64,000 bases of DNA from Spironucleus salmonicida (Eukaryota). The translations under genes were made by a program, and so were the position numbers. Under the pieces are notes generated by a model, which saw nothing but the letters and a program-made list of their open reading frames with translations, was not told where the DNA came from and did not search any database. This document shows positions 1-64,000 of this stretch, one piece after another. The stretch is from the NCBI RefSeq assembly GCF_000497125.1, contig NC_090601.1, forward strand, positions 620,001-684,000. The letters run 5' to 3'. Numbering within the stretch: the first letter of the stretch is position 1; each line of letters starts with the position of its first letter.

Positions 1-828
1 GTTGATCACATTATTATCATTTTAATCAATGGTTTTTTTCCTGTTTATGCATAATGACTAAAAACTATCTACCTGCAAAATATAGATTTTAATAAACTTT
101 AAAAAGAGCAATCTTGATTAGTGTATTTACTAAAAATATGTACCACCAGTACCTACTAAAAAATTACATATGAATAAAATATTATCTTATTTTATCTTCC
201 TCTATTATCAAAATATTATCTTACATAAAATAATATGAGGAAATCTTACTACGTGTAAAATGTTTAAACGTGGATAAACCAAAAGATAAAACTGTAAATA
301 ATTAATCATAGTTCATATAATTTCTTATAAAGAATAGAATATTAGATAAACTGAAATTTAGTAAATATTAAGATATTCGAAAAGTTAAATCTATAAATAA
401 TGATTAATTCAATCATGAATAATGATTTACTCTGTTGTTTCGCTATTTTTTAAAGTCTTTTTAACTATAAAATACTATATATTTGTATTTGTTATCAGGT
501 TTAATGATTGTAATAATTTAGTTCTTTATTGTAATCAAATTAATCTGTAGTTCTTAATCATATCAGGTTGAACTAGTGCTCTTAATGTAGATATAATAAA
601 ATTATAGATTATAACTTTTTGGAAGTACAAGAAGTCGAAATTATTTAAGCAATTAATTTATATTGTTACCCATTATTTCTAAATACGAATGTGTGATTGT
701 ATTGTACTCTTCTCAGCTATTTTATATATTAATTAAAATATCTGTACTTAGTTGCATAAATTTAAATATTATACTTAATAGAGTAAAAACTTATAATAAT
801 ATTTAAACAAATAATAAAGTTAATTAAT

Positions 829-2706
829 TCATTATGTTTTAAAATGGAAATTTTTAGCATTAATAATATCACAGTTGGATTAGAGCCAAATCATCCATTA
901 ACTAAGTATCTTTTCATCTTGTAGGGTCTCACTATCACCAATAATAAAAAGCTACTATTTAGCTCTAGTAATACTGACATTAATTCTTTTCTAGTTATCC
1001 ACAAACCCTGCTTGTTTATGTTTATTACTTCGTGTCATGCTTAAAATTATTATATCTTTTTCACGTCCTTAAAAACTATCAACAGTATGTATTTCTACTT
1101 CGCTATTTTAAAAATTCTTAGATAGAAGATTAACTTAAGCTGAATAAGGAGCTATAATACCAATATTTTCAAGTTTCGTATTTTTGCTTAATAAATTTAT
1201 CAAATGCATTACTAACTGAACTTCACCATAATTGTTTATATATTCTTACTTCTTAATTTCATTGATATTACAATTTTTAGTATCAATAAAAACAATATTT
1301 TTACTACTAACTATAGGATTTTTAACTTTTATGTTGCAATGACTAGTAAGTTTGCCATCATAAAAGCTAATGCTGGGAAAATTACATATTTAAGGCCCAA
1401 AACGATATGAAATATCCAAAAAATCAAAATCAAAATCTTTTTATTCATTTTGGGTCAATCGTTCTATCGTAGAAACAGAAAAGTTTTAAATAAGTTTTGC
1501 AGCTGGATTTATAATAGTAGCATCTAATTAACGGGGGTCTCCACAAAGAACTAAACCGCCACTGCACTTTAAAATAGCAGCTGCTAAATCCACATTAAGA
1601 GTTTATCCAGCTTCGTCTACAACGGCTAGATCAAATTCTTATTTAAGAGTTGTAGCAAAACTTAAGGTGCAAGCTATGATTTTCTGCTCGGCATAAACTT
1701 ATTCACTAAATTTGTTAATTGCAATGCGCAAGGAACGATTCGCTTCGTTTAAATTTATTTTAGCAATATCTATTTATGACCGGATATTAATCTTTAATGC
1801 GTCCTTTAATAATAATTCACAGTTTTATACTAATAATAATTCTTCTTAAAGCTCATTGTATTTACTTTATATGATAATTTATTCTAATGTAAATTATTAC
1901 ATATCAGGGCTGATACGAGATAGTGAGCCTAATCTCAGTCCTTTTGTTTTTAAAATTAAATTATCAACCGCAATATTCGATGATGCTGCTATTAATATAT
2001 AATTTTTAGGATTTAACTTTTAGTACATTCTTATACCTTCTGCTAATGTATAAGTTTTTCCTGTTCCAGGCGGTTCTTAAATTATAAGAAGTTATCCTTT
2101 CTTTATTTAAGCTAGCTTAGATGCTGCAAGTGTTTAAGATAAATTCAAAGTTGGAAAGTTTAACTATTTAAATTAAATTTTTTAAAATTGCGGTTTTGAT
2201 GAGAAAATAGCTATATGCAAAGGCCTGTTCTTTAGTGCATTGATAGATTCAGTATTACGTTCAGCACTTATATCTGAGTAGCCATCTGTTATTATGTATT
2301 GAGATGAGTTAGGTTGATCATCTAAACTTAGATTTTTATTATTTACTAGAATTTTAATTTATTTGTTATTAACTGACAATATTGTTGCGCAATCTAAAAA
2401 TTATAATTATTAACTAAAAATATAAACTAACTATTTTTAGCGAAAGTTTGAGGGATATAGAAGCTCAAATATTATAGAATATTAATGCATACGCTCTTCA
2501 TATTATATTTATTATATTTCTAGATTTATTAGTGCTTTTCCAGTCTTTACTAAATATTACAATGATTTTGTTGGATGAAGTTTTAAGAATGGATATCTTT
2601 TCTCATTAAACTCGAATCCATCTGGTAATTAAATTTATCTTATTTAAGCAATACGCTCCAACCTAATGCCTTGATAGTTGTCTTCATAAAATGCATGCGA
2701 AGGCAT
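829..2706 (-). CDS. Superfamily 1 helicase, Upf1/DNA2/NAM7/IGHMBP2-like (625 aa, code 6)
   Basis: Manual translation with TAR=Gln: LIIQEPPGTGKT (Walker A), IAASSNIAVDN (Ia), AVVDEAGQ (Walker B), LCGDPRQL (III), SYRFGPQICNFPSISFY, IGIIAPYSAQ, TVDSFQGREKDIIILS (V), RINVSITRAK (VI). Single frame from ATG 2706 to TGA 829. Confidence 0.92.
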
Positions 2707-4072
2707 TTTCAAAATATGTAAATATCTTTATAATGAATATATGTATCAAATATACTGTATGCAGAATAGTACAATTCAATGCTATTTCTAACAAATTTAA
2801 CATTGAACTAAATTAATTGTGTAATATTTCACAAAAGTAGTAAATTAAACTTGTCGAATAAATTTATTATATAATATATATGTATATATTGGTATTAATT
2901 TTGTTGAATTTTGTACGTATTTTAGTTCTAAAAGTCAACTTATCAGTTGAAATTAAACAAAATATGTAATTTAATTGATCAATACTAAGTATTGCTTAAA
3001 GAAGTTAAAATTTAATTCCAAATGCAAGCATACTATTTAATATTATTTTTTCGTTTTTATTTTCATTAAAATAAATGAGTATAAATACAATATACTAGAC
3101 ATTGATTCAATTTTTAAAGTTATTACCAATATCAATTAATAATCGCTTATACATTCTAACAAGATTAGGATTTTTGTACAAGAAATATTATTAGAAATAG
3201 ATTCTCTCTTTCTATATAATGCCAATATTTGGACTAGTTAGCTATGCGTATAGTATAATAAATAAAGCAAATAGTTATATTTAATACTAATAAGGCAAAT
3301 TATTCAAAATAAAATTTACTAAATGAAATTATTATAATACTTTTAATACTGAATAAGAAAGTTGATTAATGTATATTTTATTATTAATTAATTTTATATT
3401 TTAAAAGTTATTGTATGTTATAAGGTTAACTTCAGCTATATAAACATAATTTATCAGAATAATTTTAATAATCAGTATAGTAATAGGAGGTAACCAAGAT
3501 AAAATAACTATTAGAATGTAAGACAGATTTGTATATTAAATGAAGAACATAAATAACATTTTATGTGTGTTTTTTACTTTTGGAATAAATCTCATATAAC
3601 AACCTTACAGTGTGAAGCACTTAAGGTATACTTAAAAAGTTTGGATAATTTTACAATTTAATGAAGTTTAATAATAATGAACCATGAATAGCATTATGTT
3701 ATAAGTTACAAGTGGCGAATTGAATCTTACCTAGTAAATTATACCTCCCCCTCTGTCTCAAAAGAGCAATGATAAGTGGAAGAATGTATATACCTATATT
3801 TAAATAATATTAACGATAGTAATAACAGCAAATCTGATTAACTTTGTATGCAGTAGATAGTAATAATAATTTTAGTGATTATTAATTGAAACTATCTGAG
3901 TATGTCATAAAACTCGTTACAAACTACAAAATAAATATTTTAATCCTAAAATGTTAATAACTCGTAATAGTAATACTTTTACGTTAGTGATAAGTTGTAT
4001 CTTACGCAATTTATAGTCAAATTATTATAAGTTATTATATATTTTATAATTATAATAAAATAAAATAAGAAT

Positions 4073-4912
4073 TCATTTCAATCTTGGAATGAGTATATTT
4101 TCAATAAAATTATTGTTTAGCACATAAGAAAGATGATCTAAATCCGTTTAAACAAATTCAATTCTGCCTTATTCAACCATACTCCTCAAACCAAATGTAT
4201 CCTCTTTGTATTCAGGTCTATCTTAATATTCAACAACGTCCTTATCTTTATTTTCTTTAAATACACCAAAGAAAGTACTTTACCATGGTGTTATAATACC
4301 ATCATTTGGTCCACCAAACAATACGATTTATGCCACACTCATAAAATTTTCTTTACGCTGCTAGCTATATTCTCTAATATTATCTAAAATAGCTAAAGAG
4401 GTTGACCTTTCTTGATACACTTCAAGTTAGTAAGGATCTCTCCAGTAATTTGATGCTCCAATACCATTTTGCCAAGAGTCTTTATAAACATGATTTTCAA
4501 TATAATTATTAATAAACCAGGGGAAGGATACATGAAAACACTTACTTTTTCTGCCACAAAATTATCCACCTAATGGACCAGCTAGTGAAAAATATTTGAT
4601 AACCGGTGGGGAATCATGTTAATGAAGTTCAATATATTATCTAAATAAATAAGATCCCTATGAATGTCCAATAGCATAAAATCCATTCTTAGTATCTTCA
4701 TCATCCATGATACATGTTCTTAGTTCACTTACTTATTAGTTAATAGGAGTGACTATAGAGCTAATTTAACCATTACCAACCTCACAGTTGATGACTTTTC
4801 TATCTGGAAAAGCATTTTCAATTTTATGTTTAAGATGTAATAAAGTATCCTTATGATCCATGAAACCATGCATTATTACTATTGGAGTTTGAATGCTTAG
4901 CAATGCTATCAT
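4073..4912 (-). CDS. Palmitoyl-protein thioesterase (PPT1-like alpha/beta hydrolase), 279 aa
   Basis: MIALLSIQTPIVIMHGF...IGHSQG (nucleophile elbow, Q=TAG)...SLAGPLGG...NYWRDP...NDGIITPWQSTFFG...EDTFGLRSM...DH. Ends in TGA. Confidence 0.9.
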
Positions 4913-5531
4913 TTTTAATAAATTCTGTTTTAATATTATTATATAAGCATTATAATTATTTAATAGTTTATTTGAATTTAATTTCTCATATATAATATTA
5001 ATTACGATATAAACATACAGGTTCAAATTATTTTTTTTATATATATTAAAATTAATTTATATAGCATAAAAATTTACTTTTAGATAATAAAATTGAGGTA
5101 ACAATACATTACCTTCTCAAAATATTTAGATTAATAAACAATAAATGAATAGCTGAATTATCATAGATGATGAGAAAGTTTACGAATTTAATTACATCTT
5201 ACTTATTCATTAGTTATTACGCACCAATATATATTGAAAATTATTTTAATGCTTTACTATCTATTGCATTATATTATATTAATACTAAATACATACTATA
5301 AATTATATATGATTTAAGTATAACATGATTAATATGGTTTAACAAAATATAATATCTTATACTTGATGTGGTATAATTGTAAATATTATTATATTTATTG
5401 AAATTTTATATAGATCGAATCTAAGCATTCAAAATAAGCAAATTTCATATTATTTTGATATTTATGCAAGTAGTAAATATATAATATATTATAAAGATAT
5501 TACAAAATGAAAAAAAACCATATATAATATA

Positions 5532-5939
5532 TCATTCATAATAGCAAAACTGTCCTCTACATCGCTTTATTATCATTAATATAACGATTATTTTTCTAGT
5601 AAGGATACAACTATAGTATTCATTTATAGTATCAGCCTTTTTATGTAGTAATTTTATTTCAAATATACTATTCCTGAGCTTCTCCTAGAGTGGAATTCTC
5701 AATAATTTTATTTCAGTTAACATTTCTTCATTATAAAATTTTGCTATATGTTCTTCGTTGAAGTCGGATAGTTTATGTTACTATAAGGATAGTGTACTAG
5801 AAAGTTCACATGCCGCTCTAGCATATAATGCTCTCTTTTTCCAAAATATTGCTTTTACTGATGCAGGTGAATTATCAGGCGGAGGAGTTATGTATTTAGA
5901 TGGGGCTTGCTTAGGTGCAAAATATTTTTTTCGGCGCAT
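5532..5939 (-). CDS. Hypothetical basic protein, 135 aa (MRRKKYFAPKQAPSKYITPPPDNSPAS...)
   Basis: Open code-6 frame from ATG to TGA. The paralog at 26100-26506 shows codon-aware, largely synonymous or conservative divergence. Confidence 0.75.
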
Positions 5940-7289
5940 TTATAAACTAATCTACTATATAATATATTAATATTAATAAAAATTAAAACACAAAAACTTC
6001 AAATAATTAGTTAAAATTATATTTTTTATATACATCTTTTAGTTAGCATGTTTGACCATGTAAAAAAATCCTTTATTCTAGAAAACTAGAGTATTTGTTA
6101 TATAAAAGTAGTAAAAGTACTTGTATTTATGCACGTATATAGATTAAAATGAATATAGTAATGTGTTATTCATTAAATCTCAGATACTCTCATTATTATT
6201 AATATAGTATATTTATAATTGGTGTGTGGTCAGGTTTAATATATTAACAACTAATTAAAATTAGTAATTCAGCTCAAATAGTCACATCAAATTCGTCGTC
6301 TATAGTATATGGGGATGCCATCAGTTCGCTGGGGAGACACCCCGCATGGTGGTCTTAGCTATGTTTCTTTCGCTCCAAATTTAAAATTACAGAAAATCCG
6401 AGTCTATCCATTTTGGAGACTCAGTATAATTGCAACAACATACTGAGTTTTATTAAGTTGAATTTACGGTAAATGATTGTGCGTATTGGCACGTAGTATT
6501 TATTATAATATTGGTTAAGGCGGGCAACAGTTTCTTTATTCTAGTGGCAGTAAAGATATTACCTAATATTAAAATATTAAATGTAAAGTTTTATTTGATA
6601 GATATAATGCCAATTCTTTATTATAACTAAAATTTATTGCGCACATTGTTCACAATTTATAGTAGAAACTATACTGTTTAAACATTATAAGGCCGAAAGT
6701 CTTTACATATCTGTTCCAAGGGCACTATCGGAAAATAAATGATTGCTATAGAATATCTAAGCATCTTCCTGCTGATATTCGAAATGCATAAAGTAGCATG
6801 AGGTCTAAACCTGCACAAGGCGGCTGAGCACAATATCCCGATAGTATCAAATCTCATAAAGTGTGCTGCATGCGTGCTAAGTAACAAAGTCGGCGAAGGG
6901 TTTGACTCTTAATAATGATAGCTCTCTTAAACTCGAGTTGCTGCAGAATATTGAGAGTAACGATTGTCCAGACGGTTTGAATCTTTCTACCGACCTGTGC
7001 CGCCCCTGTTAACTTATTGTCGATTCCAGCGGAAGCGGTGATACCGGAACCCAGGCAAACGCCTATGTTGTTCGTTCAGCGAATCTGCATTTACCCTAAG
7101 GCTTTAATGCGTATCAAGCTGCACGCCCATATTTTCATCAGCTTAGCCTCAAGATACTGCGCTCGGCTGGGCCCGATGCACTATCTGCACAAGCAATTTC
7201 TCGCAGCGAGCGCCCCAATCGGAGTCTCGCATTCCGCGACCACGTTCAGCCTATATATAGTATACTATCTTATGTTGCCCTTCCCAAAA

Positions 7290-9011
7290 ATGTCGCTGGC
7301 CGTCACCTTCATCCCAGTCGATTTCACTATTTTCACATCCCCTCGGCTCCAGCATTACAAGCAGAACTTGCGCGCCATCCGCGCCAAGTACGTCGTCAAG
7401 GGGCAGGTGCTGCAGCAGAAGATCCGCCCCCGCGAGCCGCTCACGCAGGAGGAGCTCCAGTCGCTGCGCCTCAACGAGCGCATGATCGAGAAGTACCCGA
7501 CCACCGACCTCTTCCTGAACCAGCTGCAGCAGGACTGCGAGACCCAGATCGTCTTCCTGTGCATCGGCGAGGACTCGCGCATGGTGCTGAGCTCGACCAG
7601 CTTCCCGCACATTCTCATAAGCGGTCCGCTGCTGTCCAGCGTGGTGGGGAAGCAGCTGCAGAACGTGGACTTTCAGCAGATCCTGGCGATTCTGCAGCCC
7701 CAGAAGCAGACGTTCTGGCCCGTGAAGTTCAGCAAGACTTCCTTCCAGGAGAGCCAAATCGACAACGACGACGGCGTGGTCCTCGAGAACGTGAACTTCA
7801 CCCAGGTCCAGGGGGTGAAGACCGTGAACAGCCTAGAGGTGCTGAGCCAGATCGTCGACGTGCTCCTGGCCCAGTTCCCGGCCAAGTTCCAGCAGTTCGT
7901 GTACCATTTCACTGCGATTTTGGTTTTCCACTCCAAATTCGAGGAGATCCAGAACTACGCGATTTGCGTGAACTTCCACACGGTGTGCCCGCAGGAAATC
8001 GCGCAGCATTTCGGCATCCCGCACATGGACATCCTGGACGTGAGAAACTCGACCCTGAACACGATTTTCATCAAGCTGAACCAGCGCGCGAACTCTGGGG
8101 ATATCCTGCAGAAGGTCGCCGAGAAGTCGCACATCAAGCCGTACCTGACCAAGAGCTACCCGGCGAACGCGTGCGACTTGCTGATTCCCGTGGCGAGCCT
8201 TGACAGCGAGGTGCCCCGGAGGTTCTGCAGCCAAAACCGCAAGTTGGTGCAGAACGAAGCGGTTTACCACATCACGAACAATATATACCAGATAGAAGAA
8301 AATAAAATTACCGTAAAGGAGAAAGTTCAGTACTACTACGTGCAGCTGGTCAACAGCAACCAGCTCGCAAAACTCGTGAGCCTGAAGGGCTTCCTGCTCA
8401 TTAACTCCGACGCGATTCCCAACAAGGGCGTGAGGGTCCAGCTGCAGGACTCGCTGCCCTCGCCGAGCATAACGGTGCCCTCGCAGGTCGTGTACAAGAT
8501 CGCGGCGCTCCTGGAGCAGATCCAGCCCGTCAAGGTGTTCGTGGACGCCCAGATCCGCGAGCTCACGCAGCTGCTGAAGGACACGCAGACCTCGCACCTG
8601 CTCTGCTGGGCCCTGCACAACCCCTTCGTGCAGGGCGTGGGCCCCATCCGGCTGTTCAACAACTACTGCATCCTGCTCTGCAACAACCAGGAGCAGGCGC
8701 AGGCCATGATCGGCAGCTGGAGCGGGAAGTGGGTCAAAAACCGCCAGATCTCGGCCGAGCTCTGCAACGACGCCGAGGGCAACGAGGTTGCGGGCCAGTA
8801 CTGCAAGCTTCAGGCCCAGCACTACCAGCCGTGCTTCTGCCTGAACTTCAAGGGTAAGTTCCCCGAGAGCGAGTTCCAGGGGGTGCGGACGGCCAAGGCG
8901 CAGGGCGAGATGACGCAAATCCAGTTCAAGGCCGAGGCGGACGCAGACGCGGGCTACTGCATGCTGAAGCGGCGGGGCGTGCAGGACCTGATCAGGATTA
9001 ACTTCGAGTGA
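7290..9011 (+). CDS. Hypothetical 573-aa protein with probable degenerate RRM-like C-terminal domain(s)
   Basis: GC3-rich long ORF. ATG 7290 follows a C-rich motif (gcccttcccaaaa); alternative ATG at 7272. YCILLCNNQEQAQAMIGSWSGKWVKNRQISAELC resembles RRM beta3-alpha2-beta4. The three differences I saw versus the second copy are synonymous. Ends GAG TGA. Confidence 0.8.
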   Translation: MSLAVTFIPVDFTIFTSPRLQHYKQNLRAIRAKYVVKGQVLQQKIRPREPLTQEELQSLRLNERMIEKYPTTDLFLNQLQQDCETQIVFLCIGEDSRMVLSSTSFPHILISGPLLSSVVGKQLQNVDFQQILAILQPQKQTFWPVKFSKTSFQESQIDNDDGVVLENVNFTQVQGVKTVNSLEVLSQIVDVLLAQFPAKFQQFVYHFTAILVFHSKFEEIQNYAICVNFHTVCPQEIAQHFGIPHMDILDVRNSTLNTIFIKLNQRANSGDILQKVAEKSHIKPYLTKSYPANACDLLIPVASLDSEVPRRFCSQNRKLVQNEAVYHITNNIYQIEENKITVKEKVQYYYVQLVNSNQLAKLVSLKGFLLINSDAIPNKGVRVQLQDSLPSPSITVPSQVVYKIAALLEQIQPVKVFVDAQIRELTQLLKDTQTSHLLCWALHNPFVQGVGPIRLFNNYCILLCNNQEQAQAMIGSWSGKWVKNRQISAELCNDAEGNEVAGQYCKLQAQHYQPCFCLNFKGKFPESEFQGVRTAKAQGEMTQIQFKAEADADAGYCMLKRRGVQDLIRINFE

Positions 9012-10510
9012 GGGGAAAGTTGGGGTTTGTGTATAGGCAGCTTGGGGATAGCGGGCAAGTCGGGGTTAGTTTCTTGGTGCTGTCTGCTGCGGAACGCGGT
9101 GCGAAATATTACAATGTTCATCCTGGTGCTATAGTGGGCTGACCTTACTCCCCACAAGCCTGGCGATGCCGAGGATGGCTGCAGCGTTCACGGTGCCAAG
9201 ATCCAGCCGTCATGCTGCTGGCACTGCTGCCTACTTCCCCGGGCCCTACGGAACCTAGTCAGAAGAAATACCGGCAGACCAGGGCTACCTAGCCCTGCAG
9301 GCTGCACTCAGTGCGGCTAGCAACATAAGTGCATGATGCTGCTGCCCGCATAATCGTTGCCTTACAGCTATCTAGCGACAGGCCGCGGCTCTGTGCTAAC
9401 TTGGTGGCCTTTCCTGGTCTACGGCCGTTGATACGAGCAGCGGGCAACATGGCCCAGGCTGGGAAAATGCTGGCAAGATATCTTCGCACTATCTAGATGA
9501 GCATGCATCTGCTGCGGTGCCAAGCTTGAGGTATCAAGATCAGGTATTTTGTCTCCTGCAAGACAGTGCAGCCGTTGTCACTCGCAACATGGTTATGAGA
9601 AACAGATCGAGACTGGCGGTACATGGCCACTGACCACACCCGTACCTGGGATATGTCAATTCGAACATCCCGCATGAGATGCGATTGGCTTGCATATCTT
9701 TCGCCAGAAAGTGGATACAGCACCTCCATATTCCATATAGCGGCGACGGTCCTCGACGATTGAACAATATAATTTAATGCTTTTTCTAGTATTGTGGTCA
9801 GAGCAGCCTACATTCAGCTTGCCAGGGTAGATTCTACCAACTGGGATTTTACCGTAGCAGGATAGATCCGAGACTCAGCAAACTGCCTTGAACACGCCGC
9901 GCAGAGTGGTAAGTTGTGCAAACACGGCTCTCGTGGACCCTCAGCGTTTGCTGATGCCGAGCTATGGGGTATTCTGGCGTATTGCGTTCGCTAGACTGTA
10001 GTATGGTGAAGGGGCGCCGCTGCCGTGATTGGGGATCCCAACCATACAATGTTTGAGATGCCACTAAGCCAACCGCCCATCGAACCGATATCCCCAGGTC
10101 AGGGGCAAGGCTCTCAGTGACGTCAGGGCTGAGAGCTGGGAAGCAAATCGTGCCTTGTACCGTGCATTAGTACCTGACGGCATAGCCGTAGCTGCGTGGG
10201 CCTTTGGGCAACGAGGGCTGGCCATCCTCCAGGGCGAGGACTCTGGGCCCACCGTGGCTTTTGGGTAGCCAATGGGGCTCGACGCCGACTCCGTGAAACC
10301 CGAATGCTTTCGTCGGGAGTCTAATTTAGGAATGCGGGTTAAATGTATATTAGGCATATAAGGAAACAACAATATCCCAATTTCCATAAGGGGGTATAAT
10401 ATGGTAATAGCTAACTACGGTTTCGCAGAATAATGTAATGTGGCGCGAATAGTATTATGCGAACTATATATTTTGAACAAACTCTAGTTTTTCCCTAACC
10501 GCCAGTATAA

Positions 10511-11533
<1,023 letters not shown>

Positions 11534-12150
11534 TGAAAGTTTATTCACGCAGGTGCGATCACGCGGGAGAGCCGGCTCCTAGCGGCCGCATGACCTGGTC
11601 TGGCTGAAGGTGCGTCTCGCCGTGCAGGACTGCCGGCCCTGGCACCGCGCCGGCAGCGTCCACTTGGCCGCGTAGAGGGCTAGCCCACATTTTTCGCTCG
11701 GCCCAGCTCGGGTATATAAGCGATGGAGTGGTGAGACAGCCTTCGCTTCGAAATGAGTTCTCTGGCCTTTAGGTGGCCCGACCGCAGCCCGTAGCGCCCC
11801 TGCCGCAGTCTGCGTGAAAGCAGCTGCTCTGCCAGGTAAATCGCAGCAGGGACGGGGCGGTGCAGCAACGAGGGATCCCTCGGCGGACTGTGGCGGAGGC
11901 CTCCTTCCAGCGCCCACTCCGGCATGGTAGCTCTCCTGCATGCGTGGCTCGATTAGAGTGGACGCGGGCAGGGACGAGCAACGGCGCATCCGTATCTGCC
12001 TAGCACGAGGGCAGGGCCAGAGTCATCCTTCGCCCCGGTTGCCCCGCACCCCTAGATCACCCCGTCCCGTGTTGCTGTCACGCCGCGTGGGCAATCTCTA
12101 GAGGGCAGGACGCGCGGCGCACCGTTGGCGATGCAGGCTTCGCTCGGAGG

Positions 12151-12192
12151 CCCATTCCATTCTATTTTATTCCATTCCCTTCCCTTCCCTTC
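12151..12192. repeat. Short degenerate pentamer tract (CCATT/CCCTT)n; mirrored at ~19835-19876
   Basis: cccattccattctattttattccattcccttcccttcccttc. Confidence 0.6.
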
Positions 12193-12872
12193 TCGCCGCA
12201 GCCCGCTGGGAAGCTCCCCTCCGAAAGCACAGGGACGGGTGGTCACCGGAGCTGCACATGCATGGTGCTAGTGGCGTGACGAGGTAGTTTCCGGTTGGCG
12301 GCACTGGCAGGGAGCTTGCTGCCGAGTGGGCGGCCCGTTGCTGGCAGTTAGTATAGGCAGGCTTGCAAAATAAATAAAATGTATTATATACTTAAAGCTA
12401 GTATTAGTAATAGAGTTTAAGTTACTTAACTTTATGAGTTGTATATGGCAAGGAGCTCTAGATAATTATTAGTATATTAACAAATAGTTTTAATATCTAA
12501 ATTATACTTTAAATATAAAACTATGTGATAATTAATATCATAAATTTTAATATAGTTATTAAAACAAATGTATATATTAGTTTAATAAAGTAACACTATG
12601 TTCATACAAAATAAAGTTTCAAAATTTTACCATAATGTTATTAAATATATCTAAAACTGTTAATTTATTAGTATACGATTAAAATATTTAAGACTATGAC
12701 TACAATAATTTTGTTATAAATATAAATACCAAGATTTTATTGACATTGTTTAAAACTTAATAGTATTAAGAATTATATTTATTATTTTTTATTAAATTTC
12801 ATATTATAATTTTGATGCCTGTAATAATAAATAAAATTCAAGTAAATGAAACTATAACAAAAGGTCATTCTT

Positions 12873-13112
12873 TCAATTTATGCCTAGATTCTATCGCACT
12901 AAGTCTACTAAGATATTATCTGAGCATGTAATATGAATTTTATCTGTTTACTAGAATCCGTCAAGATTAATGGCAGTATAAAATTTATTTTTTAGCGATG
13001 CTGTAGTTCTATTAGGGAAGTACTCATGTTAAAGATAGTTCCATTTGCATCCAAAAGTTTCAACCAAGTACACTAGAAAATTGACATCTGTTTGTCTCCA
13101 AAGTTTGTTCAT
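12873..13112 (-). CDS. Myb/SANT-like DNA-binding domain protein, 79 aa
   Basis: MNKLWRQTDVNFLVYLVETFGCKWNYLQHEYFPNRTTASLKNKFY fits the W-x19-W...FPxRT...LKNxFY Myb pattern. C-rich motif upstream of the ATG. Confidence 0.85.
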
Positions 13113-13712
13113 ATAGGTAAAGGAAAGGGAGTTTTGCAAAGTTATATATAATAGCAATTTATTAACATAGAATAATTGTAAATATAATTTTGCTTAATGA
13201 TCTAACATTACTATTAAAATTCAGATATAGAAAATATAAATATGATCTACAATAATTACAACATTTAAAAATTAATATTTTCAATTTCTAAAATTAATGT
13301 AAATATCTAGCGAAATAAATCTTTACTAATTCATGTTATTGTAAAAGTTAAATAATTTTATTTGTTGTTCTCGCGTTTTCTTTATCTGGATAAACTATAA
13401 TAAAACTAATAAGAAGTAATTAAGTAGACAAATACTAAAGACTATACAATTTATTATACATCTATTATATTAACTATATTATCGTACTAATTAATTTTTT
13501 GAAGTAAATATAATGGTTAATTTACACCGAAACTAATTTATTAGATTATACAAATTCTTTTTTGATTCCTTTTATTTATATATTACGTTATATATTAATA
13601 TACAAATAAATAATGTGATTTTCCTTTATATTATATCATATTATTAGCACTATTGCACATTAAAAAATCTGATTCTCATATTTATTATAAATAATATAAT
13701 ATATATCTAAAA

Positions 13713-14057
13713 ATGGAATCAAAGTTCAACATAACATTTGATAAACTTTAATCTGTTCTTCGCAAAAATACAACTAACCTTAATCTCTAATATAAAACTA
13801 ACTTGCAGTAAAATTATTCAAGATCGCTACTCTAGCACACCGATTTCAAAGAGACTCGAAACGAAATTTTCGGTTCCGCTCTGGCTCGCAAATCTAAAAT
13901 TATTAAGCCTAGCGTATTGAAAACTTTCGAAAATAGACCGATAGTGGACATAAAGAAAAGCTTATTAGAATCATTTAGTTTCAAAAATCAGCATGAAATT
14001 ATTGAAATTTAAGAGTTTAAGAAGATGGATTTTGCCGTTTTGTTTGAGGACGACTGA
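13713..14057 (+). CDS. Hypothetical protein, 114 aa (MESKFNITFDKLQ...FEDD)
   Basis: aaaATG to TGA open code-6 frame, GC above flanks. Confidence 0.6.
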
Positions 14058-14583
14058 TTAGCAGGATATATATATTAATATAGAGATAGGATTTAATTAA
14101 CTGATAGTGATGAAAAGTAGTAAACTAAATAATAAGCCTGATAAATATAAACAGTGATAGGGAAATTTTACATATAAACATAATAATTAAATTTTTATCA
14201 ATTTAGCGCAAGAACAGATTGTTCAGCAAATATTGATATTTAAATTAATGAGAATAATATCTTAATTATTATATTTTTTATATATTACTTAAATATACTT
14301 GAACAGTTGGTTTCTTTTAGCAAAATAACTAATACATACCACAATTATTTAATTTACATCTCAAATAACAATATACATCCGTCATTAATAAATATTAATA
14401 ATGCTAATTGATTTTGTAGAATTCTATGCTTACTGTTTATTCGAATATACTTGAATATATCTCACTATTAACATACGAGTTTCTCAATTTGTTATTTCAA
14501 ATCAATATAATAATGTACTTTACCAATCATTTTTAATCAAAAACCTAAAATCTGAACTCCCAGCACACCCCAAATACGATAAC

Positions 14584-16023
14584 TCAAACCTTCACTTCCT
14601 CAGCCTGCAATCTCTCTACCACCCCTTTTTCTCGCCTCACGAACCTTCCCACAACCGCCACACGGGTCACGTCGACGATCAGAAGCACGACCTCCTCGCC
14701 CACGCAGAATTGAAGCACTTAACCATCACCGCCCTCGATCAAAACGGTGATCTGGTTAGCAAGTTTTCCTGCGAAACGCCTCCCAAGAAACACTTTTTGG
14801 AGCTCCTCCAAAACCTGCACGCGGTGCACCTGGCCCACGAACTGCTCCCTGTTGAAGTCCTTCACTGCCAGCCTCGCTAGCTCTCCCGTGCGCTGCTTTT
14901 TCACCAATTACTGGATCTGAGTCATCGTGGCGGCCGGCGTGTTCGCCCTGGGGTAGTACTGCGTCACGTTCACGATGTCGAAATTGAGCTGATCCATCAG
15001 GCGTACAGACTCCTGGTGCTGCTCCTCGGTCTCGCTCGGGAACGCGCAGATGAAGTCCGTGGCGATAGCGAGCGCGGGCACGAGCGCCTTCAGCGATGTG
15101 TACAAGCTGACGTACTGCTCCACGGTGTAGCGGCGTCGCATTTCGCGCAGCACGTCGTTCGAGCCCGACTGGACCGGCAAATGCAGGAACTTGTACACGT
15201 TCCGGTGGTTCAGCACCGCTGCCAATTTTTCGGCCTTGTCGATCACAGATTCGGGGTCGGTCATGCCGATTCTGAGCATTTTGGTCGAGTTTCTCTGCTC
15301 GAAAAGGGCCAAAATCGCGGCCAAAATTTCAGCAAAATCTGAGCCGATGTCCAGGCCCCATGCGAGCGTGTCCTCGCCCGTGAGCCAGATCTCGGTGATC
15401 GTGTCGCTGTCCAGTCCCTGCTGGATGCGCTGCAAAACTTCCGCTTTGGGATGCGATTTGAGCTTCCCGCGCGCGTGGAACGTCTGGCAGTACGTGCAGT
15501 TTCCGAGGCAGCCAGTGCAGATCGGAATAATGTCGATATTCTCCTTGAAGCGGATGCTGGGCAGCGCGCTGATTTTTGACTCGATTTCGCTGAGCTTCGG
15601 GATGATGCTCTGAACGTCCTGGCCAGTGAGCTACTGGATGAGTTTCTGGTTCGTTTTGTCATCGATTACGCCGCTCAGGAAGCACTGACCGTCTGCAACG
15701 TATTTGTCGAGTCTGCCGATCTGCTTCAGCGCTTGCGAGACGCAACCGCCCAGGACTACCTTTTTCCCGGCATCCAGGGCCCGCGTGGCCTGAAAAATCG
15801 CCTTCTCCTCCGAGGGAGTTTTAACAGCGCACGAATTGATGTATATGAGATTTGCGGCATCGTATGATGTTATTTTTGCGCCTTGCGATGTCAAAAATGA
15901 CGCTATTTGGTCCGAATCAGACTGGTTGTGCGCACATCCCATAGTTATAACGAAGAAAGTGTAATTTTTTAGAAGTTAGGATGATGGTGTAGTCTGGACG
16001 TAAATCGCGTCTTCGAGGTCCAT
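14584..16023 (-). CDS. CDKAL1: Threonylcarbamoyladenosine tRNA methylthiotransferase (CDKAL1/e-MtaB family, radical SAM), 479 aa
   Basis: MDLED..., UPF0004 domain TMGCAHNQSDSD / INSCAVK / VLGGCV, radical SAM GCLGNCTYCQTFHARG, EIWLTGED, LHLPVQSGS, ATDFICAFPSET, C-terminal TRAM-like region. ORF-track fragments share one frame, joined by TAA/TAG. Confidence 0.93.
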
Positions 16024-16332
16024 TTGCGGAGTGGGTAATGGACATAAAAAAGCAAATAATCATTATTATATCAAATTAATAGTTAAAATTTATATACAAA
16101 ATTTTAAAAGGAGTACAATATCTTTAAAATCATGCATAACATGACTATATAAAGTGATAAAAAGGGTTATTGGTGGATAACTATATAGTTATGAGTTAAA
16201 GTATAATAATTTTACAACCACAAACTATAAATGATTAAATTTTCTAGACTAAAAAATTATAATAAATATATATTACAGATGTATCCTACCTATTTATTTA
16301 TCATTGAATAAAGAAATACTTCATTTTTTCAC

Positions 16333-16773
16333 TCAAATAATATGATAATAAACTTCTCGCATTTTTAATTTCTTTCTCTATTAGAGTACTATAGCAAAAG
16401 TAAGAAACAGCAGTAAAAATATAAGTGCTAGACAACCTCCGACTACCAAAAGTGTTTTAATACACTTGTTTATGGACTAAAAATATATAGTTTCCTCAAA
16501 TATATTATCATCATATTAGAGTTTTATATGTAGTGCTTTATCATGTGTTATGGATTCTAGCATATAATCACATTGTTTATCATCACATATTACCTTAATA
16601 ATATTAAATTCTTACATGATGAACTAAATTTCAACATTTTCTTGATTAAGTGACGAAACAGTCAGAATTGCAAGCTGATCTCGCTTGTATTCGCACCTCC
16701 GGTTATCAAGATTCAATTCTATACCATGAGTTGTCTTTAAGTCAAATATTGTGCAAGCTAAACTCATGAACAT
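16333..16773 (-). CDS. Small type-I membrane protein, 146 aa; paralog of 54868-55317
   Basis: MFMSLACT...RCE...VICDDKQCD...LLVVGGCLALIFLLLFLTFAIVL-QQRKKLK. Cys spacing, transmembrane helix and basic tail match the 54868 gene. Confidence 0.75.
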
Positions 16774-17212
16774 TTTTCAAATTATTGTCTTGTTAAATTT
16801 ACAATTTTATTATATTTCTATATATTCAGAACAATTAAATCTATTTAAATTATGTTAAAGTAACTTAGTTAAGTACAACCAAAATTTAGTGTCATATTAT
16901 TTATATAATGTTTTCCATATTATGTAAAATATTCTATTATTTTCAAAAGTTATGCGAAAAAATATCATTTCCGTGATATTATAATCCATATTTTATTATA
17001 TTTAATTTTAAAATTGTTGCTTTTTAAAATTTGAAAGTTTACATTTTACAGAAGCAGACGTAAATTGATAAACTATTTTATATTTCTTCTCATTTTCAAT
17101 CATAAAAATACTTCTTTCATCAACATTATCCTACAATAATTTATTAAAATAATAAACCATGCAGCAAAATAAAGCATCTATCTGAATATTTACAATGATC
17201 ATTAACCTCCTA

Positions 17213-17740
17213 TCACTTCATCAAATAACCCCTTTCTTTCTCCTCTTCCTCCAAAGCCCGGATATAGCTGTCCCTCACCTGTCGTATTTTGACCAACTTG
17301 GCCTGATTGGCGCCAATAATCTTTTTCTCCTCCTCACCGTAGCTCGTGAATACGCGATTTTCTGCCTCGCGGCGTCTCTGTGCTCTGATTTCTTGCTACT
17401 CAAGCCGATGTATCAGATCATCCCTGCCGAGCTTTTGCGCGATCCGCATTCCGGAGCGCTCGTCGGTCTCGAAGGCCTCACGGTGCGAAAACTGTTTGAT
17501 TTCCGAGGGCGGAATGAAAGGATTTGCTTCGAAATTTGGTATTTTGGGAGTATTTCGCTGCGTATGTGGGGCATTCTACATGGCTTGTGTTTTAAGCATA
17601 TTCTGGGGTGGTTGGCTAAAGCGCGTTTGAGTTGTTGTGAAATTATTTCTAAAGTTTATAGAATTAGATGTTTGTTGATTGTTAAGAATTGATGATCTAG
17701 GTACCGGGAGAATGGTTTTCTTCGTATCTTGATAAGGCAT
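17213..17740 (-). CDS. Hypothetical protein with charged helical C-terminus, 175 aa
   Basis: MPYQDTKKTILPVPRSS...RLEQQEIRAQRRREAENR...ALEEEEKERGYLMK. Ends AAG TGA. Confidence 0.7.
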
Positions 17741-17892
17741 TTTATAAATTAATGCGGAAAGAAATATTATCGTAAATATTATATTATAGTAATAAATTAA
17801 GAAAACTAAATAAATTATTATAATATAAAAAATAATAAATTATGTGAAATTTTGTATTATAATATTATATACTATAATCTGCTATGTTTAAA

Positions 17893-18324
17893 ATGACCTT
17901 TTTCACAGAGATTTCCTTAACATCAAAATTACCAGAATTTCTTCAGAAGAGAAAATAAGAAAACTCTTAAAGTTATAGTAAATTAAAACTAGTTACTTTA
18001 GATCCTATCCTTAATTAGCATTCTTTCTAAAGAAAGTTAGTATAGAAATCAAATGATATTACAACGGTTCAACCACTGAGAAGACGATAGAAACACCATA
18101 AAAAGAAGTAAGAATCTTATTAAGATGAAGATATATTAATTCTTTTTGGGATTTTAAAAGGTAAAGATGAATTTGCGACTTACTTGAAAGAAGTATTATA
18201 AGGCTCTTAAGAAAGATTAGGAAAAGCAGTAATTGATTATTTAAGAGATGTAGGTATTAATGGTGTAAATGATGAAGAGTAAGTTTAATATATTATTAGG
18301 TGTCTGAAATTTGTAAAGAAATGA
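17893..18324 (+). CDS. Hypothetical protein, 143 aa (MTFFTEISLTSKLPEFLQ...)
   Basis: Open code-6 frame from ATG to TGA with protein-like composition. Confidence 0.55.
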
Positions 18325-20493
18325 AAATTATTAGTAATTAATTCAGAATTTATTATTTTAATTATTTAAGTATAACATTTATTAAATTAGGCATAGTTAT
18401 ATTAAGTTTTAGACCATCTTGGACTTATAATAAGTAGATCAGCCTTTCTATTATTATTTAATAATTTCATAGTTTCTATATGAGAAGCAAAATTAAATTA
18501 TAAACTATAAAATTACTTACATATACATCTCATTATATCTAATTTTATAAGAGATGTTCCGGAAAATTTATACAAAATTCAGAATTACCGGTAATCTATA
18601 TTTTATATATATAATATTAATTTTTTGTTTCTAATTATTATTTATAAAATCATATAGTGCGAATATTTTAATTGTATAATTATATGGTTTACTTTTCATT
18701 GTATTTGAATAAACTATCAGATAATATGATAAATGATGCCTATGTTTAATACAAAAACTAAAATTATTGATATTATATATAACATTTATATAATATACAT
18801 TGCTAGTCATTTTTTAGAAATGATCTCAATAGGTAAAATGGTAATATCTTAGTTAAACACTTATGATTGTCCTTACTTTCAATCTATTCATCTATATTAA
18901 GATAAGAAAAAGTTAATTGTTGATGAAATTATTTCAGATGATGAATATGATATTACACTGTGAGGTTTACAATGAATTTTGTATAAATAACAGTTGTCTT
19001 AATAGTATAAAATATATTATAGTAATTTATTAAATTATGATAATAAATATAAAGCCCATTAGTAAGTACATAATTGCATCAAGTAGTAAATATTTTTTTA
19101 AATTTTTTAAGTTATTTATTTAAACATATATCTGATTTTAATAATATGAAATATGAATATAATATAAAAATAAATGTTCGAACACAAGAAAAATAAATCA
19201 AATAATATGATTAATATAAAATATAGTTTAAAAAGACATAACATTTAATGATAATGTTTATACAAACTAAATTTGAATAAATTTATAGTCTTATGAATTT
19301 TAGATGTTTTATCTAAATTAATGATAGTGTAATTTTTATAAATATAATTTTGTTATAAACTTTTAAAATTTGTTTCCTACTTCAATAAAATTTATCTGCA
19401 AAAATAAACTCATATAATCTTATATGAGTGTAAAGGGTAATTTTTTATTTAATTAAAGAAAATTGCTAACCCGGAAAATTTTAATATTTATTTATATATT
19501 AGTAGTCAATATTACATTTTATTATCATCTTAATTTATATAATCAAGATTATGATTATTTTATGTAATAAATATAAACTGTTTTATTAAACATATCATTT
19601 TTTTGCTAGATCTTAAAATAATTAAAAAAAATAATTCTTTTAATACATTTTATTTATTTTGCAAGCCTGCCTATACTAACTGCCAGCAACGGGCCGCCCA
19701 CTCGGCAGCAAGCTCCCTGCCAGTGCCGCCAACCGGAAACTACCTCGTCACGCCACTAGCACCATGCATGTGCAGCTCCGGTGACCACCCGTCCCTGTGC
19801 TTTCGGAGGGGAGCTTCCCAGCGGGCTGAGGCGAGAAGGGAAGGGAAGGGAATGGAATAAAATAGAATGGAATGGGCCTCCGAGCGAAGCCTGCATCGCC
19901 AACGGTGCGCCGCGCGTCCTGCCCTCTAGATATTGCCCACGCGGTGTGGCAGCAACACGGGATGTGGTGATCTAGGGGTGCGGGGCAACCGGGGCGAAGG
20001 ATGACTCTGGCCCTGCCCTCGTGCTAGGCAGATACGGATGCGCCGTTGCTCGTCCCTGCCCGCGTCCACTCTAATCGAGCCACGCATGCAGGAGAGCTAC
20101 CATGCCGGAGTGGGCGCTGGAAGGAGGCCTCCGCCACAGTCCGCCGAGGGATCCCTCGTTGCTGCACCGCCCCGTCCCTGCTGCGATTTACCTGGCAGAG
20201 CAGCTGCTTTCACGCAGACTGCGGCAGGGGCGCTACGGGCTGCGGTCGGGCCACCTAAAGGCCAGAGAACTCATTTCGAAGCGAAGGCTGTCTCACCACT
20301 CCATCGCTTATATACCCGAGCTGGGCCGAGCGAAAAATGTGGGCTAGCCCTCTACGCGGCCAAGTGGACGCTGCCGGCGCGGTGCCAGGGCCGGCAGTCC
20401 TGCACGGCGAGACGCACCTTCAGCCAGACCAGGTCATGCGGCCGCTAGGAGCCGGCTCTCCCGCGTGATCGCACCTGCGTGAATAAACTTTCA

Positions 20494-21516
<1,023 letters not shown>

Positions 21517-23015
21517 TTATACTGGCGGTTAGGGAAAAACTAGAGTTTGTTCAAAATATATAGTTCGCATAATACTATTCGCGCCACATTACATTATTCT
21601 GCGAAACCGTAGTTAGCTATTACCATATTATACCCCCTTATGGAAATTGGGATATTGTTGTTTCCTTATATGCCTAATATACATTTAACCCGCATTCCTA
21701 AATTAGACTCCCGACGAAAGCATTCGGGTTTCACGGAGTCGGCGTCGAGCCCCATTGGCTACCCAAAAGCCACGGTGGGCCCAGAGTCCTCGCCCTGGAG
21801 GATGGCCAGCCCTCGTTGCCCAAAGGCCCACGCAGCTACGGCTATGCCGTCAGGTACTAATGCACGTTACAAGGCACGATTTGCTTCCCAGCTCTCAGCC
21901 CTGACGTCACTGAGAGCCTTGCCCCTGACCTGGGGATATCGGTTCGATGGGCGGTTGGCTTAGTGGCATCTCAAACATTGTATGGTTGGGATCCCCAATC
22001 ACGGCAGCGGCGCCCCTTCACCATACTACAGTCTAGCGAACGCAATACGCCAGAATACCCCATAGCTCGGCATCAGCAAACGCTGAGGGTCCACGAGAGC
22101 CGTGTTTGCACAACTTACCACTCTGCGCGGCGTGTTCAAGGCAGTTTGCTGAGTCTCGGATCTATCCTGCTACGGTAAAATCCCAGTTGGTAGAATCTAC
22201 CCTGGCAAGCTGAATGTAGGCTGCTCTGACCACAATACTAGAAAAAGCATTAAATTATATTGTTCAATCGTCGAGGACCGTCGCCGCTATATGGAATATG
22301 GAGGTGCTGTATCCACTTTCTGGCGAAAGATATGCAAGCCAATCGCATCTCATGCGGGATGTTCGAATTGACATATCCCAGGTACGGGTGTGGTCAGTGG
22401 CCATGTACCGCCAGTCTCGATCTGTTTCTCATAACCATGTTGCGAGTGACAACGGCTGCACTGTCTTGCAGGAGACAAAATACATGATCTTGATACCTCA
22501 AGCTTGGCACCGCAGCAGATGCATGCTCATCTAGATAGTGCGAAGATATCTTGCCAGCATTTTCCCAGCCTGGGCCATGTTGCCCGCTGCTCGTATCAAC
22601 GGCCGTAGACCAGGAAAGGCCACCAAGTTAGCACAGAGCCGCGGCCTGTCGCTAGATAGCTGTAAGGCAACGATTATGCGGGCAGCAGCATCATGCACTT
22701 ATGTTGCTAGCCGCACTGAGTGCAGCCTGCAGGGCTAGGTAGCCCTGGTCTGCCGGTATTTCTTCTGACTAGGTTCCGTAGGGCCCGGGGAAGTAGGCAG
22801 CAGTGCCAGCAGCATGACGGCTGGATCTTGGCACCGTGAACGCTGCAGCCATCCTCGGCATCACCAGGCTTGTGGGGAGTAAGGTCAGCCCACTATAGCA
22901 CCAGGATGAACATTGTAATATTTCGCACCGCGTTCCGCAGCAGACAGCACCAAGAAACTAACCCCGACTTGCCCGCTATCCCCAAGCTGCCTATACACAA
23001 ACCCCAACTTTCCCC

Positions 23016-24737
23016 TCACTCGAAGTTAATCCTGATCAGGTCCTGCACGCCCCGCCGCTTCAGCATGCAGTAGCCCGCGTCTGCGTCCGCCTCGGCCTTG
23101 AACTGGATTTGCGTCATCTCGCCCTGCGCCTTGGCCGTCCGCACCCCCTGGAACTCGCTCTCGGGGAACTTACCCTTGAAGTTCAGGCAGAAGCACGGCT
23201 GGTAGTGCTGGGCCTGAAGCTTGCAGTACTGGCCCGCAACCTCGTTGCCCTCGGCGTCGTTGCAGAGCTCGGCCGAGATCTGGCGGTTTTTGACCCACTT
23301 CCCGCTCCAGCTGCCGATCATGGCCTGCGCCTGCTCCTGGTTGTTGCAGAGCAGGATGCAGTAGTTGTTGAACAGCCGGATGGGGCCCACGCCCTGCACG
23401 AAGGGGTTGTGCAGGGCCCAGCAGAGCAGGTGCGAGGTCTGCGTGTCCTTCAGCAGCTGCGTGAGCTCGCGGATCTGGGCGTCCACGAACACCTTGACGG
23501 GCTGGATCTGCTCCAGGAGCGCCGCGATCTTGTACACGACCTGCGATGGCACCGTTATGCTCGGCGAGGGCAGCGAGTCCTGCAGCTGGACCCTCACGCC
23601 CTTGTTGGGAATCGCGTCGGAGTTAATGAGCAGGAAGCCCTTCAGGCTCACGAGTTTTGCGAGCTGGTTGCTGTTGACCAGCTGCACGTAGTAGTACTGA
23701 ACTTTCTCCTTTACGGTAATTTTATTTTCTTCTATCTGGTATATATTGTTCGTGATGTGGTAAACCGCTTCGTTCTGCACCAACTTGCGGTTTTGGCTGC
23801 AGAACCTCCGGGGCACCTCGCTGTCAAGGCTCGCCACGGGAATCAGCAAGTCGCACGCGTTCGCCGGGTAGCTCTTGGTCAGGTACGGCTTGATGTGCGA
23901 CTTCTCGGCGACCTTCTGCAGGATATCCCCAGAGTTCGCGCGCTGGTTCAGCTTGATGAAAATCGTGTTCAGGGTCGAGTTTCTCACGTCCAGGATGTCC
24001 ATGTGCGGGATGCCGAAATGCTGCGCGATTTCCTGCGGGCACACCGTGTGGAAGTTCACGCAAATCGCGTAGTTCTGGATCTCCTCGAATTTGGAGTGGA
24101 AAACCAAAATCGCAGTGAAATGGTACACGAACTGCTGGAACTTGGCCGGGAACTGGGCCAGGAGCACGTCGACGATCTGGCTCAGCACCTCTAGGCTGTT
24201 CACGGTCTTCACCCCCTGGACCTGGGTGAAGTTCACGTTCTCGAGGACCACGCCGTCGTCGTTGTCGATTTGGCTCTCCTGGAAGGAAGTCTTGCTGAAC
24301 TTCACGGGCCAGAACGTCTGCTTCTGGGGCTGCAGAATCGCCAGGATCTGCTGAAAGTCCACGTTCTGCAGCTGCTTCCCCACCACGCTGGACAGCAGCG
24401 GGCCGCTTATGAGAATGTGCGGGAAGCTGGTCGAGCTCAGCACCATGCGCGAGTCCTCGCCGATGCACAGGAAGACGATCTGGGTCTCGCAGTCCTGCTG
24501 CAGCTGGTTCAGGAAGAGGTCGGTGGTCGGGTACTTCTCGATCATGCGCTCGTTGAGGCGCAGCGACTGGAGCTCCTCCTGCGTGAGCGGCTCGCGGGGG
24601 CGGATCTTCTGCTGCAGCACCTGCCCCTTGACGACGTACTTGGCGCGGATGGCGCGCAAGTTTTGCTTGTAATGCTGGAGCCGAGGGGATGTGAAAATAG
24701 TGAAATCGACTGGGATGAAGGTGACGGCCAGCGACAT
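23016..24737 (-). CDS. Mirror copy of the 573-aa RRM-like hypothetical protein
   Basis: Protein identical to 7290-9011 in the ORF track. Confidence 0.8.
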   Translation of the reverse strand: MSLAVTFIPVDFTIFTSPRLQHYKQNLRAIRAKYVVKGQVLQQKIRPREPLTQEELQSLRLNERMIEKYPTTDLFLNQLQQDCETQIVFLCIGEDSRMVLSSTSFPHILISGPLLSSVVGKQLQNVDFQQILAILQPQKQTFWPVKFSKTSFQESQIDNDDGVVLENVNFTQVQGVKTVNSLEVLSQIVDVLLAQFPAKFQQFVYHFTAILVFHSKFEEIQNYAICVNFHTVCPQEIAQHFGIPHMDILDVRNSTLNTIFIKLNQRANSGDILQKVAEKSHIKPYLTKSYPANACDLLIPVASLDSEVPRRFCSQNRKLVQNEAVYHITNNIYQIEENKITVKEKVQYYYVQLVNSNQLAKLVSLKGFLLINSDAIPNKGVRVQLQDSLPSPSITVPSQVVYKIAALLEQIQPVKVFVDAQIRELTQLLKDTQTSHLLCWALHNPFVQGVGPIRLFNNYCILLCNNQEQAQAMIGSWSGKWVKNRQISAELCNDAEGNEVAGQYCKLQAQHYQPCFCLNFKGKFPESEFQGVRTAKAQGEMTQIQFKAEADADAGYCMLKRRGVQDLIRINFE

Positions 24738-26099
24738 TTTTGGGAAGGGCAACATAAGATAGTATACTATATATAGGCTGAACGTGGTCGCGGAATGCGA
24801 GACTCCGATTGGGGCGCTCGCTGCGAGAAATTGCTTGTGCAGATAGTGCATCGGGCCCAGCCGAGCGCAGTATCTTGAGGCTAAGCTGATGAAAATATGG
24901 GCGTGCAGCTTGATACGCATTAAAGCCTTAGGGTAAATGCAGATTCGCTGAACGAACAACATAGGCGTTTGCCTGGGTTCCGGTATCACCGCTTCCGCTG
25001 GAATCGACAATAAGTTAACAGGGGCGGCACAGGTCGGTAGAAAGATTCAAACCGTCTGGACAATCGTTACTCTCAATATTCTGCAGCAACTCGAGTTTAA
25101 GAGAGCTATCATTATTAAGAGTCAAACCCTTCGCCGACTTTGTTACTTAGCACGCATGCAGCACACTTTATGAGATTTGATACTATCGGGATATTGTGCT
25201 CAGCCGCCTTGTGCAGGTTTAGACCTCATGCTACTTTATGCATTTCGAATATCAGCAGGAAGATGCTTAGATATTCTATAGCAATCATTTATTTTCCGAT
25301 AGTGCCCTTGGAACAGATATGTAAAGACTTTCGGCCTTATAATGTTTAAACAGTATAGTTTCTACTATAAATTGTGAACAATGTGCGCAATAAATTTTAG
25401 TTATAATAAAGAATTGGCATTATATCTATCAAATAAAACTTTACATTTAATATTTTAATATTAGGTAATATCTTTACTGCCACTAGAATAAAGAAACTGT
25501 TGCCCGCCTTAACCAATATTATAATAAATACTACGTGCTAATACGCACAATCATTTACCGTAAATTCAACTTAATAAAACTCAGTATGTTGTTGCAATTA
25601 TACTGAGTCTCCAAAATGGATAGACTCGGATTTTCTGTAATTTTAAATTTGGAGCGAAAGAAACATAGCTAAGACCACCATGCGGGGTGTCTCCCCAGCG
25701 AACTGATGGCATCCCCATATACTATAGACGACGAATTTGATGTGACTATTTGAGCTGAATTACTAATTTTATTTACTCCAGCAAATATTTTATCCTTAAA
25801 TAAATAGAGCGGTTCCCTAATAACATATGTTTGAAATAAAATTACATGATCTTAGTCGGTAAATTAATTATCATAAGTCTAGATAAGTTTTGACGCTGAT
25901 ATGATACCTTCTAAAACTATGTAATAATACGACAGTCTTTTATAAAATATTTTTATTTAATAGTTAGAATATTTATAATGATATACAAAAAAGTAGTTTA
26001 TATTAAAATTCAATGGTTTCTTATACACAACATAAAGTTTCTTAGTTTAATTTATTCTACAGAATCATATTTTATGAATTATAATTATATCGAGAATAA

Positions 26100-26506
26100 A
26101 TGCGCAGAAGGAAATATTTTGCACCTAAGCAAGCCCCATCTAAATACATAACTCCTCCGCCTGATAATTCACCTGCATCAGTAAAAGCAATATTTTGGAA
26201 AAAGAGAGCATTATATGCTAGAGCGGCATGTGAACTCTCTAATACTCTCTCATAATAGAATCCTAACATATTTGAATTTAATGACAAACATATAGAAAAC
26301 TTTTATGACAATGAAGTATTAATTGAAATTTAACTTTTGGGTATACCTCTTTAATAGAAACTTCGAGCTAGTCTTTTCTAGTTAAACTAACTAAAAAAAA
26401 GGCAGACATTATTACAGAATACTACAATTGTATTCTTACTAGGAAAATAATTGTAATTTTAATGATGATGAAACGTTGTAAGGGCTAGTTTAGCTATTAT
26501 GAGTGA
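26100..26506 (+). pseudogene. Paralog of 5532-5939 with a 1-nt deletion in an A8 run (pseudogene or homopolymer error)
   Basis: 407 nt versus 408 nt. Frame breaks at ctaaaaaaaag (26391-26401); homology continues (ADIITEYYNCILTRKIIVILMMMKRCKGQFSYYE) to GAG TGA. Confidence 0.7.
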
Positions 26507-27043
26507 GTAATAACTATAACAGTTAAATTTTATAATTAAGTATTAAAGGGTGCTATTATTAATATAAAAGGATGATTGAAATAATGTTTATATTTTAATC
26601 CAAAATTAATATATTTTTTGATATTATGTATACTTATATTTCAAATTTCAATTTTATGAAGTTAAGTAATAATGATTACTATTTATTTGTAAATTTACTG
26701 ATCATTGCATTTGATAATAATATTATCAAGCATTCTAAATAAACTATTAGCAATATAAGTTTTAGACTCAAATCAATCTAACTATAATTTTTTCACGTGA
26801 TTACAATGACGCATCACTCTATCTAAAAATTAATAAACTAAATCTTATAACCGTCCACACAATCAATAATTCAAGCCAAATTTTGTCTTCCAATAATCAT
26901 TCTACAAGTTAACTTTAAAAAAATTTAATTCACTATAACTTTAATTTCTGAAAACAAAAAAATAAAATACTATTTTTATATATAAATTAGATATTTCTCA
27001 AAACTACAAGTCCATTTTTATACTAAAATCCACAAATCTATAT

Positions 27044-27681
27044 ATGAAAAGGCTGACACGCCTTGCTGTCAAGTACCCAATTGTGTCCATGCTCGACTTC
27101 CACAATAGGCAATCTATCTCCTTTATAAAAACCAAAATACAGTCGTTGCTTTCCAACCAAAAAGTCATAAATTGCGAGATCGTAATTGTTGAGAAAAACT
27201 CAACCAGGTTCCCGATCAATCACAGAAATCGTCGAGGTAGACCAGCTCTACTCGTCACCAGGGATCAAGTACATTTCGCACCAATGGTCGCTGAGCTGCA
27301 TGTTTTGCAACCGCCGCCGAGAAGGATAGGGCCATGAAGTGCTGAAGTGATCAGTTCAGTTTGTCGTTGTCGCAGCGAAGTCACGGTTGCTTTGCCCAGC
27401 AGCTCCGCCAAAACTTCTAGGGTGTTGAGTAAATTTGGTCTTTCTTTAGACTTCAACTGTGTAATCATACCATGGCAGAGTCCATTTAGGGTTTTTTCTG
27501 AGCGGGTACTGATGAAAAAGTCGTCGAATATTATTATAGGACGAAGTACTAAAATGATAATTTTTGGGTGAGGAACATGTTCCAATAAGTGAAAATTGAG
27601 ATTATTGATACATACTTGATTCATCATCCGTATATGGATAACGACTATTTTATCAGCTAGATCCTCATTCCCAAACGGAAA
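27044..27681 (+). pseudogene. Degenerate palmitoyl-protein thioesterase copy
   Basis: YPIVSM...KIQSLLSNQKVINCEI ~ TPIVIM...KIENAFPDRKVINCEV; VIIPWQSPF ~ IITPWQSTF; IFG*G ~ TFGLR; FISQILIPK ~ FIENILIPR. Has internal TGAs, frameshifts and deletions, and lacks GHSQG. Confidence 0.8.
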
Positions 27682-29730
27682 TAATAAGTAACTTTAATTT
27701 ATTATAATAATGTATAATAATAATTTAGTTTTAAAATGCGTTCGATCTAATTTATAAGTAATATTAAAGTGTGCTGATGACTAATCGATAATATTTTGAA
27801 TATAGTAATTATTGGGTGGTTATTTATTAATATCTAATTATTATTAGGGCATAGTTAATTATCTGCAATTAATTAACTCTGAAATAATTAATTATTATAT
27901 AATTCAAATAATATTAAACTTATTCTACTTTCAATATCTATTGTATACAATTTATTCTTGTTATCTTCGATCTGAATACATATTTCATTTCCTAGGTAAG
28001 GGCTAATCTACACTCAACGATATAATATTACCATACCTTATACTCATTAAACTTTAATTAATGTGTAAAATAATCTTAACTTTTACGCATACCTTATGTC
28101 ATTCACACTAGACAGTCATAGATGTCCTTTAAGTTAAAAGTAAATAACATATCAATTATAAATAAAATAGGTTAAATTACTTCTAAAATCAGGATAATTT
28201 ATGTAAAATATTTAATATCAATATTATGTAACAATATTTTAGATACAATTGTAATAAAAAATAGATTTTTTATTGACAAATTCTAAATCACACTATTATA
28301 TTTCAAATTATAGGAATATAAAGGCATCTGTATTAAATTTAACATGAAATTTATGCTCATTTTGGAATATTACATAACTAAATTTTAATAATATCAACTA
28401 AAGGCATTTTAATAACTAAATAAACTGTCAACTATCACTAAATGGTCATTAATAAATTTATACTATAAGTAGACAATTTCTATTATTCTTTAAATTAATC
28501 TCATTCTATTAATTTTACCATAACTATCTAATATTATTATGAACATATTACATCAGTTATGTTCAAACATCTAGATTATTGTAGATTTACTTTATCAAAC
28601 ATATCTAAGTTATTGTATTTGATTTTTTTTTGTAATTAGTATCTTGCCTAACTGTTAATTTTCATTCATTAAATATATTTTAACAAGTAAGAAGTATTTA
28701 ATAATAATTAGTCAAATTTATTGTACACTATATGATATTAAAGTACATAAATTACATTTCAGGACCTTAATTACATTCAAACTAATTTATATGTTATAAT
28801 TTATCTGACACCAAATAATAAAAAAAATTATTCCATACTAGGTTGTATCAATTTATCTAAATAATATTCAATTAAAGAAAATAATTTATATATCATTAGT
28901 TACAAAAAAAAGTATCAAACTGAATTAATTAGTTAGTTAAGGATCTAAATAATTATTAATTGAAGAATTATTATAATTGGAAATTAAAACGTTGAAATAC
29001 ATATAGAAATTGAAATGAAATTGATAGTTAAGACGATAATAAAAAGTTAAATATAATAACTCATCAAAATGTAATATATATCAAATTGTGATGATAAAGT
29101 TGTTGTGATTTAATAATAGAGTTTAGGAATGCAAAATTTTCAATTTTTTAAAGGCTATATAATGCTAAAACTTAACTCTAAAGTTTATAGGATTATGAAT
29201 CCTTTGTGCAGAGAAAACATATAAACCTTATTTTGTATCTACTCATTTTCAAGTATACATTTAATAATTGTGTAATGAGTTGATTTCAAATAGTATAATA
29301 ATGAGTAAATATGGTTTGAAAGATACAGTAAGTTTATTTGTAAGAATAATCCAAATTTATTTATCTATGAAAAAATTGGTTTTATTATCAAAAAGATAGA
29401 TTATACAAAAATAAATAATATTAAAATAACTTTTTGTTAAGTTAGCATGGTAATAATTGATCTAAGATTTACTAGTTATTATTATCATTTATAAGTTCTT
29501 GTTTTATTGTTATGTAATATCAGAGTCAAATTTATCAGTATTTTATTTCTATTTACACTAATTTATATCAAGAATCACAATATACCAAAGCTTTATTTCT
29601 TTCTTGTAGAAAACACTATTGATAAGAATCAATTGATATAAAAGCAAATATGATAGTATTAAAAAATGTTTTAGTTTTAATTAATGTGATATTGTATTAA
29701 ATATAAAAAATAAGTCAATAAGAGGAAACA

Positions 29731-29988
29731 TCAGATCATACTTATAACTCGAATAATTTAATCTATTATCGTATCATCATTATTTTTCCAATATGGCTTG
29801 TTTTATCCAATCTTATTCAATTTCGATTTAATATTATTGTATTATCTTTTAAGTTAACGTTCATTCCCATATTTAACGCGCTATGCTACTTATTTCCAGC
29901 TTATTCTTCCATTACTACAAGTAGCTCTTTTTACTTCGTACATCATTTCTTTAACCTCAATATTACTCCATTAATGATACTTGTTCAT
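29731..29988 (-). CDS. Myb-like domain protein, 85 aa
   Basis: MNKYHQWSNIEVKEMMYEVKRATCSNGRISWKQVAQRVKYGNERQLKRQYNNI; same-length paralog at 56787-57044. Confidence 0.8.
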
Positions 29989-30842
29989 TATAAATTTTAT
30001 TAAAATGATAATAAAATCATTTAGTTTATAATTATTTTATTATAGTAATATGATTTATTTTAATATGAAGAGATTAATAATTTAATATTTTATATATTAT
30101 GATAATTTATTAATTATGGTTTGTATAGTTTTATTTTCTTCTCATTTTATTAAATATCAAAGATAAAGAAATGCAAATATTGTAAACCTCAATAATGTTT
30201 TTCAATATCATATAAAAATAATCAAAATAATTAAAAACAAACAAATAAGTTTACTCTATCATATTGATTACGGTATATAATTTTTCAATACAGCGAGTAT
30301 CTGAAAATATATATTATATTTTTATCATTTCTAAGTAAAATTCACTGATAAAGTTACATTAGTTTTTAGGATATTAAATTTAAATATGATGGTTATATAA
30401 TATTGCTAACCAATTTATGATTATCAGATTGTTAATCATAAAAAATTGTATAAGATATCATTAATTCAAAATATAATAAAGATAGTGTAATATTATAGTT
30501 CATTGATAAATATCTACATAATCTTACAATATTTTAAGGTTATTATCACTTGACTATCAAATCTAATTGCACAGCTCCAAGACTTAATATTTAACTCCTA
30601 TATTTATTAGTTTATATTATATTTTACAGAATTTTGTTATTGATAGAATAGTCTATAATCTCATATTTCTGAACATTCAATCATTACAATACACTAATTA
30701 AAGTTCTTTATCTCAATAAACGTTAAAAATATATAATTTCCATAGCAAATCTTTAAATTTAACCAAAATTCTTCCAATCACCATGTTTAAAAAATAAAAT
30801 TATGAATTTAGCTTAACTTCATTTATTATTCATTCAGCAGCA

Positions 30843-31187
30843 TCAGTCCACTTTTGCATAAATGATAACTGACGGATCTCCCCATTCGAAAATGCTCATC
30901 CAGTTTTTGTTTATGTAGTATCTCATAGCTAAATCAACATACGTAAACGGTGCTGGGCACGCAATTTTGCTTATGATTTGGTTCCTACTTGAGCTATATT
31001 CTGCACCAGTCGCGTTGCCTACGTTTTCTTCCAACTGCTCACGTCCTTATGCCCCGCGCAAAGCCCATTATTATTTCAAAAGCGCTATCTACGCAGCCTG
31101 CTGGTCAGCTCTGAACTACAGTTCTGCACACTCTTACACTGCCAGCCGGAGTGTGCCCAGCAATTCTTAATTTAGCAACTCGTTCAT
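30843..31187 (-). CDS. Hypothetical protein, 114 aa; paralog of 50601-50963
   Basis: MNELLNQELLGTLRLAVQECAELQ...PAPFTYVDLAMRYYINKNWMSIFEWGDPSVIIY aligns with the paralog at both ends. Confidence 0.75.
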
Positions 31188-32454
31188 TCTGCTTTATATA
31201 TATATATTATTATATACTAAATAGTAGAATAATTTCGATCTTTAGTTTCTGCAAAATACTAATTCGAGCGGTCCCAACTGCGCGTATTTGCTGATTCAGA
31301 CGCGCCCGGCATTTTCCTCCGATCGAATTCCGCGATTTCCAGCCACTCGAAAGCGAGCGATTCCGGCGCGTTCCGACTCGCTCGACCCGCTTCGTCTCAA
31401 GGCATCAGAAAGCTCCCGTAGGCCATTATATCACTACGCTCCAATTCGCTCAGCAGGAGGCATAAATTCGACGCAATTCGGCAAATGACGTTCCCGTGGA
31501 AGCGCTATGTGCGGTAATGCCGCCGTTATGATTTTCGGTATGTGATATAACGAATGGGCAGCGGCCAGTTCGAAAGTTGATGCAAATGCAATTGTTGCTG
31601 CAAGCGCGAACTGCGCCGATTGCGAGGTTTCCAGGCGCTGCAAATGTGGCGTATGGTGTATAATAATGATTTAAAGGCTGTTTGTAGCAGATAATTATTT
31701 CTCGTATTTGGCCGATTGCAGCGTAAAAGGCTCGTGTTTTAGCTAATGTTGGTGGTATTTATTGCTTAGTTACGTGCTAGCGTTCGCTACTTGTTTGTGT
31801 AGGGCATTTAGATGGTAGGGAAAGCTTTTTCAGATATAGATTGTGTTTTAGTCATATATATGATTGGATTTGCAGTATTTTTCTAGTTTGTACAGCAATG
31901 GGTTTGAATTGTAATTAGTAAAAATTGATATCGCAGTTATCTGGCAAATTTGTGTTGGCGCTACAAAGATAAGTTAAAGTGCTAAATATTTTATAATAAT
32001 AATTATTATGTTGTTATATTTATAATTCAATCAAGTTGTAAATAGCAATTCAGTAAATTAGATTATTAATTTTTTACTTAATGAGGTAGTAATATCACAC
32101 AATAATAGTAGTATTTGCATTTAAATTTGAGGATAATCATCACATTTATGTATAGAAATTATTACTCTAATTTTTATTTACCGTTATAAATGTAATATTT
32201 ATAAAATACTAGCCTAAAACTTAATTAATAACAAATAATAATGATATTCAATTAGATTTGATATCTTTATGCAGTTGGCAATAATGTTATCATAAATTGA
32301 GTATAAACGAACCAATCTACATTATTGCGTGTTGACAACACATCTTAATATTTATTGCTTTTAGCGTTAAAGCTTTATAATTTATAAAAATCTATACATT
32401 GAAATACTAATTTCTCGTAAAAATAAATAAATCCAATAAATACATAGTTAAGTA

Positions 32455-33483
32455 TCACTTTTTGCTCTTCTTGATGAAGTAGTAGGCAAGGCCACCACCA
32501 ACGGCGCCGACGACCACCAAGACTGCGATTACGATGCCGGTGATTGCACCACCAGAGAGCTTGTTGGCTGTAACTGTTTGGAAGCAGAACTCGCCAACCT
32601 TTTCGGAGCCCTTTTCGCACGTCTCGCACTTTGCTGCATCAAGCACATATCCCGGGAGGCAGGCACCGCACGTGGTTGGGTCTTTTGCTGTACATTTAGT
32701 CGCTGCAAAGTCGTAATTGGCGGTATCGACACAGCCGGTGCATGCATCAGGGGTTCCAGCTATACAGGTGCACAGTTTGTCTGTACATTTGTTGGCGTCT
32801 GGGGTAGGAACGGGTGGGGCAGTGCAGGTACGGCAGTTCTTACTAGTGGCTCCACAGCTACACGCGGTCGTCTGAGCAGTATTTCCACATTCAACTGCAG
32901 CATCATTTACACACGCCTAGTTTACTTTCAATCCGGCGCACGCAGCCATACAGATCTAGTCGGTTGACATCTCGTTACCAACTACGCACGTAGTGCATTT
33001 CGCCAAGCTGGTGCAGGTCAAACACTTGGTATCGCAGTTTTAGCATTTGTTGCCGGTTGGGAGAATGTCGCAAAACTTAGCCCCAGTGCATGGAGTCTTT
33101 TCATCGCACTCATTCTTATCACATTTCGCGTTCTTTAAGAAAAAGTCGGCATTGCATTCCGTACACGTATCAGCTGCAGTACACGTCTTGCAGTTTTCAG
33201 GACAGGCAGTGCACGTGTTGGCGCTAAGCATAAAGCCGTCGTTGCAAACTGTACACGTATCAGCCGCAGTACAGGTTTTACAACCTGCTGAACATGCAGT
33301 GCAGGCATTAGCCGCAAGAATGAAGCTGGGCTTGCAGGCTGTGCAGGTTCCAAGCGTGGTGGGTGCGCAGGTAATGCAATCCGCAACGGTGCACTTGAGG
33401 CAGGTCTGAGCAACAGAAGTCGCCTCGGTGGGGCATACAAATCCGGCAGGGCAAGCTACTTCAGTTGTACAAGTATCGGCCAT
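32455..33483 (-). CDS. Cysteine-rich membrane protein (CRMP1/VSP-like), 342 aa
   Basis: [18 protein letters not shown]..., CxxC repeats, internal TAA/TAG=Gln, transmembrane helix plus IKKSKK. Confidence 0.95.
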
Positions 33484-33860
33484 TTTGAGGGAGCGTGAAT
33501 TCGGATCTTTAGAAGCCAAATTTAGCAACCACTCCAATACCGAGAATATACTGAGTTAGTGGTACAGGTTCAAAGATCGGAATGGCTAATAATTCCCGCA
33601 ATATTGTAATATACAAATATTAAAAAAGGAAAGATTTCTTTACTCACTAAATGTTATATTATCAGTATTTATTGAAACTGTTTTTGTCATACGATATTTT
33701 GGTGTTCGGAGCGAAATGCGCCAGGAGGCATACCTTGCTCATTCTACCAAAACTTATTTTTACACGCTATCGAGTTAGGTATATCTATATTATTAATTAA
33801 CAAGAGTTTCTGTTTCTTATTGTATTAAATATCGGTACAGTAGAGTATAATTTCACCGTA
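32455..33860. repeat. CRMP gene plus ~380-bp upstream region, duplicated in inverted orientation at ~58210-59616
   Basis: Upstream (acggtgaaattatactctact...) and 5' coding sequence are near-identical; 3' coding parts diverge. Confidence 0.9.
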
Positions 33861-35737
33861 TTATAACTGCAATGAAGATTAATTATCGCGGATAAAAATT
33901 TATCAGCTTCGTATTATTCTATTATTTTATCATAATTAACAGATGTTTAGTTTTTTAATTTTAATTTAGGAATTCTACATTAATGATGATAATATTTATT
34001 AATAATAGTAGTAAAATATTAATTAATTATAATTATCATATTATTATAATAGCTTTGAATTTTTTAATTTATAACAACTATTTTATATTACAACAAAATA
34101 TAATTTGAATTCCTTAGTCAAATAAATCGTAGAAATCATAAATTTAAGATAATTCATGTGGTTAATAAACAATATTGTTTTCTTAAATACACTATTTATT
34201 ACTGAATAATTATAATTTTATGTGATACAAAAATATTCTTAAAAAATTAAAAATAGAATTATGTAATTGTAAACTAAGTGATAATACTCGTAGGTTTTCT
34301 AGGTATATAGTAACAAAAGCTTTTTATAAGTAAATAACTTGTTAAAGCCAAACTAAAAGCGATAAGATAATAAGTAATTTTATAGTCTTTAATTTAATAT
34401 ATTATTAAATATCCCAACGTTCATGACCTGTGACCATACTAACTGATAATATTTTATTATTTTAATTTCAAATTTTATAAGAGGAAAATAATTTTAATGG
34501 ATTTCATTATAATTATTTAAATATTTAGATCACAAAAATTATTCTAAGATATTAAATTTTAATTGCAATCATTTTTATATACATAAGTCTTAACATTTTG
34601 ATTTTGAATAAATTCCATTTATTTTGATAAAAATAACTATAGATTCAAAATAAGTTTATTATATAAGTAGATAAATAAATCTAGTTGCTGAAAATGATTT
34701 TTATGCGTATATTTACATTTATAATTGTATAAAACTAAGAAATTATTAAATAAAATCTTACAAAACTATGCGAATTTAAAAAAGTGTAAATTTGATTAAA
34801 TATGTGATAGACACTATGAAACACAATACTAACAAACATATCATTTAATATTTATAAAATTACTCTTAGTTATCTTAAAAATTATTAGTTATTATAATTG
34901 TTATAATTTTAAACTATTTCAATCTAATTTTTATTTACTGATTTCTGCAACATAATAAATTAATATTGAATAAAATTTAAAAATGATAATTATTAACACG
35001 CATCAATGCAAGATTGATATTTAGTGTCTCTTTAACAAATCAAACAATATTCTGTGTCCATAATATTAAGAAACAATAAAAACCAATAGGTTTGCTACAA
35101 ATTCTTTTTATACAATAAATATCATTATTGCTATACAAGAAACCAATCGGCCCCTAATATATCAAAAAAACTTAATAAACGAATAATTAATAATAACAAA
35201 ACTTTTTGTAAATTGCAATTAAACTTATGAGTAAGTAATAAATTTTGATAAAATTATTAATATGAAATGAATATTATTGTAATACTAAATAATTTTAACA
35301 AAAAAACATAATGCTAATAGAGTTATTTAAATATTCTATAGTAAACAAATCAATTAGAGACCAAAAACCTATCATACTAATAAGTTAAAATACTAAATTT
35401 ACAGCAATAACAAAGAAATACCTAATTATGACTACAAATGGAAATTCTAGATCAAATAATGTCATTTACATAATATCGAAGCAAAGCTAAACATCCCATT
35501 TATCTGAAATTCTAATACATGTAAAATACAATTCTAACCTTAATCCATAACGCTTACAGCGAACTTACTACAACTATTCATCACATACCATAAACCTACC
35601 CACAAAATTCTACAGTTCATTTTTGTTCGAAATATATTATTATATAATATTACCTATATTTATCTTAAAGAAAAACAAATTTTATAACTCTTTTTCCATC
35701 AATCACCCAATTATCGTAATAAACTGATTAGACATAA

Positions 35738-37276
35738 ATGTTCAGCATGCTTCTGGCTGCATACCTGCCGCTAATCCAGCTTGAAGACTGTTTCCTGCCA
35801 ACGCAACTCATCGTGAACCCATCCGCTCGCACAATTATCGTGAACCTGAAGCCCCAAGCCTCCAATCTCGCGTGCAGCGTCATCGAAAAAGGCGTGCAGT
35901 TCGATCTGATTCTGAAGACTGCAACGGCTGAATACAAGCCTGTTTTCAGCCGCACGAAAACGTTCCAGTTCGGCGAAACTAATATTTTCGAGTTTTCGTC
36001 AACGGAGAGACTCGAACCCGTGACCATTGCGATTTTAACTTTGAATTCAATGACGCACTTCACCAAAGTACAAATCGGTAGTATCTAATAAGACACTTCA
36101 GTCCCAAATAACTGTTTCGACAACGTTTTGCTCAACTTAACAGAACACGTTGTACTGGTTATGCGGCCTACTGGTGTCTGCAACTTTTTGAGCAAGGGGA
36201 CAGTTACCGAAGTCCAGGTGCCATAGCTGCATTTAAGGAAGCACAGAGACAGCACGAACGGGTCGGTATTTCTAGCTGGGTTTTCGGACATCACTGGGGA
36301 GATCTAGGTAGAATTCGAAGATAAAATCAATTTTCATGAGATCAAGGATGGTCTGAGTCCAATTACGTAGGCTCATCTGCAGATTGAAATAAAAGATGTC
36401 GAATATGTAGTTAAGGATGTTGTAGACTAGATCGTTGGGTCGAAATTTGGATAATTTGGAACTAATTTCACCGCAATCACTGATGGCGATACCGTTTTGA
36501 TATTTTTTGCGCCTATATATAGCGTAATAGATTAAATTCGCGCATTATAGCTAACAAATTTTGTTATCTAGTTAGAATTGATTAAAAATCATACTCATGG
36601 TTAAATGATCGTTTCCTATAATAATATTGACCAATTTTTGGATTAAATGGTGTTTCACTGCTCTGATTCATGTTACGAAGATTTAGGCTCATTTGACAAT
36701 ATTTAAATAAATATAATCGGAATAAAAAACTCTTAAATTCATATTTTTTCTAACAATACTGTTGAATCTTTTAGATTATCAATTTTCCATACAGGTTAAA
36801 TTAGATTTATGGGTAGGTACCTGCAATTAATTATGGATTAATATAGACCAACTGAATATTCAACATTTACAGGACAAGAGATAGTAACAATTTCTATAAC
36901 AATGGATGTGGTTGGATAAGAGAAAGTGTCGTTTTAAACTCCTGATATTATGCTATCTCCAATAATCTAATATGTTAATCTTCCATGTATAGACTAACCT
37001 TGTTTTCAAATTAGAAACTAAATGATCAAAGAATTACCAAAGTCTATTACAGTAAAATTCTTTAGAAATGGTTAAACTGTCCCTTTTGATATGATGGTTT
37101 TAAGATATTCATCATAAATGGAGATCGATTATGTTAATTTTATAACAATTATTTCCATATAGGTGAATGTAGCTATTATTTGTGCTTCGATTTAGTTATA
37201 TATTGATATAAAATGTAAAAAGGCAAGTAGAAAATAAAGAATAATGAAAAAACCTGAAATAGATGATGTTATGTGA
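35738..37276 (+). CDS. Type-I membrane protein of unknown function, 512 aa
   Basis: Frame checked codon by codon, no TGA until 37274. Hydrophobic N-terminus, C-terminal FITIISIQVNVAIICASIQLYI helix and basic tail. Confidence 0.85.
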
Positions 37277-39315
37277 TCTATAAAGTTTATATATTAATCG
37301 TTAATACATTATTTTTATATGGATATTGTTCTAAATAGTATATATGAACTCTATTTTAGATATGAATTGAAGATAGTTTATATAATTAATTAAAATAACG
37401 AGGAATACTAATGTAAACTCTACATACAACGAGTTTACATTTGAATTATTATTAAAATCTTTATGAGTATACTAATATCAGAATCTGAATAGTTGTAATT
37501 TACTTTACAAAAGTATGTTTTATTCATAAATATTTTTATTAAGTAGTTTAATTTAATATGCACATACACCCAAAATTCTTCAAATTATCTTGACCAAGTT
37601 TATAATTTTATAAACCTATAAGAATATAATGTGGTATCAAATATTTTTATTTTAATAAAAATAAGTAAGTCCCTGTATAACGCATTCTTATAGAGGCTAA
37701 TACCAGTTATAATATATTTAAAAATGATGTTTAGCTTGAATTGAGTATATAAACTACATTAACTGCTATATTGGATTTAATAAATGCAGGATAAAAGATT
37801 TTATTTATTGATAAATAAACGAATTTTAAGTTTTTTAAATTAAAATATTTTAAAAGTACAATTATTATAGTTAAGGTTGAGTTTAATTAATGATATTACC
37901 AAAATTGTTATTGGAAGTGTATCAATGAATGTATCAGCTTCAAGCAATTCTTTCAAACCTGCAGTACTATAGTTTAATGATAATATGATAGTTTATATAG
38001 TATCTAATGGATTTTTGATTATATTACCTCTGGGAATGTGAAGAGATTCTAAGTTTTATCATATTAGCTAGTGAACGAAGTACATATAAAAAATAATTCC
38101 GTAATTTAAAAAATGATTAGAATAAAGGTATTAAAAGAATTTAATTGTAGGAACTAATTCTTTTCTCACTAATTAAATAAGGATTATACGCAAGTTTCTA
38201 ATCTCAAAAGGAGTTGTACATTGATGGTATTACATATTTAGCAAGTGAATAGATTGGATAAGTTATTGGCACTGATTTAGAAAAATGTTGACAATATGTT
38301 CTATCATAGTTAATTAAGATATAATTTCAATATTTTACTTAATTATTGATAATATCAAATTGGGTGTTTTAGATGACAGAATACACATAGCTTCCCTATA
38401 ATTTAGAGTTTTTTCTCATAATGAATGAACTTATAGAATAACTGAATTTATCAAGAAAGATATTTGCGATGAGAAGTAACATTTTAGAGTATATAACTTG
38501 TTAATATACTTAGGAAAATTAACTTATATAAAATTTAAAGTTTTAATAATAATCCGGAACACATTTTTAATTTTTATTTAATAAGAGTTTTTATTCGTTC
38601 CGTTTATCTTAATTAGAAACAGGAAGTATACATTTTATGAAAGATTCATTCAAATTATTTGCAAATAGAGAGAAAATATATCACAGTTTATTAATCATCA
38701 ATTTATGATACAGTAAAAATATCTTTAATAATAAATAACGAAAAAGTTCTTAGTTTAGTGTTAAACATAATAAACTAACCACAAAGTAATAATATATAAA
38801 TTTAACATGTTGTGTTGGCTAGTGTGTTTCTATAAGATAATTTATGTCTTAAAAAATACAGAATTAATTCAAATATAATTTCATTAAAGTGATGAAACAA
38901 CATCATTTGATGTTTTAAACATAATTTAGAGTTATGTTTATCTTGATAATATCAAACCCTAGTGCTTAGCATTGTTGGATAAAGTTTAATATTCTATGAT
39001 TGAGCTGTTATTAAAATATATACATATTATAATGCTTTTAGAGTTATGCGGATAGGAAGAATCATCAAAAACCTATATATGGATAACCTGATATGATTTA
39101 TAAGTAAAAGACTAGTCTTATCTCCCTATTATTAGTCATCTCTTAACTTAGATTAATTCAGAGTTGTGATAATAACAAAATTTTTTACTGTATATATTCA
39201 GTTGTATATCAACTTTTTAAAATCAACTATCTATTCCATAATTATGAAAAGTATACATATTCATAATATCATATCATATTATATAGTATACATATTACCA
39301 AATCTCCCTTCCTCA

Positions 39316-39912
39316 ATGCCAATCCCACAACCAGGATCGCCCGCACCCGACTTCAAGGTACAGGTTCTCACTCCTGACATGACCTTCGCTACCCGCCAGC
39401 TCTCTGACTACAAGGGTAAATACTTAGTTGTTATGTTCTATCCTATGGACTTCACCTTTGTCTGCCCTTCAGAGATCATCAAGTTCACTGAAGCTGCAGA
39501 ATCGCTCAGAAAGCACAATTGCGAGATCATCGTAGGTTCCTGCGATTCCCACTTCTCCCACTACGCCTGGTGCCTCCAGGACCGTAACGAGGGTGGAATC
39601 GGTGTCTGCAAGTGCGACCTCTTCGCGGACAAGTCCTGCACCATGGCAGAGGCATACGGTGTTCTCATCCCAGGGGCTGGGGTCCCTCTCAGAGGCAACT
39701 TTATCATTTCCGATAAAGGCATCATCCGCTCAGTTACTGTGAACGACCTCCCAGTTGGCAGATCCGTCGAAGAATGTGTCAGAGTGGTCAAGGCCTTCCA
39801 GCATGCCGACAAGACCGGCTGTGATATCCCTTGCGGCTGGACTCCCGAGAACAACGAGACTATCACCCCCACTATCGCTGGAATGAAGGAGTACTTCAAG
39901 AAAAACTATTGA
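39316..39912 (+). CDS. Typical 2-Cys peroxiredoxin (Prx1/AhpC-TSA), 198 aa
   Basis: MPIPQPGSPAPDF...FYPMDFTFVCPSEII...GGIG...LRGNFII...NDLPVGRSVEE...IPCGW. C-rich motif ctcccttcctca directly before the ATG. Confidence 0.97.
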   Translation: MPIPQPGSPAPDFKVQVLTPDMTFATRQLSDYKGKYLVVMFYPMDFTFVCPSEIIKFTEAAESLRKHNCEIIVGSCDSHFSHYAWCLQDRNEGGIGVCKCDLFADKSCTMAEAYGVLIPGAGVPLRGNFIISDKGIIRSVTVNDLPVGRSVEECVRVVKAFQHADKTGCDIPCGWTPENNETITPTIAGMKEYFKKNY

Positions 39913-40093
39913 GTGATATTCTTTCCGCTTCAAAATGCCGTATCAAGTGAGACCACTATCACAGTAGCAGCTTGCCTATTTCGCAATGAACCGAACTCAG
40001 TAACAGCCGTGCGCATACGAAGAAGCGATCCAGGATATTTGCAGCCAGCCACTTCCATAGCAACCCGCCGACTTCATTCCACAAATTAGGAAA

Positions 40094-40414
40094 ATGCATC
40101 AGGTCCTGGCATCACAGCGGTACAAAATGCACCACACCCCTGCGATGATGGGCGCGGTGGTGGCTAGGACGGTCGAGATGCTGTGCCGCTACCAGCCCCA
40201 CTTCACGGTCAGGGCGAACAGGATTGTGCCGTTCCGGGACGGAGAAGCGGGGTTTCAGCCGCTGCTGGACTGGGCCTTCCACGCACAGGGGCTGGTAGAG
40301 ATGGTGCGCCGGATGCGGTACGACAGCAGGGGCCGGACGGTGCTGAAGCACGTCGACTGGTTCGAGCGCAGCGTGCGGCCGCTCGGGTTCGAGTTCCCCC
40401 GCTGCGGCGGCTGA
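40094..40414 (+). CDS. Hypothetical protein, 106 aa
   Basis: GC3-rich ORF with aaaATG start and TGAGTGA end. Differences with the second copy (60472-60741) are mostly silent. Confidence 0.6.
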   Translation: MHQVLASQRYKMHHTPAMMGAVVARTVEMLCRYQPHFTVRANRIVPFRDGEAGFQPLLDWAFHAQGLVEMVRRMRYDSRGRTVLKHVDWFERSVRPLGFEFPRCGG

Positions 40415-41106
40415 GTGAGGAGCAGAGTCACTGGCAACGGCGCGCGCATAAGCATTTCCACGTGTTCAAAACGCTTACTAGCAGCATTTGCATCAGCATA
40501 GCTCACTATCTTCCGCCATAGAAATGAAACTCAGGAGGCTCATCTGCTCTAGCTATGAGTCTTCCTATAGAATAGAGCATCCGAATGTTTGATTCTTATT
40601 GAGCAGTTACAGCTTATCCGTGACATTAGGTGCAGGGTGGGTTGGTTACTGTGCGACCTAGACTATATGAGACCATCCGAGGCCCATTTCTAATTTTTAA
40701 TTTTTTCAATTATTACTAGTATCTTTCAATATATATACTTTTTAATATTTAAACTGTATCGAACCTGCACTTAAGTATACGACATAGTAGCAAATTAGCG
40801 AGCCAATGTGATGCATATTTTATAGCGAGATTAGTTTAAATTTTAATTAATACCGTATTGCAACCTCGTATTAAACATATATGCACTGTTTTACTACATG
40901 TACTGTTGCTAGAAATTTACTATGGCGAACTCTTACGTTGGCCATCATGCACGTGAGTAGTTTGAAAATACCCACCTAAGAATACGAGTGCGGCTGCACA
41001 AGACTATTGCTTTGTTCCGGATCACAGATATTCCAGTATTATGCTGTAATCCCATAGTAAGGGTATACGGCTAACAACTTTCCCAATTCCCGCTAGCACC
41101 CCAATA

Positions 41107-41229
41107 ATGCCAAAGCAGTTTTCGGAGATTCCCGCTGTAAACCTTTCAGCCCGTCTACGCACCGCTGCACTTCTGAGAGATAGCAATGGGTGCTGGCACC
41201 TGGAGGTCCTTGACCAGGGGTTTAAGTGA
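41107..41229 (+). CDS. Candidate 40-aa small ORF (MPKQFSEIPAVNLSARLRTAALLRDSNGCWHLEVLDQGFK)
   Basis: C-rich upstream tract (ttcccaattcccgctagcacccc), ends AAG TGA, frame preserved at 61428-61550. Confidence 0.4.
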   Translation: MPKQFSEIPAVNLSARLRTAALLRDSNGCWHLEVLDQGFK

Positions 41230-42476
41230 ACGGGCAGCTGACTAATGGGTCAAACAAGAGCGGTTGCATACGCGCAGTAAGGTACTATTATCTCACCGCC
41301 TCGACCTTGCAAGGGGCAGCTAGGCGCGCAGTCAAACACTGCATCCCGGCAGGCCCATGGACGCTCGCCTAGCTCAGCATGCCCGTTATGGGCTGTGCTA
41401 TTTTGTTGCTTCGCCCTAGTAAAGCGCTGCTGACGACTTATGCTATGAGGTCATCCCATAAGGCAGCCTTTCGCGGTCAGAGACCTCACTGGTAGCAGTT
41501 GGAACTGGGCAATGCGCAGTCGGGCCATGCTAGGGATGGGAGCCAGCGACTGGACAGCGAAAAGTACTTCTGGGCGTTGCAAAAGAATGAATATGCTTCT
41601 GGAACTGGGCTGCAGTTAGAATATCCCCAACTTCAGTACTCTCCCGCAGCATCTCCAGACTATCATCCCGCACCAACCATGGTCTTCTAAAGACAGATAG
41701 CAAAATCCTAGATCGCAGGTTTGGCTCTCTCGTGCTGGACAGTTCCTGGGCAAGGGAGCTTCGCAGCTGTCCCGCCTTGATGCCGATATACGGTATTGCC
41801 TCGGGCTGGTTTACAGTAGCCTGCTGAAGGACTGCACGCGGCGTCCTCTTCGAGCCATGGGGGTGGGGAGGAAGCTAGGGGAGTACGGTCGCGCCCTATT
41901 ACTAAAGATAGCCAGGTGTCATGCTGCCAGCCCGGCCAGTGCAAGTGGCCGCCCTCTCACGCATCGCCAAAACTCAGCTCTTCGTCGTCCTCCTCGGAGT
42001 CGGACGCGCGCGCGAAGTCACTGGCGGCCGACGTGTTTTCGAGGGCGCTTCCGAAGAGCGCGGGGGGCATTGTGGAGTGGGCAGAAACTTCGGCTAGGGT
42101 GGACGAGGGCGAGGGCGCAGAGAAACTGGAGGACGAAGTGCGTATTGCGTGGCATGGGATGCTACCCGGACAGCTAAACGCACGGCACGGTGTGGCGGCC
42201 ACGAAAGTGCCTGACGCAGACTAAGCAATCGTTGTATTTAATTCCGTAAAGTGGAAATGGTATATTACCTTGGCCGGACGATCCACGCCGATTTGAAAAA
42301 CTCAAAATCTATTTCCACCTAGGGCACTGGCAGGCCGGTCTGGCTAGAAAACAGTCACCTCACTCGCGCATCCAGCTCCGTGGCGAGCCAGCTGGCGGCA
42401 CGATAGAATGGTACCCGCACCAGCACAGAGGCTCGGCCGAGATGAAGTGCCATGTCCAGCGCGCAGGCCACCCGGC

Positions 42477-43169
42477 TCACCCCAGGGAGCTGAAGCCCAG
42501 CCGCCCGTCGCGGCTCTTCGCCATCCCGCCGAAGTCCCGCTCCAGGTAGTCCGCCTCCTCGATGATCGCGATCCTGCCCAGCACGCTGCGGCCGCGCGTG
42601 AGGTTGCGCAGGAAGTTGAAGCTCATCTTCTCGCGCGAGAACTTGTACACCGGCGTGTAGTCCATCTGCTGGTCCAGGTTCTTGGTGAGGGTGTAGAGGA
42701 TCGCCAGCTTGAGGTCCTGTATCTCGAACACCTTGTCCAGCAGCACCGAGGACACCAGCCGCGTGCGGTTCGCGTCCTTGGCGAGCACCTTCGTCATGTC
42801 CATCAGCCGCAGCTCCTGCCTGATCAGCGCGTGCTTCAGCGCGCCCAGCTCCTCCACCACCTGGGGCGCGATCTCGACTTTCTGCATCAGCGGTGAGCAG
42901 GGCGGCTCGCTCTTGGAAAAGCTCGCCTGGCTGCCGAAGCTCTGCCGCTCGCACTCGGCCTGCACCGGTCGCGATATGAGCACCTCCGGCGAGGCCTGGT
43001 CCGTCTGGGCGGCGAGGGCGGCCGTTTCCACAGCGTCGGTCTGGACGCCGGCGGTGACCGTCTGGGGGCGCAGCTTCAGCTGGCTGACGGCGGTCTCCAG
43101 CTGCTGGATCCGGAGGTTCTTGTCCAGGTCCGCCTGCTTGTAGATATCGAGCTCCTGCTGGGCGTCCAT
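42477..43169 (-). CDS. Hypothetical coiled-coil protein, 230 aa (MDAQQELDIYKQ...)
   Basis: GC3-rich ORF, C-rich motif (ttcttccccgctcc) before the ATG, duplicated at 62804-63463. Confidence 0.8.
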   Translation of the reverse strand: MDAQQELDIYKQADLDKNLRIQQLETAVSQLKLRPQTVTAGVQTDAVETAALAAQTDQASPEVLISRPVQAECERQSFGSQASFSKSEPPCSPLMQKVEIAPQVVEELGALKHALIRQELRLMDMTKVLAKDANRTRLVSSVLLDKVFEIQDLKLAILYTLTKNLDQQMDYTPVYKFSREKMSFNFLRNLTRGRSVLGRIAIIEEADYLERDFGGMAKSRDGRLGFSSLG

Positions 43170-44831
43170 TTGGAGCGGGGAAGAATGGCGATTGCGTCTC
43201 GGGGTGCAGTAGTGCTGGGTGGAAGGGGAAGCATATCCGTCCAGTAATTGGCGTGGAAGCGTGCCGCACGCCCTGCGCTCGTCAGGCTCTTGCAGGGGTT
43301 CGCCCAGGCACCGCAGCAGCTCCAAGCTAGTTCAGCCGGCGACTATGAGAGCAAGGTGGAAATACAGCTGCCGAGATGGTATTGCTATTTTCATATTATA
43401 TAGTATATTTGTGATAGTGCTGCTTCAGCATGGTGCGCCACGAGTATCTGGAGCGGTACTAGAGAGTCCGGCTATTGCCGTATTTCTGCAGCCAAGAATG
43501 ATAATAGTCAGTCTGCTGGTAGCCTGAATACTAGTTCCTTGCTGTTCTTCGTGTCGTCTAAGTCCAAGTCGTCGAGATCACTAAGGACATCTTTTAATAA
43601 ATCCTTGCTATTACTCTTACCAATCTGACCATAGTATATTGGAGCTACAGATTTCATTGAATTAAGGCTTATAGGAGGTAATGGAGCTTTCAATTTAAGA
43701 AAAGAAAAATCTTCGTTTGATTTTTATGTATTTAATGCACAACATGGCGATTAGCTTTCAATAGTTCAAAGAAAATGTCGTTCAAACTAACTACATAAAT
43801 GTAACTTTACCTATTTTAGATTACAATATCTCCATATTGTGCGCAGAGTAGCAATAGTTGATATATTTGTAGTAGATGTTCTGCTACGGGATCAGAAATC
43901 AAACTCTCTAAAAAAGCTAGTTTGTGGTAACTACGAAAAGATCGTGGACTTCTGTATGAACTACAGACAAATTCCAATATTTCTAATAGTCAATATGGTT
44001 CTACCTGTATTACTTTGGGATAGTAAGTAATTATAGGTGCTGGTATCACATCAATTATCTTGTTTCTTGTCGTAGTTACAAAATCACGATGCATGAGATG
44101 GACAGAGAATTGTAACTGAGATGTAATATTTTGAAGGTGGTGGTAAATATAGTTAGTTTGATTGTTATTTTGTATTTGTGTTTGTTCTGGTGGTATTACC
44201 TTGGTGTATTCGTTTCATGAGTGCATGCAGAAACCTAATTTCTAACATTAAAGAGATTATATATATAGGGAAATCAAAGGTGGGTCAAATTTTATATCAA
44301 TAAAGATTAGAGGTGATCATAAATAGGTAAGTAAAAGGATACATAGAGATATAGCGCTATATTGAGATATTTTTAGTTAATAAAATATAGCGTAAAATCT
44401 GCACATGTAATATTCATAATAACAGAATAAAAAACTATTAATAATATTTATTCGTTGGCCCATTAACTTATCGTAATAAAATTTTAGCATTTAATTTCTA
44501 ATTCTCTTCAATTGAATAATAATATCTTTATCTGATGTAAATTTTATTATTAATAAATAAGAATCTATAATACTTCAATTAATAAATTGCTAACATTTAT
44601 CTTCGGATTGATTTTAGTTTTTTTTCTTAAATTTATTGTTTTTCTATGAGCAATTATTAACATAAATCTGAAATAAAATATTTTTTCTACATTTATATAA
44701 TTAGTAATATTTGTATAATAATATATATAATATTTTCTGATTTATTCTGTCGCAACAATAAAATAGTATTTTCTAGGTGTTATTAATAAGCTTTATTACT
44801 TTATATTACATTTAGATATTCTCAATTAAAA

Positions 44832-46493
44832 ATGCTCATATTTTTACAATTTACTTGCTACGAATACTCATCAACAGTTTAGTATGAATATATATCTGCA
44901 TCTGTATTGTTTATAGCGGATCCCTTAATTCAAAAAATAGCTATATGTACTTATTTACATGGTAGCTTTGCAATACCTATGGTAAGTTTGGGCAACGTTA
45001 TATTTACCGCACCGTAAATTACTTTCTCTTCAAACCAATCTATTGAGCTGCGCTTAGAATGCCCCATTGCATTTTGTATAGACGAATGCAAGTCTCCAAT
45101 AGATGTTTCTAAATGTAAAGCATGTAAGGAGAATAGATAATTAGCATGTAAAGATGCCGCCCTTGCATCTATAGCAAAAGTTAATTTCAACTTCCATGAT
45201 AAACAAATAGAGATGATTTTTTCACCAAGTAGCTATTAAGTAGTGGCATATAATGCGAATAGTTGTTTATTAAGATACACAGTATAATATTATTCAGATA
45301 AAATAATTTATCACGGTGTACCATTTCTTTGCGAACTTTAAATTTCAGATACCGTAAAAGCTCTAATGGTTGCTAAAAAATGTAAATATCCAATTAAAAA
45401 CGTCCCATAAGATTGCCCTTGGGTATAATTAGTTGTGAATAATTAAATTCTAAATATAAAACCATATTATGATCTAAATCTACTAGGCTTAAATGAAATA
45501 GAAATTGATTGCGGGTCTATCAACCCTTAATCGAAAGATAAATGTTATGAACTAGTAGAATTAGCTAATAGTAAAGTACATAGTAATGTTTCATTTTAAC
45601 TAGCTGTTGTTGTAGATAGGAATTTAGGAAATATTTCAGATATAGATATGAAAACTACATCGGTATTTTATTACAAAGGGATAGCTTAGACTATAGATCT
45701 TATCTCTTAAAGCGATTGTTTTTCTTCTATCTCATCAAGAGTATTTTAAGATCATATAAATCTAAGTTTAAAGGTTAACACGAGCGCAATACACTGTTAA
45801 TAAGGTGATTATGATAGAGTTAATGTTGAAATTTCTGGAAAAACAAAAGAATTTTATATGATTTAAAACACTATAAAACATTTACAGCATGTTGATGAAA
45901 ATATTATTATTAGTGTAAAAAATTCTAGAAATTCTACTGAATTTAATGGAAATTTATCCATTGTTCTTAACGGATAACGAAGCGAGCAGTTTCTCAATGT
46001 TCAGTCTATAACAGATGATAATATCGTATATATGTAAGAATATATTATAAATAACACTTCCGAAACGTTTAGAAATGTTACTGTAACTCTTTTTGACAGA
46101 AAAATTTGTGTCACAACATAACCGGTACCATGGGTATAACGAGAATTTAACAATGTAAATTTTCTGCTTCATGTAGGTTAATATCAGTTTTAATGGTAAT
46201 AGTAATTATTATAAATTGCTGCATTATATTGTTACGAAATAACAGATGTATAGTCAGATGTAATTGTTTCAACTTTAAATTAACCGTAAACGGTGCTATA
46301 TTTCAATATTGACAGAGAATCGCTTCCAATATTTTAGGTTATAAATGCAAAAATTCCAGATATATATTGGAAGCAATTAGTGATATTATTGATGGGAATG
46401 ACAGGATTTAGTGTTGTTGTCATCCTACGCAGTTATGTTTGGTAACAGTTAAAATAAATGGAATAAAATGCTGTGGACATGACGATATAGTGA
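44832..46493 (+). CDS. Type-I membrane protein of unknown function, 553 aa
   Basis: Frame checked, no TGA until 46491. MLIFLQFTCY start, scattered Cys, C-terminal LVILLMGMTGFSVVVIL helix. Ends TAG TGA. Confidence 0.85.
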
Positions 46494-47183
46494 TAATATT
46501 TATAGTCCTTATATTATTAATGTAACCCTTAAAACACAATGTCGAATATGAAAAATTATACTGTTCAATTTATTGTATTCAGTATATACGTATATAATTA
46601 ACAAAATAACTATTTAATTAAATCAATTATGTTTTCGTTTATTAAATTAAGCTTTATTCTAAAATAAATTGTAGCTATTTTTGATAATATTATATTTTTT
46701 TGTAAGTTCTAAAATTTATATTAAAGTTTAGTAAATTTAATTTTTAATTAATGATTAATATTTACTTTATTCTGATATATAGTTTTTGTTTATAAGTGTC
46801 TACTATCTATAAAATCAATCAGATTCAGAAATGAATCATTATCGATCTTTTACACTTTAAGAAGATTCTATTATAGTTTCAGTAATAAACTAATTTCGGA
46901 AACATCTATATTCTAGGAAATAAAATGAATGAAACTATCCATGAATACTTAAGAAACTAACTTTACAGCATCAATATAACTCATAAATATAAAGCTATTA
47001 ATAAGCTTAGTTACTATAAAAACTATTTTTAAATATATAAGAATAGTTTCTTTACATAATATTTTGTTCAGAAATTCATTTACTTAATATTTTTAGTTAG
47101 CTCAAATTATTATTTTTTGATAGAATTCAGTTTTACATTTATAAGCAATTAAAAATACTTATTTTTATGCAAATTTATAAAAA

Positions 47184-47456
47184 ATGCAGCCAATTATGAG
47201 AAAATCTGTATCCTACACGAGATCAAGAGTGCCTAGTCTATTACAAGCAATTGGTCCAACAATAAAAACAGCAAAAGCTAGTATTTCTTTGAGGGATAGT
47301 CCATTTGTTCACACTTTAGCTAGTAGTAGCTTAGAGTTTGATACTATACATAAAGGCCACATTTACTTTCCCAATCAATAGAGCAACATAGTTAGTATAA
47401 CTTCGTTTTTAGATGAATCTTTTGATCATAGTTTATTCTAATCAGAGTATGAGTGA
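47184..47456 (+). CDS. Hypothetical protein, 90 aa; likely paralog of 53394-53672
   Basis: MQPIMRK...VHTLASSSLEF versus MKPIRKK...IHALASGSFEF. Ends GAG TGA. Confidence 0.65.
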
Positions 47457-47652
47457 ATAATTTTTATTAAATCTGTTTATTTGATTAATTCTAATTGTCA
47501 TTGCTCGATTTACAACAATTAGTAATAAAATCTAATATTAGATTTACCATTGAAATAAGCTTGTAATAGTCCAATGTATAAAACTAGGTAACATAAAATT
47601 AATCATTATTATATATTATATCTTACATATACATCATTCCTATTAAATCGAG

Positions 47653-48522
47653 ATGACCCTTACCTTACCTCTACAGACTTCTCTGATCTCCTATATCGGT
47701 TCAGGATCATATGGTGATGTATCAAGATGTTTTTCATAAAAATTTAATACTGATGTAGCAGTCAAAAGAATATCACTAGGTGAATCTGGGTCAATTCCTG
47801 CAACAGCCCTTCGAGAAGTTTCAGTACTGAAACACCTCTAAAAATAATAAATCAAAGGAGTAGAGAATTTGGTCAAGCTGCTAGATGTTCAGTATGATCA
47901 AAAGTCACTATTTCTAATTTTAGAACTCTGTGATTGTGATCTTGATAGTAAAGACATCAAAGTTAGTCCAAAATTATTAGCTTAGTAACTTCTTTAAGGT
48001 CTTAGTGCTATTCATAGCTCTGAATGTATACATAGGGACCTCAAGCCTTCAAATATTCTCATGAAAGGCGATATTTTAAAAATCTCAGATTTCGGGCTTG
48101 CCCGCACAGTTTCTGTAGCTGGTCAGACTACATCACAAGTAGTATCTCTTTGGTACCGTGCACCGGAGTTGGCGTTAGGAGCAGCGAGTTACGGTGCCGA
48201 AATTGACTGCTGGAGTGCTGGCTGCTGTATTTATCATTTTTTGACTAAACGGCACCTATTTGAGGGAATTTCTGATTAGAAGACACTATTAGAACACTGT
48301 TGCTACCTATTTGGCGGTTACAATAGCAAGAAATGGCCAAAATCAGCTCAGTTTGACAGTATAATAAACAGCTACGAAGGCGCAGGAGTAATCGAAAAGG
48401 AGTTAGACAAGCACAAAATCTGCAAAGAGGCACAGGAGGTAATTTTAAATCTCCTGGAGCTGGACGGAAATAAACGTTTTAGTGCTGAATAGGCATTGCA
48501 ATGTAGATGGTTTCTAGAGTGA
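47653..48522 (+). CDS. Cyclin-dependent kinase (CMGC), 289 aa
   Basis: IGSGSYG, VAVK, PATALRE (PSTAIRE variant), HRDLKPSNIL, DFGLAR, VVSLWYRAPE, DCWSAGC, RFSAEQALQCRWF. Confidence 0.95.
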
Positions 48523-48537
48523 GCAATTTTTTCACTT

Positions 48538-50217
48538 TCAGAGGACGAGGCTTTGGTCAATGCTTCTGATTAAGTCCTTAATCTCATTCTTGTTGAGCTT
48601 ATCGTTAAACTTGCTAACACGCATTGGCGATTGGTTAACTTTTGATGACTGGGGATGAACAGGAACAGGAGCATAAGAATTATAGTTTTGCTGAGAATAC
48701 TGCTGTTATTGCTGCTGATATTATCCAGAATAGTTATTTTATGAAGATTGTATCTGAGCTTAAGGTTAGTACGATGATTATTGAGGGGCTTGATATCCAC
48801 CAAATTGATTGTTTCCAGCACCTTTAGACTGAATTAACTGTCTGACACCACTAGATGATTTTTCAAGTTCATTAACCTATTCAGCTAGTGCATCTTCTTG
48901 GTAAACTTTAGTTTCCAAAAAATTAACTCTTTAACTAGCTTTTCTCAAGCGATCTTACTTTTCCGATTCTAGTTGCATTTAAACTTGGCTTAGATTTTAT
49001 AATGTCTTGTAGTTATCTTATTTAACACCATTTAACTATTAGCTAAGTTAATTATTAGTGCTAGTCATATACTGGACTTATTATCCAAGGCCAGTTATTT
49101 TTTCAGTGCATTATTACAAGTTATTCATTTTAGCTTATAATTCTCCTTATAAATTGGCATTTTATTCAGTAAGTTGTGTCTATCTCAAAGTATTTTACTA
49201 GATTTGCTCATTCTTCATGGCAACTTCAGCCCGTAATGATCTTAATTAATCGTTTAACTACTGAACCTAAGAGTTAGATTATTGAAGTTGCTCATTTCTT
49301 TATTGCAATTCACCTGTCTTCTTATTAATCTATTCGTAAGCCTAATTTAATTATTCTTACTTCATCTAAGTCTCTTATTATCTTCTAGCGGACTAATCAG
49401 TTACTTATCTTAGTTGCTCATTCTTCGTCATCAGTTCAGCATTTAACTAACTGCACTGATCTGCTCTTCTGGTGCTATCCAATGTTATCTATGAAATCTA
49501 CTGATTTTTAGCATCAATTTCTTATTTGAATAATTTAATCTATTCATAGGCAGAGTTAAGTTATTCATTCTTCTGTTGTAAGTTATTGTTTAATTAAGAT
49601 ATTTATCTTTAAAAGTCTGCGTTTTCTCCCTAATGAACAGTTATTTATTATTCTTTCTTCTATAAATCTTAAGCGAGCCTTTGAATTTAACCATTTAATT
49701 ATTAAATCTAATCAAACGAAAACTTTACCTAGTCATTCAACTTTTTGTTGTCAGAATCTAGTTTAGTAATAGTATCATATCTAGAGGCAGATTCAATATT
49801 TAATTTTTAAATCTAATCATTTTTAGCTTAGAGTTACTAATAATAAGAGTTGAGTTATTCTTATTTAAGTTAATTATCTGTTTAGAGTTTATTTATTGTA
49901 TCCTGACGTGTAGAATTTTCTACATTAAGCTTGCGAACTTGTTCATATGTATTTTAGAGTTAGTCGTTCAATTATCTGTTTTATTCATAAGATTTAGCCA
50001 ATTATTATTCTAAAACCTATGATTTAGAAGAAGCTTAGTTAAGTTTAAGCTCTAAGTTAATAATTGCACGATCAGCCTCCATCTAAGTTCTCTGCATTTA
50101 TTCAGTGATAGCAGAAATCTTCTATTTTTACTAAGTTATTAACTATACAGATTCATGATCGATCAACTCCTAGCGGGCTTCAAGCTTTTCCACTTCTGGT
50201 TTATAGTTGGAGTACAT
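48538..50217 (-). CDS. Long Gln-rich coiled-coil protein, 559 aa
   Basis: MYSNYKPEVEKLEARQELIDHES...; heptad-like E/Q/K/L content with many TAA/TAG Gln codons, low-complexity Q/Y/P tail, C-rich upstream motif. Confidence 0.8.
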
Positions 50218-50600
50218 TTTTAAAATTTGGAAAGGTAAAATTTTTAAAAGAATTTTATCTATTATTATATGATAAATCTACATATTTTAAATATATTAAA
50301 TAAATACACTTTAAAAATCTATATTTAGAATCTCAATAAGGACTTAGTTTTATAACGCTATCATCTGAATACTAACTTTTAAATTAATATTTATAATATT
50401 AATACATGCTAATACTTTTTCAATATATCATTATTCTATTCGAAATAATATGAGATTACCTCTGACCAAGATGATAATTGTTATACCACCTGACTTTAAT
50501 ATTAATCTCTAAGCATAGTTTCGGATCATATTACATATTTATACTATTAATTTCTCATATACATAATTTAATAGCCAATTTTAAATTTCACAACAAATAC

Positions 50601-50963
50601 TCATTTTTCAACTGTCGAGTATTGGATTAATGAAGTATCACCATACTAAAAAATAGTATTCCAGCTTCGATCTATATAATATCTTGTACTTAATTCAACA
50701 AATTCAAATGGCTAGGGATAATTTTGTTCCTATAATACATACTGATTTTAACTATTTTCATCGTACTCATCCCCAAAGTCATCCTCATCACCTATCGGGT
50801 AGTGAAAAGATCCAGCAAGCTTACCATCTTTGTGCTTTGAATAGTTGGCTTTAATCATAGCGATCTGCACGGACTACTTATCGACAATTTACTGCAATCT
50901 CGCGCATTCCTGCTTTGCGGCGCGAAACTTCTCTGCGAGCATTTGGTTTTTTATATCATTCAT
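50601..50963 (-). CDS. Hypothetical protein, 120 aa; paralog of 30843-31187
   Basis: MNDIKNQMLAEKFRAAKQECARLQ...PQPFEFVELSTRYYIDRSWNTIFQYGDTSLIQY. Confidence 0.75.
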
Positions 50964-51015
50964 TATTTTCTATATTCTACCATATAATAACATATAATAT
51001 CAAAAATTGATTTCC

Positions 51016-52932
51016 TCATTCCTCGTCTTTCTTCCCATTCAAATTCGCTTCTCCTTCACCCTTGCCCCTCACCTGCTTCCTCTTCTCCTTGTGCGCCTCC
51101 TTTCTGCGCATGTGGCCACTGACCAGAATTTCGGTTATCATGACCCCGCTAAGCAGGCAGTTGAGCGCGTGCCTGCCCTTCTTCTTCATGTGAATTCCGA
51201 TGGAGTTCCCGCCCAGCCAGCCGGAAATGCAGAACTCGTTCAGGAACTCGCAGTTTGCGCTGTCGCTCACCTGGATCAGCACCTGGCCGACCACGTTCAG
51301 CCCCCTGGCATGCTGCTCGAATTCAGCGTCCTCTAATTAGTCGAAAGTGAGCGATTCTGGCGCGTCCCCGACCTGCTCGATGAGCCCCTGCGTCAGGACC
51401 TTCAGAAAGCTCGCATACTTCATTTTCACGACCCGATTCGTGTGGTTCAGCAGAAAGTTCACATTCGACTCAATTCGGTAAATGACGTTCCTGTCCACCC
51501 CGCTCTGCTTGTTAAAGGCTCCGCAGCCCATTTGCACGATGTGATATAACTGATTGCTCCCTTCCACTTCGAAAATCGAATTTACGTGCTTATTAATGAG
51601 GTAAATTCGCGACGGCTCAACGCCGAAACTGCGCCGATTTGCGAGGTTTCCGACCACTTCTTCCACGTCGTTTTCCTCGAAAAATCGGCTAAAACCGAAC
51701 TGTTTTTTGATCTCCGCCCTCGCATTTTCGTCCTAAAAACGCTCAAAAGGGTGCAAAGGCATCGACCTTTGCTGGTCCGCAACGAACGTTTCTGATAGAT
51801 TTTTCAACTGATATAACGCGACTTTCGCGCTCAATTCATCGCTTTCTGGCCCTTCCAATTCCGCAAATTTCTCGAAAATTGCGACGTAAAAACCGCCGGA
51901 ATTCGTCTTCCAGGGGTAGAATCGCGAGGTCTGCATGAGCTGATTTTTGACCGATTCCGACGTCGGCGCGTAAAATGACGGCAGGAGATTCTGGTCGATT
52001 TTCAGGTCCTCGTCGAGGACTTTCCAGGCCGAAAAGCCCGCGGACGCGAATTTCGTGGCGTTCGGAACGACTCTGACGCTGGAGCCGAAGGACTGCAAAA
52101 TCGCAGAGACCACAGCCTCGTTTTCCAGCGGGTTCATGGAGCAGGTCGAATAGACCAGTTTCCCGCCTACTTTAAGGAGCTGCAGACCGCGCGTCAGGAT
52201 CTGCTTCTGGAGCGGGTGCAGGCCCTGGCCGTGCTTGACTTTGAAGGTTCTCCAGACGTCTGGGGCCTTCCTGAGCGTTCCGTCGCCAGAACAGGGCACG
52301 TCGGCGAGCACTTTGTCGAATTTGAAAGGGAAATCTGGCAGTCTGGATGCGTCAAGATTCGTGATTAGCAGATGGGGCGTTGGTTGGTCGATTAGGTTGT
52401 GCATTAAGGTGTGCGTGCGCTTCAAATCGGCGTCATTTGCAACAACTAGGCCTGTGGGACCGGTCGATTGGACAAGTTATTGGGTTTTCTGGCCGGGAGC
52501 AGCGCACATGTCGAGTACGCGGTCTCCTGGTTGGACGTCTAGGAAGCAGGGTGGGAGCATAGAGACGAACTCTTGACGCGTGACCAGGCTTGACTCGTTG
52601 AGTGCTACGAGCGTCTTGTGGACGTTGTTGAGAGCTTCGTTTGAGCGCAGTTCGCGTCTCGAAATATCGATCTGGTACGCGAAGGGAGGCATATCGAGCT
52701 TTTCAAGCGTGGTTGCAGCGAACAGGGGCTCCATGAGCTCAGAAAAACGCTGCTAGTAGAGGACCGAGCGGAACTGTTTCTAGATGCGGAAAACTGCTGG
52801 CAGTTCCTTTGAAAAATCCTCGAAAAAGTGGGAAAAATCAGCTTCTGGAAGTATCTGCTGATAGTAATTGTAAATTTTCGTATCCGTCGCGAGGATTTGG
52901 GACGATTTTGGGTTATTATTAGGAATTGACAT
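51016..52932 (-). CDS. NSUN2: tRNA (cytosine-C5) methyltransferase, NSUN2/Trm4/NCL1 family, 638 aa
   Basis: RQEFVSMLPP, VLDMCAAPGQKT, FDKVLADVPCSGDGTLRK, VYSTCSMNPLENEAVV. All ORF-track fragments share one frame, joined by TAA/TAG. Confidence 0.93.
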
Positions 52933-53393
52933 TATAAGGAGCGGAAAGGAAAAAATTAATATACAACTTATATAATAAATTATCTAGATTTTTAAAAAAA
53001 TGTAAATGGTAAATTGCAATATACTATATTGATATTAAATTTAATATCATAATATTTTAGTTTATTCATATAGTAATATAAACAGTGGGATGTTAAATAC
53101 TATAAATTAAAATAGATGCTAATTTACAGCTAGATGTAACTATAAATTACGTATAGATAATGGTCTTGCTGTAATTATAGTATAATTAAATGAATATTTA
53201 CATGTAAATTATGCCTGTTATTTCAGGGATAAAATAAGTATTTGAATTTTTAAAATCAAAATATAGCTTAAAATAGAACTAAAAACTAGCCTATTTTATT
53301 TTGCAAATATATATAAAACTTGTTATCTCAAAAATTATCAATTCATAGCTTTATGAGAAATAATAACTTCAGACAAGTACTATTTCATCAGAA

Positions 53394-53672
53394 TCATACA
53401 AACTTGTCTAATTCTGATAAATTAAGTATACTACTATTTTCAGAGTCTCTAAATAATGCGACGCTTTATGCTTAATACCGGCTAGTGTTCTCATACAAAA
53501 GATCTTCTTTATATTTACCGCCAAATTCAAAACTTCCACTAGCTAATGCGTGGATTGTGCTGTAAGAAGTTGTATTCCACTTAGTATTCTTTAATATAGT
53601 CTTCTTATTCTGTAAAGGTGTCAGTAGATTCACCTAGTTGAGTTATTTTTCTTTTTTTCTAATTGGTTTCAT
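53394..53672 (-). CDS. Hypothetical protein, 92 aa
   Basis: Open code-6 frame; shares motifs with 47184-47456. Confidence 0.6.
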
Positions 53673-54371
53673 TATATAAATTAAAAACTATATATACTTA
53701 TATAAATTATATTTTTTTATATAGAAAAATCTATTTTATTACTAAATATATAAATTAAATTAATATATTATATAAATATTTCCTTTATTTTATATTTAGT
53801 TGTAATAAAATAAACAAAAATGAAATGAGATTTATATAACTTTGGGTATTTTTTATGGTAACATGGTTATTGAGTATTAAAATAAATAATACATATTTAT
53901 AGATAATATTTTGCAATAAATTAAGAAAATGACTATCTAACTTTACGAACTAAATACATTTAATAATACAAATTTATATATAAATTTCGTGAAAATGCAA
54001 GTAAATTATATTTTATAAATAAAATTATTATGAGTTATTAAACAGGTCAATCTATTTTTAAATAAATATATTTTATTAAAAACTTTACATGATTTATTGA
54101 TCCGTAATTTATTTTATGTAATGCCGTTAATGTTTAACTATGATGGTTAAATAACCTAAGGTATTAAATAAGGTATCAAAATTAAATTAATTTCACCACA
54201 TTATGATTTTAATAGGAATGTGAGCACCTTTGAAACTGTGATGCTAGTTATATTCAGCAATAAGAGAACTTTAACTTATGATTTAGCATATAAATGAATC
54301 AATTGCAATAATTCAAAATGCTAATAGAAATCTAATTTTATACATTATTATTTGTATATAATATTGTATAA

Positions 54372-54653
54372 TCATTTTTTCAAAGCATATGATATGTCTC
54401 CAAATGTATTCTTTCGCTTAGGATTCATGAGCCTGTCTAGATTATGAACATATTCTACCTCATGTTATAAATTACCGTTATTCTCAGTGTACTTCAAACC
54501 TTCCAAAATCACCTATGACCTATCCGAGAACATTACTTTTTTCTGTTCTGGAATAGTTACACCTTGCAAGCTTTACGTTATGTCAAGCTCAGGAGGCAGC
54601 GAACCAGAATAAATAGTTCTAACCTGTTTGCTATGCTTCAAGATAGCTCGCAT
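54372..54653 (-). CDS. Hypothetical protein, 93 aa (MRAILKHSKQVRTIYSGSLPPE...)
   Basis: Open code-6 frame from ATG to TGA, starting ~38 nt downstream of the tRNA. Confidence 0.5.
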
Positions 54654-54690
54654 TATAATCCAAAAATGTGAGATGCGTAAATTACAAAAA

Positions 54691-54762
54691 AGCTCCTACC
54701 CAGATTCGAACTGGGGTCAAAAGATCTAGAGTCTACTGTGCTAACCGCTACACCATAGGAGC
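54691..54762 (-). tRNA. tRNA-Gln with CUA anticodon (reads UAG)
   Basis: GCTCCTA TG GTGT AGCGGTTA GCAC A GTAGA CT-CTA-GA TCTTT TGAC CCCAG TTCGAAT CTGGG TAGGAGC T. Complete 72-nt cloverleaf resembling eukaryotic tRNA-Gln, U73 discriminator, followed by an oligo-T Pol III terminator. Confidence 0.95.
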
Positions 54763-54867
54763 TGATATTTCTTATTATACTATATAATAAATTAATTTTC
54801 ATTTCGCAATAACTTACATGTATAACTTAGGATTATTTTCAACAAATGATGTATTTTTAACTTAAAA

Positions 54868-55317
54868 ATGCTCGCCCTCCTAGCCTGCACCAAAATCAAC
54901 TACAAACTTACACCGACTTTGCTGAGACTCACGCTATCAAATGTGGAGTGCGGTTTTCCCTACAACGCACTCGGATCGATATAGCTCTTTTACGATAAAA
55001 ACGAGATGTTCCACCAGGGTTTCATCGTCCAGGACAGTAACGTCCTGGAGTTCGTCTGTGATACCGCCGAATGCCAGGAAATTTTCGATGAATTCTACAA
55101 CAAATCATCGACTTTGGAGATAATTTTGGATATCGCCGGTACGATACAAGAACAGCAGCTGAGTCTCAACGACCACACTAACTTCATGTTCGACGTTATG
55201 GTCGCATCTGTGGCATTCCTGTCTATTTTTACACTCCTGATGGTAGTTTTGGGAGTGGTGTACTGTATGGAAAAGAAGAAGAAACTCAGGTACGGGTATA
55301 GGGAGATCCGGGGGTGA
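54868..55317 (+). CDS. Small type-I membrane protein, 149 aa
   Basis: MLALLACTKIN...ECG...FVCDTAECQ...VAFLSIFTLLMVVLGVVYC-MEKKKKLR; paralog of 16333-16773. Confidence 0.8.
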
Positions 55318-56786
55318 ATTTGGTATTTTTGTATAAAATTGAAGTTTGATGTATATTATTATTATATACATATGAATGCAAATATGAAATGAAACAAAAT
55401 GTGTTTCAAGTAAACATGTTGCCTGGTGTGAGATTTACTGAGTTTCGAGCTAAAAACTTTAAATTCATACTTTTAATGCTTTAGGACTGGTTACAATTGC
55501 AGTATTGATTACCTACTTAGGTAGAATTATAAATTGTAATGTATGATTAGGGTGCTAATAGGTAGCGAATATGCGGATTGTAAATGCTTATCAACTAATT
55601 TTTAAGTTAGCCATTAGCTTAGAATAATTTGGCAACGGTTTTTTAAATTAATCTAAGCTAGTAATTGAGGAAGGACAACTATCTATATTAGCTTTATAAA
55701 ATTAGTAGAAGTTAACTAATAAAGATAATATAACTCTGTAGAGAAGTAAGTTGAATAGGTTGGTTTTCATCTCAATTAATGTCTATTCTATTAAGCAAAA
55801 TTTTCTATGCTAAATATTAATTTTGACCTATAATATAATATAATATAATATAATCTTGGTTAATCTTTTCTGATTAGCTAAAATCAAGGATACATATATG
55901 TTACCAATTACTTTAAAAATAGTAGCAACGAATAAATATTTGAAAACAAAGCTAACTATGTTTGTGTACAAGAAAATATATTGAATATAACAAATTGTAG
56001 TGATTATTGTTTAATTAATTGCTAAAATTTCACTATTATTTCAACTTATAAAACATATTTATGCTATTTATAATAAATAGATCGTTTGGGAATCAAATAG
56101 CATGATAATTATAATTAACATCAAATTTTGATTATCTATATTATAATATAATTTGATAGGCTCTAAATATACTTTCTCAACTTTAAATTAAGTCAATATT
56201 ATCATATTTAGATTTATTACCATATTTTTAAAATAATAAAGTATTTTATATTTAATTTATTTAGTAAATTAAATACGGTAGGATACACAATGAAATACTA
56301 TTAGGACATATATTGGGATATTAATTGATATCATTTTGTTTCAAAAAAATCCCGATTATTATGTAATAAATATATTATCACCAATAGTAATCTATAATAA
56401 TACAATTTCGGTTCCAAATAAGATTTAGTAACTTATAATAATAGTTATTCTATGTCACTCAAGAAATTTTTTTCTACTATACAATAAATTATTTATATGT
56501 ATGTATATTTTTATATAATATCTAATTGATATTCAACACAATACACATATTACATTTCTTTGGGTGTAAATATTTATATTTTAATATATATTTTTCAAAT
56601 TCTAAGTAATAAAATAAATATGTAATATGTATTATTATATTTTTATTATATTTTAGAATCTTTTAAGGTATCAAAATCTTTGTCGTATCTCCTTATTATG
56701 CCTTAATATATAAAAATAATGTGTAGTTTTTATTGCATTTATAAAATAGAGAATAAAACCCTTACTATATTTTGGGAAATTTGTAA

Positions 56787-57044
56787 ATGAACAAATATCA
56801 TAAATGGAGCAACAATGAAGTTAATGAACTGATGTCTGCTGTACACTAAGCAACAGGTGTAAATGGTAGAATAAGTTGGAAACAAGTAGCAGAATGTGTT
56901 AAATACGGAAGCGAGTGTTAACTAAAGAGACAATATAACAATATAAAATGTAGAGGTAAAGGCGTGTTGTAAAACTCCGCAATATTCAAAAGAGAAGAAA
57001 ATATTATCATTAACTAGATCATCAGCATAATGAGCACTATGTGA
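56787..57044 (+). CDS. Myb-like domain protein, 85 aa
   Basis: MNKYHKWSNNEVNELMSAVHQATGVNGRISWKQVAECVKYGSECQLKRQYNNI; paralog of 29731-29988. Confidence 0.8.
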
Positions 57045-58587
57045 GATATATAAATTTTCATAAAACTAATTAAAAATTAAAATTTTCAAAGTATTGCAAT
57101 GCAATCATAAAAATTATCTCTATAGTTAATTTTACTAATTTTATGGTTTATGCATTACCCATTAATATAATAATTTAGACTATATAATAAAATTATAGCA
57201 TTGGTCAGTGATTTATAAATATATAGCAAATATTTATCATTTTATCGACTAATACTTATACTTAATAAATTTGATGTTAATATTTTGTATAAAATATTAT
57301 GTATATATAATTATTTTATAAACCATAGCTTCTTTCATAAATATTAATATAATTTTAAATTGATTTGTATATACGTCTGTAGAAATATTAGGATCCATTT
57401 ATGTAGTAAAATACATTAAATAGATTATGGTTATTGGAGAGATTCTAAGGATAAGCAAAACTAATAAAAATAAGTATTAATTTAATACTCATATCCTTAT
57501 ATAAATTATTTTATTAACACAAAACAACAGTAATACCGCCAATTAATAGAAACTATTAATGTTACTTTAATTTTATCATTAAACTATTATAAGTTTTTCC
57601 ATAATTATAAAAAATATTATGATTATTATAGATTTAAATTTGTTAAATTATTCAATATATAACGATAGTTATATAATATCAATTTAGTTTATAAAATATT
57701 ATTTATTATCTTAATCATGTAATTATATCTGAGAAAGTGTAAATAATTATATCATTTTGTTGGTTATGATGTTATTTCTAAATTTTAAATCCAAGTATCA
57801 TGAAATATAAATTAGCATGTTGCACCTATATTATATACTGGATAGAATAAATTATATTATTTGATTTAATAATAATCTAAATATAAAGTAGGAATAAAAT
57901 TAGTTTGATATTTACTAGAGTTGTGGTAATGCAATAAATTGAATGTTAGGCAGTAATATATTCTTTGTTATAGTATCTCGAGATTTTTGTAATATGTTTA
58001 GTAATATAAACACATTTTGCGATGTTCATTAATCAAATGTGTAAATTTTACAGGATTGAACAGCAACTCTTACTTTTAATTAGAGATAGTTGAAATAAGT
58101 GATAGGTTAATATTTTACTGTAAATGTTATTAGACAATTAAAATAGTATGTTACTGTCAGCTTTGCTGATTTTAAAATCGTATCCGCACATATTTAGTAC
58201 AATTATAGCACGGTGAAATTATACTCTACTGTACCGATATTTAATACAATAAGAAACAGAAACTCTTGTTAATTAGTAATTTAGATATACCTAACTCGAT
58301 AGCGAGTAAAAATAAGTTTTGGTAGAATGAGCAAGGTATGCCTCCTGGCGCATTTCGCTCCGAACACCAAAATATCGTATGACAAAAACAGTTTCAATAA
58401 ATACTGATAATATAACATTTAGTGAGGTAAAGAAATCTTTCCTTTTTTTAATATTTGTATATTACAATATTGCGGAAATTATTAGCCATTCCGATCTTTG
58501 AACCTGTACCACTAACTCAGTATATCCTCGATATTGGAGTGGTTGCTAAATTTGGCTTCTAAAGATCCGAATTCACGCTCCCTCAAA

Positions 58588-59616
58588 ATGGCTGATACTT
58601 GTACAACTGCATTAGCTTGCCCTGCCGGATTTGTATGCCCTACCGAGGCGACCGCTGCTGCTCAGAACTGCCTCAAGTGCACCGTTGCGGATTGCATTAC
58701 CTGCGCACCCGCCACGCTTGGAACCTGCACAGCCTGCAAGCCCAGCTTCATTCTTGAGGCTAATGCCTGCACTGCATGCTCCGCAGGTTGTAAAACCTGT
58801 ACTGCGGCTGATACGTGTACAGTTTGCAACGACGGCTTTATGCTTAGCGCCAACACGTGCACTGCCTGTCCTGAAAACTGCACTACCTGCTCTGCTGCTG
58901 ACACATGCACGAAATGCAATGCCGACTTTTTCTTAAAGAGCGCGAAATGTGATAAGAATGAGTGCGATGAAAAGACTCCATGCACTGGGGCTAAGTTTTG
59001 CGAGATTCTCCCAACCGGCAACAAATGCTAAAACTGCGATACCAAGTGTTCGACCTGCACCAGCTTGGCGAAATGCACTACGTGCGCAGTTGGTAACGAG
59101 ATGTCAACCGACTAGATCTGTATGGCTGCGTGCGCCGGATTGAAAGTAAACTAGGCGTGTGTAAATGATGCTGCAGTTGAATGTGGAAATACTGCTCAGA
59201 CGACCGCGTGTAGCTGTGGAGCCACTAGTAAGAGCTGCCGTACCTGCACTGCCCCACCCGTTCCTACCCCAGACGCCAACAAATGTACAGATAAACTGTG
59301 CACCTGTGTGGCTGGAACCCCTGCAACCTGTACTGGCTGCATTAATCCTAAAGATTATGAATTTTCTGCTGCTGCCTGTAAACCTAAGGATCCCACCACC
59401 TGCGGCACCTGCCTGCCAGGCTACGTCCTCAAGGAGGCCAAGTGTGAGGAGTGCGCCGCCGGCTTCGACAAGGTCGGCGAGTTCTGCTTCCAGACAGTTA
59501 CAGCTAATAAGCTCTCTGGGGGTGCCATCGCCGGCATCGTAATCGCAGTCTTGGTGGTCGTCGGCGGTGTAGGCGGTGGCCTCGCCTATTATTTCGTAAA
59601 GAAAGCGAAGAAGTGA
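58588..59616 (+). CDS. Cysteine-rich membrane protein (CRMP1/VSP-like), 342 aa, mosaic
   Basis: CxxC repeats, internal TAA/TAG=Gln, transmembrane helix plus VKKAKK. Confidence 0.95.
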
Positions 59617-60471
59617 CAGTTTGGTACTTATTATTTGTTGCGCAGCCTGACTGCATAAGGCTTGTGAGATGGTTGGGAATTGGTTACGCAAGGAATTTGT
59701 TGGAATGGGATGTGGAGAATGTCTAGTAATAATATAATTATATTTGATCCATTTTATGCAACATAATATATTTATTCCTTAATTGGATTAATTCTTAGAA
59801 ATAAATAAATTATTTTTTATAAAGTGCTATATGTTATATACACTTCCTATTCACATATGATGCCAAAATTTATTTATTATCATATTAGGTTATCTGGAAT
59901 TTCTATTATAAAAATATATAAAGCATTTAGATTTTTATAAAGTATGTATTATTATTGTTCATTTTTACGCTAGAATATCTAAATATAAATTAAAATAGCT
60001 AAATATGATAGTTTAGAATACTGCCCATTTTAATAGACTCTTATTTAATCTAATATTATTTATAATACTAAAATATGTCCAGATTGACATATTAATAATT
60101 TCAGGTTTAAATCATTATTTGAACGAAAAATTTATCTGATGATTACATTAAACCTCTTTATCACTATACCTTTAATTACATAGAATTTGAATTTCTAATA
60201 TCTAGGGATATCTTGTGTAAACTTATATACGAGTCAAAAATAATGGATGTATCATAAAAAATTATCAAAATTTAATTATTTTGCATATCATTTAAAATTA
60301 TATATCAACTTGAATTCAACCTATTCTACTCAGTTAAGATGCAGCGACCATCTTAATCTAGAAATTATATTTTAAATAATAATAGCAAAACTTAACTTTT
60401 ACTAAAGTTAATGTTGATAATTATCTCAATATAACTCTATCTTTGTGCTTTAACTATACCATACCCACGCG

Positions 60472-60741
60472 ATGATGGGCGCGGTGGTGGCTAGGACGGT
60501 CGAGATGCTGTGCCGCTACCAGCCCCACTTCACGGTCTGGGCGAACAGGATTGTGCCGTTCCGGGATGGGGAAGCGGGGTTTCAGCCGCTGCTGGACTGG
60601 GCCTTCCACGCGCAGGGGCTGGTAGAGATGGTGCGCAGGATGCGGTACGACAGCAGGGGTCGTACGGTGCTGAAGCACGTCGACTGGTTCGAGCGCAGCG
60701 TGCGGCCGCTCGGGTTCGAGTTCCCCCGCTGCGGCGGCTGA
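60472..60741 (+). CDS. 5'-truncated copy of the 40094-40414 gene (89 aa from internal MM)
   Basis: Duplication breakpoint falls 3 nt before an internal ATG ATG; may be a pseudogene. Confidence 0.45.
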   Translation: MMGAVVARTVEMLCRYQPHFTVWANRIVPFRDGEAGFQPLLDWAFHAQGLVEMVRRMRYDSRGRTVLKHVDWFERSVRPLGFEFPRCGG

Positions 60742-62803
60742 GTGAGGAGCAGAGTCACTGGCAACGGTGCGCGCATAAGCATTTCCACGTGTTCAAAACG
60801 CTTACTAGCAGCATTTGCATCAGCATAGCTCACTATCTTCCGCCATAGAAATGAAACTCAGGAGGCTCATCTGCTCTAGCTATGAGTCTTCCTATAGAAT
60901 AGAGCATCCGAATGTTTGATTCTTATTGAGCAGTTACAGCTTATCCGTGACATTAGGTGCAGGGTGGGTTGGTTACTGTGCGACCTAGACTATATGAGAC
61001 CATCCGAGGCCCATTTCTAATTTATTCAATTATTACTAGTATCTTTCAATATACATAATTTTTAATATTTAAACTGTATCGAATCTGCACTTAAGTATAC
61101 GACATAGTCGCAAATTAGCGAGCCAATGTGATGCATATTTTACAGCGAGATTCCTTTAATTTTTAATTAATACCGTATTGCAACCTAGTACTAAACATAT
61201 ATGTGCTGAGTTACTACATGTACTGTTGCTAGAAATTTACTATGGCGAACTCTTACGTTGGCCATCACGCAAGTAAGTAGTTTGAAAATACCCACCTAAA
61301 GAATACGAGTGCGGCTGCACAAGACTATTGCTTTGTTCCGGATCACAGATATTCCAGTATTATGCTGTAATCCCATAGTAAAGGTATACGGCTAACAACT
61401 TTCCCAATTCCCGCTAGCACCCCAATAATGCCAAAGCAGTTTTCGGGGATTCCCGCTGTAAACCTTTCAGCCAGTATACGCACCGCTGCACTTCCGAGAG
61501 ATAGCAATGGGTGCTGGCACCTGGAGGTCCTCGGTCAGGGGTTTAAGTGAACGGGCAGCTGACTAATGGGTCAAACAAGAGCGGTTGCATACGCGCAGTA
61601 AGGTACTATTATCTCACCGCCTCGACCTTGCAAGGGGCAGCTAGGCGCGCAGTCAAACACTGTATCCCGGCAGCCCCATGGACGCTCGCCTAGCTCAGCA
61701 TGCCCGTTATGGCCTGTGCTATTTTGTTGCTGCGCCCTAATAAAGCGCTGCTGACGACTTATGCTATGAGGTCATCCCATAAGGCAGCCTTTCGCTGTCA
61801 GAGACCTCACTGGTAGCAGTTGGAACTGGGCAATGCGCAGTCGGGCCATGCTAGGGATGGGAGCCAGCGACTGGACAGCGAAAAGTACTTCTGGGCGTTG
61901 CAAAAGAATGAATATGCTTCTGGAACTGGGCTGCAGTTAGAATATCCCCAACTTCAGTACTCTCCCGCAGCATCTCCAGACTATCATCCCGCACCAACCA
62001 TGGTCTTCTAAAGACAGATAGCAAAATCCTAGATCGCAGGTTTGGCTCTCTCGTGCTGGACAGTTCCTGGGCAAGGGAGCTTCGCAGCTGTCCCACCCAG
62101 ATGCCGATATACGGTATTGCGTTGGGCTGGTTTACAGTAGCCTGCTGAAGGACTGCACGCGGCGTCCTCTTCGAGCCATGGGGGTGGGGAGGAAGCTAGG
62201 GGAGTACGGCCGCGCCCTATTACTAAAGATAGCCAGGTGTCATGCTGCCAGCCCGGCCAGTGCAAGTGCAAGTGTCCGCCCTCTCACGCATCGCCAAAAC
62301 TCAGCTCTTCGTCGTCCTCCTCGGAGTCGGACGCGCGCGCGAAGTCGCTGGCGGCCGACGTGTTTTCGAGGGCGCTTCCGAAGAGCGCGGGGGGCATTGT
62401 GGAGTGGGCAGAAACTTCGGCTAGGGTGGACGAGGGCGAGGGCACAGAGAAACTGCAGGACGAAGTGCGTATTGCGTGGCATGGGATGCTACCCGGACAG
62501 CTAAACGCACGGCACGGTGTGGCGGCCACGAAAGTGCTTGACGCAGACTAAGCAATCGTTGTATTTAATTCCGTAAAGTGGAAATGGTATATTACCTTGG
62601 CCGGACGATCCACGCCGATTTGAAAAACTCAAAATCTATTTCCACCTAGGGCACTGGCAGGCCGGTCTGGCTAGAAAACAGTCACCTCACTCGCGCATCC
62701 AGCTCCGTGGCGAGCCAGCTGGCGGCACGATAGAATGGTACCCGCACCAGCACAGAGGCTCGGCCGAGATGAAGTGCCATGTCCAGCGCGCAGGCCACCC
62801 GGC

Positions 62804-63463
62804 TCACCCCAGGGAGCTGAAGCCCAGCCGCCCGTCGCGGCTCTTCGCCATCCCGCCGAAGTCCCGCTCCAGGTAGTCCGCCTCCTCGATGATCGCGATC
62901 CTGCCCAGCACGCTGCGGCCGCGCGTGAGGTTGCGCAGGAAGTTGAAGCTCATCTTCTCGCGCGAGAACTTGTACACCGGCGTGTAGTCCATCTACTGGT
63001 CCAGGTTCTTGGTGAGGGTGTAGAGGATCGCCAGCTTGAGGTCCTGTATCTCGAACACCTTGTCCAGCAGCACCGAGGACACCAGCCGCGTGCGGTTCGC
63101 GTCCTTGGCGAGCACCTTCGTCATGTCCATCAGCGCGCCCAGCTCCTCCACCACCTGGGGCGCGATCTCGACTTTCTGCATCAGCGGTGAGCAGGGCGGC
63201 TCGCTCTTGGAAAAGCTCGCCTGGCTGCCGAAGCTCTGCCGCTCGCACTCGGCCTGCACCGGCCGCGATATGAGCGCCGCCAGCGAGGCCTGGTCCGTCT
63301 GGGCGGCGAGGGCGGCCGTTTCCACAGCGTCGGTCTGGACGCCGGCGGTGACCGTCTGGGGGCACAGCTTCAGCTGGCTGACGGCGGTCTCCAGCTGCTG
63401 GATCCGGAGGTTCTTGTCCAGGTCCGCCTGCTTGTAGATATCGAGCTCCTGCTGGGCGTCCAT
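62804..63463 (-). CDS. Second copy of the coiled-coil protein, 219 aa (11-aa in-frame deletion)
   Basis: CAG to TAG at 62993-62995 is silent in code 6. A 33-nt deletion removes KHALIRQELRL. Confidence 0.75.
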
Positions 63464-64000
63464 TTGGAGCGGGGAAGAATGGCGATTGCGTCTCGGGTCG
63501 CAGTAGTGCGGGATAGAAGGGGAAGCATATCCGTCCAGTAATTGGCGTGGAAGCGTGCCGCACGCCCTGCGCTCGCCAGACTCTTGCAGGGGTTCGCCCA
63601 GGCACCGCAGCAGCTCCAAGCTAGTTCAGCCGGCGACTATGAGAGCAAGGTGGAAATACAGCTGCCGAGATGGTATTGCTATTTTCATATTATATAGTAT
63701 ATTTGTGATAGTGCTGCTTCAGCATGGTGCGCCACGAGTACCTGGAGCGGTACTAGAGAGTCCGGCTACTGCCGTATTTCTGCAGTCAAGAATGATAATA
63801 GTCAGTCTGCTGGTAGCCTGAATACCAGCTTCTCGTTGCTCTTCGTATCGTCTAAGTTCAAGTCGTCGAGATCACTAAGGACATCTTTTAATAAATCCTT
63901 GCTATTACTCTTACCAATCTGACCATAGTATCTTGGAGTTACAGATTTCATTGAATTAAGGCTTATAGGAGGTAATGGAGCTTTCAATTTAAGAAAAGAA

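What the first reader, a model, noticed from the sequence alone, without database searches (positions are those of the whole stretch)
54691..54762. Amber-decoding tRNA-Gln(CUA) with a destabilised anticodon stem
Seen: anticodon CUA (plus-strand tag at 54727-54729). The anticodon stem GUAGA/UCUUU has G27.U43, a U28-U42 mismatch and only three Watson-Crick pairs, with G37, while the other stems pair normally. Established: dedicated tRNA-Gln(CUA/UUA) underlie the Hexamitinae code, and an unpaired top of the anticodon stem boosts stop-codon reading by tRNA-Trp in Blastocrithidia. Inference: the loosened stem may be an adaptation for efficient UAG decoding or for GlnRS recognition.
Basis: partly seen in the sequence, partly recalled or inferred. 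Interest (0 to 1): 0.75.

Follow-up and report, generated by a model that had tools for sequence, protein, structure and literature searches.

The report
Known amber tRNA with loose stem
This fish-parasite tRNA reads the usual stop signal UAG as glutamine, which is already known; its loose stem is part common signature of such tRNAs and part tolerated quirk, probably not the stop-reading trick first proposed.

Summary
The tRNA and its stem are as described. The genome is Spironucleus salmonicida-type, and a tRNA-Gln(CUA) of that species is already in print (PMC5304391). The two stem oddities separate. U28xU42 is not tied to stop reading: tRNA-Gly(CCC) in this genome has the same G27.U43/U28xU42 top, and the ochre reader has five Watson-Crick pairs. 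Breaking 28:42 lowered readthrough in yeast tRNA-Gln. G27.U43 is recurrent: 55 of 78 natural stop-cognate tRNAs against 3 of 173 canonical Gln tRNAs, but also 15 of 64 tRNA-Tyr. These span only about three lineages and controls are unmatched. Best reading: a cognate amber reader tuned for a weak UA codon, with a tolerated internal U.U. The Blastocrithidia analogy fails on geometry and logic. Two leads: the loose C34 stem may also read UAA, the main Gln codon (about 0.17), and the GlnRS G36-reading arginine is lost in both named hexamitins but kept in Giardia. The scan's notes hold no earlier report of this.

The parts
54691..54762 (-). tRNA-Gln(CUA) gene, 72 nt, no intron, discriminator U73
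   Evidence: Gln-type body 82-83% identical to the genome's Gln-CUG and Gln-UUA genes
54727..54729 (-). anticodon CUA (34-36)
54726..54726 (-). G37, shared with the ochre reader and with Tyr, Trp and Phe tRNAs of this genome (5 of 7 A36 arms)
54732..54737 (-). 5' strand of the anticodon stem, A26 to A31 (G27 at 54736, U28 at 54735)
54719..54724 (-). 3' strand of the anticodon stem, U39 to U44 (U42 at 54721, U43 at 54720)
54686..54690 (-). run of five T directly after U73: likely RNA polymerase III terminator
   Evidence: sequence; function inferred from general knowledge

Best explanation
This is the working, fully cognate amber decoder of a hexamitin whose only stop is UGA. Steps: (1) Pol III transcribes it (inferred from intact internal promoter motifs and the T run). 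(2) The genome's GlnRS charges it through U35, helped by a G36 pocket that has lost its arginine (sequence shown, effect inferred). (3) It pairs C34-U35-A36 with UAG with little competition from an altered eRF1 (motif changes shown, specificity inferred). The stem has two layers. G27.U43 is a tuning feature common in tRNAs with a U35A36 anticodon, stop readers and Tyr alike, which probably makes the tRNA easier to bend and so offsets a weak codon pairing (correlation shown, cause inferred). U28xU42 is a tolerated internal mismatch, clamped by A26-U44 and G27.U43. It is most simply a half-finished swap between the A28-U42 of the CUG gene and the U28-A42 of the UUA gene, kept because a partner tRNA can share the codon and any slip to UAA is harmless here.
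For: TAG lies at a conserved Gln of eRF1 (residue 396). Full Gln set found: CUA x2, UUA x3, CUG x3, UUG x1. Gly-CCC has the same top two pairs; 5 of 42 distinct arms in G000 have a mismatch and 13 of 42 a non-Watson-Crick 27:43; Trp-CCA has five pairs. 28:42 is mismatched in 1 of 78 other stop readers, and that one is not called a tRNA by ARAGORN, so stop reading does not need it. G27.U43 55 of 78 vs 3 of 90 and 0 of 83; viral tRNA-Tyr 15 of 64, non-Watson-Crick 33 of 64. U28 is shared with the UUA gene and U42 with the CUG gene. eRF1 has STS, QADCIKS and YSCDGVF where human has GTS, TASNIKS and YLCDNKF. GlnRS keeps the U35 readers (120 of 120 homologues) but has Gly at E. coli Arg402. A Tetrahymena UUA tRNA reads both UAA and UAG (passages).
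Against: Both CUA copies keep the mismatch though their flanks are unrelated, which fits selection for it as well as concerted evolution. Mismatched stems lean towards C34 isoacceptors (3 of 10 vs 2 of 32, Fisher p=0.078), which fits relaxed selection but equally fits superwobble. The ochre reader has G27-C43, so G27.U43 is not required even here. The G27.U43 counts collapse to 10 of 18 clusters (85%) or 3 of 10 (80%) against 2 of 51 and 0 of 23, and no canonical ciliate Gln tRNA was available as a matched control. Gly at 402 occurs in 66 of 120 GlnRS homologues, including standard-code groups such as Dictyostelium and Trypanosoma (their code is recalled), so it is permissive, not diagnostic. 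Anticodon-stem disruptions did raise UAG reading by yeast tRNA-Gln(CUG) in another study, though as first-base wobble.
Confidence: 0.6

Rival explanations
1. The loosened stem lets C34 also pair with A, so this tRNA reads UAA as well as UAG (extended superwobble). It would share the load of the commonest Gln codon and could be a living relic of the step from UAG-only to UAG+UAA reassignment.
For: PMC13092985 proposes that C34 tRNAs with a 4-bp stem read A-ending codons. E. coli su7(CUA) with a disrupted top pair reads UAA (as reported; original not seen). TAA is 46% of Gln codons in 60 long ORFs but has only three genes. Loose stems sit in Gln-CUA, Gly-CCC and Val-CAC. No phage amber reader has a 28:42 mismatch, as expected if reading UAA were harmful where UAA is still a stop (inferred).
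Against: The published effect needs an unpaired 27:43; here it is a wobble closed by A26-U44. Phage amber readers often carry G27.U43 (4 of 12 viral, 33 of 51 metagenome CUA) without evident harm. A dedicated UUA reader exists. The superwobble test in bacteria was mixed: 5 for, 4 against, 3 neutral. Tetrahymena tRNA-Gln(CUA) reads UAG only.
Confidence: 0.17
2. One reading: the loose stem boosts UAG decoding against release factor, as the 4-bp stem does for tRNA-Trp in Blastocrithidia.
For: G27.U43 enrichment in stop readers. An E. coli tRNA-Thr with G27xA43 is a better amber suppressor than its 5-bp form (reported).
Against: Perfect stem in the ochre reader; same top in Gly-CCC; broken or pyrimidine:pyrimidine 28:42 lowers readthrough for tRNA-Gln; eRF1 motifs are altered; UAG is cognate.
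Confidence: 0.1
3. The loose stem lets GlnRS splay the anticodon and accept A36.
For: A mammalian GlnRS did not charge Tetrahymena tRNA-Gln(CUA), and the needed changes are stated to be unknown.
Against: The same enzyme must charge the ochre reader, which has A36 and a perfect stem. The enzyme's G36 loop is changed in both named hexamitins. A stem mismatch lowered charging and stability in yeast sup70-65.
Confidence: 0.07
4. The gene is decaying or silent, or the mismatch is repaired by editing, and the UUA tRNA reads all UAG by wobble.
For: Weakest arm of 10; the unmodified sequence does not fold as a cloverleaf at minimum energy.
Against: Two identical copies in unrelated flanks; intact other stems and terminator; a single-found, apparently normal Gly-CCC gene has the same top.
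Confidence: 0.06

Closest known systems
tRNA-Gln(CUA) of Spironucleus salmonicida and other UAR=Gln eukaryotes (PMC5304391, section 9 read)
   Same: Same species by GlnRS identity, same anticodon and role, companion UUA reader.
   Different: The paper does not describe the anticodon stem. Ciliate-type stop readers found here have G27.U43 but a paired 28:42.
4-bp anticodon-stem tRNA-Trp(CCA) of Blastocrithidia, Condylostoma, Blepharisma (bioRxiv 10.1101/2023.10.09.561518 part 1; PMC13092985 passages and Discussion parts 1-2)
   Same: Weakened top of the anticodon stem in a tRNA tied to a reassigned stop; C34.
   Different: There 27:43 is unpaired and the codon is near-cognate with no cognate tRNA. 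Here 27:43 is G.U, 28:42 is the break, UAG is cognate, and this genome's Trp-CCA has five pairs.
Readthrough-inducing yeast tRNA-Gln(CUG)[M] with pyrimidine28:purine42 (bioRxiv 10.1101/2023.06.19.543857, sections 5, 6, 9 read)
   Same: Position 28:42 of a Gln tRNA matters for UAG reading; this genome's UUA (U28-A42) and UUG (C28-G42) genes obey the rule.
   Different: The CUA gene breaks the rule (UxU), which in that work removed the gain. That work covers near-cognate reading and does not mention diplomonads (0 hits).
Extended anticodon / idiosyncratic tuning (review passages, PMC11231383; PMC13092985 Discussion)
   Same: Stem pairs and position 37 co-vary with the anticodon; fits G27.U43 and G37 in U35A36 tRNAs.
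   Different: The passages seen do not name G27.U43 as a mark of natural stop readers.

Membership tests
dedicated tRNA-Gln(CUA) of UAR=Gln eukaryotes | cloverleaf tRNA with CUA anticodon | tested here: met
dedicated tRNA-Gln(CUA) of UAR=Gln eukaryotes | body derived from tRNA-Gln | tested here: met
   the only other DNA matches in G000 are Gln-UUA and Gln-CUG genes, 82-83%; alignment
dedicated tRNA-Gln(CUA) of UAR=Gln eukaryotes | host reads UAG and UAA as Gln | tested here: met
   conserved genes open only under table 6; TAG at conserved Gln396 of eRF1; one site checked against a homologue, not a genome-wide count
dedicated tRNA-Gln(CUA) of UAR=Gln eukaryotes | companion UUA reader in the genome | tested here: met
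   3 genes
dedicated tRNA-Gln(CUA) of UAR=Gln eukaryotes | expressed as mature tRNA and charged with Gln | not testable with these tools
   no RNA holder on record; no charging assay possible
4-bp anticodon-stem near-cognate readers (Blastocrithidia type) | top pair 27:43 unpaired, 28:42 to 31:39 paired | tested here: not met
   27:43 is G.U, 28:42 is UxU, 26:44 is A-U
4-bp anticodon-stem near-cognate readers (Blastocrithidia type) | anticodon near-cognate to the reassigned stop, no cognate tRNA present | tested here: not met
   CUA is cognate to UAG; UUA genes exist for UAA
4-bp anticodon-stem near-cognate readers (Blastocrithidia type) | loosened stem raises decoding of the near-cognate codon | not testable with these tools
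   needs a reporter; open for UAA
readthrough-inducing tRNA-Gln with pyr28:pur42 | Watson-Crick pyrimidine28:purine42 | tested here: not met
   UxU; rule
tRNA-Pyl (ARAGORN label) | short D loop without GG, 1-nt link, 3-nt variable loop (features recalled) | tested here: not met
   G18G19, U8-G9 link and 4-nt variable loop present; label changes to Gln under table 6

The most novel reading that the evidence does not exclude
The doubly loosened stem makes this amber tRNA a natural superwobbler that also reads UAA through C34:A. With G27.U43 recurring in ciliate and phage stop readers and the GlnRS G36 arginine lost in hexamitins, it would preserve the ambiguous intermediate by which a single G36-to-A change in tRNA-Gln(CUG) captured UAG and then dragged UAA along, one answer to why these two codons are nearly always reassigned together.
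Probability: 0.17. Interest if true: 0.72.

Novelty: new variant of a known kind. Interest (0 to 1): 0.42.

Why it matters
The gene and its job are known. What is added is comparative. (1) A 27:43 G.U wobble recurs in stop-cognate tRNAs from at least three separate lineages plus this one, a simple design rule worth testing for suppressor tRNAs. (2) How GlnRS of UAR=Gln eukaryotes accepts A36 is stated as unknown in PMC5304391; the Arg402 position now gives a one-residue test, Giardia against hexamitins. (3) If the CUA tRNA reads UAA, the coupling of UAG and UAA reassignment gains a second mechanism. I found none of these three in the held library (searches; with G27, U43, tRNA, anticodon stem, stop codon gave 0 papers), but the 1990s papers on 27:43 and on diplomonad tRNAs were not seen, and I recall Schultz and Yarus arguing in 1994 that reassigned tRNAs carry ambiguity-promoting features.

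Tried and rejected
Expression: no RNA holder listed. Four runs of one study, RNA only by guess, were laid on 50500-57500: one contig (X1) covers 54399-54761 and one (X2) 54459-54752 with no differing letter; X3 and X4 pieces stop at or short of the gene. Strand, level and maturity cannot be read from contigs, and the runs may not be independent, so I use this neither for nor against expression. Matched control: the 21 virus records with a stop reader gave one candidate canonical Gln match; three distinct loci with both types showed G.U only in the CUA gene in two and in neither in one, too few to count. Origin from the local tRNA-Tyr arm: rejected, its stem differs. Arg402 loss as a diagnostic of the code: rejected, 66 of 120 homologues have Gly. 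tRNA-Pyl label: rejected. A chimera of UUA and CUG genes: not separable from stepwise descent with one genome. Searches had a gap one base too long and were redone. Phage collection search gave one partial hit. A tRNA isopentenyltransferase search of G000 found no candidate, which does not show absence. The G000 tRNA set is incomplete: 42 distinct arms; one search scored 63 of 976 candidates, one search left 8 of 108 matches unlisted, and the Leu-UAA genes were not fetched.

Full report
Observation. The gene lies at 54691-54762 on the minus strand. A second copy on contig C9 is identical over 72 of 72 bases, with only about 108 bp of shared sequence between the loci. A26-U44 can pair, so the stem is best drawn as a six-step helix with an internal U.U under a G.U.

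Organism and code. The window holds Giardia-like cysteine-rich surface proteins and conserved genes that are open only when TAA and TAG are read. The genome's GlnRS is 100% identical to a protein named Spironucleus salmonicida GlnRS. In eRF1 a TAG falls on a Gln conserved in human eRF1. PMC5304391 (passages and section 9) already cites a tRNA-Gln(CUA) gene of this species. PMC1805757 (passages) notes that such genes were identified earlier, and PMC3916229 (passages) gives 145 tRNA genes and UGA as the only stop. The gene and its role are therefore known.

Inside the genome. A pattern search found nine Gln genes: CUA x2, UUA x3, CUG x3, UUG x1. Top two pairs: CUA G.U and UxU; UUA G-C and U-A; CUG U.G and A-U; UUG U.G and C-G. 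Of 42 distinct anticodon arms recovered, 5 have a mismatch (Gln-CUA, Gly-CCC, Val-CAC, Val-UAC, Phe-GAA) and 13 a non-Watson-Crick 27:43; Gly-CCC has the same G27.U43, U28xU42, A29-U41, G30-C40; Trp-CCA has five pairs. In 60 ORFs of 400 codons or more from 284 kb, Gln codons are TAA 46%, TAG 16%, CAA 16%, CAG 21% (ORFs not checked one by one, so some may be spurious). The busiest stop reader thus has a perfect stem, and a sense tRNA shares the odd one. From the alignment the two stop readers share, against both canonical genes, loss of base 17, C25, A26, G27, A36, G37 and A59, and both have U28. The CUA and CUG genes share A29-U41, C34 and U42. The simplest path is CUG to CUA to UUA, with U28xU42 left midway; gene conversion is not excluded. 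This is inference from four sequences.

Outside the genome. Four loci that ARAGORN did not call were kept in. Many UUA readers sit on short contigs with C4A4 telomeres (15 distinct), which I read as spirotrich ciliate nanochromosomes (recalled). 15 of 21 viral loci gain at least 0.1 in ORF cover when TAG is read, against 4 of 21 for TGA. A 28:42 mismatch occurs in 1 of 78, 0 of 90 and 3 of 83. After clustering on the body with the arm left out, G.U is the majority in 10 of 18 stop clusters and 2 of 51 canonical ones at 85%, and 3 of 10 against 0 of 23 at 80% (177 controls there under a looser match). So there are about three independent lineages, and raw p-values overstate the case. Viral intronless tRNA-Tyr, which also has U35A36, shows G.U in 15 of 64 and some non-Watson-Crick 27:43 in 33 of 64, with 28:42 always paired. 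The loose 27:43 therefore follows the UA anticodon more than competition with release factor.

Literature on the stem. In bioRxiv 10.1101/2023.06.19.543857 (abstract, passages, sections 5, 6, 9) yeast tRNA-Gln(CUG) needs a Watson-Crick pyrimidine28:purine42 for strong UAG readthrough; breaking or swapping it cut activity about 3-fold and U28:C42 gave no gain. PMC3664417 (passages) shows the other side: several stem disruptions made yeast tRNA-Gln(CUG) an amber suppressor, and one was unstable and less charged. PMC13092985 (passages, Discussion parts 1-2 of 3) finds at least one 4-bp stem in 85.6% of bacterial genomes and proposes that C34 tRNAs with such stems read A-ending codons, with mixed support. 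bioRxiv 10.1101/2023.10.09.561518 (part 1 of 2) reports that top-pair mutants of su7(CUA) read UAA; the originals were not seen. PMC4117946 (passages) shows that a paired 26-44 can offset other destabilising stem changes. PMC11231383 and PMC11687900 were seen as passages.

Partners. eRF1 has changes in all three stop-reading motifs (motifs named). In E. coli GlnRS, Arg402 and Lys401 read G36 while Arg341, Gln517 and Arg520 read U35 (PMC2978374 passages). The U35 readers are kept in 120 of 120 homologues. At 402, S. salmonicida has Gly and Hexamita inflata Glu, the only Glu in 120. The three clusters named Giardia, Aduncisulcus paluster and six unnamed close relatives keep Arg. Against over-reading: 66 of 120 have Gly there, including distant eukaryotes with the standard code as I recall it, and the hexamitin loss may be one event.

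Verdict. A real and known amber tRNA-Gln. The stem is a variant not seen in 78 other natural stop readers but shared with a sense tRNA of the same genome. Most likely it works as an ordinary cognate reader with a tuned 27:43 and a tolerated 28:42 (0.6). It is not a member of the Blastocrithidia class, two defining features having failed, though it could work like one towards UAA (0.17). Interest 0.42, carried mainly by the G27.U43 pattern and the GlnRS lead.

Noticed in passing
L212 (G000:C3, GlnRS), loop matching E. coli 398-407: The G36-reading arginine is Gly here and Glu in Hexamita inflata but Arg in Giardia and Aduncisulcus; Gly is also common in other eukaryotes.
   Followed up: partly
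L082 (G000:C1:1066124-1066194, -): tRNA-Gly(CCC) with the same G27.U43 and U28xU42 top as the amber reader.
   Followed up: yes
L067, L079, L065: Phe-GAA, Val-CAC and Val-UAC have a true unpaired 27:43, the Blastocrithidia-type 4-bp stem; Val-CAC is the best superwobble candidate in this genome.
   Followed up: partly
L017-L020, L024, L072: Ile-GAU and Val-GAC use G34 where most eukaryotes use A34/inosine (recalled), while Ala, Arg, Leu, Pro and Thr have A34.
   Followed up: no
window 51016-52932 (-): NSUN2/Trm4-like tRNA m5C methyltransferase with five in-frame TAA/TAG, 1.8 kb from the tRNA; proximity probably chance.
   Followed up: partly
window 6252-12386 and 19641-25775: 6,135-nt inverted repeat, reported as 100% complementary, around a 7.25-kb spacer that holds a radical SAM plus UPF0004 gene at 14584-16023, likely a tRNA methylthiotransferase (function recalled).
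   Followed up: no
window 40131-43130 and 60458-63424: Direct duplication, 97-98% alike, about 20.3 kb apart, next to a peroxiredoxin gene at 39244-39912.
   Followed up: no
window 32434-33632, 58439-59637 and about 10560-11533: Cysteine-rich membrane proteins, two with weak Giardia VSP matches below the cut-off, in inverted arrangement.
   Followed up: no
window 54868-55317 (+): 149-aa ORF with a C-terminal hydrophobic stretch, divergent from the tRNA about 105 bp upstream; no family over cut-off.
   Followed up: no
G000 whole: No candidate tRNA isopentenyltransferase found; 5 of 7 A36 tRNAs have G37, suggesting m1G37 in its place (inferred).
   Followed up: partly
L116: An ochre tRNA-Gln(UUA) lies within 1.5 kb of an eRF1-like reading frame on a code-6 eukaryote contig.
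   Followed up: no
L169, L187: Dense tRNA cluster with eukaryote-type anticodons and a CUA tRNA with a true G27xA43 open top; source unknown.
   Followed up: no
L365 (G000:C5, near 400823-400909): tRNA-Tyr(GUA) with a 12-nt intron, two copies, each beside a tRNA-Pro(AGG).
   Followed up: partly

Follow-up and report, generated by a model that had tools for sequence, protein, structure and literature searches.

The window is a 64,000-nucleotide stretch of the Spironucleus salmonicida genome (C6:620001-684000). Positions inside it are counted from its first letter, and places elsewhere in the same genome are given as C6 positions. Genetic code 6 (table 6) fits the window, in which four genes, here called A, B, C and D (Table 1), belong to a single subfamily of cysteine-rich membrane proteins. 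Genes A and B are each a 1029-nt open frame, and C and D lie in the two arms of a palindrome. Three of the 19 differences between the arms fall within 11 nt inside gene C (11196-11206), and five more are found at 12062-12096. Both arms also contain a 648-aa frame (7065-9011 and 23016-24962) that has no TAA or TAG codons, a third-position G+C of 0.87 and no Pfam match. Furthermore, a direct repeat of ~3.6 kb at 96% identity (40131-43706 and 60458-64000+) carries a minus-strand frame (42477-43169; 62804-63463) with a third-position G+C of 0.96, while its long plus-strand frames gave no match in Pfam.

Table 1 Genes, segments and repeats discussed in the text (positions in the window).
Feature	Position	Strand	Remarks
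Gene A, CRMP-1	58588..59616	+	342 aa, 50 Cys, 16 CXXC, KKAKK end
Upstream region common to A and B (B copy inverted)	58210..58587	+	Ends in A-rich start context
Segment 1, aa 1-245, B-type	58588..59323	+	706/736 to B
Segment 2, aa 246-268, neither B nor C	59324..59391	+	Closest 54/68, C6 ~836.8k/845.4k
Family-wide conserved 26 nt (PTTCGTCL)	59392..59417	+	Identical in 10/21 other copies
Diagnostic tract common with palindrome CRMP	59418..59492	+	74/75 to C
Short linker (QTVT) and start of membrane helix, B-type	59493..59566	+	68/74 to B
Helix end and KKAKK tail, private to A	59567..59616	+	At most 38/50 elsewhere; TGA stop inside AGTGA
Gene B, sister CRMP-1, 342 aa	32455..33483	-	Open frame, table 6
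Gene C, CRMP-1 in left palindrome arm, 323 aa	10562..11533	+	Block at 11300-11400; probable donor
Gene D, copy of C in right arm	20494..21465	-	Block 20627-20727, identical to C's
Palindrome	6252..25775		6135-nt arms 6252-12386 and 19641-25775; 19 differences; GC-rich

CRMP-1 proteins were defined as cysteine-rich with three or more CXXC/CXC motifs (PMC3916229), and gene A belongs among them by its cysteine content (50/342 residues) and motif count (16 CXXC and 2 CXC). It has a C-terminal membrane helix, with a hydropathy peak of 2.5 at residues 314-332 and a helix at residues 311-341 in a low-confidence structure model, and the KKAKK that follows fits the CRMP-1 pattern [KR][KR]X[KR][KR]. The first 60 hydropathy windows peak at 1.09, with no hydrophobic stretch. 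In its cysteine motifs, helix, basic end and clustering gene A resembles the described CRMP-1 proteins of S. salmonicida, which have a CXXC-rich ectodomain, a C-terminal helix and the same basic end, and which are clustered and lack an obvious signal peptide (PMC3916229; PMC9509377). The AGTGA in which its stop codon lies is a signal described in PMC3916229, where two of three tagged CRMP-1 members were seen at the cell body or surface and one in an ER-like pattern. A Pfam VSP match (E 4.8e-7, 29.4 bits) stays below the cut-off of 31.4, and the CRGKA tail of Giardia VSPs is absent. In the predicted model (mean pLDDT 74, pTM 0.36) short beta-hairpins follow one another in a chain; the best Foldseek matches of the model are furin-like repeats (R-spondin Fu1-Fu2; E 6e-4, ~110 residues), a weak and local likeness (TM 0.19 by query, rmsd 6-7) that has no bearing on function.

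The exchange tract in gene A

The sequence-only reading had described gene A as a mosaic of four segments, and when we recomputed the identities to B and C, all four were found where it had placed them. The match between A and B begins at ~58210, and its ~380 upstream nt contain 6 substitutions and 2 one-base indels; their coding regions align without gaps and are near-identical up to the end of segment 1. Segment 2 matches neither local type, with 38/68 to B and 32/68 to C. The next block, 59392-59492, is identical to gene C in 100/101 positions, the one difference being at 59445, whereas gene B reaches only 75/101. Over their aligned 5' parts, A and C are just 57% identical (50-65% in sliding windows). 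After the block, gene A returns to the QTVT type of gene B and then ends in its private KKAKK tail. All 50 cysteines of A align with cysteines in B and the register is kept, while 41 residues differ, 16 of them in the first 245 and 21 in residues 246-294. The exchanged block encodes residues 269-302, where the final cysteine modules precede the membrane helix, and thus the change sits near the membrane.

Within segment 1, 18 of the 30 A/B differences lie in two clusters, 58593-58667 and 58883-58912. The second of these packs ten differences into 30 nt, and the B version there is similar (30-31/40) to the internal repeat before it and to other paralogs; it is a possible micro-tract with no clear donor.

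The exchange between A and the palindrome CRMP that had been proposed is borne out by the pattern of sites. In the triplet of A with B and C, gene A has 297 B-type and 48 C-type sites. Twenty-five of the C-type sites are consecutive (59394-59475), and these are all the sites in the block that separate B from C; no run of 25 was reached in 200,000 permutations, in which the maximum was 9. Synonymous codons are identical between A and C in 32/33 cases in the block, compared to 46/102 upstream. These tract tests were run with our own scripts, and sites were treated as independent. In clade tests A+C was rejected for 58948-59323 (p-AU 4e-5). A+B stood at p-AU 0.33 in the block (0.59 over 59418-59492) and at 0.074 in segment 2, and was rejected in neither; on the segments of 47-101 nt the tests have little power, and their sole rejection was A+C in segment 2 (p 0.005). 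Support in the segment trees was low, and neither the trees nor the short-segment clade tests were used as proof.

Could the block be alike with no exchange at all, through selection and saturation toward C-ending codons, or because it is uniformly conserved in the family? For the first 26 nt this is true: 10 of the 21 other aligned copies have 59392-59417 exactly as in A, and the median over 231 pairs is 24/26. Because this stretch is so widespread, only 59418-59492 is diagnostic, and the left exchange point cannot be placed more closely. Over the remaining 75 nt, in contrast, the median is 57/75. Here A-C is the top of 120 pairs (0.99; median 0.73), with C at 74/75 to A and the next best gene at 61/75, and genes with an equal 31/33 third-position G+C reach just 58-60/75 to A. 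We therefore regard a likeness without exchange as extremely unlikely. At the right end, the last C-type site is 59475 and 59476-59492 are identical in A, B and C, so that the right exchange point lies within these 17 nt. The tract is 58 to 101 nt long and has short perfect identity at its ends, the 26-nt conserved stretch on the left and the 17 nt on the right. It is a short near-identical stretch between diverged paralogs, silent sites included, with a switch back.

An assembly or polishing chimera between paralogs might also leave such a block, which is short enough for short-read mis-mapping. This objection was checked in public sequencing runs, in which four of the eight runs (two studies) that hold the stretch, X1, X4, X5 and X6, were compared over 58151-59950. 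Among the contigs listed, those of X5 and X6 cover 59262-59560 with zero differences from A, and those of X1 and X4 cover 59262-59492 with one difference, the letter of C at 59445. The left junction is bridged in 4/4 runs, and both junctions together with A's private letter are found in 2/4 (contigs listed); the gene B form is a separate contig in 4/4. X1 and X4 are perhaps not independent of the assembly, and the junctions and the private letter recur in the second study. None of the contigs listed spans the whole of gene A, and phase is lost in such graph contigs over two stretches, of 53 and 47 nt, where A and C match exactly. However, either phasing of the graph still yields a mosaic gene. 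With the junctions present in these contigs, we consider a chimera very unlikely.

Shuffling across the C6 cluster

In a protein search of the genome, 20 places on C6 ranked first, ahead of C2 relatives at 43-49%, and genome searches showed further clusters on C2, C5 and C9. A tract census of C6:620-694 kb and 750-860 kb gave 29 tail-anchored matches, of which 22 copies were aligned (5 degenerate and 2 frameshifted copies were left out) and 16 paralogs entered the statistics, after 3 twins and 3 short 3' pieces were set aside. An exact longest-run test on 483 variable columns found 32 significant fragments in 26/120 pairs, involving 13/16 genes after correction, and a triplet test, in which the best four triplets per gene were scored, flagged the same 13 genes. 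When nine segments of each gene were painted with partners at 90% identity or more, ten paralogs had 3-7 partners, genes A, B and C had 2 each, and three genes had 0-1. Gene A is thus a clear mosaic and not an exceptional one; it is among the least shuffled. Gene B is patchwork too, as its tail matches that of gene C at 46/50. Gene A, then, carries a real, well-bounded conversion tract in a heavily shuffled cluster, one that also holds truncated CRMP-1 copies.

The region C6:750001-860000 is a large nested array of inverted and tandem repeats (15.4 kb, 10.5 kb and 7.6 kb at ~98%) with ~24 CRMP-1 copies and fragments. Copies there are far more shuffled than gene A and have as many as 7 partners at or above 90%. 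In a sub-lineage at C6 ~761.6k, 795.1k and 801.4k the membrane helix is divergent and the basic motif is followed by a short extension; this sub-lineage shares no significant tract with the other paralogs. Over the part aligned to 58948-59613, third-position G+C in the 16 C6 paralogs correlates positively with how many paralogs have exact 30-nt tracts in common with the gene (Spearman 0.65, p 0.007, the genes not being independent); it is 0.22 in the isolated copy at C6:691.6k and 0.88 in the palindrome gene. Such a correlation would fit G+C-biased conversion.

Sources and probable direction of transfer

Gene A had also been read as an assembly of at least three paralog sources, and of these two were recovered as near-identical partners, B and C/D. 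A third was not. Segment 2 is closest to the copies at C6 ~836.8k and 845.4k (54/68, ~160 kb away) and ~768.4k (51/68), which share the FSAAAC motif with A. Set against B, 21/26 informative sites in segment 2 side with the 836.8k gene; the excess over the background of the 836.8k pair has a Fisher p of 0.012, or ~0.18 when corrected for the best of 15 paralogs, and the triplet test against B is inflated in this segment, giving p below 1e-4 for 5/6 third genes tried. Its third positions are AT-rich (5/23 G+C), and 8/12 private changes go from G/C to A/T. The genome search found no close donor for segment 2 (at least three other places, 80-82% over 79-89 nt), none for the tail (at least ten other places at 78-85%; best 38/50) and no match to the 3' flank of A beyond ~59622. 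The segment probably goes back to an earlier tract, from a donor that has since changed or vanished. As ancestry, three sources are probable; as three separate donors they are unproven.

Transfer of the block from C to A is the direction we find probable. Third-position G+C in A is 31/33 in the block compared to 158/309 elsewhere, the largest step among the 16 genes, while in C it is 32/33 compared to 233/290. The argument from composition is weakened because most paralogs are G+C-rich at third positions in the block (steps up to 0.34). Mean identity to ten remote paralogs rises in the tract from 0.61 to 0.77 for A and from 0.70 to 0.79 for C, and stays at 0.60-0.61 for B. The opposite course, in which A is native, B the main recipient, the block went from A to C/D and residues 246-302 of B came from a lost donor, strikes us as rather unlikely, although several results lean its way. 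The 169 nt of this region in B had no relative above 72% in the genome search, the best triplet with C as child puts 59418-59586 on the A side (corrected p 1.2e-5), which fits transfer from the A/B lineage to C, and the clade of A and B was not rejected in the block. However, the identity of B to remote paralogs in the tract, 0.58-0.61, is about the same as the A/B background of 0.60-0.61, as expected of native sequence; it is the block of A that is out of line, at 0.77, and the block is present in both palindrome arms. As the B version has no close relative, no reciprocal product of the exchange is seen; none was found in the genome search and painting, and it could have been lost.

Mechanism and place among variable surface families

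The explanation we favour with good confidence is that ordinary short-tract ectopic gene conversion patched the ends of sister CRMP-1 genes, probably from C to A. A and B would be sisters from an inverted duplication, whose membrane-proximal ends were then patched by homology-directed repair between paralogs of the kind that would act throughout the whole chromosome cluster. In the most recent event, 58-101 nt would have been copied between the palindrome gene (C/D) and A, the copying entering within the 26-nt conserved stretch and leaving within the 17 nt common to A, B and C. Segment 2 would probably derive from an earlier transfer, out of a relative of the 768k/837k genes, and have drifted toward A+T since, and the tail of A may be its own drift or come from a donor outside the matches found. 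Because such swaps keep the cysteine register, their products would be in frame and would likely fold. That the conversion was non-reciprocal, its direction and the order of events are what we infer from these patterns. The genome has one Rad51-family locus (Rad51 or Dmc1; E 8.9e-100). Among 19 window frames scanned in Pfam there was no reverse transcriptase or other mobile-element family, and copying through RNA is thus without local support.

We also weighed whether CRMP-1 conversion is ongoing in infection and the main source of antigenic variation, as in trypanosome mosaic VSGs; we consider this unlikely. In T. brucei, mosaic VSG insertions average 41-55 bp with 9-13 bp of identity, and the gene A tract resembles them in its length, its short perfect identity at the ends and its donor from the same subfamily (PMC13233330). 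Dicer, Argonaute and RdRP were reported as not found in S. salmonicida (PMC3916229), and the cluster is heavily shuffled and has truncated copies. A bolder form of the idea, for which we would give equally slim chances, starts from the lack of these RNAi parts, which in Giardia are linked to VSP switching. Spironucleus would then rely mainly on continuing short-tract conversion to vary the CRMP-1 coat: entire cysteine modules would be exchanged at conserved, G+C-rich seeds, the 26-nt PTTCGTCL stretch being one, the palindrome copies and truncated genes would serve as stable donors, and gene A would be a recent product. The VSG events, in contrast, were observed in infections, in the gene being expressed; they depend on RAD51/BRCA2 and gave measured immune escape, mostly at the N-terminal top (PMC13233330). 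Gene A offers a single fixed record in the genome, and a membrane-proximal one. Of the earlier proposal that conversion generates new surface variants, the analysis bears out the segmental exchange but not the surface variants; the block lies beside the membrane helix, and the first 245 residues of A and B differ at just 16. In the four public runs from two studies, all 37 places with other letters in the contigs listed coincide with differences of B (36) or C (1), and no new CRMP form was seen among those contigs, in which rare variants are dropped; X5 and X6 are putative RNA runs. VSG-type variation would further involve a single expression site fed by a silent archive, and neither emerged from the sequences analysed; antigenic variation by CRMPs was left open in PMC3916229 and is described as untested in PMC6397501.

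Ordinary conversion between paralogs is also what has been published for Giardia, and the contrast that had been drawn with Giardia VSPs fails on this point. GENECONV fragments and identical inverted pairs were described among the vsp genes of Giardia intestinalis (PMC2996952), and "segmental gene conversion" is stated for VSP and pseudo-VSP genes of G. muris (PMC7641422), work cited for it in bioRxiv 10.1101/2022.03.07.483299. The vsp genes share with the CRMP-1 cluster such fragments in 3'-anchored subfamilies, identical inverted pairs and arrays with truncated copies (PMC2996952, PMC7641422), and differ in their CRGKA tail, signal peptides and RNAi-linked single-gene expression. The two families expanded separately (PMC3916229). 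For CRMPs, gene conversion that possibly expands the repertoire was suggested at the close of PMC9509377; the accessible parts of that paper and of PMC3916229 contain no tract mapping and no named donor or recipient genes. A literature search, largely of openly available papers and their main texts, found none that mapped CRMP conversion tracts.

Trading of tracts is to be expected of a surface-protein multigene family, and the process is already published for Giardia VSPs. What gene A adds is base-level evidence that CRMP-1 genes trade short tracts, which for this parasite had previously just been suggested in print. It also provides a clean pair, A and C, with both exchange zones, and names a 16-paralog cluster in which the rate would be measurable. 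The finding would matter much more if the shuffling takes place during infection.
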